A DNA stretch of 64,000 nucleotides from an uncultured delta proteobacterium (GTDB lineage: Bacteria > Desulfobacterota > Binatia > UBA9968), in contig CAVUZH010000008.1 of NCBI GenBank assembly GCA_963745835.1, positions 64,001 to 128,000 on the forward strand. The letters are read 5' to 3'. The position numbers and the translations under genes are program-made. Below the pieces are notes generated by a model. That model saw nothing but the letters and a program-made list of their open reading frames with translations, made no database searches and was not told the origin of the DNA. This document shows positions 1 through 64,000 of the stretch, one piece after another. Every line of letters begins with the position of its first letter. The stretch's first letter is position 1.

Positions 1-819
1 GAGCCAGTCCGATACCCAACCGCCGAGGAGTCCGAGCATCGGTCCATGAATCCGCGAAAGCGCCACCACCGTGTTGGCCCAGCTCGGGTGCATGGCTTGC
101 TCGCTAACCAGGTACAGTGGCAGCATCGCGTACACTCCGATAGTCGAGCTCACGCCCAGACCAAACAAAGTCAGCATGAGCCAAAATGCCGGGGTCCTGA
201 CCAGGGCGCCAAACGCACGCGAACCAGGAAACTCGCCGGCAAATTCACCGCCGCGGCCATAACATTGATAGGTAAGGCTCGCTATGATCGATGTTGCCCC
301 AAGTGAGCCGAGCGCCACACGCCAGGTTGCCCAGGTAAGGAATAATTCGGCGATGAAAGGACTGGCAAAGAAAGCCAGGTTTGGCGCAAGCTCATGCACG
401 CCGATCGCTTTGCCCCAATGCTCTTGTTTGATGACCGAGGTGATCGTCGCGATCGCCGAGGGAATGTAAAGACCGGCTGCGACGCCGAGAGCCAGCAGGC
501 CGAGCCGGACGGTCAATAAATTCGTGGCGAACGCAATCGCAATCAGAGCTATGCCAACGCCCGCGCTGGAGAGAACAATAATTAGCTTGTGCGTCGCGCG
601 CGCGGCAAAAAATCCCGAGCCCAGTAGCCCGAACAGATAACCTGCCGAAATCAGGAAGAAGAAAAAGCCGGCCTGGCCATGACTGATCGCCAATTCGTTT
701 TCAATGGTTGGAAGCAGTGGTGAGAGAATGATTCTGGCGGTGAAGTTAAGAAGAAAAATCCCTACCAGGAAAAACACCGGCTGTAGGATCGTCAGAAAAT
801 TTTTCGATTCGCGGCTCAA
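1..819 (-). CDS. MFS transporter (3' end runs off the window)
   Basis: Not in the ORF track. Manual minus-strand translation from TTG at 819 gives LSRESKNFLTILQPVFFLVGIFLLNFTARIILSPLLPTIENELAISHGQAGFFFFLISAGYLFG..., a typical MFS TM1-TM2 followed by more hydrophobic helices. Confidence 0.8.
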   Translation of the reverse strand, partial: MSRESKNFLTILQPVFFLVGIFLLNFTARIILSPLLPTIENELAISHGQAGFFFFLISAGYLFGLLGSGFFAARATHKLIIVLSSAGVGIALIAIAFATNLLTVRLGLLALGVAAGLYIPSAIATITSVIKQEHWGKAIGVHELAPNLAFFASPFIAELFLTWATWRVALGSLGATSIIASLTYQCYGRGGEFAGEFPGSRAFGALVRTPAFWLMLTLFGLGVSSTIGVYAMLPLYLVSEQAMHPSWANTVVALSRIHGPMLGLLGGWVSDWL

Positions 820-896
820 CGTTGCGCCCGGTGGATGTTTTGATCGACGCCGATTGTCACAAGCAAATATCTGAAACCCGATGGCAAGCGTAAAGC

Positions 897-928
897 AAGA
901 GGGGGAAGCAACCTGCTTCCCCCCTCTT
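897..928 (-). terminator. Hairpin terminator downstream of hsp20
   Basis: AAGAGGGGGAAGCA-acc-TGCTTCCCCCCTCTT inverted repeat about 25 bp past the hsp20 stop. Confidence 0.7.
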
Positions 929-952
929 AATACTGCTGAACGTGCTCGAAGA

Positions 953-1396
953 TTAGTGCACGCTGATTTGTATTTGCCGCGGCTTGGCCTCTTCCGCCTT
1001 GGGAATGTGAACTTCGAGTATACCGTCCTTGTACGTGGCCTGAATCGCGTCATGCTTTACACTCTCAGGCAGCGTGAAGGATCTTACGAACTTTCCGGTA
1101 ACCCGTTCCACGGAGCGATACTCAACGCCTTCAGCGGGCTTGTTAAACTTCCGTTCGCCCGTGAGAGTCAATGTCCCCTCCTCAATCTCCAGGTTGAAAT
1201 CCTCTTTGTTCATTCCTGGAAGTTCGGCTCGGAGCACATAGGCGTCTTTGCTTTCGAGAATATCGACAGCGGGATACCAGGTTCTGCCGGTTGCGGCGTT
1301 AGCGCGCGAGCGGCCGTAATTTTCATCAAACAAACCGTTGATCCGCGATTGAACCTTGTTCAAGCTTTCAAACGGTGTCCATGTTACCAATTCCAT
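953..1396 (-). CDS. Hsp20/alpha-crystallin small heat-shock protein
   Basis: WYPAVDILE...AELPG...F.RSFTLP...ATYKDGILEVHIPK motifs. ATG at 1396 has an AGGAG RBS upstream. Confidence 0.95.
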   Translation of the reverse strand: MELVTWTPFESLNKVQSRINGLFDENYGRSRANAATGRTWYPAVDILESKDAYVLRAELPGMNKEDFNLEIEEGTLTLTGERKFNKPAEGVEYRSVERVTGKFVRSFTLPESVKHDAIQATYKDGILEVHIPKAEEAKPRQIQISVH

Positions 1397-1430
1397 AGGA
1401 TGACTCCTCTCTAAACCGTGTGATGAGGAC

Positions 1431-1459
1431 AACTTAAGAACGGCAACCGGGAGTGTCAA
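1431..1459 (-). promoter_or_regulatory. Sigma70-like promoter of hsp20
   Basis: Minus strand TTGACA-17 nt-TAAGTT, about 35 bp upstream of the start. Confidence 0.6.
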
Positions 1460-1538
1460 CGGCTTGACAAGCACCGGCATCGAGCTTAAATTCTGTCGCG
1501 GGAAAAACGCTCAAAACGAAGCCGCCTGCAAATACGCT

Positions 1539-2861
1539 TCATTCCGTCACCCGAATTTGGGTGGAGAGTTGATAGTTCAGCCCATCGATCTCGTAATCGA
1601 GCTCGCCAAAAAAAGCCACGTGCCCCTGCTTCGGCTGGGTGACTTCGCCGACAACGATCCCATCGGAGATATCGGCCGTTTGCTGAATCCACTTAACTGC
1701 GCGAAAATCCTTTGATGCTGTTTGCGCAACCCAAAGCCGCGCGCCCAGTGGCTGTGGATTCCCCGCGATGCTTAAGCGCAATTTGCCGTCGCTATCTTCA
1801 TGCTTCCAGCTTACGTCCGGCATCGGACGCCGGCTTATTTGATGCCGGGAAAAAGCCGCTAAGCCATTAATCAGATCGGCCGTTTGATCCGAATTACCTC
1901 GGTCCTGCCGTCTCAAGTCATGGCCGGCATTGGGAACATAAATCACCCACTTGTTAGCTGGCAGCTCGTTCCAATAAAGGTTGAGCGCGTCAGTAGCCCA
2001 ATAAAAATCGTTGGTGCCGTTGACGATCAACTTGGGCAACGTCAGCCGCTCACGGTATGCCCACGGATCGATCATGCTCAGAAGGCGCTGGCCCTCCGCT
2101 GATTCTGGTATGGGCACCAAGCCACGGCTGGTGTAGGGTTGCAGGCGGGCGCTATACGCGCCGAAGGCTTTTAATTGCCGCGGCATTTGCGCCCGCATGT
2201 TAAGCGTGTCGATGACTACGGGAGCAATGGCGCCGATTCGCTGATCAACGGCCGCGGCAAGCCAGGTCGTCCAGCCGCGCTTGGATGCTCCGGCGACAAT
2301 GAACTTGCTCGTCGGCTCGCCCCATTCCCCTTTGCCGAACGCCTGCAAGACATCCATGGCTTTAACGACACTTTTCACCATCGGGAAAAGCAGCGGCCAG
2401 TTTTCATCTTTGGTCTTGAGATAACGCACGAACGTCTCGGCGATGAGATCATCCTCCACAAGCTGCTCTTCCAACAGCGGCTGATTCGGAATCTGATAAA
2501 GAAAGGCCACAGGAGCTTTGCTCTTGCGAGCCAGCTCCATGCCGAACGCAATTTGTCCCGGCGTTGCCGAACCACCGGTCACCCATAGCAGCATCATCGC
2601 CGCCGGTTCGACGGACTGCGGCCGGTAGACTTGCAATTGATGCTGCCAGTTCTTGCCCTGCCAGGTCTGGGATACGAAATGGAGATCGTAGATGCGATCT
2701 CCCGCTGCTTGGTCGGGCTTGCCGTTCTGCTTCCAACTGAAGTTCGGCTCCGGTTTTCGGATAAATGTTTCCAGATCAGCCCATAACGGAGTCGCCCACA
2801 AGGTCAATCCGGCACAAGCAAACAAACCAACGACAATCATGAATCTATTTCTGAGAAACAT
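1539..2861 (-). CDS. PqaA (PhoPQ-activated pathogenicity-related) family secreted alpha/beta-hydrolase-like protein
   Basis: Signal peptide plus family motifs SQTW, IPNQPL, EDDLIA, GASKRGWTTW, IDPWAY, GTNDFYW, VPNAGH. Confidence 0.85.
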   Translation of the reverse strand: MFLRNRFMIVVGLFACAGLTLWATPLWADLETFIRKPEPNFSWKQNGKPDQAAGDRIYDLHFVSQTWQGKNWQHQLQVYRPQSVEPAAMMLLWVTGGSATPGQIAFGMELARKSKAPVAFLYQIPNQPLLEEQLVEDDLIAETFVRYLKTKDENWPLLFPMVKSVVKAMDVLQAFGKGEWGEPTSKFIVAGASKRGWTTWLAAAVDQRIGAIAPVVIDTLNMRAQMPRQLKAFGAYSARLQPYTSRGLVPIPESAEGQRLLSMIDPWAYRERLTLPKLIVNGTNDFYWATDALNLYWNELPANKWVIYVPNAGHDLRRQDRGNSDQTADLINGLAAFSRHQISRRPMPDVSWKHEDSDGKLRLSIAGNPQPLGARLWVAQTASKDFRAVKWIQQTADISDGIVVGEVTQPKQGHVAFFGELDYEIDGLNYQLSTQIRVTE

Positions 2862-3094
2862 TCACTCTACTCCTAAGGCCTCATCATTACCCCCTAACAC
2901 TAACCATCTAATCAGGTCTAGGGTCGCAGCTTCGCGCTGATCGCACAAGTCTCCGGGTTCGGGTCGAATTTCGTCTTGACTCTTGTTTTGGCTTTGATCT
3001 AAGGTTGGCCAGCGTTGATGCCCGCAATGGACTGATTCTCCCTCGGTAAACCTATGACCTCGATCAGCCACTGCAAAAGGACGGTCTAGGTACG

Positions 3095-4675
3095 ATGTAC
3101 AACAGCTACTTCGGATTTTCGGTCTCCCCTTTTCGTGTTACTCCCGATCCGAATTTATTTTACAGCAATCCGGTTTACGAAGAAGCCTACGCTAATTTGC
3201 GGTATGGAATCGAGGCCAAAAAAGGTTTCATCGTCATAACCGGTGAAGTGGGCACAGGGAAGACCACCTTGCTCCGTAAACTGATGACGCACACCTCGGA
3301 AGGAATCATCCATACGGTTTATATTTTTAATACATACTTGAATTTCACCGAATTGCTGCAGGTGATTCACTACGATCTGGGCCTGGGTCAAAAGGAAGCA
3401 AACAAGGTAAAGCTGCTTCAGGAATTGAACGATTTTCTTATCACGCAACTGGGAAACGGCAACATTGTGTCGGTCCTGGTGGACGAAGCCCAAAACCTAA
3501 GCGATGAAGCTCTCGAAGGTCTGAGACTTCTCTCGAACTTGGAAACCGATCAGGAAAAGCTCATCCAAATCGTGCTGATGGGCCAACCCGAACTCCAGGC
3601 AAGACTGGATCAGCCTAGCTTGCGGCAGCTCAAACAACGTGTGGCGCTTCAATGCCGGCTCGTTCCGCTCAGGGACGAGGAGGTATGTCGTTATGTCGAT
3701 TTTCGACTCAGTGCCGCCGGATATACCGGTAAGCGCCTATTCCATCCGGATGCCTATCGGCAGATTGCCGTCGCTTCAAATGGTATCCCCCGGCTGGTGA
3801 ATATCATCTGCGATAATGCCCTGCTCTGCGCCTTCGGCCGATCTGAGAAAATCATTTCTAAAGACATCATCAATGAAGTGGCCGGCGATCTCAGGCTAAC
3901 ACCGCGAACACAGCTCGCTCAGAAGCAAATCATCTCTAGCCCGATCGACACACAACCGGACACGAATATGCCCGTTCCGAAATCGACAACCAAGCTTCCT
4001 CAGCGCAAACTGAGGCGCCTGGCGCGCTTCGGCCTGGAGACCTGCTTAGTCGTTGTTGGCTTGATCACCGTGGCTTCGTTTATTGATCCAAGGAACTTCC
4101 TGGTTAACGCCGGGAGAACCCTCGAAACCGCCAAGGGTAATTTAAATGAATGGGCTCTGTTCATGAGTCATCATCAGGTGGCGGCGCCGGCGAAGGTCAA
4201 TACACAGGTGGAGGTTGAAATTACGGAGCAGCGAGTGATCATTCCGCAGGGCTCGAGCATCTATAAAATTGCCACTGAAGCTTATGGAACCAAGAATGGC
4301 CTCGGCATGGATCTGATCAAAGAGTTCAATCCCGGGATCAAGAGTCTCGGGAAAGTGGCGGCAGGGCGGTCCCTTTTGCTGCCTGTGCTGACTCCGGAAA
4401 CATTGCTGCGCCGGCAGCCCGACGGCTCATATCGTCTCATTGCGGCGTCGTTTCAGAACCCCACAGCAGCGGATGAATACGCGCAGCGTTTAAGGAACAA
4501 GGGCTATCAAGTCTCGATTACACCCAGAAAGGTCTCGGAAGATCTCTTGCTTCATCGGATTGAAATCGACGGTTTACAAAATCCCGAGGAGGCCAATCAC
4601 ATTTGGTTAGCGGGCCTGAGGAATGACTCGATTGGTTCAGGTGTTGATGCCGACCGTAATTCGGTAAGCAGGTAG
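3095..4675 (+). CDS. ExeA/GspA-family AAA ATPase with TM helix and C-terminal LysM-like and SPOR-like domains
   Basis: MYNSYFGF...PF..TPDP start, Walker A GEVGTGKT, Walker B VDEAQ, GQPEL, GIPRLVNIICDNAL, and C-terminal ASFQNPTAADEYAQRLRNKGY (SPOR-like). Confidence 0.85.
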   Translation: MYNSYFGFSVSPFRVTPDPNLFYSNPVYEEAYANLRYGIEAKKGFIVITGEVGTGKTTLLRKLMTHTSEGIIHTVYIFNTYLNFTELLQVIHYDLGLGQKEANKVKLLQELNDFLITQLGNGNIVSVLVDEAQNLSDEALEGLRLLSNLETDQEKLIQIVLMGQPELQARLDQPSLRQLKQRVALQCRLVPLRDEEVCRYVDFRLSAAGYTGKRLFHPDAYRQIAVASNGIPRLVNIICDNALLCAFGRSEKIISKDIINEVAGDLRLTPRTQLAQKQIISSPIDTQPDTNMPVPKSTTKLPQRKLRRLARFGLETCLVVVGLITVASFIDPRNFLVNAGRTLETAKGNLNEWALFMSHHQVAAPAKVNTQVEVEITEQRVIIPQGSSIYKIATEAYGTKNGLGMDLIKEFNPGIKSLGKVAAGRSLLLPVLTPETLLRRQPDGSYRLIAASFQNPTAADEYAQRLRNKGYQVSITPRKVSEDLLLHRIEIDGLQNPEEANHIWLAGLRNDSIGSGVDADRNSVSR

Positions 4676-4698
4676 AGCAGCCACATCGCGGTGAAAAT

Positions 4699-5382
4699 AT
4701 GAGCAGCGTATATGACGCACTGACAAAAGCCGAAAAAAAAACCCAGACCTCGGGCGCTCTAGCGGTCTCTTGGCATGGGCTAAGCTTCGAATGGAGGGTT
4801 ATGCTGGTGGTTCTTGGGCTTTTTTTCGTCGTGATTATGCATCAGCTCGTGGCGCGCGTGCTGCGGGATCATATGCAGGAAAGCGCGGTCCTGATGGCGA
4901 CGAACTTGAGTGATGCAGCCGCAGGCTATATCGCCAGCAACGATGCGCTCCGCCTCAAAACAACGGTGACGAAGTACGCCCGCTTGAGCAGAGTTGCCTA
5001 TGTTTTTGTTCAAGACCGCGAGGGAAAGATCATCGCCAGTAGCTCGGCAGGTTTATTCCGAGAGTTCCAACCGGCAGTTACTTCAAATCAGGACCTTCAA
5101 GTCAGTCAGCGAGAACTCACCGTGGAAGGCAAACCGGTTTACGAAACCCGAGCGCCGATACTTGATGGCCAGCTCGGCAATACGCACATCGGCATCTGGG
5201 CAGGTGCTGTCGAAGCAGACATTCACAAGGCTCTGTTTAAGTTTGTCTGGCCTATTTCCTTGGGACTTCTTGCGGCTGTGATCGCGGTCGTGATGTTGGC
5301 ACAGCCGTTGGTTCGCGCGGTGCGCCGGCTGATTGAGCTGCGGTCAGCTGCCCAGGGAGCAGCAACCCAGCGGGTAGAGTAA
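4699..5382 (+). CDS. Two-TM membrane protein with ExeB-like N-terminus and Cache-like periplasmic domain
   Basis: MSSVYDALTKAE resembles the GspB/ExeB start. Two hydrophobic helices flank VAYVFVQDREGKIIAS, a sensor-like motif. Confidence 0.6.
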   Translation: MSSVYDALTKAEKKTQTSGALAVSWHGLSFEWRVMLVVLGLFFVVIMHQLVARVLRDHMQESAVLMATNLSDAAAGYIASNDALRLKTTVTKYARLSRVAYVFVQDREGKIIASSSAGLFREFQPAVTSNQDLQVSQRELTVEGKPVYETRAPILDGQLGNTHIGIWAGAVEADIHKALFKFVWPISLGLLAAVIAVVMLAQPLVRAVRRLIELRSAAQGAATQRVE

Positions 5383-5430
5383 AATCTCAGGCTCAGATCC
5401 TGGCAGGACGCGCCAATTTGCTCTGTATCT

Positions 5431-5787
5431 CTATGAAGCATCGGCGGGTTTGTAGCCGTCAAAATCCCAAATCAATTCCTTATTGAGCTCGGCCACCACT
5501 TCGCCCCAGGAGGGACGGGCGCACTGCGCCAGCAACTCTGCCACTGCCTGAATTACAGCGGGCCATTCAAAAACCGCCACAATCAGCTTGCCCCTGCCCC
5601 AATGTGCGTCAGAGTCTTTGGCTAAACGAGCAGCGGTCATCACAGTAAAGCTGAAAGCCTCTTCCCCCTCATCATCTTTGGGGCCGACAAAGAGTTGAAA
5701 CAGAATTTCGCAATCGGCGGGGTTTTTGGGCAAATTAGGGGGCTCGAGGTCAGGGCTGGAGATGCGGCGTATTTCAGGCCAGATCAT
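5431..5787 (-). CDS. Imm8-family immunity protein
   Basis: SPDL...P.NP.DC...QLFVGP...GEEAFSFTVMT...GRGKLIV..FEW...SWGEV...L pattern characteristic of Imm8. Confidence 0.75.
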   Translation of the reverse strand: MIWPEIRRISSPDLEPPNLPKNPADCEILFQLFVGPKDDEGEEAFSFTVMTAARLAKDSDAHWGRGKLIVAVFEWPAVIQAVAELLAQCARPSWGEVVAELNKELIWDFDGYKPADAS

Positions 5788-5948
5788 GGTTGGTTCTATG
5801 CTCCTTCGTTGGTTCCCAGGGTTCGAAGATCAGATAGCGAAATCCGGGATATTGCTCTGAGAGCTCAGCCGGCCTCGAGCGGCCTGACTTTATCACTAAT
5901 GCGTTGGCACTCTAAACTTTTTTGGCAGGAATGTTTAGCGCCACCGGT

Positions 5949-7142
5949 TTACTGACGGTAATCTTTCGCGCAGCGGAAACCAAGGTCGTCAGCACGAGTG
6001 GTTGGGCTCGCGTGCATACGCCAGTTTGAATTCAGTCGCTCTGGAGGATCGTACCATCCTCCGCCGCGGATCACCTTTGCCGTGCCATTCTCGGGCCCTT
6101 TTGGATTTCTCACGTCGCCGCGCACGAACCCTGCGGCGAACCAATCCGATACCCACTCAGAAGCATTGCCTGCCATATCGTGCGCGCCGTACGGGCTCTT
6201 ACCGGCCGGGCGACTCTCGACTGGCGCAAGTCCTCCGCTGTACGGACCTTCCGCCGATTTACCAAAATTAGCGTGCGCCGGAGTGGGGTCTTCACTGCCC
6301 CACGGATACTTGCGACCATCTCCGCCGCGCGCGGCCTTCTCCCATTCGGACTCGGTGGGCAGGCGCTTGCCCGCCCACCGGCAGTAGGCCTCCGCGTCGT
6401 GCCAGTCCACACCCACGACCGGCAATGCGCCGGCGCTTTCCAGATGTAATTGCTGCCAGCCTTCCGGCGGCCTTGCACCGCCGGTTGCGTCTAAGAATTT
6501 TGCGTAACGCGAAAGCGTCACCTCGTACTTGTCGATATAGAAGTTATCCAAATAAACCTTTCGCAGCGGCGACTCCACGTCGTCTCCCATAACGAAATTG
6601 CCGGCCGGAACCATGACCGCAATGGCTCCGTCATTGCCGGTGACTTCCGCAGCTGGACCTCGGAACATCCAATAAGCGTACACGCCGGCGCAACCGACGG
6701 CAGCGACCAACACCGCGGCAGCGTTCTTTAACCTAGCACGGCGTCGAGCTTGGGCGATTCGGTAGACTTGGTCTGCCACCCCGGCGGTGAGATCTCCTTG
6801 GGGTTCGAGCAATGTGATCGACTTTAGATAGGGCGGAATCCGCTCGAGCGAAATGGGGCGGAGTATAACCGGTAACACCCTTCCGGCGGGATGCCCCCAC
6901 GTCTTCTGTGCAATCGCCAGTTCGGTGAGCGTGTAACTACCTGGATCGAGCGAGTCCGGGCTTATCATGAATAGCACAAGCTGAGATTTTTCGATCGCCC
7001 GCCGGATTCGCGCATCATACTCCTCCCCCGCCGGCAGGTCCGCCCGGTCGAAAAACACCGTGTGTCCTTGCGCGCGCAAAGCAAGATAGATCGGCTCAAC
7101 CAGTGTCCGATCGCTTGATGAATAGCTCAGAAACACTCTCAT
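5949..7142 (-). CDS. TIR domain - TM - FGE-sulfatase (SUMF1-like, C-type lectin fold) protein
   Basis: N-terminal VFLSYSSSD...ISPDS..SYTLTELAIA (TIR_2), hydrophobic AAAVLVAAVGCAGVYAYW, then FVMG, KYEVT, RLPTESEWEKAARG, DMAGNASEW, RGGGW, LGFRC. Confidence 0.9.
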   Translation of the reverse strand: MRVFLSYSSSDRTLVEPIYLALRAQGHTVFFDRADLPAGEEYDARIRRAIEKSQLVLFMISPDSLDPGSYTLTELAIAQKTWGHPAGRVLPVILRPISLERIPPYLKSITLLEPQGDLTAGVADQVYRIAQARRRARLKNAAAVLVAAVGCAGVYAYWMFRGPAAEVTGNDGAIAVMVPAGNFVMGDDVESPLRKVYLDNFYIDKYEVTLSRYAKFLDATGGARPPEGWQQLHLESAGALPVVGVDWHDAEAYCRWAGKRLPTESEWEKAARGGDGRKYPWGSEDPTPAHANFGKSAEGPYSGGLAPVESRPAGKSPYGAHDMAGNASEWVSDWFAAGFVRGDVRNPKGPENGTAKVIRGGGWYDPPERLNSNWRMHASPTTRADDLGFRCAKDYRQ

Positions 7143-7172
7143 GGCGGGGTTTTCGATGGTCGAAGCGGTTAA

Positions 7173-7478
7173 TCAATCCTCGAGTTTGTCTCTTTTCATC
7201 AGGTGTTTGCTGATGATCACGCCGCCATAGAACCCGAATGTCAAGTACACGAGCGCGGGAAAATAACCACCAACCAAATCACCCGTGCCTTTTAGAGGAT
7301 CATCAACAACCCAGGCCATCCATACCAGTAACGAGACTACAAGAATCGATAAACCAGCAAGCAAATGAATATACATGGGCGCCCAAAAACAGCTGCGCCA
7401 CCAGAGAGCAAGTGATAACACACCGAGGGAAACAATGATCGGTATTAGCAGCGTACGAAGTAAGTTAGCCGTTGTCAT
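7173..7478 (-). CDS. Small three-TM hypothetical membrane protein
   Basis: 101-aa ORF with three hydrophobic segments filling the gap between co-oriented genes. Confidence 0.55.
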   Translation of the reverse strand: MTTANLLRTLLIPIIVSLGVLSLALWWRSCFWAPMYIHLLAGLSILVVSLLVWMAWVVDDPLKGTGDLVGGYFPALVYLTFGFYGGVIISKHLMKRDKLED

Positions 7479-7527
7479 AGATGCTTCCCGGGCTAACTGG
7501 AAATTTTTCGATAAAGTTCACCATTGC

Positions 7528-8733
7528 TCATCGGTACAGTAACAGAGACTCTCGTTCTTCTAGCCACGAGGACTCATCCGGTTCGGCGAGTTCGTCGAGG
7601 TCGGCCGGCACGGCGGCAGGGTCATCTACCCATCGCCGCAGCAATTCACTGCCGTTGATTATGTCGATAGCCAGACGATCGGTTTCGTACTCGTAAGAGA
7701 AATCGCGCCAAAGAGGATAATCCGGCCGGAGAGTTCGCAAGCTTTTCAAAGCCAAGGCCAACAGGCGCCACGGTTGAAACAAATTGTGATCGTATGCCGG
7801 ATCGTCCACATGAATCTGAATACCGCCGCACAGTTTACCGACATATTTATGAAAGGTCGGCTCAAACCAGCAATCGCGCAGCCTGCACCCGCGCATCCAG
7901 TGAGGCGCAAGCTCGCCCATCTTTGCAAGTAGCTCGCGCGGCTCGAGATCCGGCGCGCCGAAGAGCTCCAATGGTCGGGTGGTGCCGCGTCCCTCGGACA
8001 GAGTCGTGCCTTCGAGCATGACCGTTCCGCTATAGCAGCGAGCCATCGATAGATTGGGTGCATTGGGGCTGGGATTCACCCAACTTCTTTGGCCGAGAGG
8101 CCAACCAAATCCGGGTTCGCTCGACGGCTGCCAATCATCCATGGTCACGACCTCACAGTCGACGTCCAGCCGAAGCGCGCGGACGAACCACTTCGCAAGC
8201 TCACCTAAGGTCAGGCCGTGACGCATCGGCAAGGGCCCGGCGCCGACAAAGCTTTCCCAACCATCGCGCAAACGCAGCCCTTCTACCGGGCGTCCGATAG
8301 GATTGGGGCGATCGAGAATCCAGACGGTCTTTTTTAGCTCTGCAGCCGCCTCGAGCATGTAACGCAAAGTCGTAACGAAGGTGTAGATCCGGCAACCGAG
8401 ATCCTGCAGATCAATCAGCAGAACATCAAAACTGTCCATCATCGCCACCGTAGGGCGGCGAACTTCGCCGTAGAGACTGAAAACGGGAATGCCATGGATC
8501 GCGTCGGTGAAGTTTGGCGATTCGATCATGTTGTCCTGCTTATCACCGCGCAGACCGTGTTGAGGGCCGAAAGCGGCGGTGAGCTTGACATCGCTACACC
8601 CGGCGAGAGCGTCTAGTGAGTGTTGAAGAAAACGCGTGACTGAAGCCGGATGCGCGAGCAATGCCGACCGGCGGCCTTTTAGCGCTTTACGCAGCGCCGG
8701 TTCTTCCAGCAAGCGGTCGATTCCGAATTTCAT
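7528..8733 (-). CDS. DUF1343 / NamZ exo-beta-N-acetylmuramidase family protein
   Basis: FGPQHG, DLQDLGCRIYTF, DRPNP, RHGLTLGELA, WVNPSPN, SEGRGTTRP. ATG at 8733 overlaps the upstream stop. Confidence 0.9.
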   Translation of the reverse strand: MKFGIDRLLEEPALRKALKGRRSALLAHPASVTRFLQHSLDALAGCSDVKLTAAFGPQHGLRGDKQDNMIESPNFTDAIHGIPVFSLYGEVRRPTVAMMDSFDVLLIDLQDLGCRIYTFVTTLRYMLEAAAELKKTVWILDRPNPIGRPVEGLRLRDGWESFVGAGPLPMRHGLTLGELAKWFVRALRLDVDCEVVTMDDWQPSSEPGFGWPLGQRSWVNPSPNAPNLSMARCYSGTVMLEGTTLSEGRGTTRPLELFGAPDLEPRELLAKMGELAPHWMRGCRLRDCWFEPTFHKYVGKLCGGIQIHVDDPAYDHNLFQPWRLLALALKSLRTLRPDYPLWRDFSYEYETDRLAIDIINGSELLRRWVDDPAAVPADLDELAEPDESSWLEERESLLLYR

Positions 8734-9329
8734 GGCTTGCCAGTATAAGCCGGATCGAGGACCGCAGCCACATGCGGCTCCCATTCCAAAATAAACGCGC
8801 TGGCATCATGAAAGTCGGGTGGGCCGGGTGGATGCTTGAGCGCCCAGTAAGACACCGCACCGTCGTTTTCTTCGATCACGGCTGACAACCCCAGCAAAAA
8901 GCGGCCATTCACCGGCAGCCCGGGCAAAGATTCTCGGCCGATGAGGGCATCTAGTTCGAAACGGTTTGCAGAAGCGCGGACCGTAATCTGCGGGTCCGAA
9001 GCCTGCGCCAGAGGACCGCCATGACGATAACGTTGAAAAGCATATGCCGCCCACTGGCCGGAGGGAGCGAAATTAAACTCACGATATGCCGGCGCAGCTC
9101 TGACGGCTACGAAGGCCTCGAAACAAGTATGTCGCCACAAACCGTCTACCCTGTTCGGTGCGGATTTCACGGGCAGACATAACCGGCTGATCTGTCCTTC
9201 GAGGCAGTACGTGATCGCGATGCCGCCATCAGGAACTTGTGACCAGCGCGCTCGGATCGTATTCACCGATTGGCTCGGAGTTTCGGGATGACGGGCCAAC
9301 TCCCTTTGCTGTGCGACTAAAGACATCAT
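8730..9329 (-). CDS. DOMON-like domain protein
   Basis: LWRHTCFEAF, YREFNFAPSGQWAAYAF, GLSAVIEE, SYWALKH...PDFH. Confidence 0.85.
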   Translation of the reverse strand: MMSLVAQQRELARHPETPSQSVNTIRARWSQVPDGGIAITYCLEGQISRLCLPVKSAPNRVDGLWRHTCFEAFVAVRAAPAYREFNFAPSGQWAAYAFQRYRHGGPLAQASDPQITVRASANRFELDALIGRESLPGLPVNGRFLLGLSAVIEENDGAVSYWALKHPPGPPDFHDASAFILEWEPHVAAVLDPAYTGKP

Positions 9330-9518
9330 GCTCGGTTTTAACTCACCGTCGACAGTTTCGATCCAATGGATCTACCCCTGCTTTGCGATCGAGCGAATTC
9401 CGTACTCCAAGCTATGCCGCAATTGGCGGCATGTTTGCCTCTCTATAGAATTAAATTCGGAACATTGATGGCGAGCAGGGATGAACTGCGTTGAACTCCA
9501 CTCACGGAGCGGGTACAG

Positions 9519-10439
9519 ATGACGAATATGGACAAGGTTCGAAGTCTCCATGACGCTATCGCGCGAGACATCCATGACGGTTCTTCCATCGCCATGGGGT
9601 GCGGCCTCGAATCGTTGATTCCATTCGCCGCCAGCAACGAGATTATACGACAGAGGAAGAAAAACCTCACCTTGATCGCGCCGATATCCGACATGCAGTT
9701 CGACCAATTGATTGGCGCCGGTTGCGTAAAAAAGATCATCGCATCCTGGGTCGGCAATGTTGCCGCGGGTCTCGGTCACAATTACCGGCGGGCGGCCGAA
9801 TCCGGCATACCGCACCCGATTGAAATCGAGGATCACTCGAATTTTACCATCGGCCTAGGCTTGCAGGCTGCAGCCACCGGCTTGCCATTTTTGCCAACCA
9901 AATCCATTCGCGGCAGCGACATCAGCCGCGGCCCGCAGTTCGCCTCGGTGAAATGCCCGTTCACCGGCGATGAACTCCTTGCAGTCAAAGCGATCTCGCC
10001 CGATGTGACGATTCTTCACGTGCAAAGAGCCGATCGCCAAGGAAACGCGCACGCGTGGGGAAATTTCGGTGTCATGAAGGAAGCTGCCTTCGCGGCTAAA
10101 ACGGTAATTCTGACCTGCGAAGAAATCGTTGATCATGAGGTCATTTTGAGCGATCCGAACCGAACATTGATTCCCGGGTTCTTGGTTTCCAGCATCGTCC
10201 ATCAGCCATTCGGTTCGCACCCCTCGCCGGCTCAAGGCTATACCCGACGGGATGACTCTTTCTATTTCGAATACCACAAAGAGACTCGTTCTCTCGACGG
10301 TTTCAAGAAATGGCTGCAAACGTGGGTTTTCAGTGTCGCCGACCACGTTGAATTTCTCGAGCGACTCGGCGGAGAGCGGTTAAAAAACCTCGTGCCGCAG
10401 GAAAGTTTAGTGGCCGCGCCGGTAAATTTTAGCTATTGA
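9519..10439 (+). CDS. CoA-transferase subunit A (glutaconate CoA-transferase GctA-like)
   Basis: PFAASNEIIRQ, DQLIGAGCV, GLPFLP, PDVTILHVQRADRQGN, HPSPAQG. Confidence 0.9.
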   Translation: MTNMDKVRSLHDAIARDIHDGSSIAMGCGLESLIPFAASNEIIRQRKKNLTLIAPISDMQFDQLIGAGCVKKIIASWVGNVAAGLGHNYRRAAESGIPHPIEIEDHSNFTIGLGLQAAATGLPFLPTKSIRGSDISRGPQFASVKCPFTGDELLAVKAISPDVTILHVQRADRQGNAHAWGNFGVMKEAAFAAKTVILTCEEIVDHEVILSDPNRTLIPGFLVSSIVHQPFGSHPSPAQGYTRRDDSFYFEYHKETRSLDGFKKWLQTWVFSVADHVEFLERLGGERLKNLVPQESLVAAPVNFSY

Positions 10440-10471
10440 ATCAGGAAAACTATCATCACGCAGGAGGAGCC

Positions 10472-10909
10472 ATGAAGGCAGTACCCTTTTTTAAATTAAC
10501 TCAGGAAGGCGCCGACATCATTGTCAACACGGCCGTGGAAAAAGCCAAAGAGCTCAAGCAGATCGTCAGTATCGCGGTCGTCGATAGCGGCGGTCACCTG
10601 TTTTCATTCAAAAGAATGACTAATGGACGGACCCACAACACGATGATCGCGCTTGCCAAAGCCCGCTCGGCCGCGCTAACTACAGCGGCAACCGGCAAGA
10701 CCAACCGTGAAGGCGGCGAGATTCCCGATCACCAAGTTCTCGCGCAGACTCTGGCCGTCGGTCCCGGGTGGTTCATCAGCATTGAAGGCGGAATCCCTCT
10801 CACAATCGAGGGCCAATGCATTGCCGCCGTCGGTGTCAGTGGCGCTCCTGCCGCAGTCGACAAACAGATTTGCCAGGCCGGCATAGATGCGTTCAACAAG
10901 GCAGACTAG
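10472..10909 (+). CDS. GlcG/HbpS-family heme-binding protein
   Basis: VSIAVVDSGG, ALAKARSA, GGIPL, AVGVSGA. GGAGG RBS before ATG 10472. Confidence 0.88.
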   Translation: MKAVPFFKLTQEGADIIVNTAVEKAKELKQIVSIAVVDSGGHLFSFKRMTNGRTHNTMIALAKARSAALTTAATGKTNREGGEIPDHQVLAQTLAVGPGWFISIEGGIPLTIEGQCIAAVGVSGAPAAVDKQICQAGIDAFNKAD

Positions 10910-11045
10910 CTGCGATATTGTAGTGGCACAGACTCGCAACACCCGACGCCGGAATCTCAGCTCGAATTAGCCATGCTCTGTAGAAGACTCCGAGACAGCT
11001 CGTTCTTCGATCACTACTACGGATGAATCTCGGGACAGCTGCGCT

Positions 11046-11801
11046 ATGAATTACACGTTGCGAGAATTAATGGTTGCCGCCGCTTCCCGGGAAATCAGCG
11101 ACGGCGATAAAGTCTTTGTTGGCATGCGCCTGCCGCTCCTCGGCTTTGCCGTAGCCAAGGAAACTCATGCGCCTAGCGCAATTGGTATTTTCGAAAATGG
11201 GGTGGTCAGAGACTGGCCGGCGCTCGAATCGATTCTAACCATGAGCGATCCACCCAATGTGGCGCGCGCGTTGAGTTGCGCCGGACTGAACGACGTGATG
11301 CATCTTTTGCAGAGTAATCGAATCGACTTAGGTTTCATCGGCGGCGCGGAAGTGGATCGATTTGGCAACCTGAATACGCACTGGGTTGAAGAGAACCGCA
11401 AACCGATTCGTTTGCCGGGCAGCGGCGGCGCTGCGGACATCGCGACGATGGCTAAGCGGTGCATCATCATCATGAACCATGAACGGCGCCGTTTCCCAGC
11501 CAGAGTTCATTACATCACCTCTCCCGGCTTTGGCGACGGCGCTGATTGGCGCTCGCGCAACGGTCTCATCGGCGGAGGGCCGAGCCGGGTGATTACCAGC
11601 ATGGGCATATTCTCATTCGATGACAACACGCGTGAAATGATGCTAACCGCAAACCATCCGGGAGTGAGCATCGAGAACATCAAGAATGAAACGGATTGGC
11701 CGCTTCAGATTGCGCCGGGCATCAAGGAGACTGCGGCTCCGACTGACGATGAACTGTCTGCGATCAGAAAATACGATCCAAACAGGGTCTGGACATCGTA
11801 G
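11046..11801 (+). CDS. CoA-transferase subunit B (GctB-like)
   Basis: FVGMRLP, FENG, GFIGGAEVDRFGNLN, RLPGSGGAADIA, YITSPG. Confidence 0.9.
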   Translation: MNYTLRELMVAAASREISDGDKVFVGMRLPLLGFAVAKETHAPSAIGIFENGVVRDWPALESILTMSDPPNVARALSCAGLNDVMHLLQSNRIDLGFIGGAEVDRFGNLNTHWVEENRKPIRLPGSGGAADIATMAKRCIIIMNHERRRFPARVHYITSPGFGDGADWRSRNGLIGGGPSRVITSMGIFSFDDNTREMMLTANHPGVSIENIKNETDWPLQIAPGIKETAAPTDDELSAIRKYDPNRVWTS

Positions 11802-11971
11802 GCGTCGCCCAGCCGGGTCCGCATTTAAATTCGGCTTCAGTGTGCAGTGGTGCTATCCATGTGGCGGCGTGAACTTGGCATGACGACCGCCACGCGAAAA
11901 TACGGGCATAGGACCGCATTACAAGCATCTGAAATCCTATGCCCCTCTGCGATAGGTCTGAACCGTTCGCT

Positions 11972-12484
11972 CTAGCCGTCCACCCGCACCGAGGTGATGA
12001 CAACCGGATCCACCGGAACGTCTTGATGCATTCCGCTGTTATGCGTCTTTACCTTTTCAATCTTCTGCACCACGTCCATGCCGTCGATGACGCGAGCGAA
12101 AACTGCATATCCGAACGCATCCGCAGACGTGCTCCTGTGATCCAGGAAATCGTTATCTTTAACGTTGATGAAAAACTGAGCGGTAGCGCTGTCGACGACG
12201 TTGGTCCGCGCCATCGCCACCGTGGCGTTTTTGTTTTTCAAACCGTTAGTCGCTTCGTTCTTAATTGGCGACTTGGTGCTCTTCTGTTTCATCTGCGGGT
12301 CCATCCCGCCACCCTGAATCATGAAACCGGGAATCACCCGATGAAAAATCAGACCGTCGTAAAATCCGTCATTGACATAATCCAGGAAATTTTTCGTCGT
12401 AATCGGCGCCTTATCCGCTTCAAGTTCGATTCGTATGTCTCCCATGCTCGTCGCTACGGTTACCGTCGGGTTCTTTTCTGCCAT
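11972..12484 (-). CDS. Cyclophilin-type peptidyl-prolyl isomerase (PpiA/PpiB family)
   Basis: [19 protein letters not shown]...[22 protein letters not shown] before MAEKNP. Confidence 0.95.
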
Positions 12485-12621
12485 TACCGCCTCCTGCGTG
12501 AGATGATAGATTTCTATCACCTTTGGTTTCAGTTCGAAATGGATATCGGCTGGAATTGTCGGCGACGGTGCGATATGGGTACGGAAACTTAATATGTGAT
12601 CCAAACCCGAAAGGAGTCTTT

Positions 12622-13539
12622 ATGCCCAGTGACAGAAAGATCGAAGGGATTTTGATGCCGATGCCGGTGGCATTCAAGAACGACGGCGCCATCGACCACA
12701 GTGCGACTGACGCCATCATCGATTTCTATCTTGCGTCGGGAGTGCACGGCTTTTTTCCTTTAGGCACTCACGGTCAAGGCATGGTTATGGAGATCGACGA
12801 GCGCAAGAAGGTGGCTGAGCAGATCGTTAAGCGAGTTGCCGGAAAAGTCCCCGTCGTCATGCACATCGGCACGGCCAATACCTATTCCTCCATCGAACTG
12901 GCCAAGCACGCGGCCAGCCTTGGCGTGGACGCTATTGGAGTTGTACCCCCATACTATTATCCCCACGACGATTACGAAGTGTACGCTCACTACAAGGCGA
13001 TTGCCAAGTCGGTACCGGGCGTGCCGCTCTTTATCTACGACAACACCGAAACGACGTGGGTCGAGATTACTCCAGCCAAAGCTAACAAAATCATCGAAGC
13101 GATCGCGCCCAACCCGCTTGCCGGCATCAAGGTTTCTTTCATCGCCTACGACAAACTGCTGGGTTACGTATACCAACTGCCGAAGTCTACCGGAGTTTTT
13201 CCAGGCGGGATTTTTTCGCTGTATACGGGTTACTCCGTGGGCGTGCGCGGCGCGATTCATCCGCCGTCAACGCCTTTCCCGGAAGCGTGTGTAAAAATGT
13301 ACGAAGCCCTGAAACTGGGCGACCTCAAAGGAGCGCAAAAGGAACACGATCTGCTCACCCGGCTCATGCAGGTGGTCGGCAAGTATTTGAAGACCCACGG
13401 TCGCGGCGTGTTCTGCGAGCTGATGAAGCTCCGCGGTTTGCAAGTGGAGCGCTTCCCGCGCTGGGAAACGATGCCTTTTACGGAGAAAGACAAGGCCGAA
13501 CTCAAAGAAGGCTTGAATAACGCTGGTTTCAAACTATAA
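12622..13539 (+). CDS. Dihydrodipicolinate synthase / N-acetylneuraminate lyase family aldolase
   Basis: GTHGQ, VVPPYY, FIYDN, GIK Schiff-base Lys. AAGGAG RBS. Confidence 0.88.
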   Translation: MPSDRKIEGILMPMPVAFKNDGAIDHSATDAIIDFYLASGVHGFFPLGTHGQGMVMEIDERKKVAEQIVKRVAGKVPVVMHIGTANTYSSIELAKHAASLGVDAIGVVPPYYYPHDDYEVYAHYKAIAKSVPGVPLFIYDNTETTWVEITPAKANKIIEAIAPNPLAGIKVSFIAYDKLLGYVYQLPKSTGVFPGGIFSLYTGYSVGVRGAIHPPSTPFPEACVKMYEALKLGDLKGAQKEHDLLTRLMQVVGKYLKTHGRGVFCELMKLRGLQVERFPRWETMPFTEKDKAELKEGLNNAGFKL

Positions 13540-13970
13540 CGCTCGAGTCCGCAAGCATCGACCAACGATTAGCGGACGAGATCAAACATCGCATGTACAC
13601 GCCCTGGAATGAGCAATTTCGGCGGCGCGTTCATGCGATCTCGAAGCCGGCAAATTGCCAATCGAAAGCATTCGCCTCTTCGGTGTGAACATCCGGTAAC
13701 GCAATTCGCAGACGTGGCGAGAGTTTTGGCTCCTACGATTAAATTTACCGCTTCGATTCAAAGGATTGCGAAATTTCTTGTGAAGAAATGCCAAGGAGAT
13801 CCGTAGGCGACATCTCGCTACCTCTCGATTTAATTTGCTCTCCTTGATCGAAACAAAACCGAGGTAGGCCGCTATTTGTTTGGACTCATAACTCAAGTCC
13901 TGCCGTCGGTGCTCATCCTTGCTACAGTGCTCTGGTTGGGATAGAGTCCGGCGCGTAACCTTTTTCCTTC

Positions 13971-14657
13971 AGCCGTACTGGCGCGTAAGAGGTAGAAGGC
14001 CCCACCACACCCTCATCGGTGGCATGTCCTTTGGCTCCGGATCGATAGGCTATTAACGGTTCTGACTCACTTCCTCTTCCAATATCCAAAGGCTATCAAG
14101 AGCTTTAAAGGAGCGTTATGAATCCTCTATTGATCATCGCCATCCCCTTAGCGTTGGTGATTCTGGGCATGATACTGAACAGCACTGGGCTGTCTTTCGA
14201 TCAACCGGCGAGCTCACCCGAGCAAGATCCGATTAAAAAATTGACCGCGGAAAAGGATGCTTATCGTAAATTTTTCGATCTGCAGAGAAGCCGATCCCTA
14301 AAACGGCAGAAACGGATAAGCCAATACAGCTGGCTTGTGATGGCCGCATTCATCGGCGCATTCATTTGGCTGTATACGGATACGGTGAATAAGACCAGTC
14401 TTTCCAGCCGAATCGCCGCGCTTCAGACCCTGGGCACAGAAGAAGGTAAACAGATGGTTTTATCGGTGACGTTGAGCGACGGGAACAACGTAAAATACCT
14501 CGTCAAGCTTCCTCAAGCCGAAAAGTTGGAAGCTGCTCCAAAGGAAGGTTCGACGGTAGAAAAGGTGTCGTCTTGGGAACTCGAGAGATTAGGCACGGCC
14601 TTAAGCGTCGGCAATAGTCCTTTACCGTTAGGCATGGCGTTGAAAATTTCCCACTAA
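13971..14657 (+). repeat. Gene plus about 150-nt leader, diverged inverted copy of 18955-19672
   Basis: The two proteins align end to end and the upstream non-coding blocks are shared (see findings). Confidence 0.85.
14118..14657 (+). CDS. Hypothetical two-TM membrane protein, paralog of 18955-19518
   Basis: AAGGAG RBS. The paralog conserves MNPL.IIA.PLALVI, QYSWLVMAAFIGAFIWLYTDTVNKTSLSSRIA and EKVSSWELERLGTALS. Confidence 0.85.
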   Translation: MNPLLIIAIPLALVILGMILNSTGLSFDQPASSPEQDPIKKLTAEKDAYRKFFDLQRSRSLKRQKRISQYSWLVMAAFIGAFIWLYTDTVNKTSLSSRIAALQTLGTEEGKQMVLSVTLSDGNNVKYLVKLPQAEKLEAAPKEGSTVEKVSSWELERLGTALSVGNSPLPLGMALKISH

Positions 14658-14690
14658 CGAAGTCAGACAAGCAGATTGAATAGGTTCAAC

Positions 14691-14722
14691 GGGCTCGAGG
14701 CGCCGAACGGCGCCTTGAGTTC
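14691..14722 (+). terminator. Hairpin after the 14118-14657 gene
   Basis: GGGCTCGAGGCGCCG-aa-CGGCGCCTTGAGTTC inverted repeat. Confidence 0.55.
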
Positions 14723-14886
14723 ATCTTCCACAGAGAATCCGTCGAAGACCCTGAGAGCATCAGTCCTAACAGGTGCTATTTCATCTGGCCGCTCCGATCA
14801 GTCCTAGAGCTCTGACACAGATTCGAAACGGCAACCTTCCGGTGAGACATACCTTCGCGAGTACTTACTCGACGATATAGAACTGA

Positions 14887-15117
14887 TCAGGGCTTTTGGT
14901 TCTTATCGATCCATTCCTGTGCTTTTTGCGCCGCGTAACGGTCGGCCTCATTCTTAGTCGGCAATGTGTGACTGAATTGATACTGATGTGACGGGAAATC
15001 GTTTGCTTCGGTTACCTGCCGGGTAATTGTGTATTGAGGAACCCAGCTACCGTGCTTCTCCCGCTGGAATGATTCACAACCGATGAGATAGTTTTTGTAC
15101 AGAAGAGTATTATTCAC
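14887..15117 (-). CDS. Small 'YK...PTKxEA...WID' protein (CV_2116/HlyU-like, tentative), paralog of 20882-21112
   Basis: 76 aa from GTG, reading frame conserved between the two copies. Confidence 0.7.
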   Translation of the reverse strand: MNNTLLYKNYLIGCESFQREKHGSWVPQYTITRQVTEANDFPSHQYQFSHTLPTKNEADRYAAQKAQEWIDKNQKP

Positions 15118-15172
15118 GGTAACCCCCGATGAAGACGCTCGCAATTACGCCCGCCGCGTTTACAAAAAATTT

Positions 15173-15252
15173 TTAGCGCTCGACAATTTTGACTGATGGT
15201 TCTCAAGCCACTCCAGCATCCGCCGCAAACTACCTGTCGCCAGCCCGATGCT
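15173..15252 (-). pseudogene. 3'-terminal remnant of the GH130 glycosidase gene
   Basis: Matches the last about 26 codons (SIGLATGSLR.MLEWLE.HQSK...ER*) of 21167-22126. Confidence 0.8.
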
Positions 15253-15282
15253 CGTTAGGATGCGACATCGCGGGAACGCAAG

Positions 15283-15513
15283 TCATTTCAATCCATGCTT
15301 ATGAGGGATAGGTTTGCCATCGTCAATCCATTTTTTGGCGACTTCGAGGGCAAAACGTGCAGCTTCTGCTTTGGTAGGAAACGGCTGGTTTATTTTCAAC
15401 GTCTCGAAGACGAGGGGAGCCAGTTGTCTATTGATGCGAAGCTCCGGCGTGAAGCCGTCGACGCGGCCCCAGGTGGTGATTAGAATGCTGTGCGATTTGT
15501 AGTAGTGGTCCAT
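15283..15513 (-). CDS. Small 'YK...FPTKAEA...WID' protein
   Basis: MDHYYKSHSI...FPTKAEAARFALEVAKKWIDDG, with GAGG RBS. Confidence 0.7.
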   Translation of the reverse strand: MDHYYKSHSILITTWGRVDGFTPELRINRQLAPLVFETLKINQPFPTKAEAARFALEVAKKWIDDGKPIPHKHGLK

Positions 15514-15654
15514 AGGCTTTGTTCCTCTAGACGCTATCTTTGCTCATTCAATGACGGATTGCTGTCTAGTACGAGACACGTCTCAAACATTATACAGGCT
15601 AAAGGACTGACCTCATTAATCCGTGCTATTAACCCCGCCCTCGTTAGAACGGGC

Positions 15655-15861
15655 TTACCGACTATCGATCCATTTTCGAGTGTCTGCGATCGCCTCCATC
15701 TGTGTTTCTTGGGGACTCGTAAAACTCTTGTCAGAAGTGTACGTGGTGAATTCTTCTCGCCCCCCCACCCAATGTACATTAGCGATAAATGTCCAGCCTT
15801 TCCCATCAATAGTTGGCTTAGTCTCTATGTTAAAGCCATGACCTTTGTACCGATAGTCCAT
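15655..15861 (-). CDS. Small 'YKG...F.S..E...WID' protein
   Basis: MDYRYKGHGFNI...W...SFTSPQETQMEAIADTRKWIDSR, with GAGG RBS. Confidence 0.7.
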   Translation of the reverse strand: MDYRYKGHGFNIETKPTIDGKGWTFIANVHWVGGREEFTTYTSDKSFTSPQETQMEAIADTRKWIDSR

Positions 15862-16054
15862 CAGATGGCCTCAGGGATCATGGGCGAGTCAGTAGTCATT
15901 TAAGAGCCTTCCAGTTTTGCGAGGTTAATAAACCTCGATCAAGAGGCATCATCACTAGATAGTCGTTGGGGTCGATATAGCGTTTAAGTTTCTGCAAACA
16001 CTTTTGGCGGCTCGTCCAGTTTGACTCGGAGAACCTTACGTAGATTTCCAATCT

Positions 16055-16999
16055 TTAGTCCCTCGGTTTAGCGCTTCGCGCACAGTCCACGGAGATGGCT
16101 TTAGATCCGTACCGGCTCGCGTAGACTTGGGTTAACTTGGCACCGAAGAAGAACATAAGTGATGAATAGTAGATCCACAAAAGCAGCGTCACCACTGAAC
16201 CGGCCGCACCATAAATGGATGTGGCCGTGCTGTGACCCAGATAAAACGCGATCAAGAATTTGCCGGCGGAAAATAGCAAGGACGTCATGGCAGCTCCCAT
16301 CCAGACATCCCGCCATTCAATGCGCACGTCAGGCACGAATTTATATATCGCGGCGAACAGCAGTGTGTTGAACGCAAACGAGAAAGCGAGATCTAAAGCG
16401 TATGCCGTAGCAGCGTCGATGGTCAGAAAGCCGCCGAGTATTCCCGAAATCACTGCTAACGCCGCGCTGATTATTAAAGAGACGAGTAACAAGAAGCCGA
16501 CGCTTAACACCATTAAATAAGAAATCAAACGGTCCTGCAAAAACCCTCTGACCCCTCGACCGGTTCTCGGCATGACTCGCCAAATTGTATTAAGCGATTC
16601 TTGCAGCTGTCCTACTACACCTCCCGCCCCCAAAAACAAGAAAATGATGGCTATAACAGAGGCGAAAAAACCTGAGTCGGGCCTTTGACCTGCGCTTTCG
16701 ATTATCGCCTGGATTGCCTGCGCGCCACGAACTCCGATGAAATCCTCAATCACACCGATAATCTGAAGTTGGGAAGCGTCCCGCCCAAACACTAAGCCAG
16801 CGACTGCGATCGCGATCAACAGGAGAGGAGCTATGGAAAATAAGGTGTAATAAGCCAGCGCGGCCGCTAATTGGAGAGGGTTATCGTCGAGCCATTGAAC
16901 AAAGGTATCCTTGATGAGCATCCACAGCGCTTTCAGAGTTATTGCCCTTGTGGAGGACTGCTCTCGGCCGGCGACTCTGTGAGTGGCCCCGTTGCTCAT
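16055..16999 (-). CDS. YihY/BrkB family membrane protein
   Basis: AAALAYYTLFSIAPLL, LNTIW, YKFVPD, YGAAGS...LLWIYYS...FFFGA. Confidence 0.93.
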   Translation of the reverse strand: MSNGATHRVAGREQSSTRAITLKALWMLIKDTFVQWLDDNPLQLAAALAYYTLFSIAPLLLIAIAVAGLVFGRDASQLQIIGVIEDFIGVRGAQAIQAIIESAGQRPDSGFFASVIAIIFLFLGAGGVVGQLQESLNTIWRVMPRTGRGVRGFLQDRLISYLMVLSVGFLLLVSLIISAALAVISGILGGFLTIDAATAYALDLAFSFAFNTLLFAAIYKFVPDVRIEWRDVWMGAAMTSLLFSAGKFLIAFYLGHSTATSIYGAAGSVVTLLLWIYYSSLMFFFGAKLTQVYASRYGSKAISVDCARSAKPRD

Positions 17000-17220
17000 G
17001 GCGTAATCCGTAAGTCGGGTCGGCTGCAGAAGCTTTGTGGCGGGATGACTTCAGTTTTTTCTCGATAACGTGACGGCGATTTCATGGACATCTCCAGTGT
17101 GTCCGCCTAGAGCGAACGGCAAGTACAATTACCGCATTTACGTTAGCAGCTCCGGCTATTCTCCATCTTTACGTTTGTACTGTACCGAAGAGGACAATGA
17201 ACTCACGGTCCTATAGGACG

Positions 17221-17709
17221 TCAGGCAAGCGAGAACGCGAATGGATCGCTCCGCATCAGCATTTCTCTAACTTCGCCGCGATGCTGTTTCTGCTGTTCAG
17301 AAATCTGTTGCAGCAATTTGACGACGTCGGGAATATCGGATTCGATACCTCGCAGTTGTTGTGCTAGATGATCGGCGCTGCGATTTTCGTCATCTAGGGC
17401 GATCATCAACTGTTGCCAACTGTTTTCGTCTGTTGAACGACGCTCGGGTACGCTCGGCAGCTTACCTCCAAGTGCAACGATCGCCTCGGCAATCCGGTCT
17501 GCATATTTGGTTTTTTCGCCCGATATCTGGAGGAGTTTTTCTCGAAACTGGGGATAATGCATCTTGTCGGCGTGTTGGTTAAATCGGTCGCGCTGCTGCG
17601 TTTCTTCGACGTAGCGCTGCTGCAAGATGTTGATGGCTTGACGAAAGCTATCCTGAGGCAAATCTAAAAACCGACTCCACCACTCCGACCACTGCTTGGT
17701 CGTGGCCAT
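17221..17709 (-). CDS. Ferritin-like four-helix-bundle protein
   Basis: Helical protein with RY.EE...HA, I.ALGG, DDENRS, EQQKQH pattern (degenerate ExxH). AAGGAG RBS. Confidence 0.7.
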   Translation of the reverse strand: MATTKQWSEWWSRFLDLPQDSFRQAINILQQRYVEETQQRDRFNQHADKMHYPQFREKLLQISGEKTKYADRIAEAIVALGGKLPSVPERRSTDENSWQQLMIALDDENRSADHLAQQLRGIESDIPDVVKLLQQISEQQKQHRGEVREMLMRSDPFAFSLA

Positions 17710-17927
17710 AACGTTCTCCTTTAGCTGACACTACTGCGCCCGTAAATGAAAACTCTGTCTACTACTGAACAATGTTTGAAATATTCAAAACACTCAATGT
17801 CGTTTGGGGCCGTGCTGCTGAGCCGGCGGTTTAAAGCGGGCGCATCATGAATGAGGTCCTTGGAGCTATTGTCACGATCACAAAAATTGGACAAGATGGA
17901 CACAGGCCCTCAAAGGAGAAACTTGCC

Positions 17928-18172
17928 ATGCAATTGTTGCTGATCGTGGCATTAGGGCTAGCCATTTTAACTGTCATCTTGCATTGCAAAATCCGATTCC
18001 TGTTGGTGTCACTTTTCTTATTTGGAGATTTGAAGGCTCCTTGGCCTTGGTGCTGATATCAACATTCGCGTTGGGAGTAATAGTGAGTTTATTGATATCG
18101 ATTCCTGCTATCGTAAAAAGAAGATCGACAATTTCCAAATCAGACGAAGAAAATAACCGAGCTAGAGAATAG
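17928..18172 (+). pseudogene. LapA/DUF1049-family membrane protein, frameshifted near 17978
   Basis: AAGGAG-ATG MQLLLIVALGLAILTVI joins ALQNPIPVGVTFLIWRFEGSLALVLISTFALG in another frame. Confidence 0.7.
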
Positions 18173-18894
18173 CTCACGGGAAAGGATCCCACCGTCTTGT
18201 TGAGCCAGCTACGGGAATGGTAGCTTGCTCTGTTCACCTCCTGACACACTGATGAATTAAGGCGGCGATTGACCTTGCGTCAGAAAAGATTCTGAGTTTC
18301 GAAGATAAACCGATCGGCTCCTTAGGACAAACCGGCTCCGTGTAGCTACTTTGAACGATCCTCCATTACCGAGTCTCAAACGGAACCCCGCCGGATAGGT
18401 TTTCTATGGGAAATCTTTTGAACACGGCCGCTGGAATCACGTCTCACGACGCCACAAGATCTACCTCGCTTGCTCTACTTTCTTGCGTCTGCGGCGCAGG
18501 ATTGTATGGTGAACGCCCAAAGCTGCACCTCATGAAGTTCGGCACCCATTGATCGTAAGCTTCCGGGATCGCTCTCTCCCCGCTTTTTGCCAGTTCCGCT
18601 GCAGCGGTAATCCAATCTAGCAGTAAGCGGCTTTTGTGTTAGGATGCTCGAGCACGAGGCCGCCTTTCAGTACCGTCAGACTTCGATTTACGAAGATCCG
18701 GCTCCGCTTCAAATCCACGCAGTCCGATCTTAATCCGTTCAGTTCACCCATGGCGGACTCCGCAGAATATTGCGGTTATGTGTTTGACCCGTTCCAGGCT
18801 CAGCGTTAGAGAGATGCAAGCGGTTGTTCCAGGTTTAAGGTTTAACTGTTCAAGAGAAACTAACTGGAGACAACTTAACGTCGAGGTAACAATC

Positions 18895-18930
18895 TCAGGC
18901 TTGAGGTGCAACTCGCCACCTCAAGCCTGA
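18895..18930 (-). terminator. 14-bp-stem hairpin after the 18955 gene
   Basis: TCAGGCTTGAGGTG-caactcgc-CACCTCAAGCCTGA perfect inverted repeat. Confidence 0.65.
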
Positions 18931-18954
18931 TGTGGATCCCTAGAATCCCGGACT

Positions 18955-19518
18955 CTATCTGGCTGCGACTGCTGCTTGGGACATCTGCAGCGCGATGCCG
19001 TTTGGCAGTGAATTATTGCCGATGCTCAAAGCCGTGCCCAGTCTCTCCAGCTCCCAGGATGAGACCTTTTCTTTGGTAACGGCTTCTTGTGCTTTAGTGG
19101 TTTCCGCCAGTTTGTCGGCTTGAGGTAATTTAATCAGATATTTGACGTTGGTGCCGTCGCTCTGTGTCACCGACAGGACCATCTGCTTGCCTTCTTCCGT
19201 TGCCAAGGTTTGCATCCCGGCAATGCGACTCGACAGGCTGGTCTTGTTGACGGTATCGGTATAGAGCCAGATGAAGGCGCCGATAAAGGCGGCCATCACC
19301 AACCAGCTATACTGGCCCACCCTTTTCTGCCTGGTGACCGATCGGGTTCTCTGGAGATTGAAGAACTTCCGGTAGGTCTCCTTATCCGCCGCCAGTTTTT
19401 TCGTAGGATCTTGTTCTTGTGAACTCGGTGGTTGATCGTAAGCAAGGCCGGTGCTGTTCAAAATCATGCCTATAATCACCAACGCTAACGGGACGGCGAT
19501 AATATATAAAGGATTCAT
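18955..19518 (-). CDS. Hypothetical two-TM membrane protein, paralog of 14118-14657
   Basis: Full-length similarity to the paralog. AAGGAG RBS. Confidence 0.85.
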   Translation of the reverse strand: MNPLYIIAVPLALVIIGMILNSTGLAYDQPPSSQEQDPTKKLAADKETYRKFFNLQRTRSVTRQKRVGQYSWLVMAAFIGAFIWLYTDTVNKTSLSSRIAGMQTLATEEGKQMVLSVTQSDGTNVKYLIKLPQADKLAETTKAQEAVTKEKVSSWELERLGTALSIGNNSLPNGIALQMSQAAVAAR

Positions 19519-19982
19519 AAACTCTCTCCTTGAAGGGCTCCTGATAGCCTTCGGATATTGGAAGAGGGAGTGGGAACCGCGGAATACGTTCGCTAGTCAA
19601 ACCGGAGCGGAAGCCCATGCCACTGCTCAGAGCGTGGCCCAGTCTTCTTTACCTCTTGCGCGCCATTACAGCTTTCGAAGATCCATTACACAGCTGCGTG
19701 TCTAGTTAACGGTAACCATCGTCTGGCTGAGAAGCAATTGCGTCTTGTCTAATAGTGAACAAGGTGAAAAGAATAATTTGCAACAGGGGAATCATGCCCG
19801 ATTGGCCGCGCAGTTATTCCACCGTGCAACCTTCGATGTTTCGAAAGAAACGCGTTCAGCCGCTTATCTATCTTTATATATCGCTTTTAGAGAACCTGGA
19901 CCCACAGCTCCGGCGTAACCAATCGTGGCAACGCCTCTTTTCGACCTATACATCATTTTGCTTGGCGTTGAGGGGGCCTTTT

Positions 19983-20255
19983 CTATATCACGACTTTTTC
20001 TCTGGGAGTCGGGTCTGTGTACTCCCAAACTTCTTCTGCTCCATTGCGGGAGAAGCTCTTTGATACGTTTGAGAGCGGCGTCGGTGAGATGCGGGGAGCA
20101 GAAAACGCAGGGACCTTCCCTCTGTAAAGTCTGATCGAACGATCCACCTTTTGAAGTAACCGAAGCAGCAATTTAGTAAGAAAATACCCGATGATCGCTG
20201 ATGTTGCGATCATGGCTGCTGCTGCAATAAGGAAGTGACCTAGCACAACCATCAT
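19983..20255 (-). CDS. Small hypothetical membrane protein
   Basis: GGAG RBS before ATG and one strong N-terminal TM followed by basic residues. The C-terminal half is doubtful. Confidence 0.4.
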   Translation of the reverse strand: MMVVLGHFLIAAAAMIATSAIIGYFLTKLLLRLLQKVDRSIRLYRGKVPAFSAPRISPTPLSNVSKSFSRNGAEEVWEYTDPTPREKVVI

Positions 20256-20881
20256 AATGTTTTCTCCGCCGCAAACGCGTCCGCCCGCCGGTATGGTATC
20301 TGGCCATACCGCAACTCCAACGCCTTACTGTGTATGTCGTTACTAAGCCGCCGTTGCATTCCGTCTCGGCTGCGACGGATTGGAAGTGGTCGAAAGTATT
20401 CTCCAAGGCTTCCTAATCTCGTGTTCCTAAAGGCCCCAGGTAGTGCTCGCGGCTAGAACAGAGAAACTATGATCCGCCCGTCGGAGCAGCGACCGAAGCG
20501 ATTAGCGGCTAGCAAAAGGGTCAATCCGTTAGGGCTCTATCACGGGTCGATTTGCTACCTTGCACATCCCTGCAGAGGGATTGCTGTCCAATACTGAACA
20601 AAAGAATCAATCTTGAGAATCTCCCAGTAGAAGCAAACCACTCAAGGCAGGATTGCGGGTTCAAATCAGCTTGTGGTGCCGTTGCGCACCACAAGCCGAT
20701 GGTATGTGATATCAGAGGGATATCGGTCGGCAAACAGCCAGGAGAGCATCAGTCTCCATTGAGGCGCTTGTCAATCTTGCCCTGAAGACAATCTGCGCTC
20801 TGGCAGGAAATCGAGATAGCGACGAACTCTCCTCGAGATACACCTCATCATCGTCAAGGTAATTCCACCTCGCAGAACTCC

Positions 20882-21112
20882 TCAAGTTTTTTGGTTCTTG
20901 TCGATCCACTCCTGTGCTTTTTGCACCGCGAAACAGTCGGCCTCGTTTTTAGTGGGCAATGTATGAGTGAATTGATACTGATGCGACGGGAAATCATTTG
21001 ATTCAGTTACCTGCCGGGTGATTGTGTATTGCGGAACCCAGCTGCCGTGCTTCTCGCGCTGAAATGATTCACAATCGATGAAATAATTTTTGTATCGAAG
21101 ATTATTGTTCAC
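20882..21112 (-). CDS. Small 'YK...PTKxEA...WID' protein, paralog of 14887-15117
   Basis: 76 aa from GTG, directly downstream of the GH130 gene. Confidence 0.7.
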   Translation of the reverse strand: MNNNLRYKNYFIDCESFQREKHGSWVPQYTITRQVTESNDFPSHQYQFTHTLPTKNEADCFAVQKAQEWIDKNQKT

Positions 21113-21166
21113 GGTGACCTCGATCGAGACGCTCGCAATCACGCCCGCCGCGTTTAAAAAAGATTT

Positions 21167-22126
21167 CTAGCGCTCGACAATTTTTGATTGATGCTTCTCA
21201 AGCCACTCCAGCATCGCGCGCAAACTACCTGTCGCCAGCCCGATGCTGGTATCCGCAGCGCCGTAATATATCCGAACAGTATCGCCGTCAGGCGCTAACG
21301 TGTACCCGCATGGAAATACCACGTTGTCGACGTCGCCGCGCTGCTCGTAGGTTTCTTGCGGGCCGAAAATCCATTCGTCGCCGCGTTTCAAGCAATGTTC
21401 CGGGGCGTACAAATCAAATAGAGCAAGCCCCAGTCGGTAGATGGAGCCCGCCGCGGTATGGCGTACGCCATGGTAAATCACCAGCCATCCTTGAGGGGTT
21501 TCGATCGGTGGCGGTGAGAGACCGATTTTATTGGCATCCCACCATGCTCCGCGACGTGCCTCCAACATCAACTTGTGATTGCCCCAGTGGCGCAGGTCCG
21601 GCGAATAAGACAACCACATGTGCGCTCGTGGAGCACTGACCGGGCGGTGGATCAAGGCCCACTGCCCTTCGATCCGGTAGGGAAGCAAAGCCGCATCCTT
21701 GTCTTCCGGAGGCATGATGACGCCGTAGCGCTCGAATTTATGAAAATCTTCTGTGAGCGCAAGTGAAACTCCCGGCCCATCGCGTGTGAAAGCGGTATAA
21801 ACGACAGCATATTTGCTCAACTCAGGGACATAGGTAATGCGTGGATCTTCGATGCCCCATAGCTCTTCGGGGAACTGTTCAGGGTCGGCTCGGAAAGTAG
21901 GCCGTGATTCGATCTGCCAATTGTCCACGCCGTTGGTAGAACGAGCGACAGTCAGATGAGAATGGCCGCGCCTGTCTTCGACGCGACACAACAGCAGAGT
22001 CGTGCCATCCGGGAGCAACGTCGCGCCCGGATTAAAAACGCTGTTGATTGGATAGGGCCAATTGGTAGCGCTCAATATAGGATTGGTTTTCTCACGGCGA
22101 AAAAGTTCCTGATGTTGGTTGGTCAT
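21167..22126 (-). CDS. GH130-family glycosidase/phosphorylase (5-bladed beta-propeller)
   Basis: SVFNPGA, GIEDPRIT, EDKDAAL, HRP, YHGV, VVFPCG, YYGAAD. Confidence 0.92.
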   Translation of the reverse strand: MTNQHQELFRREKTNPILSATNWPYPINSVFNPGATLLPDGTTLLLCRVEDRRGHSHLTVARSTNGVDNWQIESRPTFRADPEQFPEELWGIEDPRITYVPELSKYAVVYTAFTRDGPGVSLALTEDFHKFERYGVIMPPEDKDAALLPYRIEGQWALIHRPVSAPRAHMWLSYSPDLRHWGNHKLMLEARRGAWWDANKIGLSPPPIETPQGWLVIYHGVRHTAAGSIYRLGLALFDLYAPEHCLKRGDEWIFGPQETYEQRGDVDNVVFPCGYTLAPDGDTVRIYYGAADTSIGLATGSLRAMLEWLEKHQSKIVER

Positions 22127-24411
22127 CGAGCTCCTGTTTCAACGGATAGTAAGGTCGTCTCAGCCAAGCGCAGTTCGAGCACCGCCTGGAGAAAGGCGAG
22201 CGAGGATTCAGCGCCTTGATTTTCGTTCGGGCGATCCGGATGCAAGCCGTCGCGGCATCCGCCGGTTGTCGGATCGTAAATCGGCAGATTCAAATCGTTG
22301 CGCCCGAGAAACCAGTCGAAGGCGCGCCGCGCTTCTTTGTGCCAATTCTTATCTCCCGTCACCCGATGTGCTGCGAGGCAGGCCGATACCATGGCTTGCG
22401 CCTCCACCGGCTGCTGATCGAAGCGCGCACGCTCGCCTCCGCGGCGATAAAATCCATTCGAACCGATAGGCACGAAATGACCTCCACTGGTGTCGGCGCG
22501 CTGCAAATTGGCCAACCATTTGAGCGAGTCCAGAGCGGCGTCGGTCATGGAATTGTTCGGCATTCCGTGTCCGCACAAAAGTAATGCATGCGGCAGCGCG
22601 GCATTGCAGTAGGTCAGCGACTCCTCATACCAGTGCCACTCCTCCGCGCGATTTTTTTGATACAACCTGAGCAGCCGCCCGGCCAATTCCTCACGCGTTT
22701 GGGTGACTCTGCGGTCACCGGCAAAGCGGTGCAGATATTCATCGATGCCGATCAGCGCGAACGCCCATGCCCGTGGGCTAGTAGTCTTCAGAATGGCGGG
22801 TAGCGCTTTTTCGAAGACCCAGCCGGCCATACTCTGGAGAGCAGGCGTATTGGAGCGGCCCAGCACGGTACCTAGCGCCCATAAGGTTCGGCCGTGGCTG
22901 TCGTCGGAACCATTTTTTTCCAACCAGTTGCGCTGATAGCTCATAAAGTTGCGAAAGCGCCGGGTTTCGGTATTGAAGGCATACCAGACAAAGGCGAAAT
23001 AACGTGAGGTTAAGTCCGCCGTTTCTTCAGTGCCAAGTTCTTCTAACAGCGTGCTCACCATCAAAGCGCGAGCGTTATCGTCGATCGTGTAGCCTTCGCA
23101 ATAGTTGGGCACGGTAAATATAGCATGCTGCAACATGCCGGTGTCGTCGGTCATACGGCGTAAGTGATCAAGTTTCAGGGGCGGCAGCTCGGCCGGACTT
23201 TTATCCAACGCTTTGACCACGAAGCCGGGAGGACTGAAGTGGCGCCGTTCTACTTTAGCCCGTTGAAAACTATTCATGTATTGACGCGCGACTTGCGGCC
23301 AGATCATCTCGCGGCCGTACAGATAGGCGCGCTTGCGCATGCCGTTGCGCTTCGCCTCGTTGTCCAATAATTCAATCACCTGCTCGGCCAACGCCGTCGA
23401 ATCTCGAAACGGTACCAGCGCGCCGCGCTCTTCGGCCAGCATCTCTTCGGCATGCCAGTACGGGGTCGAAATAACGGCCTTGCCAGCACCCACGGTATAA
23501 GCGAGCGTACCGGAGACGATCTGGGCGGGATTGAGATAAGGGGTGATGTAAATATCCGTGACGCCGATAAACTCAACGAGCTCCTCTAAACTGACAAACC
23601 GGTTGTAGAAGATCACCTGACCTTCTACGCCTTTCTCTTGGGCCAGCCACTGCAGTGACAAACGATAGGCTTCGCCGTCGTGCCTCAAAACGTGGGGATG
23701 AGTGGCCCCGACGATAAAATACACCACGTTCGGATGTTTGGCCAAAATAGCGGGCAGAGCGGCAATGACATTCTCGATTCCCTTGTTCGCCGACAGCAAA
23801 CCAAAACTGAGCAAAACCGTTTTGCCTTCGACGCCGAAAAGGTCTTTGTGAAAACTAGGATCGACAAAAGGGATGTCCGGAATACCGTGCGGAATTATAT
23901 CGATCTTGTCCGGCAATACATGGTAAATTTCTTCGAGGAATTCCGCTCCTCGCTTAGTCATGACGACCAACCGATCCGACAATGCGGCAACTTCTTCCAG
24001 AACCCGGCGTTGATGTTGGTCCGGTTCGCGCAATATTGTGTGCAGGGTCGTCACAATGGGCATGCGCAGCTCACGCAGCAGCGCCAGGATGTGGGACCCT
24101 GTCCGTCCACCGAAGATGCCGTACTCAAATTGCAGAGATACCAGATCCACGCTGTTGATGTTCAAGAAGTCGGCGCCACGCCGATACGACTCGATATCTT
24201 TCTCCACCAGCTCGAAGCGAACACGTGAAGGATAGGCATAGCCGCCTTCGATATCGTTAACCGGCACGGCAATGCAGGTCGTGTCACTGTGTTCGGCGGC
24301 GATAGCTTCGCACAAGTCCGTCGTGAACGTGGCGATGCCGCATTGGCGCGGCAGGTAATTGCCAATGAATGCGATGCGTTTGATGGGGGAAGGGCTTGAG
24401 TTCTGTTCCAT
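22123..24411 (-). CDS. GT4 glycosyltransferase fused to a C-terminal (alpha/alpha)6 glycosidase-like domain
   Basis: PRQCGIATFT, IPHG, FGLLSANKG, SGTLAY..GAGKAVISTPY, then GMLQHA, GYTIDDNARAL, FDQQPVE, NQGAES. Overlaps the GH130 start by 4 bp. Confidence 0.92.
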   Translation of the reverse strand: MEQNSSPSPIKRIAFIGNYLPRQCGIATFTTDLCEAIAAEHSDTTCIAVPVNDIEGGYAYPSRVRFELVEKDIESYRRGADFLNINSVDLVSLQFEYGIFGGRTGSHILALLRELRMPIVTTLHTILREPDQHQRRVLEEVAALSDRLVVMTKRGAEFLEEIYHVLPDKIDIIPHGIPDIPFVDPSFHKDLFGVEGKTVLLSFGLLSANKGIENVIAALPAILAKHPNVVYFIVGATHPHVLRHDGEAYRLSLQWLAQEKGVEGQVIFYNRFVSLEELVEFIGVTDIYITPYLNPAQIVSGTLAYTVGAGKAVISTPYWHAEEMLAEERGALVPFRDSTALAEQVIELLDNEAKRNGMRKRAYLYGREMIWPQVARQYMNSFQRAKVERRHFSPPGFVVKALDKSPAELPPLKLDHLRRMTDDTGMLQHAIFTVPNYCEGYTIDDNARALMVSTLLEELGTEETADLTSRYFAFVWYAFNTETRRFRNFMSYQRNWLEKNGSDDSHGRTLWALGTVLGRSNTPALQSMAGWVFEKALPAILKTTSPRAWAFALIGIDEYLHRFAGDRRVTQTREELAGRLLRLYQKNRAEEWHWYEESLTYCNAALPHALLLCGHGMPNNSMTDAALDSLKWLANLQRADTSGGHFVPIGSNGFYRRGGERARFDQQPVEAQAMVSACLAAHRVTGDKNWHKEARRAFDWFLGRNDLNLPIYDPTTGGCRDGLHPDRPNENQGAESSLAFLQAVLELRLAETTLLSVETGAR

Positions 24412-24465
24412 AACGAAATCTTCTTCTTGGCAGCCGCGACGTTTTTATTTTCCGATGAAAAACGT

Positions 24466-24497
24466 AAAGAGGCGGTTACCCTAGGGGCCGCCTCTTT
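24466..24497. terminator. Hairpin about 55 bp upstream of the GT4 start
   Basis: AAAGAGGCGG...CCGCCTCTTT inverted repeat. Role (terminator or leader structure) is unclear. Confidence 0.45.
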
Positions 24498-24839
24498 GAA
24501 ACTCGGCCGAATTGGACCGAGCGAATTCAATTTTGGACTTTGGCTTGCCAGTAGTTACATCGCTGCTGACTATAACAGACCCCGACGATAAAGATACCCC
24601 TGAAGTCAACACGTATCGAATGCTATACCGTAAAGATTGATACTTCGCGCGGATTGACCTCTCACCACCGCCGACCCGCTTGGCTGAAACCGTTCACTTT
24701 TGAGGTGAGGGCTCGTGGCTCAGCGCCCAAAGAAGAGTCGGCGTGACGGATCTAAATTCTTCCACATGTGAAGCAATCGGTTCAGCATCGATCTGAATCA
24801 ACGCTGGATGAGGACGCGAGATAGCCGAAAGGGCTTTAC

Positions 24840-24877
24840 AAAAAAATAGGGGGCACCCGACCGTTGCCCCCTATTTT
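24840..24877 (-). terminator. Rho-independent terminator of the RRM gene
   Basis: AAAATAGGGGGCA...TGCCCCCTATTTT stem, with an A-run giving a U-tail on the minus strand. Confidence 0.8.
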
Positions 24878-24900
24878 GATCCCCTTAGAGGACTGAGAAA

Positions 24901-25212
24901 TTACCAGCGGTTACGCCCGCCATCGCGGTTACCGCGGCCTTCGCCGCCCCCGCCATCGCGCCTGGCCTGCGGCTTGGCTTCATTAACAGTCAGAGTGCGG
25001 CCATCCAATTGTGTACCATTAATTGCGGAAATTGCTCTTTGCGCCTCGCCAGACGAGCTCATCTCGACAAAACCGAAACCTCGTGATTGCCCGGTAAATT
25101 TATCCGAGATGACATTCGCGGATTCCACCGTACCGTGCGCCGAAAAAAGTTCTTGTAAGCGTCCTTCGGTTACGGAATAAGGCAATCCGCCGACATATAA
25201 TTTACTACCCAT
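24901..25212 (-). CDS. RRM (RNP-1) RNA-binding protein with Gly/Arg tail
   Basis: KLYVGGL (RNP2), RGFGFVEM (RNP1), LTVNEA. AGGAGG RBS. Confidence 0.96.
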   Translation of the reverse strand: MGSKLYVGGLPYSVTEGRLQELFSAHGTVESANVISDKFTGQSRGFGFVEMSSSGEAQRAISAINGTQLDGRTLTVNEAKPQARRDGGGGEGRGNRDGGRNRW

Positions 25213-25412
25213 GTTCTCCTCCTATGAGAGAGTGTTATTGTCTTTGACCCTGAGAACCGCACTGCAAATGGGCAGAACATGGGTAAACTGGGATTCTACC
25301 ACGCTCCGGTCGGATTCTCATTCATAGATTGCTTCGCAAGGAGAGAGACTGATCAGAGGCCTTCGCGCCTTTTATTTTCCTCAGAAGGCCTTTTACTGAA
25401 GAAGATAACTTC

Positions 25413-25441
25413 AACCTATGTATAAACCGCAATGATGTCAA
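25413..25441 (-). promoter_or_regulatory. Sigma70-like promoter of the RRM gene
   Basis: Minus strand TTGACA-17 nt-TAGGTT, implying a leader of about 195 nt. Confidence 0.6.
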
Positions 25442-25535
25442 CTAAGTTCCAAACGGCTATTGCAGCGGCGACACACGTTCTGCAGAGGCGCAGACGTGCC
25501 GGAGAACTGGTTAGTTGCCGAGGACAGCGGTCTTC

Positions 25536-25724
25536 TCAAACGGCAGGAGAAGAGTGCAGGCTTGCCCTGGAGGTCATTCGGTCGCCGGTCATGGGATCGT
25601 CCTCCAAGGGCGGCCCGCCTTTTACCTTTTCCGTTTTCCGTTGTATCCGGCGCGCAGCCTTGTCCTTTTTCTTTTGTGAGCGCGCCAACTCTTTCTGACG
25701 CTTCTGATATGTTTGATTTCCCAT
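25536..25724 (-). CDS. Small basic hypothetical protein
   Basis: MGNQTYQKRQKELARSQKKKDKAARRIQRK, a Lys/Arg-rich helix directly upstream of the RRM gene. Confidence 0.55.
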   Translation of the reverse strand: MGNQTYQKRQKELARSQKKKDKAARRIQRKTEKVKGGPPLEDDPMTGDRMTSRASLHSSPAV

Positions 25725-25794
25725 AGCCGCACCATAGCAGATACCGGCGTGGATGGAAATCGTTAGCAATAAAGGCCTATTGCGGTACACAGCT

Positions 25795-26238
25795 TTATGC
25801 GATGTCATCCATCGTGTTATCGGAAAATTCGGCCTCGAATATTTCGGCCAGAATGCGACATATATCCGTTGCCGATACGATACCCGCAAGTTTTTCGTGA
25901 TGAAGAACGATGACGGAGCCTATGTGCCGTTTTGCCATTTCAAGAGCAATCTCGTTCAGCGGCGCATCGAATGAAACAACGTACGGATCAGCGATCATGA
26001 TATCGCGAGCTCGAATCTGCTCCTTTTGTGCCTGTGTCAAAAAGCGTTCGAGCAAACGATAGAGATCCCGTTCCGAGATGATTCCGACCACTCGACCATC
26101 CTGTTGGACGGGAATATGACGAATGTGATGCTCATCCATCAGACGCTCGACTTCTGCAATCGTATCATCGCTATCAACGCAGTATGGAAACGGCGTCATA
26201 ACCGATCCTACTTGGGGAATTTTTTTATATTTTTTCAT
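25795..26238 (-). CDS. CBS-pair domain protein
   Basis: VGSVMTP, IRHIPV, VVGIISERDL, LAGIVSATDI. Confidence 0.9.
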   Translation of the reverse strand: MKKYKKIPQVGSVMTPFPYCVDSDDTIAEVERLMDEHHIRHIPVQQDGRVVGIISERDLYRLLERFLTQAQKEQIRARDIMIADPYVVSFDAPLNEIALEMAKRHIGSVIVLHHEKLAGIVSATDICRILAEIFEAEFSDNTMDDIA

Positions 26239-26801
26239 AATCACTGCTCTGTTAGGGCCATACTATTTATGGCGCGTGATCGGTGCGCTCGCGGCTGATC
26301 TGCCCGGCACACGTCCACCCGACGGACGATGGATAATTTGGCGTTTGCCGCCAGAGGTAAACTAGACTGCTCCGAGGCCTTTCACAACCGCTTGAGGTTG
26401 ACTCCCCACTTCGAGCCGAACCATCTCCACTCACACCGGCAGACGCGTTGTTGATTAGTCTGCGATACTTCGACGAGTAGCTAGGTGTCTATTGCAACAT
26501 GGACTTATTAGGTCCACACTCAATCTGCTCTTCCGTTACGAGTCTACCCGCAGGCGATTAATGAGTCAGGGCGGGTTATTCGGAGAGACCTTCACGAAAA
26601 GTCATCCGCGGCGGTGATCAGTCAATTGGCCGCGTACAGTTCTCGTCTCAGCGACGGCATATCAACGCAAGGTCAGGGCGATCCATAGCGGAACATCGTC
26701 CTCTCCTTCCAGGAATCAGACACTCGCTTACACCAACGATCGGACCTGCTGGCATCGCTCCGACACGGTGTAGGTCGTCGCTGGGTATCAAGGAGGCTTT
26801 T

Positions 26802-27309
26802 ACGTCACTACTAAACCAGTTGCCTGAAAACGTGTTGACCACGAAGGTAGACGATCTTCTTAATTGGGGCCGAGCCTCGTCGCAGTGGTACATGCTTTTC
26901 GGCTTGGCCTGCTGCGCCATCGAGTTAATGCAAACGGGAGGACCACGCGCTGATGTCGACCGATTCGGCGCGGTCCCGCGCGCCACGCCTCGCCAATCGG
27001 ATTTGATGATCGTGGCAGGAACCCTCACTTATAAAATGGCCAAGCGTACCAAGCTTCTCTATGATCAGATGCCGGATCCCAAATACGTCATTGCAATGGG
27101 AAGCTGCGCCAGCTGTGGTGGACTTTTTCAGTTGGCCTACTCGGTTTGTAAAGGCGTCGACAAGATCGTCCCCGTCGACGTCTACGTTCCTGGATGCCCG
27201 CCAAGGCCTGAAGCGCTTAACAGAAGGCTTGCTGAGGATTCAGGATAAGATTATGCGGGAAAAATGGCTCGTTAAGAAAACTCATCACGAGCCGGAGCTG
27301 GCAATCTAA
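26802..27309 (+). pseudogene. nuoB: Orphan NADH-quinone oxidoreductase subunit B; start codon reads ACG, frameshift near 27218
   Basis: [44 protein letters not shown]. The continuation [11 protein letters not shown] is in another frame. AAGGAGG precedes ACG-TCA-CTA-CTA-AAC. Confidence 0.85.
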
Positions 27310-27327
27310 GCAAAGGAGATACTCAAT

Positions 27328-27654
27328 ATGGTCGGGGAAATTACCCTCAGCGATCGCGCCGCCGAAAAGATTCGGCAACTTCTCGCTGGAAACAGCGACG
27401 AAAAGGGGTTGCGTCTCAAAGTTGTCGCCGGCGGCTGTTCGGGCTTTGAGTACAAGATGGCTATCGATGCACCCGCAGCGCAAGATCGGATCATTGAGAA
27501 AAACGGCGCGCGCATCTTGCTTGATGCAACTAGCGCCGTTCATCTGAACGGAACGGAGCTCGATTATAAAGACGACCTAATGCAATCGGGCTTCATATTT
27601 ATCAATCCCAACGTGAAGAGCACCTGTGGATGTGGCACCTCTTTTAGCGCCTGA
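27328..27654 (+). CDS. A-type Fe-S carrier (IscA/ErpA/HesB family)
   Basis: GGCSGFEY, NPN...CGCGTSF. Confidence 0.95.
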   Translation: MVGEITLSDRAAEKIRQLLAGNSDEKGLRLKVVAGGCSGFEYKMAIDAPAAQDRIIEKNGARILLDATSAVHLNGTELDYKDDLMQSGFIFINPNVKSTCGCGTSFSA

Positions 27655-27760
27655 ATCACTGGGATTGGGAAGCAAAGGGGCCGACGAGTAGATCAGAATT
27701 AGATTGAGGCGGAATGCAATTTTGCGTCAGGCGAAGAGTTATTAAAAATGAGGTAGAGCC

Positions 27761-28099
27761 ATGAAGAATCAAAATCGCTTCGGTGAAAACGTAGAATTTG
27801 ACGAGAGAGCCAACGAAGACAGGTATTTTGCGTTAAAAGAGCATGAACGCATTGACGAGATGAAGGTCGACTTTCAAAACGCTGAAGCAGCCAGACGGGA
27901 AAGACAGGTCGGTAACTGTCCCATGTGCGCGGGCAAACTCGAAAAGTATGGCTTTATGGGCTTCGTCCTACACCGCTGTGACAGCTGTCAAGGCATTTGG
28001 CTAAAACCAGCCGAGCTGCATGGAATTATGAGAAAGGCGGCGCGCGGTCCCTTGGGCGCGTTTTTCGATCGCTGCTTTGCAAAGGTTGACCAGAATTAA
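27761..28099 (+). CDS. zf-TFIIB-like zinc-ribbon protein
   Basis: CPMC...RCDSCQGIWL..EL with an N-terminal EDRYF helix. Confidence 0.8.
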   Translation: MKNQNRFGENVEFDERANEDRYFALKEHERIDEMKVDFQNAEAARRERQVGNCPMCAGKLEKYGFMGFVLHRCDSCQGIWLKPAELHGIMRKAARGPLGAFFDRCFAKVDQN

Positions 28100-28345
28100 A
28101 TAGGCGTATCTACCTGATCTAACGACGAATTCCTCAGAAAGCAGCAGAGCCTGACCAGCCCAGAAACTCAATTACGCTGCTTGCCGGCCAACTCACCTTG
28201 ATGCCGCGGCGTAACCGCCGACCAGCTTCTCGAGTCTTGAGATTCTGAAGCGTTCACTATTAGACAGCAATTACATCGATGCCGGTGTACTCTTAAAATT
28301 TACCGGAGACCGCTAACGAGTCTCCTGAATAGGAAAACTGCAGCC

Positions 28346-29803
28346 ATGAACACTGCCACACAAACCACTGAGGACCTGGTCAACCAGGAGTATAAGTATG
28401 GGTTTGTTACGGAAATCGAAACTGACACCGTGCCGCGCGGCCTCAACGAGGCAACTGTCCGCTTGATTTCGGCCAAAAAGAACGAACCGAGTTTTATGCT
28501 CGATTGGCGTCTAAAGGCCTACCGCCACTGGGTCAAGTTGGCAAAGTCCCAGGCAGAGCCAAAATGGGCCAATGTCCACTATCCGGCGATCGACTATCAG
28601 GACCTCATCTACTATTCCGCGCCCAAGACTAACGTGGGCCTAAAGAGTCTCGACGAGGTAGATCCCAAGCTGCTCGAGACCTATGACAAGCTCGGTATTC
28701 CGCTGTTGGAGCAAAAGTGGCTGACCGGGGTCGCCGTCGACGCAGTATTCGACAGCGTTTCGGTAGCGACGACATTCAAGGAAAAGCTGGCGTCATTGGG
28801 TGTTATCTTTTGTTCATTTTCCGAAGCGGTGCAGAAGCATCCAGTGATTGTTAGAAAATATCTTGGATCGGTGGTGCCGTACAGCGATAACTTTTTCGCC
28901 GCCTTGAACGCCGCTGTCTTCAGTGATGGATCGTTCTGTTACATCCCCAGAGGCGTGCGCTGTCCGATGGAGCTTTCGACCTACTTTCGCATCAATGCCG
29001 CTGAAACAGGGCAATTTGAGCGCACCTTGATCATTGCCGATGAAGGCAGTTCCGTCAGCTACCTTGAGGGCTGCACTGCGCCGATGCGCGATGAGAATCA
29101 ACTGCATGCCGCCGTGGTGGAGCTGGTTGCCCTGGATAACGCCCAGATCAAGTACTCGACCGTACAGAACTGGTATCCGGGCGACAAGGACGGTAAAGGC
29201 GGAATCTACAATTTTGTCACCAAGCGCGGCAAGTGCCTGGGCAACAACTCCAAGATCTCTTGGACCCAGGTCGAGACCGGCTCGGCAATTACCTGGAAGT
29301 ATCCCAGCTGTATACTGCAGGGCGACAACTCGGTGGGTGAATTTTACTCGGTGGCACTCACTAACAACTATCAGCAGGCGGATACCGGCACCAAGATGAT
29401 CCATATCGGCAAGAACACCAAGAGCACGATTATTTCGAAGGGGATCTCGGCCGGCCATGGACAGAACACCTATCGGGGGCTAGTGAAAGTCATGAAGGGC
29501 GCTGCCGGTGCTCGCAACTATTCGCAATGTGATTCGTTGCTGCTGGGCGATAAATGCGGCGCGCATACCTTCCCCTACCTTGAGGTGATGAACAACTCAT
29601 CACAGGTGGAGCATGAGGCCTCGACATCGAGAATCGGTGAGGATCAGCTTTTCTACTGCCGGCAGCGCGGCATTTCGCCTGAAGACGCTGTCACTCTCAT
29701 CGTCAATGGTTTCTGTAAACAGGTCTTTCGCGAACTGCCGATGGAATTTGCCGTCGAGGCGCAGAAACTTCTGGGCGTGAGTCTTGAGGGTAGTGTCGGC
29801 TAA
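28346..29803 (+). CDS. sufB: Fe-S cluster assembly protein SufB
   Basis: [68 protein letters not shown]. Confidence 0.97.
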
Positions 29804-29868
29804 AATAGATGCACAGACGGGGAACGCTATGATCAACCCACATTGGAATTTAAACATCGGAGAATGAT

Positions 29869-30294
29869 ATGTATTCCAAACGTGCCCCAGTCAGCCCAAA
29901 ACATCGCCGGTCCGAGGCTCGACAACGGCACGGCTTGCATGACCGCCGATCCGATGTAAACGCGCTTCCGGAACAGTTCTTCGATACTCGAATCAGCCTC
30001 GCTAACGTGTGCCCGGAGACAGCTCTGATGTATGCCGTGGTAGAGGATGCGTTACTCTGTTTTCAGGAAGAGTTCGCCGGCTCGCCTCATGAGCAGCGGT
30101 GCAGGGCCCAGGAGGCGGCGAGATGGTTCTTCAGCGATGATCAGCATTCGCCGTATTCGTTTGTGAGCATCTGTGTTGGGCTCGGCCTTGACGCGGAAGA
30201 GATCCGCGATAAGCTCGAATACCTGGAACAAGATATTCGAGGTAAACGATATCTAGCAAAAAGACGCTCCATCGCTCGCAACAACGACTCGTAA
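29869..30294 (+). CDS. Conserved-looking hypothetical protein
   Basis: LMYAVVEDALLCFQ...EAARWF..D...YSFVSICVGLGLD.E.IR pattern. GGAG RBS. Confidence 0.6.
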   Translation: MYSKRAPVSPKHRRSEARQRHGLHDRRSDVNALPEQFFDTRISLANVCPETALMYAVVEDALLCFQEEFAGSPHEQRCRAQEAARWFFSDDQHSPYSFVSICVGLGLDAEEIRDKLEYLEQDIRGKRYLAKRRSIARNNDS

Positions 30295-30349
30295 TCGCAC
30301 GGGGATTACCCGCCCCTCGCAATTATCGAGCTCATTGGAAGGAGCCATT

Positions 30350-31030
30350 ATGATTCAAGACAATCCTGAGATAGACAAGTTCAAACAACAGCTACGTGAT
30401 TCGTTGCAGAGTGAAACGCTCAATTCCCGCTCCGTCAAAGTGCCGCGACATGAAAATGTCTACAATACCGGCGATGGCGACGGGATGATCTATTTTATCG
30501 AGACCGGCCAAATAAAGCTGTTGATGCTCTCCAGCGAAGGCAAAGAATGCATACTGGGCATCCACACTGCGGGCGACATCTTCGGCGAGCTGTGCCTCTC
30601 CGGTTTGGGCGAACGCTTGGAGACAGCCACTGCGATGAAGGCAACGAGCTTAAAGCAAATACCATCCATCCAATTCTTCGCGCGTTTGGGGCGGGATTCG
30701 TTATGGCAGGGATTCGTGCGTTACCTCGCCGTGCGCATCGCCGACCAGCAGCAGATCATCGCCAATCTGGTAACGGTCGATAGCGAGCAGCGACTGGGCC
30801 AGACATTGTTGCAGCTGGCCCGGACAATGGGCAAGAAAGACCCGCGCAGTATTCGCATCGAGCTTAGGATTACGCACGAAGAATTGTCGGAGATGGTCGG
30901 AACCACCCGGCCCCGGATCAGCTTGTTCATGCAAAGATTTCACAATCTGGGATTAATCGAGACCAACAAAGATCGTTTTCTCGTCATCAAAGAAAATAAG
31001 CTCACCGATTATCTCGCGCAAATCGCCTGA
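30350..31030 (+). CDS. Crp/Fnr family transcriptional regulator
   Basis: cNMP-binding domain (YFIETGQIKL, GDIFGE) and HTH ITHEELSEMVGTTRPRIS. Confidence 0.93.
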   Translation: MIQDNPEIDKFKQQLRDSLQSETLNSRSVKVPRHENVYNTGDGDGMIYFIETGQIKLLMLSSEGKECILGIHTAGDIFGELCLSGLGERLETATAMKATSLKQIPSIQFFARLGRDSLWQGFVRYLAVRIADQQQIIANLVTVDSEQRLGQTLLQLARTMGKKDPRSIRIELRITHEELSEMVGTTRPRISLFMQRFHNLGLIETNKDRFLVIKENKLTDYLAQIA

Positions 31031-31057
31031 TTGCGGCGGCGCCGCGCAACATTTGAT

Positions 31058-32671
31058 CTAACTTTTTAAAGCCGGTAACGCAATGAAGAATGACGTCCCT
31101 TTGCCCGGTTCACTGTGGTACGTAATCGATCCGCCGTGGGCCGTGACTACTTGACGAACCACCACCATGCCGATACCCGTTCCGCAGACCTTGGTCGTGG
31201 CGAAGGGTTCGAAGATATCCATATCCGGCCGAATCCCCGTGCCGGTGTCAGCAATTTCAGCAAGAACGCCAGTTTCCGTCGACGACGCCTTGACGGTGAT
31301 CTTGCCGCCGCCGGGCATGGCCTCCGCGCTGTTCTTGTAGAGATTAAGGAGGACCTGTTTTAATTTGTCACGGTCGGCAGAGATCGATGGGAGATTCGGC
31401 TCAAAGACGTGGTCGAAATGAATTTTCTGATGCGCCCAAATCGCGCGGCAAGTGTCCGCTACCTCTTTGATCAGCGCAGCGATACTTACCGGATGAAAGT
31501 CATATGTCTCCTTCCGTGAGATCATGCGGAATTGCTGCAGCAATGCGTTCAGACGGGCAGTCTCGCTGATGATAGTCTTAAGATCGGATGCGAGCTGTCC
31601 ATGCACCGGAATCTCCTCCTTCGCCAGCTCGCGCTCCAGTAATTGAGTGGTCATATAGATATTGTTAAGCGGATTGGCTATTTCATGGGCGATTTTGGCC
31701 GCCGTCGCGCCGATCGCCGAGAGCCGTTCGCTTTCGACCAATTGCTCCTGCAGCCTGGTCTTGTCGGATATGTCGCGAATAAACGCCGCATAGTGAACGT
31801 CCTCGTCGGTTGGAATTTCGGTGACAGACAGCTCAATGGGAAACACATCGCCGTTCTTGCGTTTCGCCGTCACCGTGCGAATTCGGCCAATGGCGTGAGC
31901 TTCGCCGGTCCTCTCGTAACGAGCAATGTATTCGTCATGCTGCGACACATAGGGTTCCGACATGAGTACGTTTACTTTTTGCCCCGCTATTTCGTTCCTG
32001 CTATAGCCGAAAGTTCGCTCTGCCGCCGCATTGAACAGCACGATTCTGCCTTTTCTGTCGATGGATAAAACGGCGTCCTGGGTTGTTTCGACCAGCCTGC
32101 GGGACCAGCTTTCGGCCTTCTTTCTTTGTGAAATGTCGAGGATGGCGACCTGGCTTTCATGCGCAACGCCCAGAGCAGGATCGGCTACCGCACCCCCGAC
32201 CAATTCAACATCGATTAGAGCGCCGTCGTGGCGCGTGAGCTGCAACTCGCAGGATTCTCGATGTCCGGGTTGAAAAAGCTTGTGAAAGAGCCGGTCGAAT
32301 TCATCCCGGAACCCGGGACTGACAAAACTCCGGAACGATCTCTTATGCAGATAACGCTTCTCTGTGCGCAGCATCTGAGCACAGGCAAGGTTGACCTGCT
32401 GAATCTGTCCCTTTCGGTCAAAGCTGCAAAAGCCAATGGGGGCAAATTCGTACAACTCGGCATACTTGCGCTGCGACTCTTCCGCACTGACCTGACTTCT
32501 GCGCAGCTCTTCGTTTTGCATCTCCAGTTCGACACGGTGCACATCCAATTCGTGGATCACCTCGGCAGCACGTTGATGGACGATCCGCGGCGTGCTCTTG
32601 CCGGCCTTTTTCAGCAAGTCCTCCGCCCTCTTACGCAGGTTGACTTCTTCTTTATCTTTTTCGCCCATCAC
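31058..32671 (-). CDS. Cytoplasmic PAS-PAS histidine kinase with FixL-like heme-PAS
   Basis: HRVELEMQNEEL coil, VNVLMSEPYVSQHDEYIARY..TG...IG (FixL-type), AHEIANPL H-box, DTGTG and GTGIG G-boxes. Confidence 0.9.
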   Translation of the reverse strand: MMGEKDKEEVNLRKRAEDLLKKAGKSTPRIVHQRAAEVIHELDVHRVELEMQNEELRRSQVSAEESQRKYAELYEFAPIGFCSFDRKGQIQQVNLACAQMLRTEKRYLHKRSFRSFVSPGFRDEFDRLFHKLFQPGHRESCELQLTRHDGALIDVELVGGAVADPALGVAHESQVAILDISQRKKAESWSRRLVETTQDAVLSIDRKGRIVLFNAAAERTFGYSRNEIAGQKVNVLMSEPYVSQHDEYIARYERTGEAHAIGRIRTVTAKRKNGDVFPIELSVTEIPTDEDVHYAAFIRDISDKTRLQEQLVESERLSAIGATAAKIAHEIANPLNNIYMTTQLLERELAKEEIPVHGQLASDLKTIISETARLNALLQQFRMISRKETYDFHPVSIAALIKEVADTCRAIWAHQKIHFDHVFEPNLPSISADRDKLKQVLLNLYKNSAEAMPGGGKITVKASSTETGVLAEIADTGTGIRPDMDIFEPFATTKVCGTGIGMVVVRQVVTAHGGSITYHSEPGKGTSFFIALPALKS

Positions 32672-32711
32672 TTAGTCCGCCTTCCGCAGAGTAAGAGGCC
32701 TCTGCTTGCGC

Positions 32712-35699
32712 TCACTGCGCTCCCGTAGTGTCCTCGATGGCGAGCAGAATTCTGCCCGTATCGATATCCTCCCGGTAAACTTTACGGGCGTTCAAGAGCA
32801 TCTTCTTGTGTCCAATGCCAGGAAAATCATGCTCAACGGCGAAATCTTGAAAAGAAGCGTTAGTGGTTAGGATTTTCTCCAGCAATTCTCTCAGGCTGGG
32901 GATATTCCACTGCCCGTGGCCCAACTCGTAGAGCAACACCCCTTCCGTGGACCCGGGTTGCACTTGGAAGGTTTGGTAAAAAGACCGGCTAGCCGTAATT
33001 ACCTTCAAATCACCATCCAGAACCACCAGTGAATCGCGGATCGTCGCGACGATGCTCTTAGATAATCAAGCATCTCCTGCTGAACCAAAGCCCTCTTACT
33101 TTCAGTGATATCCGTGAATGTGATCACAACACCGTCAACCAAGTCGTCCACGGTACGGTAAGGCATGATGCGACTAAGGTAGGATCGACCCTCATTGTTT
33201 CTCACCTCCATCTCATTGGGGATGAGCGTCTCAAGGACTTTCTTCGCTTCCGCATGGACGGGCAATTCCAGGTTGAAAACAAGATGATTCAGGGGTCTTC
33301 CAATATCAGTTGGGATCAAATTCACGATTTTGGTCGCTGCAGGAGTGAATCGCTTGATGAGCAGACTGCTTATCGAGAATAAATGGTGCAATATTTGTGT
33401 TATCGAGCAGATTCCTCACGTCGTCGTTCATGACCGTCAATTCGTCGATCTTACCCTGAAGCTCCGCATTGACTGTCACCAGTTCCTCGTTAATCGATTG
33501 CAGTTCCTCCTTCGAGGTTTCTAATTCTTCGTTAGCGCTTTGCAATTCCTCATTAGTGGACTGAGACTCTTCATTTGCCGATTTAAGCTCCTCGTTGGAC
33601 ACCTCCAAATCTTCGATGCTCCTTTTGAGATGCTGTCGAGCAAGCTTCAACTCGCTCTCCAGTTGAGTGCCATAGCCCGCTCCCCTGCGCTTTGGCGTGC
33701 CCTCTTTCATCTCAACGCCAATATCCTCAAAAGTAACCACCATCATCCCAACGCTTCCGTCCGGCTTGACCTGTAACGGCTCGATGCTGATTTTGATCTT
33801 CTTAAGTTCCGTCTCGGGGCTCAAGATCAAACCTTCCACCACAACCCGTTTCTTTCGGATAGCGGCTTCGTGAATGGCGGCGGCCAACGCATCTTTAATA
33901 CCTGGATGGGCCATATCGTGAATATTCAACGCGGCGTGCCCCTGAGGCAGCTCCAGGTACTTTCCAGCTCGGCCGAAGGCATACACGATGTCGCCGTTCT
34001 GATTGATGAGCACAGATGGGGAAGTATATCCTTCCAGGAGCTTCTTTTCAGTCAGATTCGTGACGACCGGGCCGTTATCGTCCTTCTTCTTTCCGGGCCG
34101 CCCAGGCGCAAGGTCGGGTCGGGCATGCGTTAGAGGCCTGACAAGGATCTCCCCAACGGCTTCATTGGCGAAAGCTCCGCCATTCCTCCGTCTAAAAATT
34201 TTGGATTTCTTATCCACTGGAGAAAAGAGATGACTGAAGATGCCGATGCTCTCTGAGGTGCCTAGAAAGAGAAGACCTCCGGGCTTCAGAGCATAGTGGA
34301 AAAGACGCAACAACTGCTTTTGTAATTCCGCTTCCAGGTAGATCAAGAGGTTTCTGCACGTAATTAAATCCAATTTGCTAAACGCCGGGTCCCTGATGAG
34401 ATCTTGTTCGGCAAAAACCACCATGTCGCGGAATTCTTTTTTGACGCGGTATACGCCGTTGTCTTTGAGGAAGAACCGCTTCAACCGCTCGGCCGTGAGT
34501 TCGGAGACAACGCTCCCTGAATACACGCCCGCGCGAGCCAAGCTGATTGCCTCGCTGTCGACATCCGTCGCGAAAATCTGTACTCGAAAGCGTTTCTTAA
34601 GTTTGCTCATGCACTCATAAAGCAGGATCGCGAGCGAGTAGGGCTCTTCCCCGGTGGAGCAGCCGGGAGTCCAGATCCGAAATGTGCTGTCCTTGGGGTG
34701 TTTCCGTAAAGTCGCACTGAGTACTTTGCTCAGGCTCTTAAATGCCTCAGGATCGCGAAAAAAGTGGGTGACACCGATGAGCAATTCTTTAAAAATGGCA
34801 TCTATTTCCAATGGATTTCGTCGAATAAAACCAAGGTAGGAAGACAGGCTCTTGATGCGCTGCACGCCCATCCTTCTTTTAACCCGCCTGCTGATGGTGC
34901 TCTTTTTATACGATGAAAAATCATGGCCGGTTTGGGACTTAAGCAGACGGAATAACTCCTCCATCGATTCTGCAGGTTGTTCCACGTGCGTACCAACATC
35001 TCCTTTAAGATGTCGGTCGCTCACATATTTCATCAACTGGGCCGGCATCTTTTCCGCCGGCAAGCTATAATCGACGAGACCGGTTGCAATGGCGCTCCTG
35101 GGCATCCCATCGTATTCGGCCGACGCTGTCGCCTGGGCCATCGCCATGCCGCCTTCGGCTTTGACATCCCGGAGTCCCAACGTCCCGTCGGTACCGGTTC
35201 CCGAAAGGATGATGCAGATAGCCCGCTGCTTCCGGTCCCGCGCTAAAGAGCGAAAAAAAGTGTCTATGGGAAATCTCTGCCCATGCGGCTCCGAAGGTTT
35301 TTTCAATACCAACGTCCCGCGTACGAGGGTCATTTCTTTGTTGGGGGGTATGACGTAAATGCGGTCGCGCTCGACACGTATGCCGTCTTGGGCTCTGTCC
35401 ACCATGATCTTGGTGTATCTCTTCAGCAAATCGGGCAGCATGCTGCTATGCTTTGGATCCAGGTGAGAAATTACGATGAAGCTCATCCCGCAATTGACCG
35501 GCATGGTTGAGAAAAAACTTTCAAGCGCTTTCAGACCGCCCGCAGAAGCGCCGATTCCGACTATGTGAAAGCCGTCCTTCCGATCTTCAGATACTGCAGC
35601 GGAGTCGCTGGTTCGGCGCACCTTGGCTAATTTCCGACTGGCGGGCTTAGCGGCTTTTTTTGCAAAGATTTTTCCGCTTTTTCTAGCCACCATTGTCAT
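32712..35699 (-). pseudogene. CheB/CheR fusion with coiled coil and PAS domains, frameshifted near 33360-33390 and 33050
   Basis: GIGASAGG, SHL, ILSGTGTDG (CheB), IGVTHFFRD, GCSTGEEPYS, CRNLLIY (CheR), EELQSANEELETSKEELQS. The PAS parts lie in ORFs 33005-33391 and 32712-33026. Confidence 0.88.
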
Positions 35700-36458
35700 A
35701 AACGGGGTCAAATATCCGATATACTAAGGCTCGTTGTGAACTTTCAAAAGCAAAAAAAACAGCTATTGTTGTATACTTTTGCTCCGCTTATTGATCACGA
35801 TACGGATCGCGAGATGAGGGGTACATTCCTTATACGCGCCTTATCAGGTTGCCGCAAACCCATAGACTCACCGTCCCATGCCGTTCAGACCCAGACTCAT
35901 GAGCCTCTGCTGTGAGATTATCGTGATCTGCTGCCCTGAGTTTCATCTCTTGCAGTGCATCAAGTAATACTTTGCTTTGCCGAGCGGCGATATTCTTTGA
36001 TGCCAAACACAACGAACGAACTTTGCTCTTCTTTTCCAAGCAAGCAATCCAACTCAAGCCTTGCAGAAAAAACAATTGCCATATCGCCCGACAGCTTCGA
36101 TTCTGAAGCTATGGCAGGAGCTACCGAAACTGTTGAAGCGCCTGTTAAGTTTCGACGTCATGCAGGGGTAAGCACGCCGGCTCGCCGAACTACTCACTCC
36201 AGGATCGTTCACTATTAGACAGCAATCAATTCGGAGCGTGATATCTGTCATTAGAGATCCGGCAAATAACTACCCGGATGCCAGGGCAAGCTTTGTTCCA
36301 AGTGGATCCCTCGAGCAGTGTCCGTGAAGCTTCCGAAACCTTGGTGATCATGGCACCGCTGGGCCGAGCCAGGATCTGTCGCTCGCACATAGTTAGCGGC
36401 GCCGTCTGAGCGCGCCATTTCGTCAACTTAGCTCAACCGGTTAAATAAGGAGAAGTCG

Positions 36459-36557
36459 ATGCAAGCAGTAGCGCCCTTTGTGGTGATGATCCTTGTTTTG
36501 GCAGTCATTTTTTATTTGGCTCATTGGGATGCGAACCGGGTTAAAGGCAAGCGCTGA
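36459..36557 (+). CDS. 32-aa single-TM small protein
   Basis: AAGGAG RBS then MQAVAPFVVMILVLAVIFYLAHWDANRVKGKR*. Below the ORF-track length cut-off. Confidence 0.5.
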   Translation: MQAVAPFVVMILVLAVIFYLAHWDANRVKGKR

Positions 36558-36843
36558 TCCTCCCCAACGTTCTCAGGTTCAGAGAAGACTTCAGCCGCTT
36601 AACTTCTCGCCGGCAGTGAGCGCACACATTTGCGCGGTGAGCCCACAGAGACGATCTGCCGACCATCAGTGCGGATGTCCGTAATAGACTTAGGAGCCGC
36701 ACAAAATATTTTTTCACGATTGTCCACTATTAGACAGTACCGATTTCGCTCTCGCGATACGCAGTGCTAGTCTAGAGATCTGACGTTTCGAATAGGGTCT
36801 CGGGCACGACAGAGCCATACATACTTCAAAGGAGCAACAATTG

Positions 36844-37654
36844 ATGGAGCGAACAAGCGAGGGAAACGGCTTTCCAAATAAATCCCCTGGCTCGGAATCT
36901 AAACATATCGCCGATGGGATTACGCCGCTTAAGGCAATAGCGGGCGGACTGCAGCCGCACCACAAACAGTCGCAGCAACGAGCGCAGGTGAGGCGGTTTA
37001 CCGCTCTCTTGAATACGACGGCCGCCCTCTTTGCACATGAAGTTGCCAGCCCTCTTCAAGGAATGGCCGCCTCACTCCAACTGATCGAGCGCGACCTCAA
37101 AACAAACCATGATCCGCTATTGACAACAACGATGCGCAGTTTCAGGCGAGAAGTCGATCGTTTGATTATCTTGCTTGAGGAGTTTCGCTCCGCTTCGGTT
37201 CCGCAAAATTTAAATCTTACCGGCAGTGATTTACGACAGGTAGTCGAAGACGCCTTAGCGATACAGCTGGTCGTCTATCAGACTGCCGGAGTTAACATTA
37301 AACTAGAATTTAAGGACGGCTTGCCGGCTGTTAAATTAGACACGGCAAAAATAAAGCAGGTAATCTTGAATCTCTGCAGAAATGCCCTCGATGCCATGCC
37401 CCAAGGAGGAGATCTAACGATTAGAGGTTACTCCTTGGGCGCCACTGTAGTTTTGGAGATCACAGATACGGGGATTGGTATGCCGGAGGGTATCAGATCC
37501 TTTCGCATTATTTCAGACCACGAAGGTGCATGGTAGCGGCTTGGGCCTGCCGATTGTAGAACAAATCGTCTTGGCCCATAACGGCACGATCGACTATACA
37601 AGCGAGCCTGACCTGGGTACGACATTCAAAATTATTTTTCCCGCTGCAGTTTAG
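36844..37654 (+). pseudogene. Sensor-less histidine kinase (HisKA + HATPase), frameshift near 37505
   Basis: [51 protein letters not shown] continues in another frame to TAG at 37654. Confidence 0.8.
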
Positions 37655-37809
37655 ACAACGCCTCGTCGGAGCAGTTTCCGGCCGGCGACAGTGTACAGGT
37701 TTTACAGGTTTTACCTGCCAGGAGTGCTACACGGCGATTCTGGCTCTGCCAGCATCGATGCCGCACCTTCGTTCCGCTAATTTGCTGGCGTTTAAGTTTT
37801 AGGAGGACA

Positions 37810-38916
37810 ATGAAATCGAGCAGATCGTCCGAACCATTGCTGGTCTGGCAAGTTCTTAGCCGCAGCAAGCATCAGAGGCTTCCCAATGCAGTTACTGCCA
37901 AACTGAAAAGATTCAAACCCACCTGGTACAAGACGATTGCGACCTATGGATCTTCGGATCTTCGCAAATCGCTTTGGCAAGTGCTCAACACCTTCGTTCC
38001 TTATTGCCTTCTGTGGGCGCTGATGCTCCATTCAGTTCAACGAGATTATCCCTACTGGATCACTCTCGCTTTGGCGATCCTAGCAGGTGGAATGATGGTA
38101 CGCATCTTCATTCTCTTCCATGACTGTTGTCACGGTTCTTTCTTCTCCTCTCGTTGGGGGAACACAGTCCTGGGCTATGTCTCAGGCATTTTCACATTCA
38201 CACCGTTTGAAGACTGGAAGTATGGCCACAATTCGCACCATGCTACGGCTGGAGACCTCGACCGCCGGGGTATCGGCGATATCTGGACGATGACAAGAGA
38301 GGAGTATCTGGCAGCCTCCCCACGAAAACGACTCAGGTATCGATTCTATCGGAATCCCTTCGTCTTGTTCGGGCCGGGTGCAGCGCTCTTGTTCTTGATC
38401 ATCCAGCGATTTCCTACCAAAGGCGCCGGAAAGAAGGAGCGCAGAAGCGTGCTCTTCACCAACTTGGCACTGCTGGCAATCGTCGCCATCGCCACCTTCG
38501 CGATCGGTTTTGAGACGTATCTGCTGATTCAGCTGCCGATTATTCTGATTGGCGGAACCTTTGGATTATTGTTGTTCTACGTCCAACATCAGTTTGAGAA
38601 TGTGTATTGGGCACGGCACGACTCTTGTGATCCTATGCGGGTCGCCCTAGAGGGTAGCTCGTATCTGAAGCTGCCGAAAGTTCTGCAATGGGTTACAGGC
38701 AACATCAACTTGCATCACATCCACCACGTTCGACCCAATATTCCTAACTACAAACTGCAACGCTGCTACGATGAGGTTCCGGCGTTTCAGGAAGTTAAAC
38801 CCATCACTCTCTGGAAAAGCTTCAGTTTGCTGCGACTAGGACTGTATGATGAAGCGCAACGAAAGATGATAAGTTTTCGATCGTTGAAAGTTACGCCTTT
38901 TGATAGCCCCGCATGA
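37810..38916 (+). CDS. Membrane fatty acid desaturase (Des/DesA-like)
   Basis: Three His boxes HDCCH, HNSHH, HHIHH, plus YVQHQF and IPNY. Confidence 0.93.
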   Translation: MKSSRSSEPLLVWQVLSRSKHQRLPNAVTAKLKRFKPTWYKTIATYGSSDLRKSLWQVLNTFVPYCLLWALMLHSVQRDYPYWITLALAILAGGMMVRIFILFHDCCHGSFFSSRWGNTVLGYVSGIFTFTPFEDWKYGHNSHHATAGDLDRRGIGDIWTMTREEYLAASPRKRLRYRFYRNPFVLFGPGAALLFLIIQRFPTKGAGKKERRSVLFTNLALLAIVAIATFAIGFETYLLIQLPIILIGGTFGLLLFYVQHQFENVYWARHDSCDPMRVALEGSSYLKLPKVLQWVTGNINLHHIHHVRPNIPNYKLQRCYDEVPAFQEVKPITLWKSFSLLRLGLYDEAQRKMISFRSLKVTPFDSPA

Positions 38917-39582
38917 GCAATATCCTCGCCGCGCCATTCCGACCTGACCGGTAACCAACGGCCAAACGCTCCCTTCCATCGGGCAATTTTTCAGCTCGTC
39001 CTAACTAAACTCGGGACATCGATTTTGCGAGATCGGTTCAAACGGCTCTCTTGCCGCACACGCATCTTCGGCCACAGCCGATTGACCTCGGAGCCCTAGA
39101 TCTACTCAGGTGACTTTTGAAAGGACAGCCATAATTCAGGGGGCTAAAGTGCGCCACAGCATCTACTCAGAGCGGGCGAGGAAGATCGGCTCATAAGCCG
39201 AAAATCCCAAGTTGTGGAAGTTGTACGAGGGCGAAACGAGAGATTAGCGCGGGTGTATTTCTGCCGGGAGATCCGTTATCACGCAAAAGCCACATGCAGG
39301 CCCCGGGAATCCGCTTTCAACGATGGCGTCGTACCGGCGAGCACCACGGATCAGTACTGGATAGATCCCTTTCAGAGGGTCTGTGTTTAAACTCAATCGA
39401 ATAGTATGTTGTCTGTCATTTACCGCGATACGAAGGCACGATAACGGAGAGTGCGAGAAAGAGCTCGTTCACCATCTATCACCTGCCTCTCTTCGTATAT
39501 TCGCGGGCGAGCGGAGTGAAGACACTTGATTTTGGCCACTAGCTCTCTGACCTAAACACGTATCGAATCAAATCGAGACAGT

Positions 39583-40815
39583 ATGGCACCTTGGCTAAGA
39601 CTTACGCCCACCGCACGCGGTTTGATCACGCTCTATGCCAGCACGCTGCTTTCGGGAATGTGGTCGATGCTCGTGCCGAGTATTCCTGTTATGGCGACTC
39701 ATTTCGGCATCACTCCAGGCACCGCCGCCCAAATCGTCACCGCTTTAGCCTTCGGCAGGCTTGTAGGCATGCCGATCAGCGGAGTCGTTCTCGATCGTCT
39801 CGGGGCACGTACCGCACTGGTTGCGGGACCTGGACTGGCCTGCGCGGTCGCGCTTTTGGCCGCCATCGTGCCGTGGTTCAGTATCATTCTGCTCTTGCTT
39901 TTTGTTCTCGGCATTGCCGAAAGCATTTGGGTGATCGCGCGCGAGGTAGCCGGCATCGATCTGGCGCTTCCCAATCAACGTGGACGGGTCCTCAGTGGGT
40001 TTCACGGCGTTAATTATTTGGGGTTGGCGTTGGGCCCTCTAGCCGGAGGCTTCCTGGCTGAAACCAGCGGCTTTCGGGGAGCATTTATCGCCTACGCCGC
40101 GTGTGCGGCAATCTCTGTGCTGCTCGGCTTCACCGTAGAAAATTCTCGAACTCCTCACAACTTTCAAGCCGCCACTGCGACAGAAGGTTGGAGCATAACT
40201 GCTTGGGTGAAACGATTGCACACGGTGAGAGACCTGATCGATCAGATTCTGCCGCACTTGCGGGCAACTTACGTTGTGCTGGTATTTGCCACTTTCACCA
40301 GTTTCATACACCGGGTCACGACCCAAAGTATGTTGCCGCTGTTCGCGACAACTGGGCTGGGACTCTCACCCAAAGAAGTGGGACTCTTGTTCACAATCTC
40401 AGGGGTAGCTGCCTTTATAATGATTCTCCCTGCAGGTTTCGTGATCGACAAAGTGGGGCGTAAGTGGGCAACAGTGCCGAGTACCGGAATCCCAGCCCTG
40501 GCGTTTTTGCTCATTCCGTTCGCCGGTAATTTTTTCGAGCTGGCTCTACTAATGTTCTTTCTCGGCATCGCCAACGGCCTCTCCTTGGGCTCCCTAGCCA
40601 CCTCCACTTTTGACGTTATCCCTATAAATGCTCGAGGACGCTTACAAGCGCTTCGACGAACCATCGCCGAACTTGGTGGCGTCGGCGCGCCTTTGGCGGG
40701 AGGCGTTCTCGCAGACAATTTCAATCCCGGAGTGCCGTTTCTCGTCTATGCTCCGCTGATCATCCTATCGGCTGTACTGCTGGCGTTTATCGCTCGTGAA
40801 ACGTTGCAGAGATAG
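39583..40815 (+). CDS. MFS transporter
   Basis: About 12 hydrophobic segments, with GVVLDRLGAR and GFVIDKVGRK motif A repeats. Confidence 0.9.
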   Translation: MAPWLRLTPTARGLITLYASTLLSGMWSMLVPSIPVMATHFGITPGTAAQIVTALAFGRLVGMPISGVVLDRLGARTALVAGPGLACAVALLAAIVPWFSIILLLLFVLGIAESIWVIAREVAGIDLALPNQRGRVLSGFHGVNYLGLALGPLAGGFLAETSGFRGAFIAYAACAAISVLLGFTVENSRTPHNFQAATATEGWSITAWVKRLHTVRDLIDQILPHLRATYVVLVFATFTSFIHRVTTQSMLPLFATTGLGLSPKEVGLLFTISGVAAFIMILPAGFVIDKVGRKWATVPSTGIPALAFLLIPFAGNFFELALLMFFLGIANGLSLGSLATSTFDVIPINARGRLQALRRTIAELGGVGAPLAGGVLADNFNPGVPFLVYAPLIILSAVLLAFIARETLQR

Positions 40816-40890
40816 ATGCGTGCCGAGAATTGCAAGACAACAAATGATGACGACAAGCCGGATGCAAGCACATGAGTTTCCAGATATTTG

Positions 40891-41788
40891 TTAAGCGCCT
40901 TTTTTTTCTCCTGGGGCTTTGCCTTCTGCGCTTGCATGTTCGAGTTCGGCATTGATTTCACCGCCCACCAAAATGACGAATCCGCTGACGTACATCCAGG
41001 TCAGCAGCACGATGATGGCGCCGATACTGCCGTAGGTCTTGTCATATGAGCCGAAGTTATTAACGTAGTACGAGAAACCCAGTGAGATGAGTATCCAAAT
41101 AATCACGGCAAGAACGGATCCCGGAGTAATCCATTTCCAACTCTGATCGACATCGGGTGCGAAGTAATAGATCGCGGCGACGGCGGTCATCAACCAGAAT
41201 TAAGATGACCGGCCAGCGTAGAATATTCCAGGCGATCTCGAAGGCTCTTCCCAACCCAACAAGGTCGGCAATCCAACCCCCGATCTGCGGCCCGAACATC
41301 AAGAGAACGATCGAGGCAATCAGAAAGATCGATAGACCAACGGTTAATAGGATCGCCATACCGCGAACTTTCCAAAAGGGCCGGCCTTCTTCAACGTCAT
41401 AGGCATGGTTTAGAGCATCCGAAATCCCGGTAAGCGCGCTGGACGCGGTCCAAAGGGCCGCCACGATGCCAAATGAGAGCAGCCCGCCGCGTTGTTGTGA
41501 AACCAGCTTGCCGACATTATCTTTTACCAAGCTCAATGCTTCACCCGGCATAACCTCGGCTAGCAAGCCGATGATCCGGTCCATCAGATTTGGAATCGGC
41601 AGATAAGCCAACAATGCGGTCAAAAAAAGAAAGAACGGAAAGAGCGCAAACAGGAAATAGTAGGCAAGCGAAGCCGCGTAGACTGCGCAATTGTCCTGCT
41701 GCACTTCGGCGATAACCCGTTTGATGAGTTGGGTCGCACGCACTCCACGCAGCGAAAAAGTATCTTTGAGATCTTGCTTGACGCTCAT
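40891..41788 (-). pseudogene. Second YihY/BrkB family protein, frameshift near 41190
   Basis: AASLAYYFLFALFP, LNHAY (ORF 41060-41788) plus YYFAPD, YGSIGAIIVLLTWMY, GGEINA (ORF 40891-41193). Confidence 0.88.
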
Positions 41789-42114
41789 CAGAATCTGCCG
41801 CGCTTTGCGACGCTCAACTAGAGCAACGGACCGCCGGCAAAAACCGCAAAGCCTATGCCATGAAAAAAAGAAAATCGTTCGGAGAGCATTCCGGCCACTG
41901 TCTCAGCCATGCGAAAACAAAGGCTTCAACTCTCCATCTACGGGACGATGGTAGAGCCGCCATTCGGTATAGATAAATAATAAGGAGGAAGGTTTATCAT
42001 CGGCCTCGATGTGGTGGCGTGCAAGCGGAAACAGGAAGCGCAAAAAGCACGTTATGGGAGGTCTACTGGATTTTCAACGCTTTTGGTTTATCATATGTTT
42101 TCTCCGGGAATCAC

Positions 42115-43194
42115 ATGGAATATAGAACAGACGATCTACGAATAAAGGAAATAAAGGAGCTACTGCCGCCGGCGCAAGTGCTGCGCGATATCGCGATCAC
42201 GAGCAAGGCCGCCGAGACAGTATACCGGACGCGCCAAGCCATTCACCGAATCTTGCACGGTGCTGATGACCGTCTGCTGGTTATCTTGGGCCCATGTTCG
42301 ATTCATGACGTTAACGCCGCTAAAGAGTATGCCGGCAAGCTCAGAGAAGTGAAGGAGCGCCTCAGCAGTGATCTACTGCTGGTGATGCGTGTGTATTTCG
42401 AGAAACCGCGCACCACCGTCGGTTGGAAGGGGCTGATCAACGACCCCCAACTTGACGGCAGCTTCCGCATCAACGAAGGCTTGCGTATCAGCCGTCGACT
42501 CTTGCTCGATCTTAACGAGATGGCGGTGCCGGCGGGTTCCGAGTTTCTCGACATGATTACCCCGCAGTATGTCGCTGACCTGGTTTCCTGGGGAGCTATC
42601 GGCGCGCGCACGACCGAGAGTCAAGTGCACCGCGAGCTTGCTTCCGGCCTATCCTGTCCCGTCGGTTTCAAAAACGGCACTGACGGCAACGTCCGCATCG
42701 CCGTTGACGCCATCCGCGCCGCGCAAGCTCCGCATCATTTTCTCTCCGTAACCAAGGACGGTCATTCGGCGATCGTCTCAACCACCGGCAACGAAGATTG
42801 CCATGTCATTCTGCGAGGCGGTCGTAATCCCAATTACGATGCAAAAAACATCGATGCAGCGGCGAAGGGTATGGCGGAAGCCGGCATATCGGCGAGAATT
42901 ATGATCGATTGCAGCCATGGCAACAGCGGCAAAGAACCGGAAAAGCAGGTCGAGGTCGGTCGTCAGGTTGCCAGCCAAATTGCCGACGGCGATGCCCGGA
43001 TCTTCGGCGTTATGATCGAAAGCCATCTCAAAGCAGGCCGTCAAGATCTGATGCCGGGCAAAGAACTCGTCTACGGTTTAAGCATCACAGACGCGTGTGT
43101 CGGCTGGGAAGACACCGGCAAATTGGTAGAGGACCTCGCACATGCAGTTCGCCAGCGTCGCCTGAAGGCGGCTACTGAGGGCGAAGCGGAGTAG
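42115..43194 (+). CDS. aroG: 3-deoxy-7-phosphoheptulonate (DAHP) synthase, class I-alpha
   Basis: GPCSIHD, RVYFEKPRTTVGWKG, IGARTTESQ, GFKNGT, DCSHGNS, SITDAC. The AroG/F/H subtype is not resolved. Confidence 0.95.
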   Translation: MEYRTDDLRIKEIKELLPPAQVLRDIAITSKAAETVYRTRQAIHRILHGADDRLLVILGPCSIHDVNAAKEYAGKLREVKERLSSDLLLVMRVYFEKPRTTVGWKGLINDPQLDGSFRINEGLRISRRLLLDLNEMAVPAGSEFLDMITPQYVADLVSWGAIGARTTESQVHRELASGLSCPVGFKNGTDGNVRIAVDAIRAAQAPHHFLSVTKDGHSAIVSTTGNEDCHVILRGGRNPNYDAKNIDAAAKGMAEAGISARIMIDCSHGNSGKEPEKQVEVGRQVASQIADGDARIFGVMIESHLKAGRQDLMPGKELVYGLSITDACVGWEDTGKLVEDLAHAVRQRRLKAATEGEAE

Positions 43195-43579
43195 GGTTAA
43201 CGCTGGAAGGCCATAGCTGCTTGCAGATCCCCAGCAAGATCGGACCAACTCTTTAGTTTTCCTTCGGTATCACATTCCCCGGTGTTTCATCCTATGTAGC
43301 AATGTCATTGATAATTAATCCGCGAGTGCTTGATCTTATCCTGTGACTTGCCCGTCCCACGTTGCCATCCACTCAAATAATTCCGTGCCGATCAATCACG
43401 GTTAAATTCCTTAAGATACTCTCAATCCTTTTCACTGATGACGTGATTTTCCGCCGTGGAGTATCACTTTGCGATAAGCCGCACATACTTCCTCTTCAGA
43501 GAGCAGCCAATCGCATTATTGAGTTTTTTTGGTGAGGTGAACAAACATATAGCTAAAGTCTGGAATACACAGCCACTGC

Positions 43580-43608
43580 TTGACATCCACTTCCATTTCG
43601 AATAAGTC
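43580..43608 (+). promoter_or_regulatory. Possible sigma70 promoter of the three-gene secreted cassette
   Basis: TTGACA-17 nt-TAAGTC about 85 bp upstream of ATG 43692. Confidence 0.4.
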
Positions 43609-43691
43609 GCCCCGTCGCAGTTAACAGTTCAACGGCTCTATGACTGCCCCAGGATTAATCATAATCACTCGATCTGACACCGAGGGCGCCA

Positions 43692-46262
43692 ATGACAAGA
43701 CAGCTTTGCTTCTGCTTCACTGTTGCGATTTGTGCCGTTCTTTCGCTTGCTCTTTTCCACCCTGTATCAGCGCAGCAACTCGGGAGAGTCCTCTACGTCA
43801 ACAAAACTGACAACACCTGCAACGGTCGATCTCCCTGTCATCCGAAAATTCAGGCGGCGATTGACGTCTCTGCTCCCGGTGACACGATCCGGATACAAGC
43901 TGGGACCTATCCCGAACAGCTGAACATTCAAAAGAATGATTTTGCGAGCGCCGAGGAGGCAAGTCGTATCATCATTGAGGCGGATCCGGAGAGCGCTCCA
44001 GGCGCGGTTGTATTGACTGGATCTGCGGGTACCCAATGTACCAACAAATTTGCCATTCGTATCAGGCGCTCTAAATTCGTTACAATCCGAGGCCTAACGA
44101 TCACCGGCACCGGCGCTGAAGCGATCTTCATGATGGGTGGTGCCAATAGTAATCAGGGCATAAATATCGTCGAAAACCGCATTTACGGCAACGGTAGCAG
44201 TTCATGTAATGGTGGCATCACTATCGCTCGGGGAAACCCGGAGACGCTTATCGTCAACAACCTGATACACGCCAACGGACAAAATGGAATAGCCCTAATC
44301 GATGGGGACGGTGGCCCTCACTACATCATCAACAACACCGTATACGCCAACCAATGGAACGGTGTCTCCATCGCCTCGGGGAGGGACGTATTTCTTGTCA
44401 ACAATATTATCAATCAGAACGGTACCGCCTCAGGTACTAGTGGCGGACGTTTCGGCGTTCAGGTAGAAAGCTGGACCGCACCAACACCCGAGCGCGTTCA
44501 TCTGCTGAATAACCTGGTTTGCGGAAACCGGCAAGGAGAGATCTTTGGACAAGCTCTCGATACCACGGATTCCGGCAATCTTTCGCCGCACGGAACCGAG
44601 GGCTCGGGCTTTACTCCCAGCGCGGGATGCAACAACGCGGACGGTGTGCTGGCCAATGTGAAAGGTCCTGACGGCATCGCAAACACGAGAGACGATGATT
44701 ATAGGTTATTAAGCGTTTCACCTGCGCTCGATAGCGGCCTAGACACCCGCACTCTAGGCCTAAGCCCACTCTTTAATCCCATCTTAGAAGGCGACTACTA
44801 TATAGATCTAACACGCCCTAGAATAGGAAAGCGCGGAAATCATGCTCAGTTTGATATCGGCGCTCACGAATATATAATCGCCAACCAATCGCCAGTGGCC
44901 AACGCCGGCCAAACAGTGACAGTGACATCCGGCACGATCGTCAGTCTTAACGGCAGTAGCAGCTTCGATCCCGACGGTGATTCGCTTAGCTATCATTGGG
45001 CACAGACCGCGGGTCCCGGCGTGACCATTTCAAATCCTACTGCCGCCGGCCCGGTATTGACAGCGCCAACAGTCCAAGGGCTAACGATTTTAACTTTTCA
45101 ACTCACGGTCAGCGACGGCTTAGTAGATAGCTCGGCAAGCGTCAACATTACAGTTACCAAACCAAACCAGCCGCCGGTGCTTTCATCTATTGGCGACAGA
45201 ACAGTAACAGTCGGAAGCACTCTTCAATTCACCGTCAGCGCCAGCGATCCGGACGATGATCCTTTGATCTACTCCGTTGCGCCTTTACCGGCAAATGCTG
45301 CGTTCGATGCCGGCACGCGATTATTCGCATTCACGCCGATTGTAAGCCAGGTAGGCTCGTTCAGTCTCACCGTAGCAGCGAGCGACGGCAAAGGAGGGAC
45401 GGCATCAGAGAGCATCAGGATCACCGTGACGGCTGGGTTAGCGATCAACATCACGACTCCGACCAATGGCGCGACCGTGCCGTCAGGACAGCTCACCGTG
45501 CGTGGATCGATAACGAATCCCACTGGAGGTGAGGTAGGCGTAACGGTGAATGGGTTTCCGGCGTGGATTCAGGAGAATACGTTCACGGCATTGGTCTCCG
45601 TGGCACCTGAGACGACGAGCCTCACAGCGTCTGCAACTTCTCGGAACGGGGCGACAGCCACCCATATGATAAAGATTGGCCTTTCTGAGTCATCGATTCC
45701 CGCTCTTATGCTTCATGCCAGCCCGAATAGTGGTACGGCGCCCCTTACGGTTACGTTCTCATTGCTTACTGATTTTCAGACTACGCACGTGAGCTTTGAT
45801 GCGGACGGCAACGGTGAGATCGACTATAATAGTCCGCAACTGAACAATCAGATCTTCACTTTTACAGATCCGGGTGTTTACGTTGCTATAGGCACGGCGT
45901 TCGATGCTCAAGGGAATCAGTTTGGTGCGGATGCCATCATTCAAGTTTTCGATTCTTCACAGTTGGATATTATTCTGAAAGCCAAGTGGGTTGCGATGAA
46001 AGATGCCTTGCGAGTTGGAAATATCGAGCTGGCGTTAAATGAGATCGTAGCTCGGTCCCGCTCGCGCTATGAAGAAGCGTTTCAGATAATCGCGACACAA
46101 CTACCAAACATTGATCAGATACTTCCGAATATCTCGTTGGTTCGCATTGGGAATCTCTCGGCAGTTTACGAAGCCATTCGTATAGATGATGGTTTGGGAA
46201 TGTCCTTTGAGGTGCGCTTTGCAATTGATGGAGACGGTATTTGGCGAATGGAAACATTCTAA
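43692..46262 (+). CDS. Secreted protein: right-handed beta-helix, four PKD/Ig-like domains, and a roughly 100-aa C-terminal alpha+beta domain
   Basis: Signal peptide, IQAAID..PGDTIRIQAGTY, Asn-ladder repeats (NNLIHAN, NNTVYAN, NNIINQN), NQSPVANAG..SFDPDGD, NQPPVL..ASDPDDD, ITTPTNG, GTAPLTVTF, terminal DGDGIWRMETF. Confidence 0.85.
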   Translation: MTRQLCFCFTVAICAVLSLALFHPVSAQQLGRVLYVNKTDNTCNGRSPCHPKIQAAIDVSAPGDTIRIQAGTYPEQLNIQKNDFASAEEASRIIIEADPESAPGAVVLTGSAGTQCTNKFAIRIRRSKFVTIRGLTITGTGAEAIFMMGGANSNQGINIVENRIYGNGSSSCNGGITIARGNPETLIVNNLIHANGQNGIALIDGDGGPHYIINNTVYANQWNGVSIASGRDVFLVNNIINQNGTASGTSGGRFGVQVESWTAPTPERVHLLNNLVCGNRQGEIFGQALDTTDSGNLSPHGTEGSGFTPSAGCNNADGVLANVKGPDGIANTRDDDYRLLSVSPALDSGLDTRTLGLSPLFNPILEGDYYIDLTRPRIGKRGNHAQFDIGAHEYIIANQSPVANAGQTVTVTSGTIVSLNGSSSFDPDGDSLSYHWAQTAGPGVTISNPTAAGPVLTAPTVQGLTILTFQLTVSDGLVDSSASVNITVTKPNQPPVLSSIGDRTVTVGSTLQFTVSASDPDDDPLIYSVAPLPANAAFDAGTRLFAFTPIVSQVGSFSLTVAASDGKGGTASESIRITVTAGLAINITTPTNGATVPSGQLTVRGSITNPTGGEVGVTVNGFPAWIQENTFTALVSVAPETTSLTASATSRNGATATHMIKIGLSESSIPALMLHASPNSGTAPLTVTFSLLTDFQTTHVSFDADGNGEIDYNSPQLNNQIFTFTDPGVYVAIGTAFDAQGNQFGADAIIQVFDSSQLDIILKAKWVAMKDALRVGNIELALNEIVARSRSRYEEAFQIIATQLPNIDQILPNISLVRIGNLSAVYEAIRIDDGLGMSFEVRFAIDGDGIWRMETF

Positions 46263-46274
46263 GGAACACGAAGG

Positions 46275-46901
46275 ATGATGATTTGCACATCGAAAACCGG
46301 CAAATTCCTGCAACGCCTAACGAGATGGTGGGCGGTCGCACTTTTGGTAGTCCTTACATTAAGTTGTCTTGGGGTGACTGAACGTGCAACTGCCGCTGGG
46401 CCCTGGAAAGGACAAATTGTCGATAAAGAAACGGGAAAGCCATTGGAGGGGGTTGTTGTGCTGGCGACTTGGTACAAAGCATACAGCACACACGGCGGGT
46501 GGGGTGGTGCTGGGTATCACGATTCGGAAGAAGTCGTGACGGACACGAACGGTCGATTTACGATTCAGTCAAAACAAACGTGGACGATAAATCCGTTCAG
46601 CACCATCAAAGGCCCGGAATTTTACATATTCAAACCTGGGTATGGGCAATGGCAGTTTGAAGGTCAGGATCGATGGAGTAAAGACGCGCTGGAAAGTGAA
46701 GAACAACGAAAGCAAACATGGCAAAAATTCGTAGGCGAAGGTGTAACGTTGGAGTTGCCGAGACTGAGTTCGCGTGATGCTAGATTGAAATTTCTTAAAA
46801 GACCAGATGGTGAGATCCCATCGGACAGAATGCCACAGTACCTCGAAGCACTTGATCAAGAGCGCATAAGCTTAGGTTTAAGACCAGGTTACGTGCAGTA
46901 A
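46275..46901 (+). CDS. Exported carboxypeptidase-regulatory-like (beta-sandwich) domain protein
   Basis: Hydrophobic leader then GQIVDKETGKPLEGVVV, TDTNGRFTI, IFKPGY. Confidence 0.8.
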   Translation: MMICTSKTGKFLQRLTRWWAVALLVVLTLSCLGVTERATAAGPWKGQIVDKETGKPLEGVVVLATWYKAYSTHGGWGGAGYHDSEEVVTDTNGRFTIQSKQTWTINPFSTIKGPEFYIFKPGYGQWQFEGQDRWSKDALESEEQRKQTWQKFVGEGVTLELPRLSSRDARLKFLKRPDGEIPSDRMPQYLEALDQERISLGLRPGYVQ

Positions 46902-46912
46902 AGGAGTTTAAT

Positions 46913-49900
46913 TTGCGCAACTATAGTCTCGTAGGTCAACTACTCTCTCTGCTTGTAACTATCCTATTAGGCTGTCCTACTGCACTTGATGCGTATGACA
47001 TTGGAACTCATCAGCGGATCGCTGAGCGAGCGACAGACCAATCGGTCGTAAATACATATCTTCGTGACCAGTTAGATCTTCGAGAGGGAGCAAACGAAAT
47101 CTTCCTTGGGCGCTCGGTACGGGACTGGATCACTTTCGGGACTCGATTCGAAGACGAACCTTCAGCTCGTGTCCTAAATCACTTTCACAATCCTTTACAG
47201 GCGTGGGGACAGGCAGGTCTCACTCTACCAGTGTTGGGACAACGCGGCCAGTCTTCCATTTTTTGGGGGCAGAACCCAAATCAAAACCCTGGAGGTAAAT
47301 GGTCTTGGCTGGATTTGCGAAAGAAGTACGCGGAAGCGTTGAGCTTGCCGACGAGGTTCAGCCGTGACCGATCCTTTGCAGACCTGTTTCGTGGCCTCGG
47401 CCATCTGAGCCACCTGGTGCAAGATGCAACCGTTCCGGCACATGTGCGGAATGATTCTCATGTGTGCCTGCCGGTTCCTTTTATTAACATCTGTCCACCG
47501 ATGAATCCTGATTGGTACGAAGATTGGGCTGAAAGAAGGCGAGATCAGGTAGATGCCTTCATAGCTTTACAACCCATCACACCGGCACACTCAATTTTTA
47601 CGCCAACAAATGACAGCCAAGCTAGAGTTCCCATAGCGCGGCTTGTTGATACTGACAGATTTCAGGACGGAGACTTTTCGATACTCTCCGACGCGAATCT
47701 TGGAACTTCAGAATTCACGAGCGGAAATTTCCTTAGTAGAGACCGTATCTTTAAAGTCTTTACGCTGCCCCGAACTAGTAGCTTAGACTTGGATAATCCA
47801 GTGGTTATCCCGGAGGGCATCAGTTTTAGGCGGTATTACAGTAAAATTCGAGAGGGAGTCTCAGTGCATCGCTTTATCTCAGAAGGAATGCTTTGGAAAG
47901 CATTAGTAACCGCGAGACAAGCGCCGCCTCCATCTGGTGGTTGGACAATGGACGATCGAGTTCATGCGGATTACGCAAAACTTCTTCTTCCCCGCGCGGT
48001 CGGCTATTCAGCAAGCCTGTTCGATTATTTCTTCCGCGGCAAGCTCAACGTTGACGTGTCAACCGATCCGAACGATATGTCACTAGTGCGGGTTGAGGGA
48101 ACCAACGGGTCGACGGAGAAACTCGATGGTGGAACTCTCGAACTCTACAGCGAAGATATTACCGGAGCACGGATCGCGGCTACACCAGTTGGCACGAATA
48201 CGGTAACGGCAGATCCGGGCCAGCCGATATCGGCTACTTTTAGATTGCCAGCCAATAGCGACAAGTTAATGGCGGTTTACAAAGGAAAGCTCGGTGACGA
48301 AGCGCCACAAGGTGATTTCCCGGGGGCTATTATCGGCAAGTCTCTTAGCCCGCAACGTGTTGAGCAAATCTTTTCGGATTCGATCCGTTGGTACATTAGA
48401 AATTCCAGCGGCGCGTTTCCGTTGTCACTTTTGAAATCCGACCTCGACGATCTCCAGTGGGGCGACAGTGGTAACACGCTTGTGGGGCGGAGCCGTATAG
48501 GACCAGGGCAGCCGAACTTATTTTACACATACAGAATCAATCGACTCGTCGGAGCGACGCACATCCCACTCACAGCGAACAATGAGGTGGATATTCACAC
48601 CATACAGCAGTACTCGTTTCCAATGGGCGTAGGCATTGGCACCAACGCACAATTTTCGCATACGTTGCCTTACAAGCAACATCTGTTGTGGAAACAGATT
48701 AAGGCCGTTCAAACCTGGGTGCCAACGGAGTTAGACAATCCCGCGGCGGGTTCCTATATCTCGGGGCCATCTGAAGTTATGTACGGGATAAGCCTGCTCG
48801 TAGACGAAGTTAAGTCCACCAGCTTAAATTACTCACTTCTGTTGGACGAAAGTTCGCATGTCTTCGGCACTGGTGCGTCTCAATACAACTGGAACGTCTG
48901 GAGTATTCATCTTACGGACGACGGAAGACCTCTGGCGCTTGTCCAGATTAATCTTACGAGCAACAGTCTTGGAACCGCCACCTTCTCTTCACGGACACTT
49001 GGCGGTGGAGGGAATGGAAGTGCCGCGCCGCCGATTATTGAATTACCTTCAGTGCAGGTTCCGTTCGGATTGCCAGAACTGGGACCCATCTGGGCTTTGA
49101 TCGATATAACAACGGGGCAGATTCTAGCCAATACGGCTCCGCCGAACGTGGTGATCAACCACACCAACGGGCGAACGGTTTATCATCCGAGCCAGGCGCC
49201 GACATATCGAGTATTATCGACAACGCGGTACTTTGGCGGCCCACAAAATGGCGCAATCGAGCCCTGGACCGCTGCTGACGATTCTATTCCGCCAGTCCAT
49301 AACCGAAATCAATGTACCGTCGATCGGCTAAATGCAATGAACGTGGTTGCCAGTCAATCGGTTAGTCCGCCTCATGTTCAAACCCAGTTAACGCAGAACC
49401 GTGCCGAAATCGGTCAGCTCGACTTCGGATCCGTCCCATTTACTTCCGGGAGTGTTCTTAACTTCGCGATCGATTGTGGTGATGCCCTTAGCCCGGCGCA
49501 GGGCTTCCGAATTGTTGTAGCTCCTGGGCCGTTGTTTGCGCCTAACAACATTGGCGAGTTTGGTGCCGGCGTGCTGCGCATTACACCTACGGCCGGAACT
49601 GAAAAGCTCGTGTTTCTCATGAGTCAGGCCCAGAATGACTCGGTCTCCAGCCAGCGGACGAAGTTGATCGCATGGAATCCAGAGCTGTCTCGTATTGATG
49701 CGGTAAAAGAATTTACCGATCAGGGGCTTCACGCGCTTACGACGGCGAGCCGTGACGCCGCACTGTTTGTCACTATTGGCATCACTAGCAACCAGTCCAG
49801 GCTGGTCGATTTTTCGACAGAGAGCGCAACATCAGTTTCGAATCAGCTCCTGTTCGACTATTCCTTGTTGGATCCGTCCTATTTGTACAATACGAGCGAT

Positions 49901-50029
49901 TTCAAGTTTCACAGCAAAGACCCCTCTTTGGCTTCGACCGGCACGCCGGTCAGTTTGGCGCCTGCGCTGAGCGGAAATCCGCGGGGGCGCTATCACCTGC
50001 TAAGGATCGGCGGAGGAGCGTTAAACTGA
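46913..50029 (+). CDS. Secreted Zn-dependent phospholipase C/P1-nuclease-fold protein with a long unknown C-terminal region
   Basis: AAGGAG RBS with TTG start. Signal peptide ends ALDA, mature start YDIGTH, then EDEP..R..NHF, GHLSHLVQD..VPAH, YEDW metal-ligand pattern. Confidence 0.75.
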   Translation: MRNYSLVGQLLSLLVTILLGCPTALDAYDIGTHQRIAERATDQSVVNTYLRDQLDLREGANEIFLGRSVRDWITFGTRFEDEPSARVLNHFHNPLQAWGQAGLTLPVLGQRGQSSIFWGQNPNQNPGGKWSWLDLRKKYAEALSLPTRFSRDRSFADLFRGLGHLSHLVQDATVPAHVRNDSHVCLPVPFINICPPMNPDWYEDWAERRRDQVDAFIALQPITPAHSIFTPTNDSQARVPIARLVDTDRFQDGDFSILSDANLGTSEFTSGNFLSRDRIFKVFTLPRTSSLDLDNPVVIPEGISFRRYYSKIREGVSVHRFISEGMLWKALVTARQAPPPSGGWTMDDRVHADYAKLLLPRAVGYSASLFDYFFRGKLNVDVSTDPNDMSLVRVEGTNGSTEKLDGGTLELYSEDITGARIAATPVGTNTVTADPGQPISATFRLPANSDKLMAVYKGKLGDEAPQGDFPGAIIGKSLSPQRVEQIFSDSIRWYIRNSSGAFPLSLLKSDLDDLQWGDSGNTLVGRSRIGPGQPNLFYTYRINRLVGATHIPLTANNEVDIHTIQQYSFPMGVGIGTNAQFSHTLPYKQHLLWKQIKAVQTWVPTELDNPAAGSYISGPSEVMYGISLLVDEVKSTSLNYSLLLDESSHVFGTGASQYNWNVWSIHLTDDGRPLALVQINLTSNSLGTATFSSRTLGGGGNGSAAPPIIELPSVQVPFGLPELGPIWALIDITTGQILANTAPPNVVINHTNGRTVYHPSQAPTYRVLSTTRYFGGPQNGAIEPWTAADDSIPPVHNRNQCTVDRLNAMNVVASQSVSPPHVQTQLTQNRAEIGQLDFGSVPFTSGSVLNFAIDCGDALSPAQGFRIVVAPGPLFAPNNIGEFGAGVLRITPTAGTEKLVFLMSQAQNDSVSSQRTKLIAWNPELSRIDAVKEFTDQGLHALTTASRDAALFVTIGITSNQSRLVDFSTESATSVSNQLLFDYSLLDPSYLYNTSDFKFHSKDPSLASTGTPVSLAPALSGNPRGRYHLLRIGGGALN

Positions 50030-50240
50030 TGCGATTAAACACCGGTCTACTCTTGGCGAAATGACGAGCATGAGTGTTTCAGACGGACACCATCCATGGA
50101 CTAAAAACTTTTCGCATAAACTTTTTTGAAGCACCGATCGACGGTCGATATATCGGGATAAGAATCCCATTCAGGCGCCCATGCGAGACATTTTGAACTC
50201 CAGAACCGCCTTCAGGTTATGCAGTGTACTCACAGAGCGC
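49893..50240 (+). repeat. Direct repeat, copy 1 (PLC-like gene 3' end + spacer + mgtC 3' remnant)
   Basis: 49893-50029 is identical to 61902-62038, near-identical to 50119/62129, then diverged similarity to about 50240/62257. Confidence 0.95.
50171..50240 (-). pseudogene. Diverged 3'-terminal remnant of mgtC
   Basis: Translates RSVSTLHNLKAVLEFKMSRMGA* versus RLVNTLHNMVTVQEFKMSPMGD* at the end of the intact gene. Confidence 0.8.
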
Positions 50241-50702
50241 CCAATCATTTGCTGTCCGTCAAAAGGACGGTCATTCGGCCATCATCCCAACCACCGGCAA
50301 CGAATATTGCCCTGTCATTCTCCGCGGCGGTCGTAATCCCAATTACGATGCAAAAAACATCGATGCAGCGGCCAAGGGTATGGCAGAAGCCGGCATACCG
50401 GCGAGAATTATGATCGATTGCAGCCATGGCAACAGCGGCAAAGAACCGGAAAAGCAGGTCGAGGTCGGTCGTCAGGTTGCCAGCCAAATTGCCGACGGCG
50501 ATGCTAGGATTTTCGGCGTTATGATCGAAAGCCATCTCAAAGCAGGCCGTCAAGATCTGATGCCGGGCAAAGAACTCGTCTACGGTTTAAGCATCACAGA
50601 CGCGTGTGTCGGCTGGGAAGACACCGGAAATTGGTAGAGGACCTCGCACATGCAGTTCGCCAGCGTCGCCTGAAGGCGGCTACTGAGGGCGAAGCGGAAT
50701 AG
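50237..50702 (+). pseudogene. Duplicated 3' portion of aroG (copy of 42727-43194) with two 1-bp deletions
   Basis: Colinear match through GAAGCGGA(A/G)TAG. The first about 95 bp are diverged and the rest is near-identical. Confidence 0.95.
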
Positions 50703-51027
50703 ATTGTACTCGATGGCTATATAAGACCTCTTCCTCTTTTGTCTTACCCAATCGGCGACTGCTTAAACCTAGCAACGTCAATCGTCGGTTATCAGCAACT
50801 GCTTGGTTATCTGTGCGGGAATTTGCGCGTCGCCAGCACTCCGTCCGGGTCCCGGTCGCACTCCGACCAGGAACCAACTACGGCCAATTCCTCCTAAGAT
50901 CCTAACAAAACCCTCGAACAACCTCCGCTCGATTATGATGCCTTTGGGTATGTGTGTGCGCACGTTCTCGGACAATAGGGTATCACCACAAATCAATTGA
51001 AGGAGAATTCAGTTCAATCCTGGCGAT

Positions 51028-51172
51028 ACTTGATCACCTTATCCGCCTGTGTGAGCACTCTCTGCGGGGATGGTGACCAATCTGCTTGGCTGCTTTCAGA
51101 TTGATGATGAGTTCGAATTTCGTGGGTTGCTCAATGGGCAGATCGGCGGGCTTGGCGCCCTTGAGAATTTTA
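51028..51172 (-). pseudogene. C-terminal remnant of an ABC_sub_bind-type substrate-binding protein
   Basis: [32 protein letters not shown]...ADKVI, the typical C-terminus of this family. Confidence 0.8.
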
Positions 51173-51255
51173 TGGCGGCAACTGGCTGGAGAAAAGATTA
51201 CGAATTTGACATCGCGGCGGCCCTCCCCTACAAGGAAACGTATGAAGGAGGCTTT

Positions 51256-52412
51256 ATGAGGAGCGCATACGGCTTGACGATTCCTGAGCACGATCCGGAA
51301 TTGACCGAAGTAGGTCCTGGAACTCCTGGTGGCGAGCTCCTGCGCCGCTACTGGCAGCCTGTTTGTGTTTCAGAGGACCTACAGGCTTTACCCAAGCGCG
51401 TCCGGATTTTGGGTGAGGATCTTCTAGCTTTCCGGGACGGCAACGGCAGGCCTGGATTACTTTTCTTTCGTTGTAGCCACAGGGGAACGTCTTTGGAGTA
51501 CGGGCGCATTGAGGATCGGGGAATACGTTGCTGCTATCACGGCTGGCTCTACGACGTCGAGGGCAATGTTCTCGACATGCCATTGGAGCCTGTGGAAAGC
51601 ACTTTCAAAGAGCGCATTCAACACCCATGTTACCCCGTTAAAGAATTTGGGGGTTTAGTTTTCGGCTACATGGGACCATTGGAAAAAATGCCCCAACTCC
51701 CAATTTACGACGTCTGGATGAGAGAAGGTGGCTTTTTAAAAGCGCGTATGGGTCCTAGAGTCGGGGGCGCGGTTAATTGTAATTGGCTTCAAAGCGAAGA
51801 AAACCTCATGGATGCGCTCCATGGCGTCTGGCTCCATACTGTTCACAGCGGACCGCAATTTCCAACGGATCTGCACAACACATTGCCGGAAGAGATTAAA
51901 TACGAAGAGACTGAGATGGGGATGAGGTTTGTAATGACCAGGAAACTTCGGAACGGAAACTGGTGGGATGTCATATGGGAAATGATCATGCCGCTCAATA
52001 TTCATCTAACTTATACGGACGAGCCCAAGACCGAGAAGGTCCGCTCCCTTGCCTTTTGTGTGCCGGTCGATGATACGCATCAGATTGGCGCCAGCATCCG
52101 ATGGGTCCCGGAACGTGAGATAGAAACAAGAACGGGACGTGAAAAATTGGCCCCGGGAGGCATTTCGGACAGGACTTATGAATTTACGCAGAGGCATCCG
52201 ATAGAAAAGAGGCGCAGGAAGGTCAGGGACCAATCGCGATTCACGCTTTGGAACATCTTGCGAGCTCTGATAGGGGTGTCATCATGTTCCGCAAGATTCT
52301 GCGAGAAGCTATTGATGCTGTAAAGGAAGAAAGGGACCCGAAAGGAATTATTAGAGATCCCAACAAAGCCCGCTGTGTTGCCACCACCGGGGGAAGTATC
52401 ATCAGGGACTGA
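51256..52412 (+). pseudogene. Rieske aromatic-ring oxygenase alpha subunit (phthalate dioxygenase-like), frameshift near 52200
   Basis: [21 protein letters not shown]...CCYHGW, ENLMD..H...H. The C-terminus KEAQEGQG..EHLASSDRGV is in another frame. GGAGG RBS. Confidence 0.88.
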
Positions 52413-52425
52413 CAAAAAACAGTTC

Positions 52426-53426
52426 ATGCAGCGAATTACAAACAAAATCGATTATTTGTTGATTTTGGGGTTGATAACGCTTTTTGGACCCTATTATCTG
52501 CAAGCCGCAGATACCGATCGCATCGCGACGAGAAGTAGCTTTTACAACCACCGGAGCAATACAGTTACCCTTCTATTTGGCGAAGGAGACCGGCCTCTTC
52601 AAAAAGCACGGTATCGACGTGGAAGCCATACTGCGCAGGAAATATCGCCATGAGAGCTCTGGCTGCCGGGGAAGTGGAGGTCATTGGTGGGTCGGGAGCA
52701 TTCCCGATTGTAGCGTCGCTGCAAGGCCTCGATAATATAATTATAGCAGCGAGCCAGAAGTTTTTGGATTATCAGCTGCTTGTGCTTCCTCGCCTTGAGA
52801 AACCGACGGATTTGATCGGGAAGAAACTTGGTATAAGCACATTTGGCACGGCCTCCGATTTTGCTCTTCGCGACATTTTACTTCAAGTGGGAATAGATCC
52901 GGCGAAGGTAGCCATCGTGCAAACTGGAGATACATCTGCGCGACTCGCATCTCTTTTGTCCGGGAACATTGACGGGACCATCCTTAATCCACCAACATCG
53001 TTTATGGCCCGAAAAAGGGCTACGAATTCTCTTGGACAGCAGTGAACTCCGGATGCCTTACATGGAGGAGCGGTCATTACACGAAGGCAGATCATCAAAG
53101 ATTCGCCGGAAAAACTTAGACGTTTCATGAGAGCCTACATAGAGGCTACTTATGTTTTTAAGACCAACAAGGAAATTTCCGTTTCAACACTACAAAAATA
53201 TAGCCGACTCGGGGACGGCGAGATACTCGATGAAACCTATTCCTACTATGAAACGCAATTCCCCTTGCTTCCGTACCCCTCGCGCGAGGGCATTGTAGCT
53301 ATTCTAAAATCTATTGCCTCAAGAATTCCTTCGGCAACCGATGCCAAACCAGAGTCGTTCATCGACACGCGCTTTGTTGCCGAGTTGGAACGAGATGGGT
53401 TTATCGCTCGGCTCCCTGGCAAATAG
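52426..53426 (+). pseudogene. NitT/TauT (NMT1-like) ABC substrate-binding protein with several frameshifts
   Basis: Fragments LPFYLAKETGLFKKHGIDVE / ALAAGEV..GKKLGISTFGTASD / YPSREG..FIDTRFVAELERDGFI in three frames. Confidence 0.82.
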
Positions 53427-53486
53427 CCGTATGCAACCAATGCAACGTAGTCCTGCATAGAGCAGCCAAATACTTCTTTATGCTCC

Positions 53487-53690
53487 TCAAGGGGTCTGCC
53501 GATTTTTGGGTAATAGCGCCTTGCTTTTGAATAAGGTGATCTGCTTTTCATTGTGTCTTCTCTTTTTCTCCGCAATGACCTCTCCCAATTCGCAGACTTT
53601 TTCCCAATTCAACGCGCCGGCTTCGATCGCTTCAAAAATGTCCGCCGCGTGATCTTGCCGGCTTTGCTCCTCGGAAGCGAGCACAACCTA
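53487..53690 (-). pseudogene. Near-C-terminal fragment of an ornithine cyclodeaminase/mu-crystallin family gene
   Basis: SEEQSRQD..DI..AIEAG.LNWEKV.ELGEVIA...QITLFKS. Confidence 0.65.
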
Positions 53691-53836
53691 AAGCCGACCG
53701 GCACGGCGGCTTATCTACTTAACAATCGGCGGCTTATTTCGGCCAGACCATCTTGAAAAGCCGGGCAGGATTGAACTGATCGACGCTTCAATTCAACTGG
53801 CTAATTTAATAAGGAGTGGCGCCGTTGATGAGCAGT

Positions 53837-54260
53837 CTAGAAGCCCCGCTACTCCCTCGCCGCTTCATGGGAATTTATCATCTCGAGATCCGCTGAACTT
53901 GGCGTGTCTCAGGTGCATGTCAGGCGTCCATTCGGTAAACTCGATCTGCGCCACTAGCTGCGGTTTTAGCCAGACAGTTCTTCATTTCTTGGCGGGTGAG
54001 CGAAAACTGCGTGGGTTTTTTCTACGGTAGGTTAGCGAAACGGGCAATTGGTGATCTCCAATCGTTTCAACGTTTGCCAGACTTCCCGACGCACTCGCGG
54101 CACGAAGCCGATTCTGACCTTAGCTGCATAGATTAGCTTATCACCGTCGCAGTAGCCGACGATCACTGCATACAGCGGATTGGCCGTCGTATATCCGCCG
54201 ATGACAAATTCCTGTGACTTGTTGACCTTGTATTTCAGCCATGCGCTGCTTCGCTTGCCG
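53837..54260 (-). pseudogene. Degenerate 3' fragment of an ATP-dependent DNA ligase (second copy)
   Basis: GKRSSAWLKYKVNKSQEFVIGGYT...LIYAAKVRIGF. Colinear with 56050-56457, including the downstream TAGACTGCTC tail. Confidence 0.85.
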
Positions 54261-54408
54261 ATGTCGGTCAGAATTGACGCTCCCTTTCACAAGCGGCTTA
54301 TGCTGAATTCTGCTTGGGAGGGTGTTTAGTTTGACAGCGGCCCTTTCCCTAAGATAGGAACAGTCTTCGTTGGTAGAAAAAGAAAGAAGGAACACGAGTG
54401 GAGTTATC

Positions 54409-55437
54409 ATGTTAAATGGCAGGTTTTTTGTTATTGCGATCCTCGCCTTGCTAATCAGCACTTCGCACGTGAATGGTACTACAGCTGCTTCTATAGACGA
54501 ACTCGTCGCCGCCGCCAAAAAGGAAGGACGTCTGAGTTTCTACGCTCCATCGACGTTGACTCCAGCAGGTGCAAAAGAACTAGCGGCTGCGTTTAACGCA
54601 AAGTTTAATACAAGCATAGACGTTACATATTTTCCCTCCGGCAGCATGACTGCCGATGTTGGTAGGCTTGTTTCTCATGCCGCCACAGGCGTCCCCCCAG
54701 AATGGGATCTCTTAATCATTATAGACGCGCTCCACGGTCCATTGTGGCAAAAAAAGCTCCATGTCCAATATGATTATCGAGCACTCGGTGTAGATGCCAG
54801 GACGATTCATTATGATAACGGCACGATTTCAATCGCTAACCAAGTCGTGTTACCAGCATACAATCCAAAGACCTTATCTGAGAAGGAGGCACCCAAAAGG
54901 TGGGAGGATCTGCTTGACCCAAAATGGAAAGGCAAGATTGGAGTTCCTACCGCCTCCGGTCAGATCGATTTTCTCGCGATTTTATGGGGTGAGAAGAAAT
55001 TCCTAAATTTTGTACATGCGCTTGCCAAGCAGGAACCCTTACCAGGCAAACTGGCCGAACTTGCTACGCGACTTGAGATTGGTGAGCTGCTAGTGGCATC
55101 AACTCTCACCGACAGCTTCATTCACCGGGCCAAACGAACTGGCAGTCCGATCGTGCATGCCCAGGTTCAGCCGGTTATCTCCCCGGCATATCATGCAGGG
55201 GTGCTCAAAGGCGCACCTCATCCGAATGCGGCACATCTGTTCGCAGTATTTCTGACAACTTTGGAGGCCCAAAAACTCTGGGAAAAGTACGGCGGTCAGA
55301 GTTCGGCATTCATTCCGGGAACAGCAACGCACAGTTATGTCCAAGGAAAGTCGGTCATATACTTATCTCAGAAAGATGTTGGACTGGTGAATAAGATGGT
55401 GGCGGAAATCGGCAAAACGCTTGGTTTTCGTCCATAG
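54409..55437 (+). CDS. Extracellular solute-binding protein (Fe3+/AfuA-like ABC SBP)
   Basis: Signal peptide, AAAKKEG.L, AYN, PKRWEDLLDPKWKGKI, APHPNAAHLF..F. Confidence 0.88.
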   Translation: MLNGRFFVIAILALLISTSHVNGTTAASIDELVAAAKKEGRLSFYAPSTLTPAGAKELAAAFNAKFNTSIDVTYFPSGSMTADVGRLVSHAATGVPPEWDLLIIIDALHGPLWQKKLHVQYDYRALGVDARTIHYDNGTISIANQVVLPAYNPKTLSEKEAPKRWEDLLDPKWKGKIGVPTASGQIDFLAILWGEKKFLNFVHALAKQEPLPGKLAELATRLEIGELLVASTLTDSFIHRAKRTGSPIVHAQVQPVISPAYHAGVLKGAPHPNAAHLFAVFLTTLEAQKLWEKYGGQSSAFIPGTATHSYVQGKSVIYLSQKDVGLVNKMVAEIGKTLGFRP

Positions 55438-55500
55438 CGCACGCACCATATCGCGTGAATGGTAACGCGGACGTCGGTACAAAAAAGAAAGGAGATTCAA

Positions 55501-55914
55501 ATGGCAAAAAAGACACTCAATCCGGAGGGGATGCCGGTTCCGCGCGGCAGCTACTCTCAAGTGGTTATTTCTAAGCCTGGTCGCGTAGTGTTTATTGCAG
55601 GAAATACTGCCAGCGATCCCAGCGGCAACGTAACTGGACTTGCCGACGTGCGCGCTCAGACGCGTTATATTCTTGAAAAGATCAAGATGGGAGTTGAAGC
55701 AGCAGGCGGAACAGTAGAAGACATTGTTTGCATGAATGTGTTTTCAACGGACGCACGGTATCATTCGCAAATAAACGAAGTCCGCAAAGAATTTCTCGGA
55801 CGTGATTTCCCAACGAGCACCATGGTTCAGGTCGTGGCACTTGCCCGTCCGGAGTTGCTACTTGAAATCAATGCAATTGCGGTCGTACCCGAATCGGCTG
55901 TCAAGGACAATTGA
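55501..55914 (+). CDS. RidA/YjgF family protein
   Basis: YSQVV, VFIAG, INEVRKEF, PTSTMVQVVALARPELLLEINAIA. GGAG RBS. Confidence 0.92.
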   Translation: MAKKTLNPEGMPVPRGSYSQVVISKPGRVVFIAGNTASDPSGNVTGLADVRAQTRYILEKIKMGVEAAGGTVEDIVCMNVFSTDARYHSQINEVRKEFLGRDFPTSTMVQVVALARPELLLEINAIAVVPESAVKDN

Positions 55915-56500
55915 AGCGAACCCAGGGAACAGCTTGCCGAATGTAAGGTGTAAAAAGTACCGGTTCAGTACTTCTCAATGATTACGTTACAAGATTGAAC
56001 CGTAAATGCTCACTTTAAGTGGGCCGAAGTGGCATCATTGAGGAGCAGTCTAGAACCGTGACCCCTCCCGGACAACTTCACGCGGGTTTTTATCATCCCG
56101 CAATCCAACGAACTTCGAGTGCCGCAGGTGTCCATCCGGTGTCCACTCGGTGAACTCGATCTGCGCGACCAGCTCGCGGCTTTAGCCAAACGCAGTTCTT
56201 CATTTCTTCACGGGTGAGCGAAAACTGCGTGCGTTTCTTCTCTGGCAGGTTAGCGAATGGGCAACTGGCGATCTCCAATCCTTTCAGCTTCTGCCAAACT
56301 TCACGGCGCAATCGTGGCACAAAGCCGTTTCTCACCTTGCCAGCGTAGATCAACTTATCACCGTCGTAATAGCCGACGATCAGCGCATCGAGCGGATTGC
56401 CGGGCGTGTAACCGCCGATGACGAACTCCTGTGATTTGTTGACCTTGTACTTGATCCTCTGTTTGGCCGTTCACTCACGATCACTCTGAACCAAAACGGG

Positions 56501-56520
56501 GTGAATATCACGATATTCAC
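56501..56520. promoter_or_regulatory. Perfect 9-bp inverted repeat (operator-like)
   Basis: GTGAATATC-ac-GATATTCAC. Confidence 0.45.
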
Positions 56521-56734
56521 ACGAGTGCGGAAGCGCAGTCACCTGCATCTGTCGCCAGCGGTTTAATCGTCAGACCTTTCAAAAATGTAATCTTTCGGAA
56601 GGCTTCCAGCAACGTTGTTTTGTTAGTTTACGGCCTAGTCGAGATAGCTCCCGATATTTGCGGGCACATTACGAACCGCCAGCGACGCGGCAAATATGCT
56701 CGACCCTGAGTTTTAGGTTATCAAAGATTCTAAA

Positions 56735-57499
56735 TTGGACGCAATTAAAGTGGCGATCTTTCGAGGCATCGATAGTCCAACATTCGCAACTTCCGGGTTT
56801 GTCTTATCCATCCGCCGTTTCCGCCGATATTTGCCGCTGCTCGTGGGGGTGATTATTCTTGTTGGGCTGCGACCGCGGTCATGGCAAGATGAATTTTTGA
56901 ATAGTCTGACTACTTGGATCGGCATTGCATTCTGTGCCCTCGGGCAAGGATGGCGGTTATGGGCATGGGGGAGCAATGCCAATGCCGGAAAGCGCGCAGT
57001 TCGCAGTCGCGGTCCCTATGCTCTGATGCGTCATCCGCTTTATACCGGGAATTTTTTTATTCTCCTGGGCGTTACGGTGAGCTTCAACAATCCCTGGGCC
57101 TATTTACTTTTGCTAGTTCCGTTTGCGTATCTTTACCATCTCATCACCAACCTTGATGAACGACGGATGAGTGAACGTGTTGGCGTTGCCTATAAGACCT
57201 ATACGGAGGAAACTCTGTCGCGATTTCTACCGCAATTTAGGAATCTCAAGCGGGCCAACCGTACGACAGTGCCGTTCAATTTTCTGTACGCATGGCGCAA
57301 GGAATACAACTCCATCTGCGCATGGCTGGCGGGTGTCCCAACGCTCGGAATATATCGTGATGCCGTGACTTACGGCTGGGAGCAAGCATTATATGAAAAC
57401 CCAATTTCGTTGGGTGTCAGCGGGTTTTGTGGCGCTCTTGCGATTCTACTGAATGTGCGAAGGCACATCGGTCGAAAAAAACGATTACTGAAGCATTAG
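56735..57499 (+). CDS. Isoprenylcysteine carboxyl methyltransferase / PEMT family membrane methyltransferase
   Basis: RLWA.G, GPYALMRHPLYTGN, DERRM...Y..Y...RFLP. The start position is uncertain. Confidence 0.85.
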   Translation: MDAIKVAIFRGIDSPTFATSGFVLSIRRFRRYLPLLVGVIILVGLRPRSWQDEFLNSLTTWIGIAFCALGQGWRLWAWGSNANAGKRAVRSRGPYALMRHPLYTGNFFILLGVTVSFNNPWAYLLLLVPFAYLYHLITNLDERRMSERVGVAYKTYTEETLSRFLPQFRNLKRANRTTVPFNFLYAWRKEYNSICAWLAGVPTLGIYRDAVTYGWEQALYENPISLGVSGFCGALAILLNVRRHIGRKKRLLKH

Positions 57500-58454
57500 A
57501 AAGAACCGACAATGCGCCACTGCGCTTTCCCGATTCGTAGCAGGAGTCTTTACGCTTGGCGATCACTCCCTCAAAGCCAAACTCTTTGACGACTTGGATC
57601 AGTTCGGCAGGCGTTGCGTCGATGCTCTCGGATAACGCAATTGACGATGCGTTTCGGGTGAGCGGTTTCATTATGTCGCTCAGCACTTCACGTCGTTTCG
57701 AAAGTGGTTCGTTGAGCAGATTGATCCCGCGATAAATCAGGACATCAAACGCATAAAACAACAATGCTTGTGCTTGCGACCGATGATGTTGAAGCAGGTT
57801 GAACGAGATACGCCCGTTCTCGTCAATGGCTACGATTTCGCCGTCGAGCAGTGTGCGCGGCGGGAGCTGTTCACATGCTTTGGCGATGTTCGGGAACTGC
57901 GCCGTGAAGTCATTGCCGCGCCGAGACCACAACGTCACTCCTGTGGCGTCTTTGCCAGCCAAACAGCGATAGCCGTCGAATTTGACTTCATAGAGCCAGT
58001 CGTTGCCATTCGGGTAGCTGCTGGACGAGCTGCGCGTACATCGGTTCGACGAACTGAATCGTAGCCGCTCTCGCAGCGGAGTTGGACTTTGCTTTTGGCA
58101 TTTCGCGGGAGGGTTACGACGTGAAAAGCGCCCAGGCGATTTCGTAGCCGCAGATGGCGCAGCGCCCGTGGATCGGCTGGTAGCCACTATCGCTTGGCTT
58201 TGCGATGACTACCCCAAAGTAGTTGCCGCATTTGGGGCAGTTTCTGGCGAGGTAAACGGCCATGTAAGTACAAGTTTAACTCTGCTGGCGGTTTCTCTCA
58301 ACCTGAAGTCAAACCGGAAGCTCTTTGAGCATTTAGTCAGGGTTCTGACTTGGTGTTCGAGTTTACATTCCCATTACCAAGCCGTTCGACAAGAAGCGGT
58401 AGACCCGCCAACCACGCTGTGAAGAGGACAAGGTTTTTGCTAAGCTTCTTGGCT

Positions 58455-58565
58455 ATGAATTTCTTTAAAACAAAAGTCTCCGTTATTTACGCAATCATCC
58501 CTGCGATAGGTTGGGTCTTAACGTTTCTTTCGGTATGGGTGTTTTCTGGGAACGAACAAAAATAG
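58455..58565 (+). CDS. 36-aa single-TM small protein
   Basis: MNFFKTKVSVIYAIIPAIGWVLTFLSVWVFSGNEQK*. No clear RBS. Confidence 0.3.
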   Translation: MNFFKTKVSVIYAIIPAIGWVLTFLSVWVFSGNEQK

Positions 58566-60158
58566 ATTTAGTGAATTTAGTAAATCGCGGGACGGCTGGG
58601 GTGAAGCTTTACGCAGAAAAAGGCGCGGCGGCGCTTGAAGATTTATCCCGCCCTGAAGTAGCTAAGAGGTTCCGCTGACCGAGTTTGGCAAGCAAAGATG
58701 GATGGCTTGAATGCCATCGAAAAACGCATAGCTCAAGTAGAAGGCCGAAAGGCAGTCATGTACGGCAGACCGAATCGGTCTCTGTTAAGATGAACCGACG
58801 CACTACCTGCAATGCGCGATCCTGAAAGATCCACTGGAGAGCGTAATATTTTCACCTTCACCGTATCCGGCAAGCAGATTAATGACGCATATTGCCTTTC
58901 ATTTCAATGTATTATTACCGGCTCTAACTTTTTTTCCACGCTCTGTATTGTCTGCAATCACGTCGGAAAAGTTCGCTCAACATTCGTTGCATTGTGGAAA
59001 AAGCATTGATGACTTCGAGAGTCGCTTTTTGCTTATCCAAATAACTTTGCGACCCACAGTATCCAAGCATACAACAAAAACAGCTCATAATTTTAGTAAA
59101 CATAGTAACCTCCTAACAGAGCCCATGCTTTTGCAGAAGGTGAGTTTGAAACGCAAGCGGTTCGGCAAGGTGGTGGAGATAAATCATTTGAGAAAAACTG
59201 CGACGGCGTATGGTATACGCGAGACGTAAGCCCGGAGGATAATAGTGCCCAACGAAGCCGCCTTTTCACTCGAATACCTCTGCTGAGATGCGAATTTCTC
59301 ACGATTGATCAAATATTTTCCAGTTTCCCAGAACCTAAAACTGCGCTGGACATACGCATTCTGGCGTACGCCAGAATATCAACGGAAAATGAAAGTGCAA
59401 CAAGCGAAAGGTGCATCCGAAAGTGCTCTCGACACGATCCGGAATCATGGAGATACGAACAGGCCTTGATTTATAAAAAAAGAAAGGCGAGGGCTCATTA
59501 CAGAGAAGTATATACGCAAAGCCCATAGCCTGTTTGTACCGGTTCACTCAGTTTCACGTTTGGAATTGATGATAATGATAAAAGCTGGGAAACAGGAACG
59601 AATGGCTATTCGCCGTATTCTCAACCGATAAAGGATTAGCCATAGTTCGCGCGGAAATCGAGAAGGAGGAAAAGAGAAACGCCGAGAAGCACGAAAGCAT
59701 TGGCTCCATTGGCCGTAGCGGCGTTTATCTGACGGTATGATCTGTATATCATCGGCTTCTTCTTCGTATTAGACAAATAACGTCGCGCAACGTCAATGTC
59801 TCAATAATCCCGTACAGGTCTTAAGATTATGGTTTCGCGTGGGCCGGTTGCGATAAGATTTGTCTAGTAACAAAAAAGAGCGCATACATATTGCTTATGG
59901 ATCTCGGTCTGATACTCAGCATCGCCTCACTTCTAAAGACATCATTGTCTTCGCCTACCCGCTTTATAAAAAAATCTAATTTTGGCAATCGCATCCAAGT
60001 TGGCGTTCATGTTTAATCAACGCCACAACAAAAAAGCCCGTCGCGGGGCGATTTTGTTCTCGAATAGATGTTTTATATTCTAGTCGGCCAATTCCACTCG
60101 CATGGACCATCGCCTTGCTTGAGAGCTGGCTGAATAATGAGCCTTTGTCGGTGAAGAC

Positions 60159-60416
60159 GTGATGAATCAAATGCAACGAAAGCTCTTTCTTATTTTTTTC
60201 TTGGTGTTGGCAGTCTTGGTCGGGAGTCTGACCGCAATAATTTCATATCTAATCTATCGAGGTGATTTAGTGAGGTACGGAGATATCTTTGATCGTATCG
60301 CTTTGGAGCAAATACAGGGCGGGGGTAAGCTAGCCGTTTTTATGATCTTTGGAATTACTCTGATGGCAATTCTGGTGATCATCGGTCTCTGGAAATTCTA
60401 TGGGGGTGACGCGTGA
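60159..60416 (+). CDS. Small two-TM hypothetical protein
   Basis: Two strong hydrophobic helices in an 85-aa ORF. Confidence 0.5.
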   Translation: MMNQMQRKLFLIFFLVLAVLVGSLTAIISYLIYRGDLVRYGDIFDRIALEQIQGGGKLAVFMIFGITLMAILVIIGLWKFYGGDA

Positions 60417-60929
60417 AACGCGTGTTAAGAATAAGCGGGTGAAGTAGGGCGACAAGATCATATGCTTGCGATCAGACACCTTCGTGTACGTCCTAATGGG
60501 CGCCTAACAATAGTAATTTCGGTTCTCGGCAGTCGCTCAGCAGAGAAAACCATCGTTTTCGCACCCTCTTTGATAGCATGACTGGGCATTAAGGTTAGTC
60601 TTCTGCGTGCGTCTTGATATGCTGCCTGACTATTACATAATAAATATGTTTGAGCTCCAACACCAGCCAGCTCACTTCACAGGAATCGTCACACGGCACT
60701 TTACACATGCCCGTTCCGGCCACTCACCATCACACCCACGGCCACCAATCACAGGCCGTCCTATCAGGCTAGTATGCGCACGGCCGTATCGTTAAAATGT
60801 TCGGAACAAGTATGGTTGGTTGCTGACCGGCGAGTGACAGTTTTTGCTACGTAGCGACATTCGTCAAGTTCGGAAATTCAAGATTTACTTCAGGCTACTG
60901 TATTCTAGGCAAGGGGAGAAATCCGGGAG

Positions 60930-61232
60930 ATGTCCGACGTTACCATTCGAATCGTAGATCTCGATTACGCCGATCAACAGATGCAGTCTGGGAAGTGGAC
61001 TTTAGTATCCCTGCGGAAAGGTGAACAGCATTTCTCATTTCCATCGCCAACCAGGTATACCGGACTTTACAAGCCGCTGTATTCGTTTAAGCCAGGTCCA
61101 GACCAGGTTTCTCGGCGATTTAACGTCTTCATTTTTGCGCGGAATGTGGCACTTTACACAAAATATTCGACTACGGCGTATCGCTACTGGATGGACAGTT
61201 GCAGTACGCGTAGTAGCGTCCTTCTACGATAA
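60930..61232 (+). CDS. Hypothetical protein
   Basis: GGAG upstream of ATG, no recognisable motif. Confidence 0.3.
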   Translation: MSDVTIRIVDLDYADQQMQSGKWTLVSLRKGEQHFSFPSPTRYTGLYKPLYSFKPGPDQVSRRFNVFIFARNVALYTKYSTTAYRYWMDSCSTRSSVLLR

Positions 61233-61391
61233 GCGAAATCGGAATAGTGCTTGAAGACATAGATCGCGCCTCACCAAAGGATATAATTAAGGCGAGGTAT
61301 TAAGGCGACGAAAAATTGAAAGACTTAAATTAGAGTCGTATAACAGTCGCACAACCTGCATTATGCGACCATACTCGAATCGAGGTAGTGG

Positions 61392-61791
61392 GATGGCCTT
61401 TACTATCGACCAAATTAAGACATACCGCCGTTGGTTTGGATGGGGGTTTGTCGGATCATTTTTAGTGTTCGCGATTCTATTAGCTGTTGCGCTGATGCCG
61501 GCGGCTCCTAGTGGTTATACTCTACCTGATGATAATAGGATGTCGCCACCGCTTAAGGCCGAGATGGTGCTGGCACTTGGCTTCTTTGTAACTTCTCTTA
61601 CAACGCTTATCGGATTCGTAATTACCACGATTATTATGTGGCGCAAAGAACCGATAAAGAGTAACCACGCGAGTATTGAGTTGGAGAAAAAGCAACCAGC
61701 GCTTGACAAACTTCGTCGAGAGATCGCCGATAAAAACGCCGCTGCTCAAGAAAAAAGGAAGAAAACGACTAAGCCAAAGCGCGTCGTTTAA
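61392..61791 (+). CDS. Hypothetical two-TM protein with basic coiled C-terminus
   Basis: GAGG before ATG GCC TTT (ORF track start 61363), two TM helices and a charged tail. Confidence 0.55.
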
Positions 61792-61901
61792 TCTTCCCAC
61801 GCCGGTCACCGGAGGTGCTGAACTACGGCCACAGGGACTCCCAACTCGGTTTACCGGGTTTTCCCGTCCTAAAACAACGATTTTGATCGTTTGCTTACAA
61901 T

Positions 61902-62257
61902 CGAGCGATTTCAAGTTTCACAGCAAAGACCCCTCTTTGGCTTCGACCGGCACGCCGGTCAGTTTGGCGCCTGCGCTGAGCGGAAATCCGCGGGGGCGCT
62001 ATCACCTGCTAAGGATCGGCGGAGGAGCGTTAAACTGATGCGGTTAAACACCGGCCTCCCTCTTTGCGAAATGACGAGCATGAGTGTTTCAGACGGACAC
62101 CATCCATGGACTAAAAACTTTTCGCATAATGCCCTCTTTTCGAAGCAACGATCGAGAAGAGCCGACATGCCGAAATAAGGATCCCAATCAATCGCCCATG
62201 GGCGACATTTTGAACTCCTGAACCGTGACCATGTTATGCAGCGTATTCACCAAGCGC
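61902..62257 (+). repeat. Direct repeat, copy 2; includes an orphan copy of the last 44 codons of the PLC-like gene
   Basis: SDFKFHSKDPSLASTGTPVSLAPALSGNPRGRYHLLRIGGGALN* is identical to the end of 46913-50029. Confidence 0.95.
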
Positions 62258-62883
62258 TGCACATTGGCAGCGTTGTCAGTCCGAATCACCATGCCGTACT
62301 CCGAGAAGCCCCGGTTTTTATCATGATGGTAGTTCATATTGGCTATAGTAAAGCCATGCTCGCCGATTAACCGCTGCAGTTCTTGTTCAGAATTCGGCGC
62401 ATCCCGGGGCAGTTTCACTTCTAATCGAGCGTAGAACTGGACGGGCATCTTGGCTTCGATCCATCTGAAAACTGAAAGAGTGCCCAACGTAAGCACAGTG
62501 GCGACGATGACAGGAAAGTAGAAGCCAATGCCTGCGAGAATGCCAATCGCTGCGGTGATCCAGATTGAGGCCGCGGTCGTCAGACCGCGTACAGTCAATC
62601 CCTCTTTGAAAATTACGCCAGCGCCGAGAAAGCCAATGCCGGTCATGATGCCTTGTGCCATGCGCGTCGGATCTACACTAACGCTGCCCGATACAGGATC
62701 AGGAAACCATCGTCCCGGATAGAGCGTCACCAACATCAAAGTGCTGGAGGCGATGCAGACTAAAGTGTGGGTCCGGAAACCCGCCGGGCGACCGTGGTAG
62801 CTCCGCTCGAGGCCGATCAGTGCGCCTGCTGTAAGAGCCACAAGTAAATGTTCAAGTATCGTCCTGGTTTCGGCTTGCATCAT
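62188..62883 (-). CDS. mgtC: MgtC/SapB family membrane protein with C-terminal ACT-like domain
   Basis: IGLER..GRPAGFRTH, DPTRMAQGIMTGIGFLGAG, GLTTAASIW..AAIG. Confidence 0.92.
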   Translation of the reverse strand: MMQAETRTILEHLLVALTAGALIGLERSYHGRPAGFRTHTLVCIASSTLMLVTLYPGRWFPDPVSGSVSVDPTRMAQGIMTGIGFLGAGVIFKEGLTVRGLTTAASIWITAAIGILAGIGFYFPVIVATVLTLGTLSVFRWIEAKMPVQFYARLEVKLPRDAPNSEQELQRLIGEHGFTIANMNYHHDKNRGFSEYGMVIRTDNAANVQRLVNTLHNMVTVQEFKMSPMGD

Positions 62884-62990
62884 TCGAAGCTCCTTGCGGC
62901 CTTCCTAAACCGGTGCTCTAAAGAACATAACAACAGGAACCTACCGGGCTCGCCGTGCGGACCGCCACCAGGCAATACAGCGTACCAGGA

Positions 62991-64000
62991 TCAAAGGTTA
63001 TCGATTTGTACCGGCTGGATATCATCGGCCAGACCGAACCCGAATACTTTCGAATAGAAGTAGAGTTCGGCCTCCAAAACTCGCTTGATATTCTCCGCCT
63101 TGCGAAACCCATGCTGCTCGCCGTCGAATGTAAGATACGCCACGGGTAGTCCCTTGGCACGCACTGCCTCGACCATCATCTCCGCTTGATTCGGCGGCAC
63201 AACCTTATCTTCCAAGCCTTGAAAGAGAATCATCGGACAGGCCAGAAGCTCGGTAAAGTGAATCGGCGATCGTTCGATGTAGAGATCACGCCGTTCCGGA
63301 TAGGGACCAATCAGCCCGTCAAGATAGCGCGATTCGAATTTGTGCGTGTCCTTTGCCAATGCCTCCAAATCGCTTATGCCATAGTGGCTTGCGCCGGCTT
63401 TGAACGTGTCGCGAAAAGTCAGCGCGCATAGCGTCGTATAGCCGCCGGCGCTGCCCCCTCTAATCGCCAGCCGGTTGCCGTCGACCTGGCCGGTTTCTGC
63501 TAAATATCGAGCGCCGTTGACGCAGTCATCGACATCGACGATTCCCCACCCGCCTTTCAGCAGTTCTCGATAGGCGCGCCCATAGCCCGAGCTGCCACGG
63601 TAATTGACGTCGAGCACAGCAAGCCCTCGACTGGTCCAATATTGAACTGAGTATTGCAGCGACGTCGAAGCGGCCGAGGTCGGTCCGCCATGACTCATCA
63701 CCAGCAGCGGCGGCTTTTCATTTTCACGGCCCACGCAATCGCGATTCTGTGGCGGATAGAAAATTGCGTGGGCCGTCTCACCGTTTTCGGTCGGAAACTC
63801 CAGCGGCCTCGGCGTGGAGAAGTATCCAGGCTCTAGCTCGACCTGTCGGGAGCGGCGCAGTACTTTGAGAGCGCGCGTAGCGAGGTTCACCTCGACAACA
63901 CAGGTTGGCTCAGTCGCAGACGCGGCGATTAACACGGCTCGACCAGCCGCTGTTTGAACACGCGAGATTGCCGAATAGGCTAACTCCAATAGCGCCAGCA
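62991..64000 (-). CDS. S9 family (prolyl oligopeptidase/acylaminoacyl) peptidase, 5' end outside the window
   Basis: [19 protein letters not shown] (Ser), QGLEDKVV (Asp), EQHGF (His). Confidence 0.94.

Follow-up and report, generated by a model that had tools for sequence, protein, structure and literature searches.

On the forward (+) strand of the window (the whole stretch of 64,000 nucleotides that was analysed), to which all coordinates below refer, three co-oriented genes for exported proteins were found, and on balance we take them to be one operon for an exported, partner-guarded zinc phosphodiesterase and its targeting subunit. Gene 1 (43692-46262, 856 aa), gene 2 (46275-46901, 208 aa) and gene 3 (46913-50029, 1038 aa) are separated by 12 nt and 11 nt, respectively. 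Each translation starts with an export signal, in which a charged part is followed by a hydrophobic part and a small-x-small site, with predicted cleavage at VSA/QQ in gene 1, ATA/AG in gene 2 and LDA/YD in gene 3. This confirms the layout of three closely spaced genes with N-terminal export signals given in a preliminary description of this DNA. Gene 3 starts with TTG, and the Shine-Dalgarno sequence AGGAG lies 6 nt 5' of this codon. In 60 gene 2/gene 3 junctions from related loci, the start of gene 3 overlaps the stop of gene 2 by 4 nt in 24 and by 1 nt in two, and follows the stop by 0-30 nt in 29. The short gaps, the Shine-Dalgarno sequence and the start/stop overlaps in related loci support the prediction that the trio forms an operon. 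It is preceded by a non-coding leader of 497 nt (43195..43691), which is not filled by any ORF of at least 60 aa and showed neither an Rfam match at E ≤ 1 nor a sigma-70-like site.

Since 535 homologues of gene 3 were obtained at E ≤ 0.001 among 7999 scored candidates, and 464 genome loci encode a relative, these are regarded as real genes and not as chance ORFs. With 8243 representative clusters the enzyme family is very large, and every named member carries the annotation hypothetical. For the synteny comparison the best 80 of the 464 loci were used. In this sample gene 2 lies directly upstream of gene 3 in 69 of the 70 assessable loci (68 recognised by the script and L056 on inspection), and gene 1 lies upstream in 61 of 63. 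Co-occurrence of the three families in other genomes, which had been set beforehand as a test of the preliminary description, is therefore observed. There is no other shared neighbour, the next commonest cluster occurring in only 9 of the 80 loci, and no transporter, phosphatase, regulator, secretion-system, RHS or HINT gene is conserved beside the trio in this sample. The three parts show correlated pairwise identities (rho 0.56-0.77, Mantel p=0.001), a correlation that is confounded by shared descent. According to their labels, the hosts of the 80 loci are Rokubacteria/Methylomirabilota (35), Nitrospirota (29) and deltaproteobacteria (9), i.e. soil and groundwater lineages. Divergent trios with identities of 31-47% can occur within one genome (L015, L019 and L049 in one Rokubacteria bin, L067 and L070 in another bin), and partial duplicates of gene 3 plus gene 2 are present in 6 of the 80 loci; short gene 3 copies are truncated N-terminal duplicates. 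No plasmid match was obtained, and none of the three proteins matched PADLOC (anti-phage defence) at E ≤ 0.01. In line with the preliminary description, no named system with such a trio was found in Pfam, NCBIfam, PADLOC or literature searches.

The signal peptide of gene 3 comprises aa 1-27 (46913..46993), and its predicted cleavage exposes Tyr28. Among the 115 rows of alignment A2, 73 have A, 12 have S and 10 have G at position 27, and 89 have Y, six have F and two have W at position 28. Altogether, Tyr, Phe or Trp directly follows a small (A/S/G) predicted cleavage residue in 97 of the 115 rows, and a His is located five residues past the first aromatic residue in 99. The cleavage site of this copy is ambiguous, given a competing lipobox-like LLGC at residues 18-21, a motif present in only 2 of 63 family members; processing at this site would give a mature protein that does not begin with Tyr28.

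The helical domain that follows (aa 28-375, 46994..48037) was assigned as zinc PLC/P1-nuclease-like by profile, Foldseek and conserved residues. The motifs quoted in the preliminary description as a zinc-ligand pattern after the cleavage site are all present between residues 24 and 203: ALDA-YDIGTH at 24-33, NHF at 89-91, GHLSHLVQD at 163-171, VPAH at 174-177 and YE at 202-203. Within the family H33, E80, D81, H90, H92, H167, D171, H177, H183 and E203 are invariant or near-invariant, and conservation is complete or at least 90% at H33, D81, H90, H167, D171, H177 and E203. A profile of 63 gene 3 N-terminal domains matched the L. monocytogenes PLC 8cqm_A with E=0.0018 and the A1 profile matched it with E=0.023, this entry being the sole significant PDB sequence match to the gene 3 profiles. 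In the profile alignment HLVQDasvPaH corresponds to HYYTDisqPmH and YE to YE, and a weaker stretch pairs NHFHNP with SHFYNP. The late PLC histidine before YE has no aligned counterpart in gene 3; H183 may be its substitute. Neither Pfam nor NCBIfam gave a match to gene 3 even at E ≤ 1, and the cut-offs of Zn_dep_PLPC (PF00882), S1-P1_nuclease (PF02265) and Het-C (PF07217) were not reached. None of 10 gene 3 variants from other loci matched Pfam at E ≤ 1e-4, and a PDB search with the single sequence recovered no phospholipase. The nearest named atlas clusters, VWA7_N (CinY) with 0.76 and Zn_dep_PLPC with 0.75, are leads only.

The AlphaFold model of gene 3 (pLDDT 91.2) points in the same direction as the profiles. 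In the Foldseek search, C. perfringens alpha-toxin (2wy6_C, 2wxu, 1ca1) was matched with a probability of 1.00 and E-values of 8.8e-5 to 3.5e-4, and its entries were the only matches of this probability among those listed (ranks to 50). By E-value they ranked 11, 27 and 42, behind propeller proteins. As the query was the complete 1038-residue model, their TM-scores were low (0.13-0.15 by query and 0.33-0.36 by target, with an rmsd of 18-20 A). The alignments run over 495-527 columns, with targets of 358-370 residues, which is more than the catalytic domain alone would occupy. Directly after this domain, DSSP on the model delineated a beta-sandwich at aa 378-480 (48044..48352), and the remaining aa 482-1038 (48356..50026) form a beta-rich, propeller-like tail according to model and Foldseek, with matches to DDB1 and WD40-type proteins at probabilities of 0.2-0.66, rising to at most 0.90 against the viral library. 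What the preliminary description called an unknown tail of about 600 aa separates into these two predicted parts. The tail differs between lineages: it is common to 26 of the 80 loci, whereas in 50 loci with complete ORFs homology ends at 380-483, near residue 381 or near 464, and many relatives replace aa 482-1038. Taken together, profile match, fold match and conserved ligands support the earlier suggestion of a PLC/P1-type fold: by prediction, the N-terminal part of gene 3 belongs to the zinc PLC/P1-nuclease fold class as a divergent representative.

Among known proteins, the zinc PLCs of Firmicutes (B. cereus PC-PLC, L. monocytogenes PC-PLC 8cqm, C. perfringens alpha-toxin 1ca1) share with gene 3 the all-helical catalytic domain, predicted in the case of gene 3, the profile-aligned motifs HxxxDxxxxxH, HF(Y/H)xP and YE, and an aromatic residue at the mature N-terminus, which is Trp in the zinc PLCs and, by prediction, Tyr in gene 3. 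The beta-sandwich after the catalytic domain in the model would add a likeness to alpha-toxin, whose C2 domain is described in PMC10576769 as binding membranes. The same paper reports that the exact N-terminal position of W1 is crucial, that W1F retains activity and that an extra N-terminal residue abolishes it. Differences are the size of the catalytic domain (about 350 compared to about 245 residues, with conserved inserts), scores below all Pfam thresholds, the lack of a propeptide with a separate partner protein instead, a tail of about 560 additional residues, and hosts from diderm uncultured phyla; in PMC10576769, homologues are given as known so far only from Bacillus and Clostridium.

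Gene 2 (46275..46901) encodes the small exported partner of 208 aa (family alignment A4), with a predicted signal peptide at aa 1-40, a beta-sandwich at about 43-125 and a helical tail at about 130-208. Its match to CarboxypepD_reg is weak (19-20 bits compared to a cut-off of 32), and PF13620 was matched at E ≤ 0.01 by 21 of 49 family members. At least 6 of the 49 proteins carry a lipobox-like motif; the copy described here contains TLSC at residues 28-31, and its cleavage site is likewise ambiguous. Neither gene 2-gene 3 nor gene 1-gene 2 fusions were found, and seven longer matches are fused to ankyrin or HEAT repeats. An apparent gene 1-gene 2 fusion at L073 was recognised as a read-through that retains gene 2's own signal peptide.

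A complex of gene 2 and gene 3, proposed earlier as a check, was predicted with a median score of 0.89 (runs of 0.62, 0.89 and 0.90), while the best of three controls reached 0.00. In the calibration the mark was attained by 116 of 157 solved complexes and by 2 of 215 mismatched pairs, counts that hold only roughly here because our own alignments and the zinc riding along differ from the calibration set-up. The runs share at least 47% of their contacts with a partner pLDDT of at least 81, one of the three comprising only 38 contacts. On gene 3 the predicted interface includes D81, H90, H183 and E203, which are four putative zinc ligands, together with residues 29-31 and 34. Against the predicted contact stands the lower conservation of interface residues in both partners, compared to the remaining residues (0.43 vs 0.52, p=0.003; 0.36 vs 0.53, p=1e-5), a difference confounded by the comparison of surface with core. 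The complex prediction supports binding of gene 2 to the metal-ligand face of the catalytic domain. Exported lipolytic enzymes with a dedicated operon partner include lipase with its Lif foldase, PlcH with PlcR, and T6SS lipase effectors with periplasmic Tli immunity lipoproteins. The trio resembles these in that an exported enzyme is encoded side by side with a small exported, sometimes lipid-anchored partner, with binding predicted here. It differs in the unrelated sequence of gene 2, in the third conserved gene and in the lack of a T2SS or T6SS context in the 80 loci.

Gene 1 (43692..46262) encodes an exported modular protein of 856 aa, presumably binding, with Pfam matches to Beta_helix, NosD, K319L-like_PKD, Big_9, He_PIG, Glucodextran_B and PKD. 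It consists of a signal peptide (aa 1-27), a beta-helix head (about 50-390), an Ig/PKD array (398-742) and a C-terminal alpha/beta domain (748-856). Its conserved tail (aa 580-856, 45429..46259; alignment A5 of 61 sequences, model pLDDT 95.8) comprises two Ig-like domains and, C-terminal to them, four helices and a four-stranded sheet. Of 63 assessable loci 61 retain this tail, whereas the heads vary and contain Lcl_C, FG-GAP, NHL, fn3 or CarboxypepD_reg arrays in other loci. Foldseek matched the tail to tandem Ig domains only, and the last domain belongs to no Pfam family in any of the 61 members. The order of helices before sheet fits an NTF2-like domain, for which the atlas leads DUF4440 and Cds6_C reached only 0.83-0.85 and Foldseek gave Ig matches only. 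It is from synteny alone that gene 1 may be taken to participate, possibly as a carrier.

A direct repeat of about 469 nt and 95% identity flanks the cassette on both sides. Its left copy (42726..43194) is the 3' end of an intact DAHP synthase gene of the aroG type (ORF 42019-43194, Pfam DAHP_synth_1), and the right copy (50236..50702) is a decayed aroG 3' fragment, as seen in the repeat alignment. The earlier placement in a variable slot after aroG needs rewording, since aroG 3' repeats lie on both sides, the closest relative (L002) shows the same order of desaturase, MFS, BrkB, aroG, trio and aroG fragment, and no cassette-free site was seen. Similarly, the description of the neighbours as broken is only partly true: downstream lies the DAHP-synthase fragment of 137 aa with a 1-nt deletion, and several flanking ORFs match their Pfam profiles only in part. 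A second copy of the right end of the cassette, comprising the last 144 nt of gene 3 and about 211 nt downstream, was found at 61896..62257 (gene 3 aa 993-1038 at 96% identity by tblastn, 363 nt at 89% by blastn); the remainder of the trio is missing there.

The favoured explanation can be laid out as follows. As sequence and synteny show, all three proteins have Sec-type signals, and the tightly coupled genes are inherited as a unit across phyla. Gene 3, as supported by profile, fold and conservation, probably starts with a catalytic domain of the zinc phospholipase C/P1 nuclease class, in which cleavage of the signal peptide exposes the aromatic Tyr28 as first residue, and Tyr28 together with H33, D81, H90, H167, D171, H177, H183 and E203 would form a trinuclear metal site. 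A beta-sandwich would come next, as in the two-domain clostridial alpha-toxin, and then the lineage-variable beta-rich tail. Judging from the controlled complex prediction, gene 2 would bind the metal-ligand face of this domain. Cleavage may already activate the enzyme in the periplasm of the producer, and gene 2 would therefore most likely be its cognate guard, i.e. an inhibitor or dedicated chaperone, until release or engagement. From architecture and synteny, gene 1 may dock via its conserved Ig-PKD-alpha/beta tail, and its swappable head (beta-helix here, NHL/FG-GAP propellers or lectin-like elsewhere) may direct the enzyme to a surface. As substrate, the phosphodiester in the head group of membrane phospholipids would be likeliest. 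The analysis showed no evident route by which the trio proteins would cross the outer membrane.

The role of such a guarded enzyme could be conceived differently. A real though lesser possibility is a nutrient-harvesting complex of envelope or surface, in which gene 3 acts on phosphodiesters of the environment or the periplasm to free phosphate or head groups, gene 2 serves as an anchor or structural subunit, in some lineages as a lipoprotein, and not as an inhibitor, and the heads of gene 1 bind polymeric or particulate substrate. The soil and groundwater hosts, the gene 1 heads with lectin, propeller and beta-helix modules, as are usual in proteins that bind glycans or polymers, the divergent copies per genome, which resemble substrate-utilisation loci, and the lipobox-like motifs of gene 2 are consistent with this, but no transporter, phosphatase or regulator is conserved beside the trio in the 80 loci, and the predicted position of gene 2 fits a cap better than an anchor. 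The preliminary description had proposed a carrier-immunity-toxin module, with gene 3 as a membrane-destroying toxin against competitors or prey, gene 2 as periplasmic immunity and gene 1 as delivery adhesin, which we find doubtful. The alpha-toxin fold class, the placement of gene 2 over the metal-ligand face, the variable interface, which fits pair-specific co-evolution, the divergent trios within one genome, the partial duplicates of gene 3 plus gene 2 and the adhesin-like heads argue for it. Polymorphic toxins, as portrayed in PMC3482391, likewise combine modular exported proteins, a small adjacent partner, divergent copies per genome and partial duplicate cassettes. In the trio, however, the enzyme domain is N-terminal and conserved and the presumed binding modules vary, which is the reverse of that arrangement; the partner gene lies upstream, no secretion-system, RHS, HINT or other neighbour is conserved in the 80 loci, trafficking domains and PADLOC or plasmid matches are lacking, and the short gene 3 copies are not orphan toxin tips. 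The trio was accordingly not placed among polymorphic toxin-immunity systems, toxin and immunity are interpretative labels for gene 3 and gene 2, and the earlier reading is, as a whole, partly supported.

With regard to the chemistry, a P1/S1-type nuclease or other phosphodiesterase instead of a phospholipase appears unlikely. In P1 nuclease a His is found five residues after the first aromatic residue, while the spacing in B. cereus PLC differs, and the Y28/H33 spacing of gene 3 matches the former. S1/P1 nucleases and Het-C (Tox-HET-C) share with the prediction for gene 3 a metal-dependent all-alpha hydrolase with His/Asp ligands, and according to PMC3482391 the superfamily covers both activities and includes secreted forms. 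The Het-C signature given there is HxxxDxxxH, compared to HxxxDxxxxxH in gene 3, which has no Pfam match to these families. Against a nuclease, only phospholipases were recovered, with 8cqm_A by sequence and alpha-toxin by fold; no S1/P1 nuclease structure was among the Foldseek matches listed (ranks to 50), and the model places a beta-sandwich after the catalytic domain, an arrangement that resembles the membrane-binding alpha-toxin. That gene 3 is a fold relic, i.e. an envelope protein with a structural or binding role and no catalysis in a structural assembly, is highly improbable. The missing curated family match, the large beta-rich tail and the adhesin-like partner would fit, but all candidate metal ligands are fully or almost fully conserved in the sets of 115 and 63 sequences, which are 30-84% identical, and the first mature residue is held aromatic, which is hard to explain without catalysis.

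In its most far-reaching form, which we consider quite improbable, the finding would reveal a widespread unrecognised three-component weapon of uncultured soil and groundwater bacteria, in which an adhesin with a swappable head would deliver an alpha-toxin-like zinc phospholipase to foreign membranes without a known specialised secretion system, and within the producer the metal site would be covered by an exported immunity protein specific to its own enzyme. The trio itself is encoded together here and in dozens of these bacteria, and its enzyme belongs to a family without annotation.

The cassette consists of three co-oriented open reading frames at 43692-46262 (gene 1, binding protein, 856 aa), 46275-46901 (gene 2, small partner, 208 aa) and 46913-50029 (gene 3, enzyme-like protein, 1038 aa, TTG start), which are separated by 12 nt and 11 nt, respectively. 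The coordinates in the preliminary description were reproduced exactly, and every motif quoted there for gene 3 was found in its translation. AGGAG is located six bases ahead of the TTG start of gene 3, and GAAGG ahead of gene 2. All three translations begin with a basic N-terminus followed by a hydrophobic stretch with a small-x-small site at its end. Homologues of gene 3 alone number 535 at E<=0.001, out of 7999 scored candidates, and the genes of the cassette can therefore be regarded as real. Rfam gave no match on the 497-nt leader, and no tRNA was found between 40 and 64 kb of the window. The promoter scan yielded three sites compared to 6.9 expected from shuffled sequences, none of them in the leader, and of the 14 terminator-like sites (7.4 expected) none was convincingly positioned after gene 3.

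Together with its leader, the cassette extends from 43195 to approximately 50235 and is flanked by two copies of the terminal approximately 469 nt of aroG, the DAHP synthase gene (42726-43194 and 50236-50702, direct repeat, 95% identical), of which the downstream copy shows a 1-nt deletion and a decayed 5' side. This pattern looks like the scar expected of a single-crossover insertion or a duplication. In the locus with the closest relative (L002, gene 3 82% identical), the genes follow the same order and the aroG fragment is present too, and therefore the arrangement is shared and not unique to the genome of the window. In L002 gene 3 is split into two overlapping open reading frames (9920-11380 and 11322-13067), owing either to a frameshift or to a mistake in the assembly. 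The right end of the cassette occurs a second time at 61896-62257 (89% identity over 363 nt). This second copy contains the last 144 nt of gene 3 and approximately 211 nt downstream, without the remaining trio, and abuts or overlaps the 3' end of an mgtC-like open reading frame (62188-62883, minus strand); it may be what is left of a former cassette site. The approximately 3.7 kb at 58200-61900, flanked by this remnant and a partial ATP-dependent DNA ligase reading frame (57417-58187, minus strand), hold only small open reading frames essentially without Pfam match; among eight tested between 58168 and 62038, one showed matches, all of them below threshold. This stretch may be degraded or non-coding DNA. 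Partial Pfam matches were also determined for the flanking open reading frames 36841-37536 (HATPase_c, 2-55 of 111), 41060-41788 (BrkB, 1-172 of 259) and 52650-53045 (NMT1, 85-145 of 216). The BrkB homologue comprises approximately 356 aa in L002 compared to 242 aa in the window, and these partial reading frames may be pseudogenes or assembly frameshift errors. Further upstream, a single 801-aa open reading frame (33306-35711, minus strand) carries both CheB methylesterase and CheR methyltransferase domains and therefore represents a fused chemotaxis adaptation enzyme.

Scanning one genome per species gave 464 loci with a relative of gene 3, and the synteny was derived from the best 80 of them by calling open reading frames and searching these with the three proteins of the window. 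Gene 2 was found on the same strand directly upstream of gene 3 in 69 of the 70 loci whose upstream sequence exceeds 700 nt (68 recognized by the script, plus L056 with gene 2 at 9276-9875), leaving L051 as a true miss. Gene 1 lies upstream in 61 of the 63 loci with more than 1700 nt; the misses are L031 and L068, the latter with an upstream 3114-aa open reading frame that clustered with the trio proteins. Among these assessable loci, the three families supposed in the preliminary description to form one module thus do co-occur in other genomes. No other conserved neighbour was found in the 80 loci, the next commonest neighbour cluster being present in nine. At 60 junctions between genes 2 and 3, 24 start codons overlap the stop of gene 2 by 4 nt and two by 1 nt, and 29 start at most 30 nt further on. 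The conserved parts are the tail of gene 1 (residues 470-856, approximately), the whole of gene 2 and residues 1 to approximately 380 or 465 of gene 3. In 50 loci with complete open reading frames the match to gene 3 ends at 380-483, while 26 loci reach the window-type tail and four more are cut by the locus end.

According to their labels, the 80 loci belong to Rokubacteria (21), Methylomirabilota (14), Nitrospirota-type (29) and deltaproteobacterial (9) genomes, with one each from Chloroflexota, Acidobacteriota, Actinomycetota and a Klebsiella bin and three unclassified; all of them appear to be metagenome-assembled genomes. The hosts among these best 80 of 464 loci are diderm and mostly from uncultured phyla. 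A quick tree separated a Nitrospirota-type clade (29 rows) from a Rokubacteria/Methylomirabilota-type clade (34 rows, window included). The complete trio in the bin labelled Klebsiella pneumoniae (L076) groups with Rokubacteria and Methylomirabilota in this tree, and its contig is probably misbinned. Divergent trios also occur within one genome (L015, L019 and L049 in one bin, L067 and L070 in another), with 31-47% identity in all three parts. In six loci from Nitrospirota and Smithella (L035, L036, L052, L057, L068, L070), an extra gene 2 and a truncated N-terminal copy of gene 3 (102-223 aa) lie between gene 1 and the full pair of genes 2 and 3. The longer copies stop just past the PAHxRxD motif, and the one in L070 is near-identical to its full neighbour over approximately 90 residues. 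A reading of the short copies in the Nitrospirota loci as orphan toxin tips was rejected, since they are truncated N-terminal duplicates with this same end. Two loci (L061, 13114-15311; L079, 12681-13928) carry second, shorter trios or part-trios directly downstream of the first, including proteins of approximately 150-255 aa that consist of the gene 1 tail only. A search for longer proteins containing gene 2 gave seven matches, with ankyrin or HEAT repeats or CarboxypepD arrays, none of them joined to gene 1 or gene 3. The single reading frame of genes 1 and 2 in L073 was rejected as a fusion, as it results from a lost stop and retains the signal peptide of gene 2.

Four independent lines, namely conservation, the mature N-terminus, the profile and the fold, agree on gene 3 as a predicted divergent enzyme of the zinc PLC/P1 class. 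In an alignment of 115 homologues with 32-84% identity to gene 3 of the window, H33, E80, D81, H90, F91, H92, P94, H167, D171, P175, H177, H183 and E203 are invariant or conserved in at least 90% of the filled rows, and the same positions are conserved in 63 N-terminal domains from the genome loci. The signal peptide is directly followed by A, S or G and then Y, F or W in 97 of the 115 rows, and 99 rows show a histidine five residues after that aromatic position. Therefore, the mature protein is predicted to start with an aromatic residue. According to PMC10576769, zinc PLC enzymes carry three metal ions, and the exact N-terminal position of W1 is crucial, yet W1F is still active; one extra N-terminal residue abolishes the activity.

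Against the PDB, the sole match of the family profile was the phospholipase C of L. monocytogenes (8cqm_A), with an E-value of 0.023 for the full-length profile and 0.0018 for the profile of the 63 N-terminal domains. The alignment spans the HxxxDxxxxxH and YE motifs, and a weaker stretch pairs NHFHNP with SHFYNP. The AlphaFold model on the 115-row alignment (mean pLDDT 91.2) comprises a helical domain (28-375), a beta-sandwich (378-480) and a beta-rich region (482-1038). Foldseek assigned a probability of 1.00 only to the alpha-toxin of C. perfringens (2wy6_C, 2wxu, 1ca1; E-values of 8.8e-5 to 3.5e-4). These entries rank 11, 27 and 42, below DDB1/WD40-type propellers (probability 0.2-0.66) that are matched because of the tail of gene 3, and their low TM-scores (0.33-0.36 by target) can be explained by the use of the whole protein as query. 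The residues of gene 3 were putatively mapped onto the nine PLC ligands, partly via the B. cereus numbering, with the late histidine unaligned. For gene 3, Pfam, NCBIfam (even at E<=1) and PADLOC gave no match, PADLOC matched none of the three trio proteins, and the single-sequence PDB search returned only chance matches (E>=0.43). Residues 1-480 found no match in the plasmid collection by tblastn, and the model gave only low-probability propeller or tail-like matches among viral structures, none of them specific.

Gene 1 combines a variable head with the conserved tail. In the window, the head is a right-handed beta-helix (residues 119-260, approximately; Pfam Beta_helix, NosD), followed by PKD, Big_9/He_PIG, Glucodextran_B-like and PKD domains in that order and by approximately 110 residues without a Pfam family. 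Among the best 80 loci the heads comprise NHL propellers, FG-GAP, Lcl_C lectin-like, fn3 and CarboxypepD arrays, and the proteins reach up to 3113 aa. The model of residues 580-856 (pLDDT 95.8, 61 homologues supplied) shows two Ig-like domains, then four helices and a four-stranded sheet. Foldseek of this tail returned tandem Ig matches only and nothing for the last domain, for which the NTF2-like leads from the atlas lie under the atlas's own reliability level and none of the 61 members showed a Pfam match. Short proteins with this domain gave 16 matches, apparently short or partial gene 1-like proteins, again without Pfam assignment for the domain. Gene 2 weakly matches the CarboxypepD_reg beta-sandwich (19-20 bits, cut-off 32), and 21 of 49 relatives do so at E<=0.01. 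After the sandwich comes a helical tail with a conserved ER..LGL motif at its end, and at least six of the 49 relatives carry a lipobox-like cysteine by the strict pattern, including the TLSC of the window copy. Outside the trio context, sandwiches of this type also occur in proteins of 550-690 aa as fusions with ankyrin or HEAT repeats (P0252-P0255).

The complex of genes 2 and 3, whose modelling was proposed in the preliminary description, was predicted with controls from residues 28-480 of gene 3, three zinc ions and residues 41-208 of gene 2, each protein with its own alignment. The runs scored 0.62, 0.89 and 0.90 (median 0.89), compared to 0.00 for the best of three controls, which supports binding of gene 2 to gene 3 at the level of the model. 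Of 157 solved complexes, 116 attained the mark of 0.89, as did 2 of 215 mismatched pairs; these counts are only rough here because of the own alignments and the zinc riding along. The contact agreement of the runs was at least 47% and the partner pLDDT at least 81. On gene 3, the confident interface includes D81, H90, H183, E203 and residues 29-31 and 34, and thus the face with the proposed metal ligands. On gene 2, it is formed by the variable loop (67-80) together with the helical part at the C-terminus, and the contacts of lowest predicted error connect residues 58-71 of gene 3 with 171-206 of gene 2. The interface residues were less conserved than the remainder on both proteins, so that a conserved interface is unsupported, although such a difference is expected anyway when surface is compared to core.

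In PMC10576769, the PLC of Listeria is described as controlled through a propeptide. Gene 3 comprises no propeptide, and cleavage of the signal peptide alone would therefore complete its metal site, so that the enzyme would turn competent in the producer's own periplasm. As the simplest safeguard or folding aid, gene 2 would be a co-exported cover of the metal face. Based on synteny and architecture, gene 1 with its constant tail and swapped heads would most likely dock to the unit of genes 2 and 3 and supply target binding. Because a beta-sandwich follows the catalytic domain in the model, a membrane phospholipid is the suggested substrate, and the second domain of alpha-toxin is described as membrane-binding (PMC10576769). 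It is also possible that gene 3 is a nuclease or a phosphodiesterase of another kind; according to PMC3482391, Het-C, zinc PLC and S1-P1 nucleases share one fold class. For the trio as a whole, an attack on other cells and the harvest of nutrients are both possible. The trio lacks the defining features of polymorphic toxin systems, and the carrier-immunity-toxin module envisaged in the preliminary description is partly supported.

The zinc phospholipases C are among the textbook examples of virulence enzymes. In the present data, the profile of the gene 3 N-terminal domain matched 8243 representative clusters at E<=0.001 among 1.84 billion representatives, a number that fell to 6480 at E<=1e-10 and to 3379 at E<=1e-30. 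Among the 120 homologues listed, none had a precomputed Pfam domain, and those with a name were all called "hypothetical protein". A 2023 structural paper places homologues so far only in Bacillus and Clostridium (PMC10576769). In the literature no such system was found, only a general discussion of Het-C and PLC (PMC3482391), which does not prove its absence from print. While the fold class is already known, the conserved three-gene setting is new. The gene 3 family points to a far larger hidden branch of the zinc PLC fold class, and the fixed operon suggests in concrete and testable terms how a membrane enzyme that is exposed to the periplasm and activates itself is kept safe and aimed. With a function assigned, thousands of genes would gain an annotation in Rokubacteria, Methylomirabilota and Nitrospirota, and either a new form of antagonism between microbes or a new way of acquiring phosphorus and lipids could come to light.
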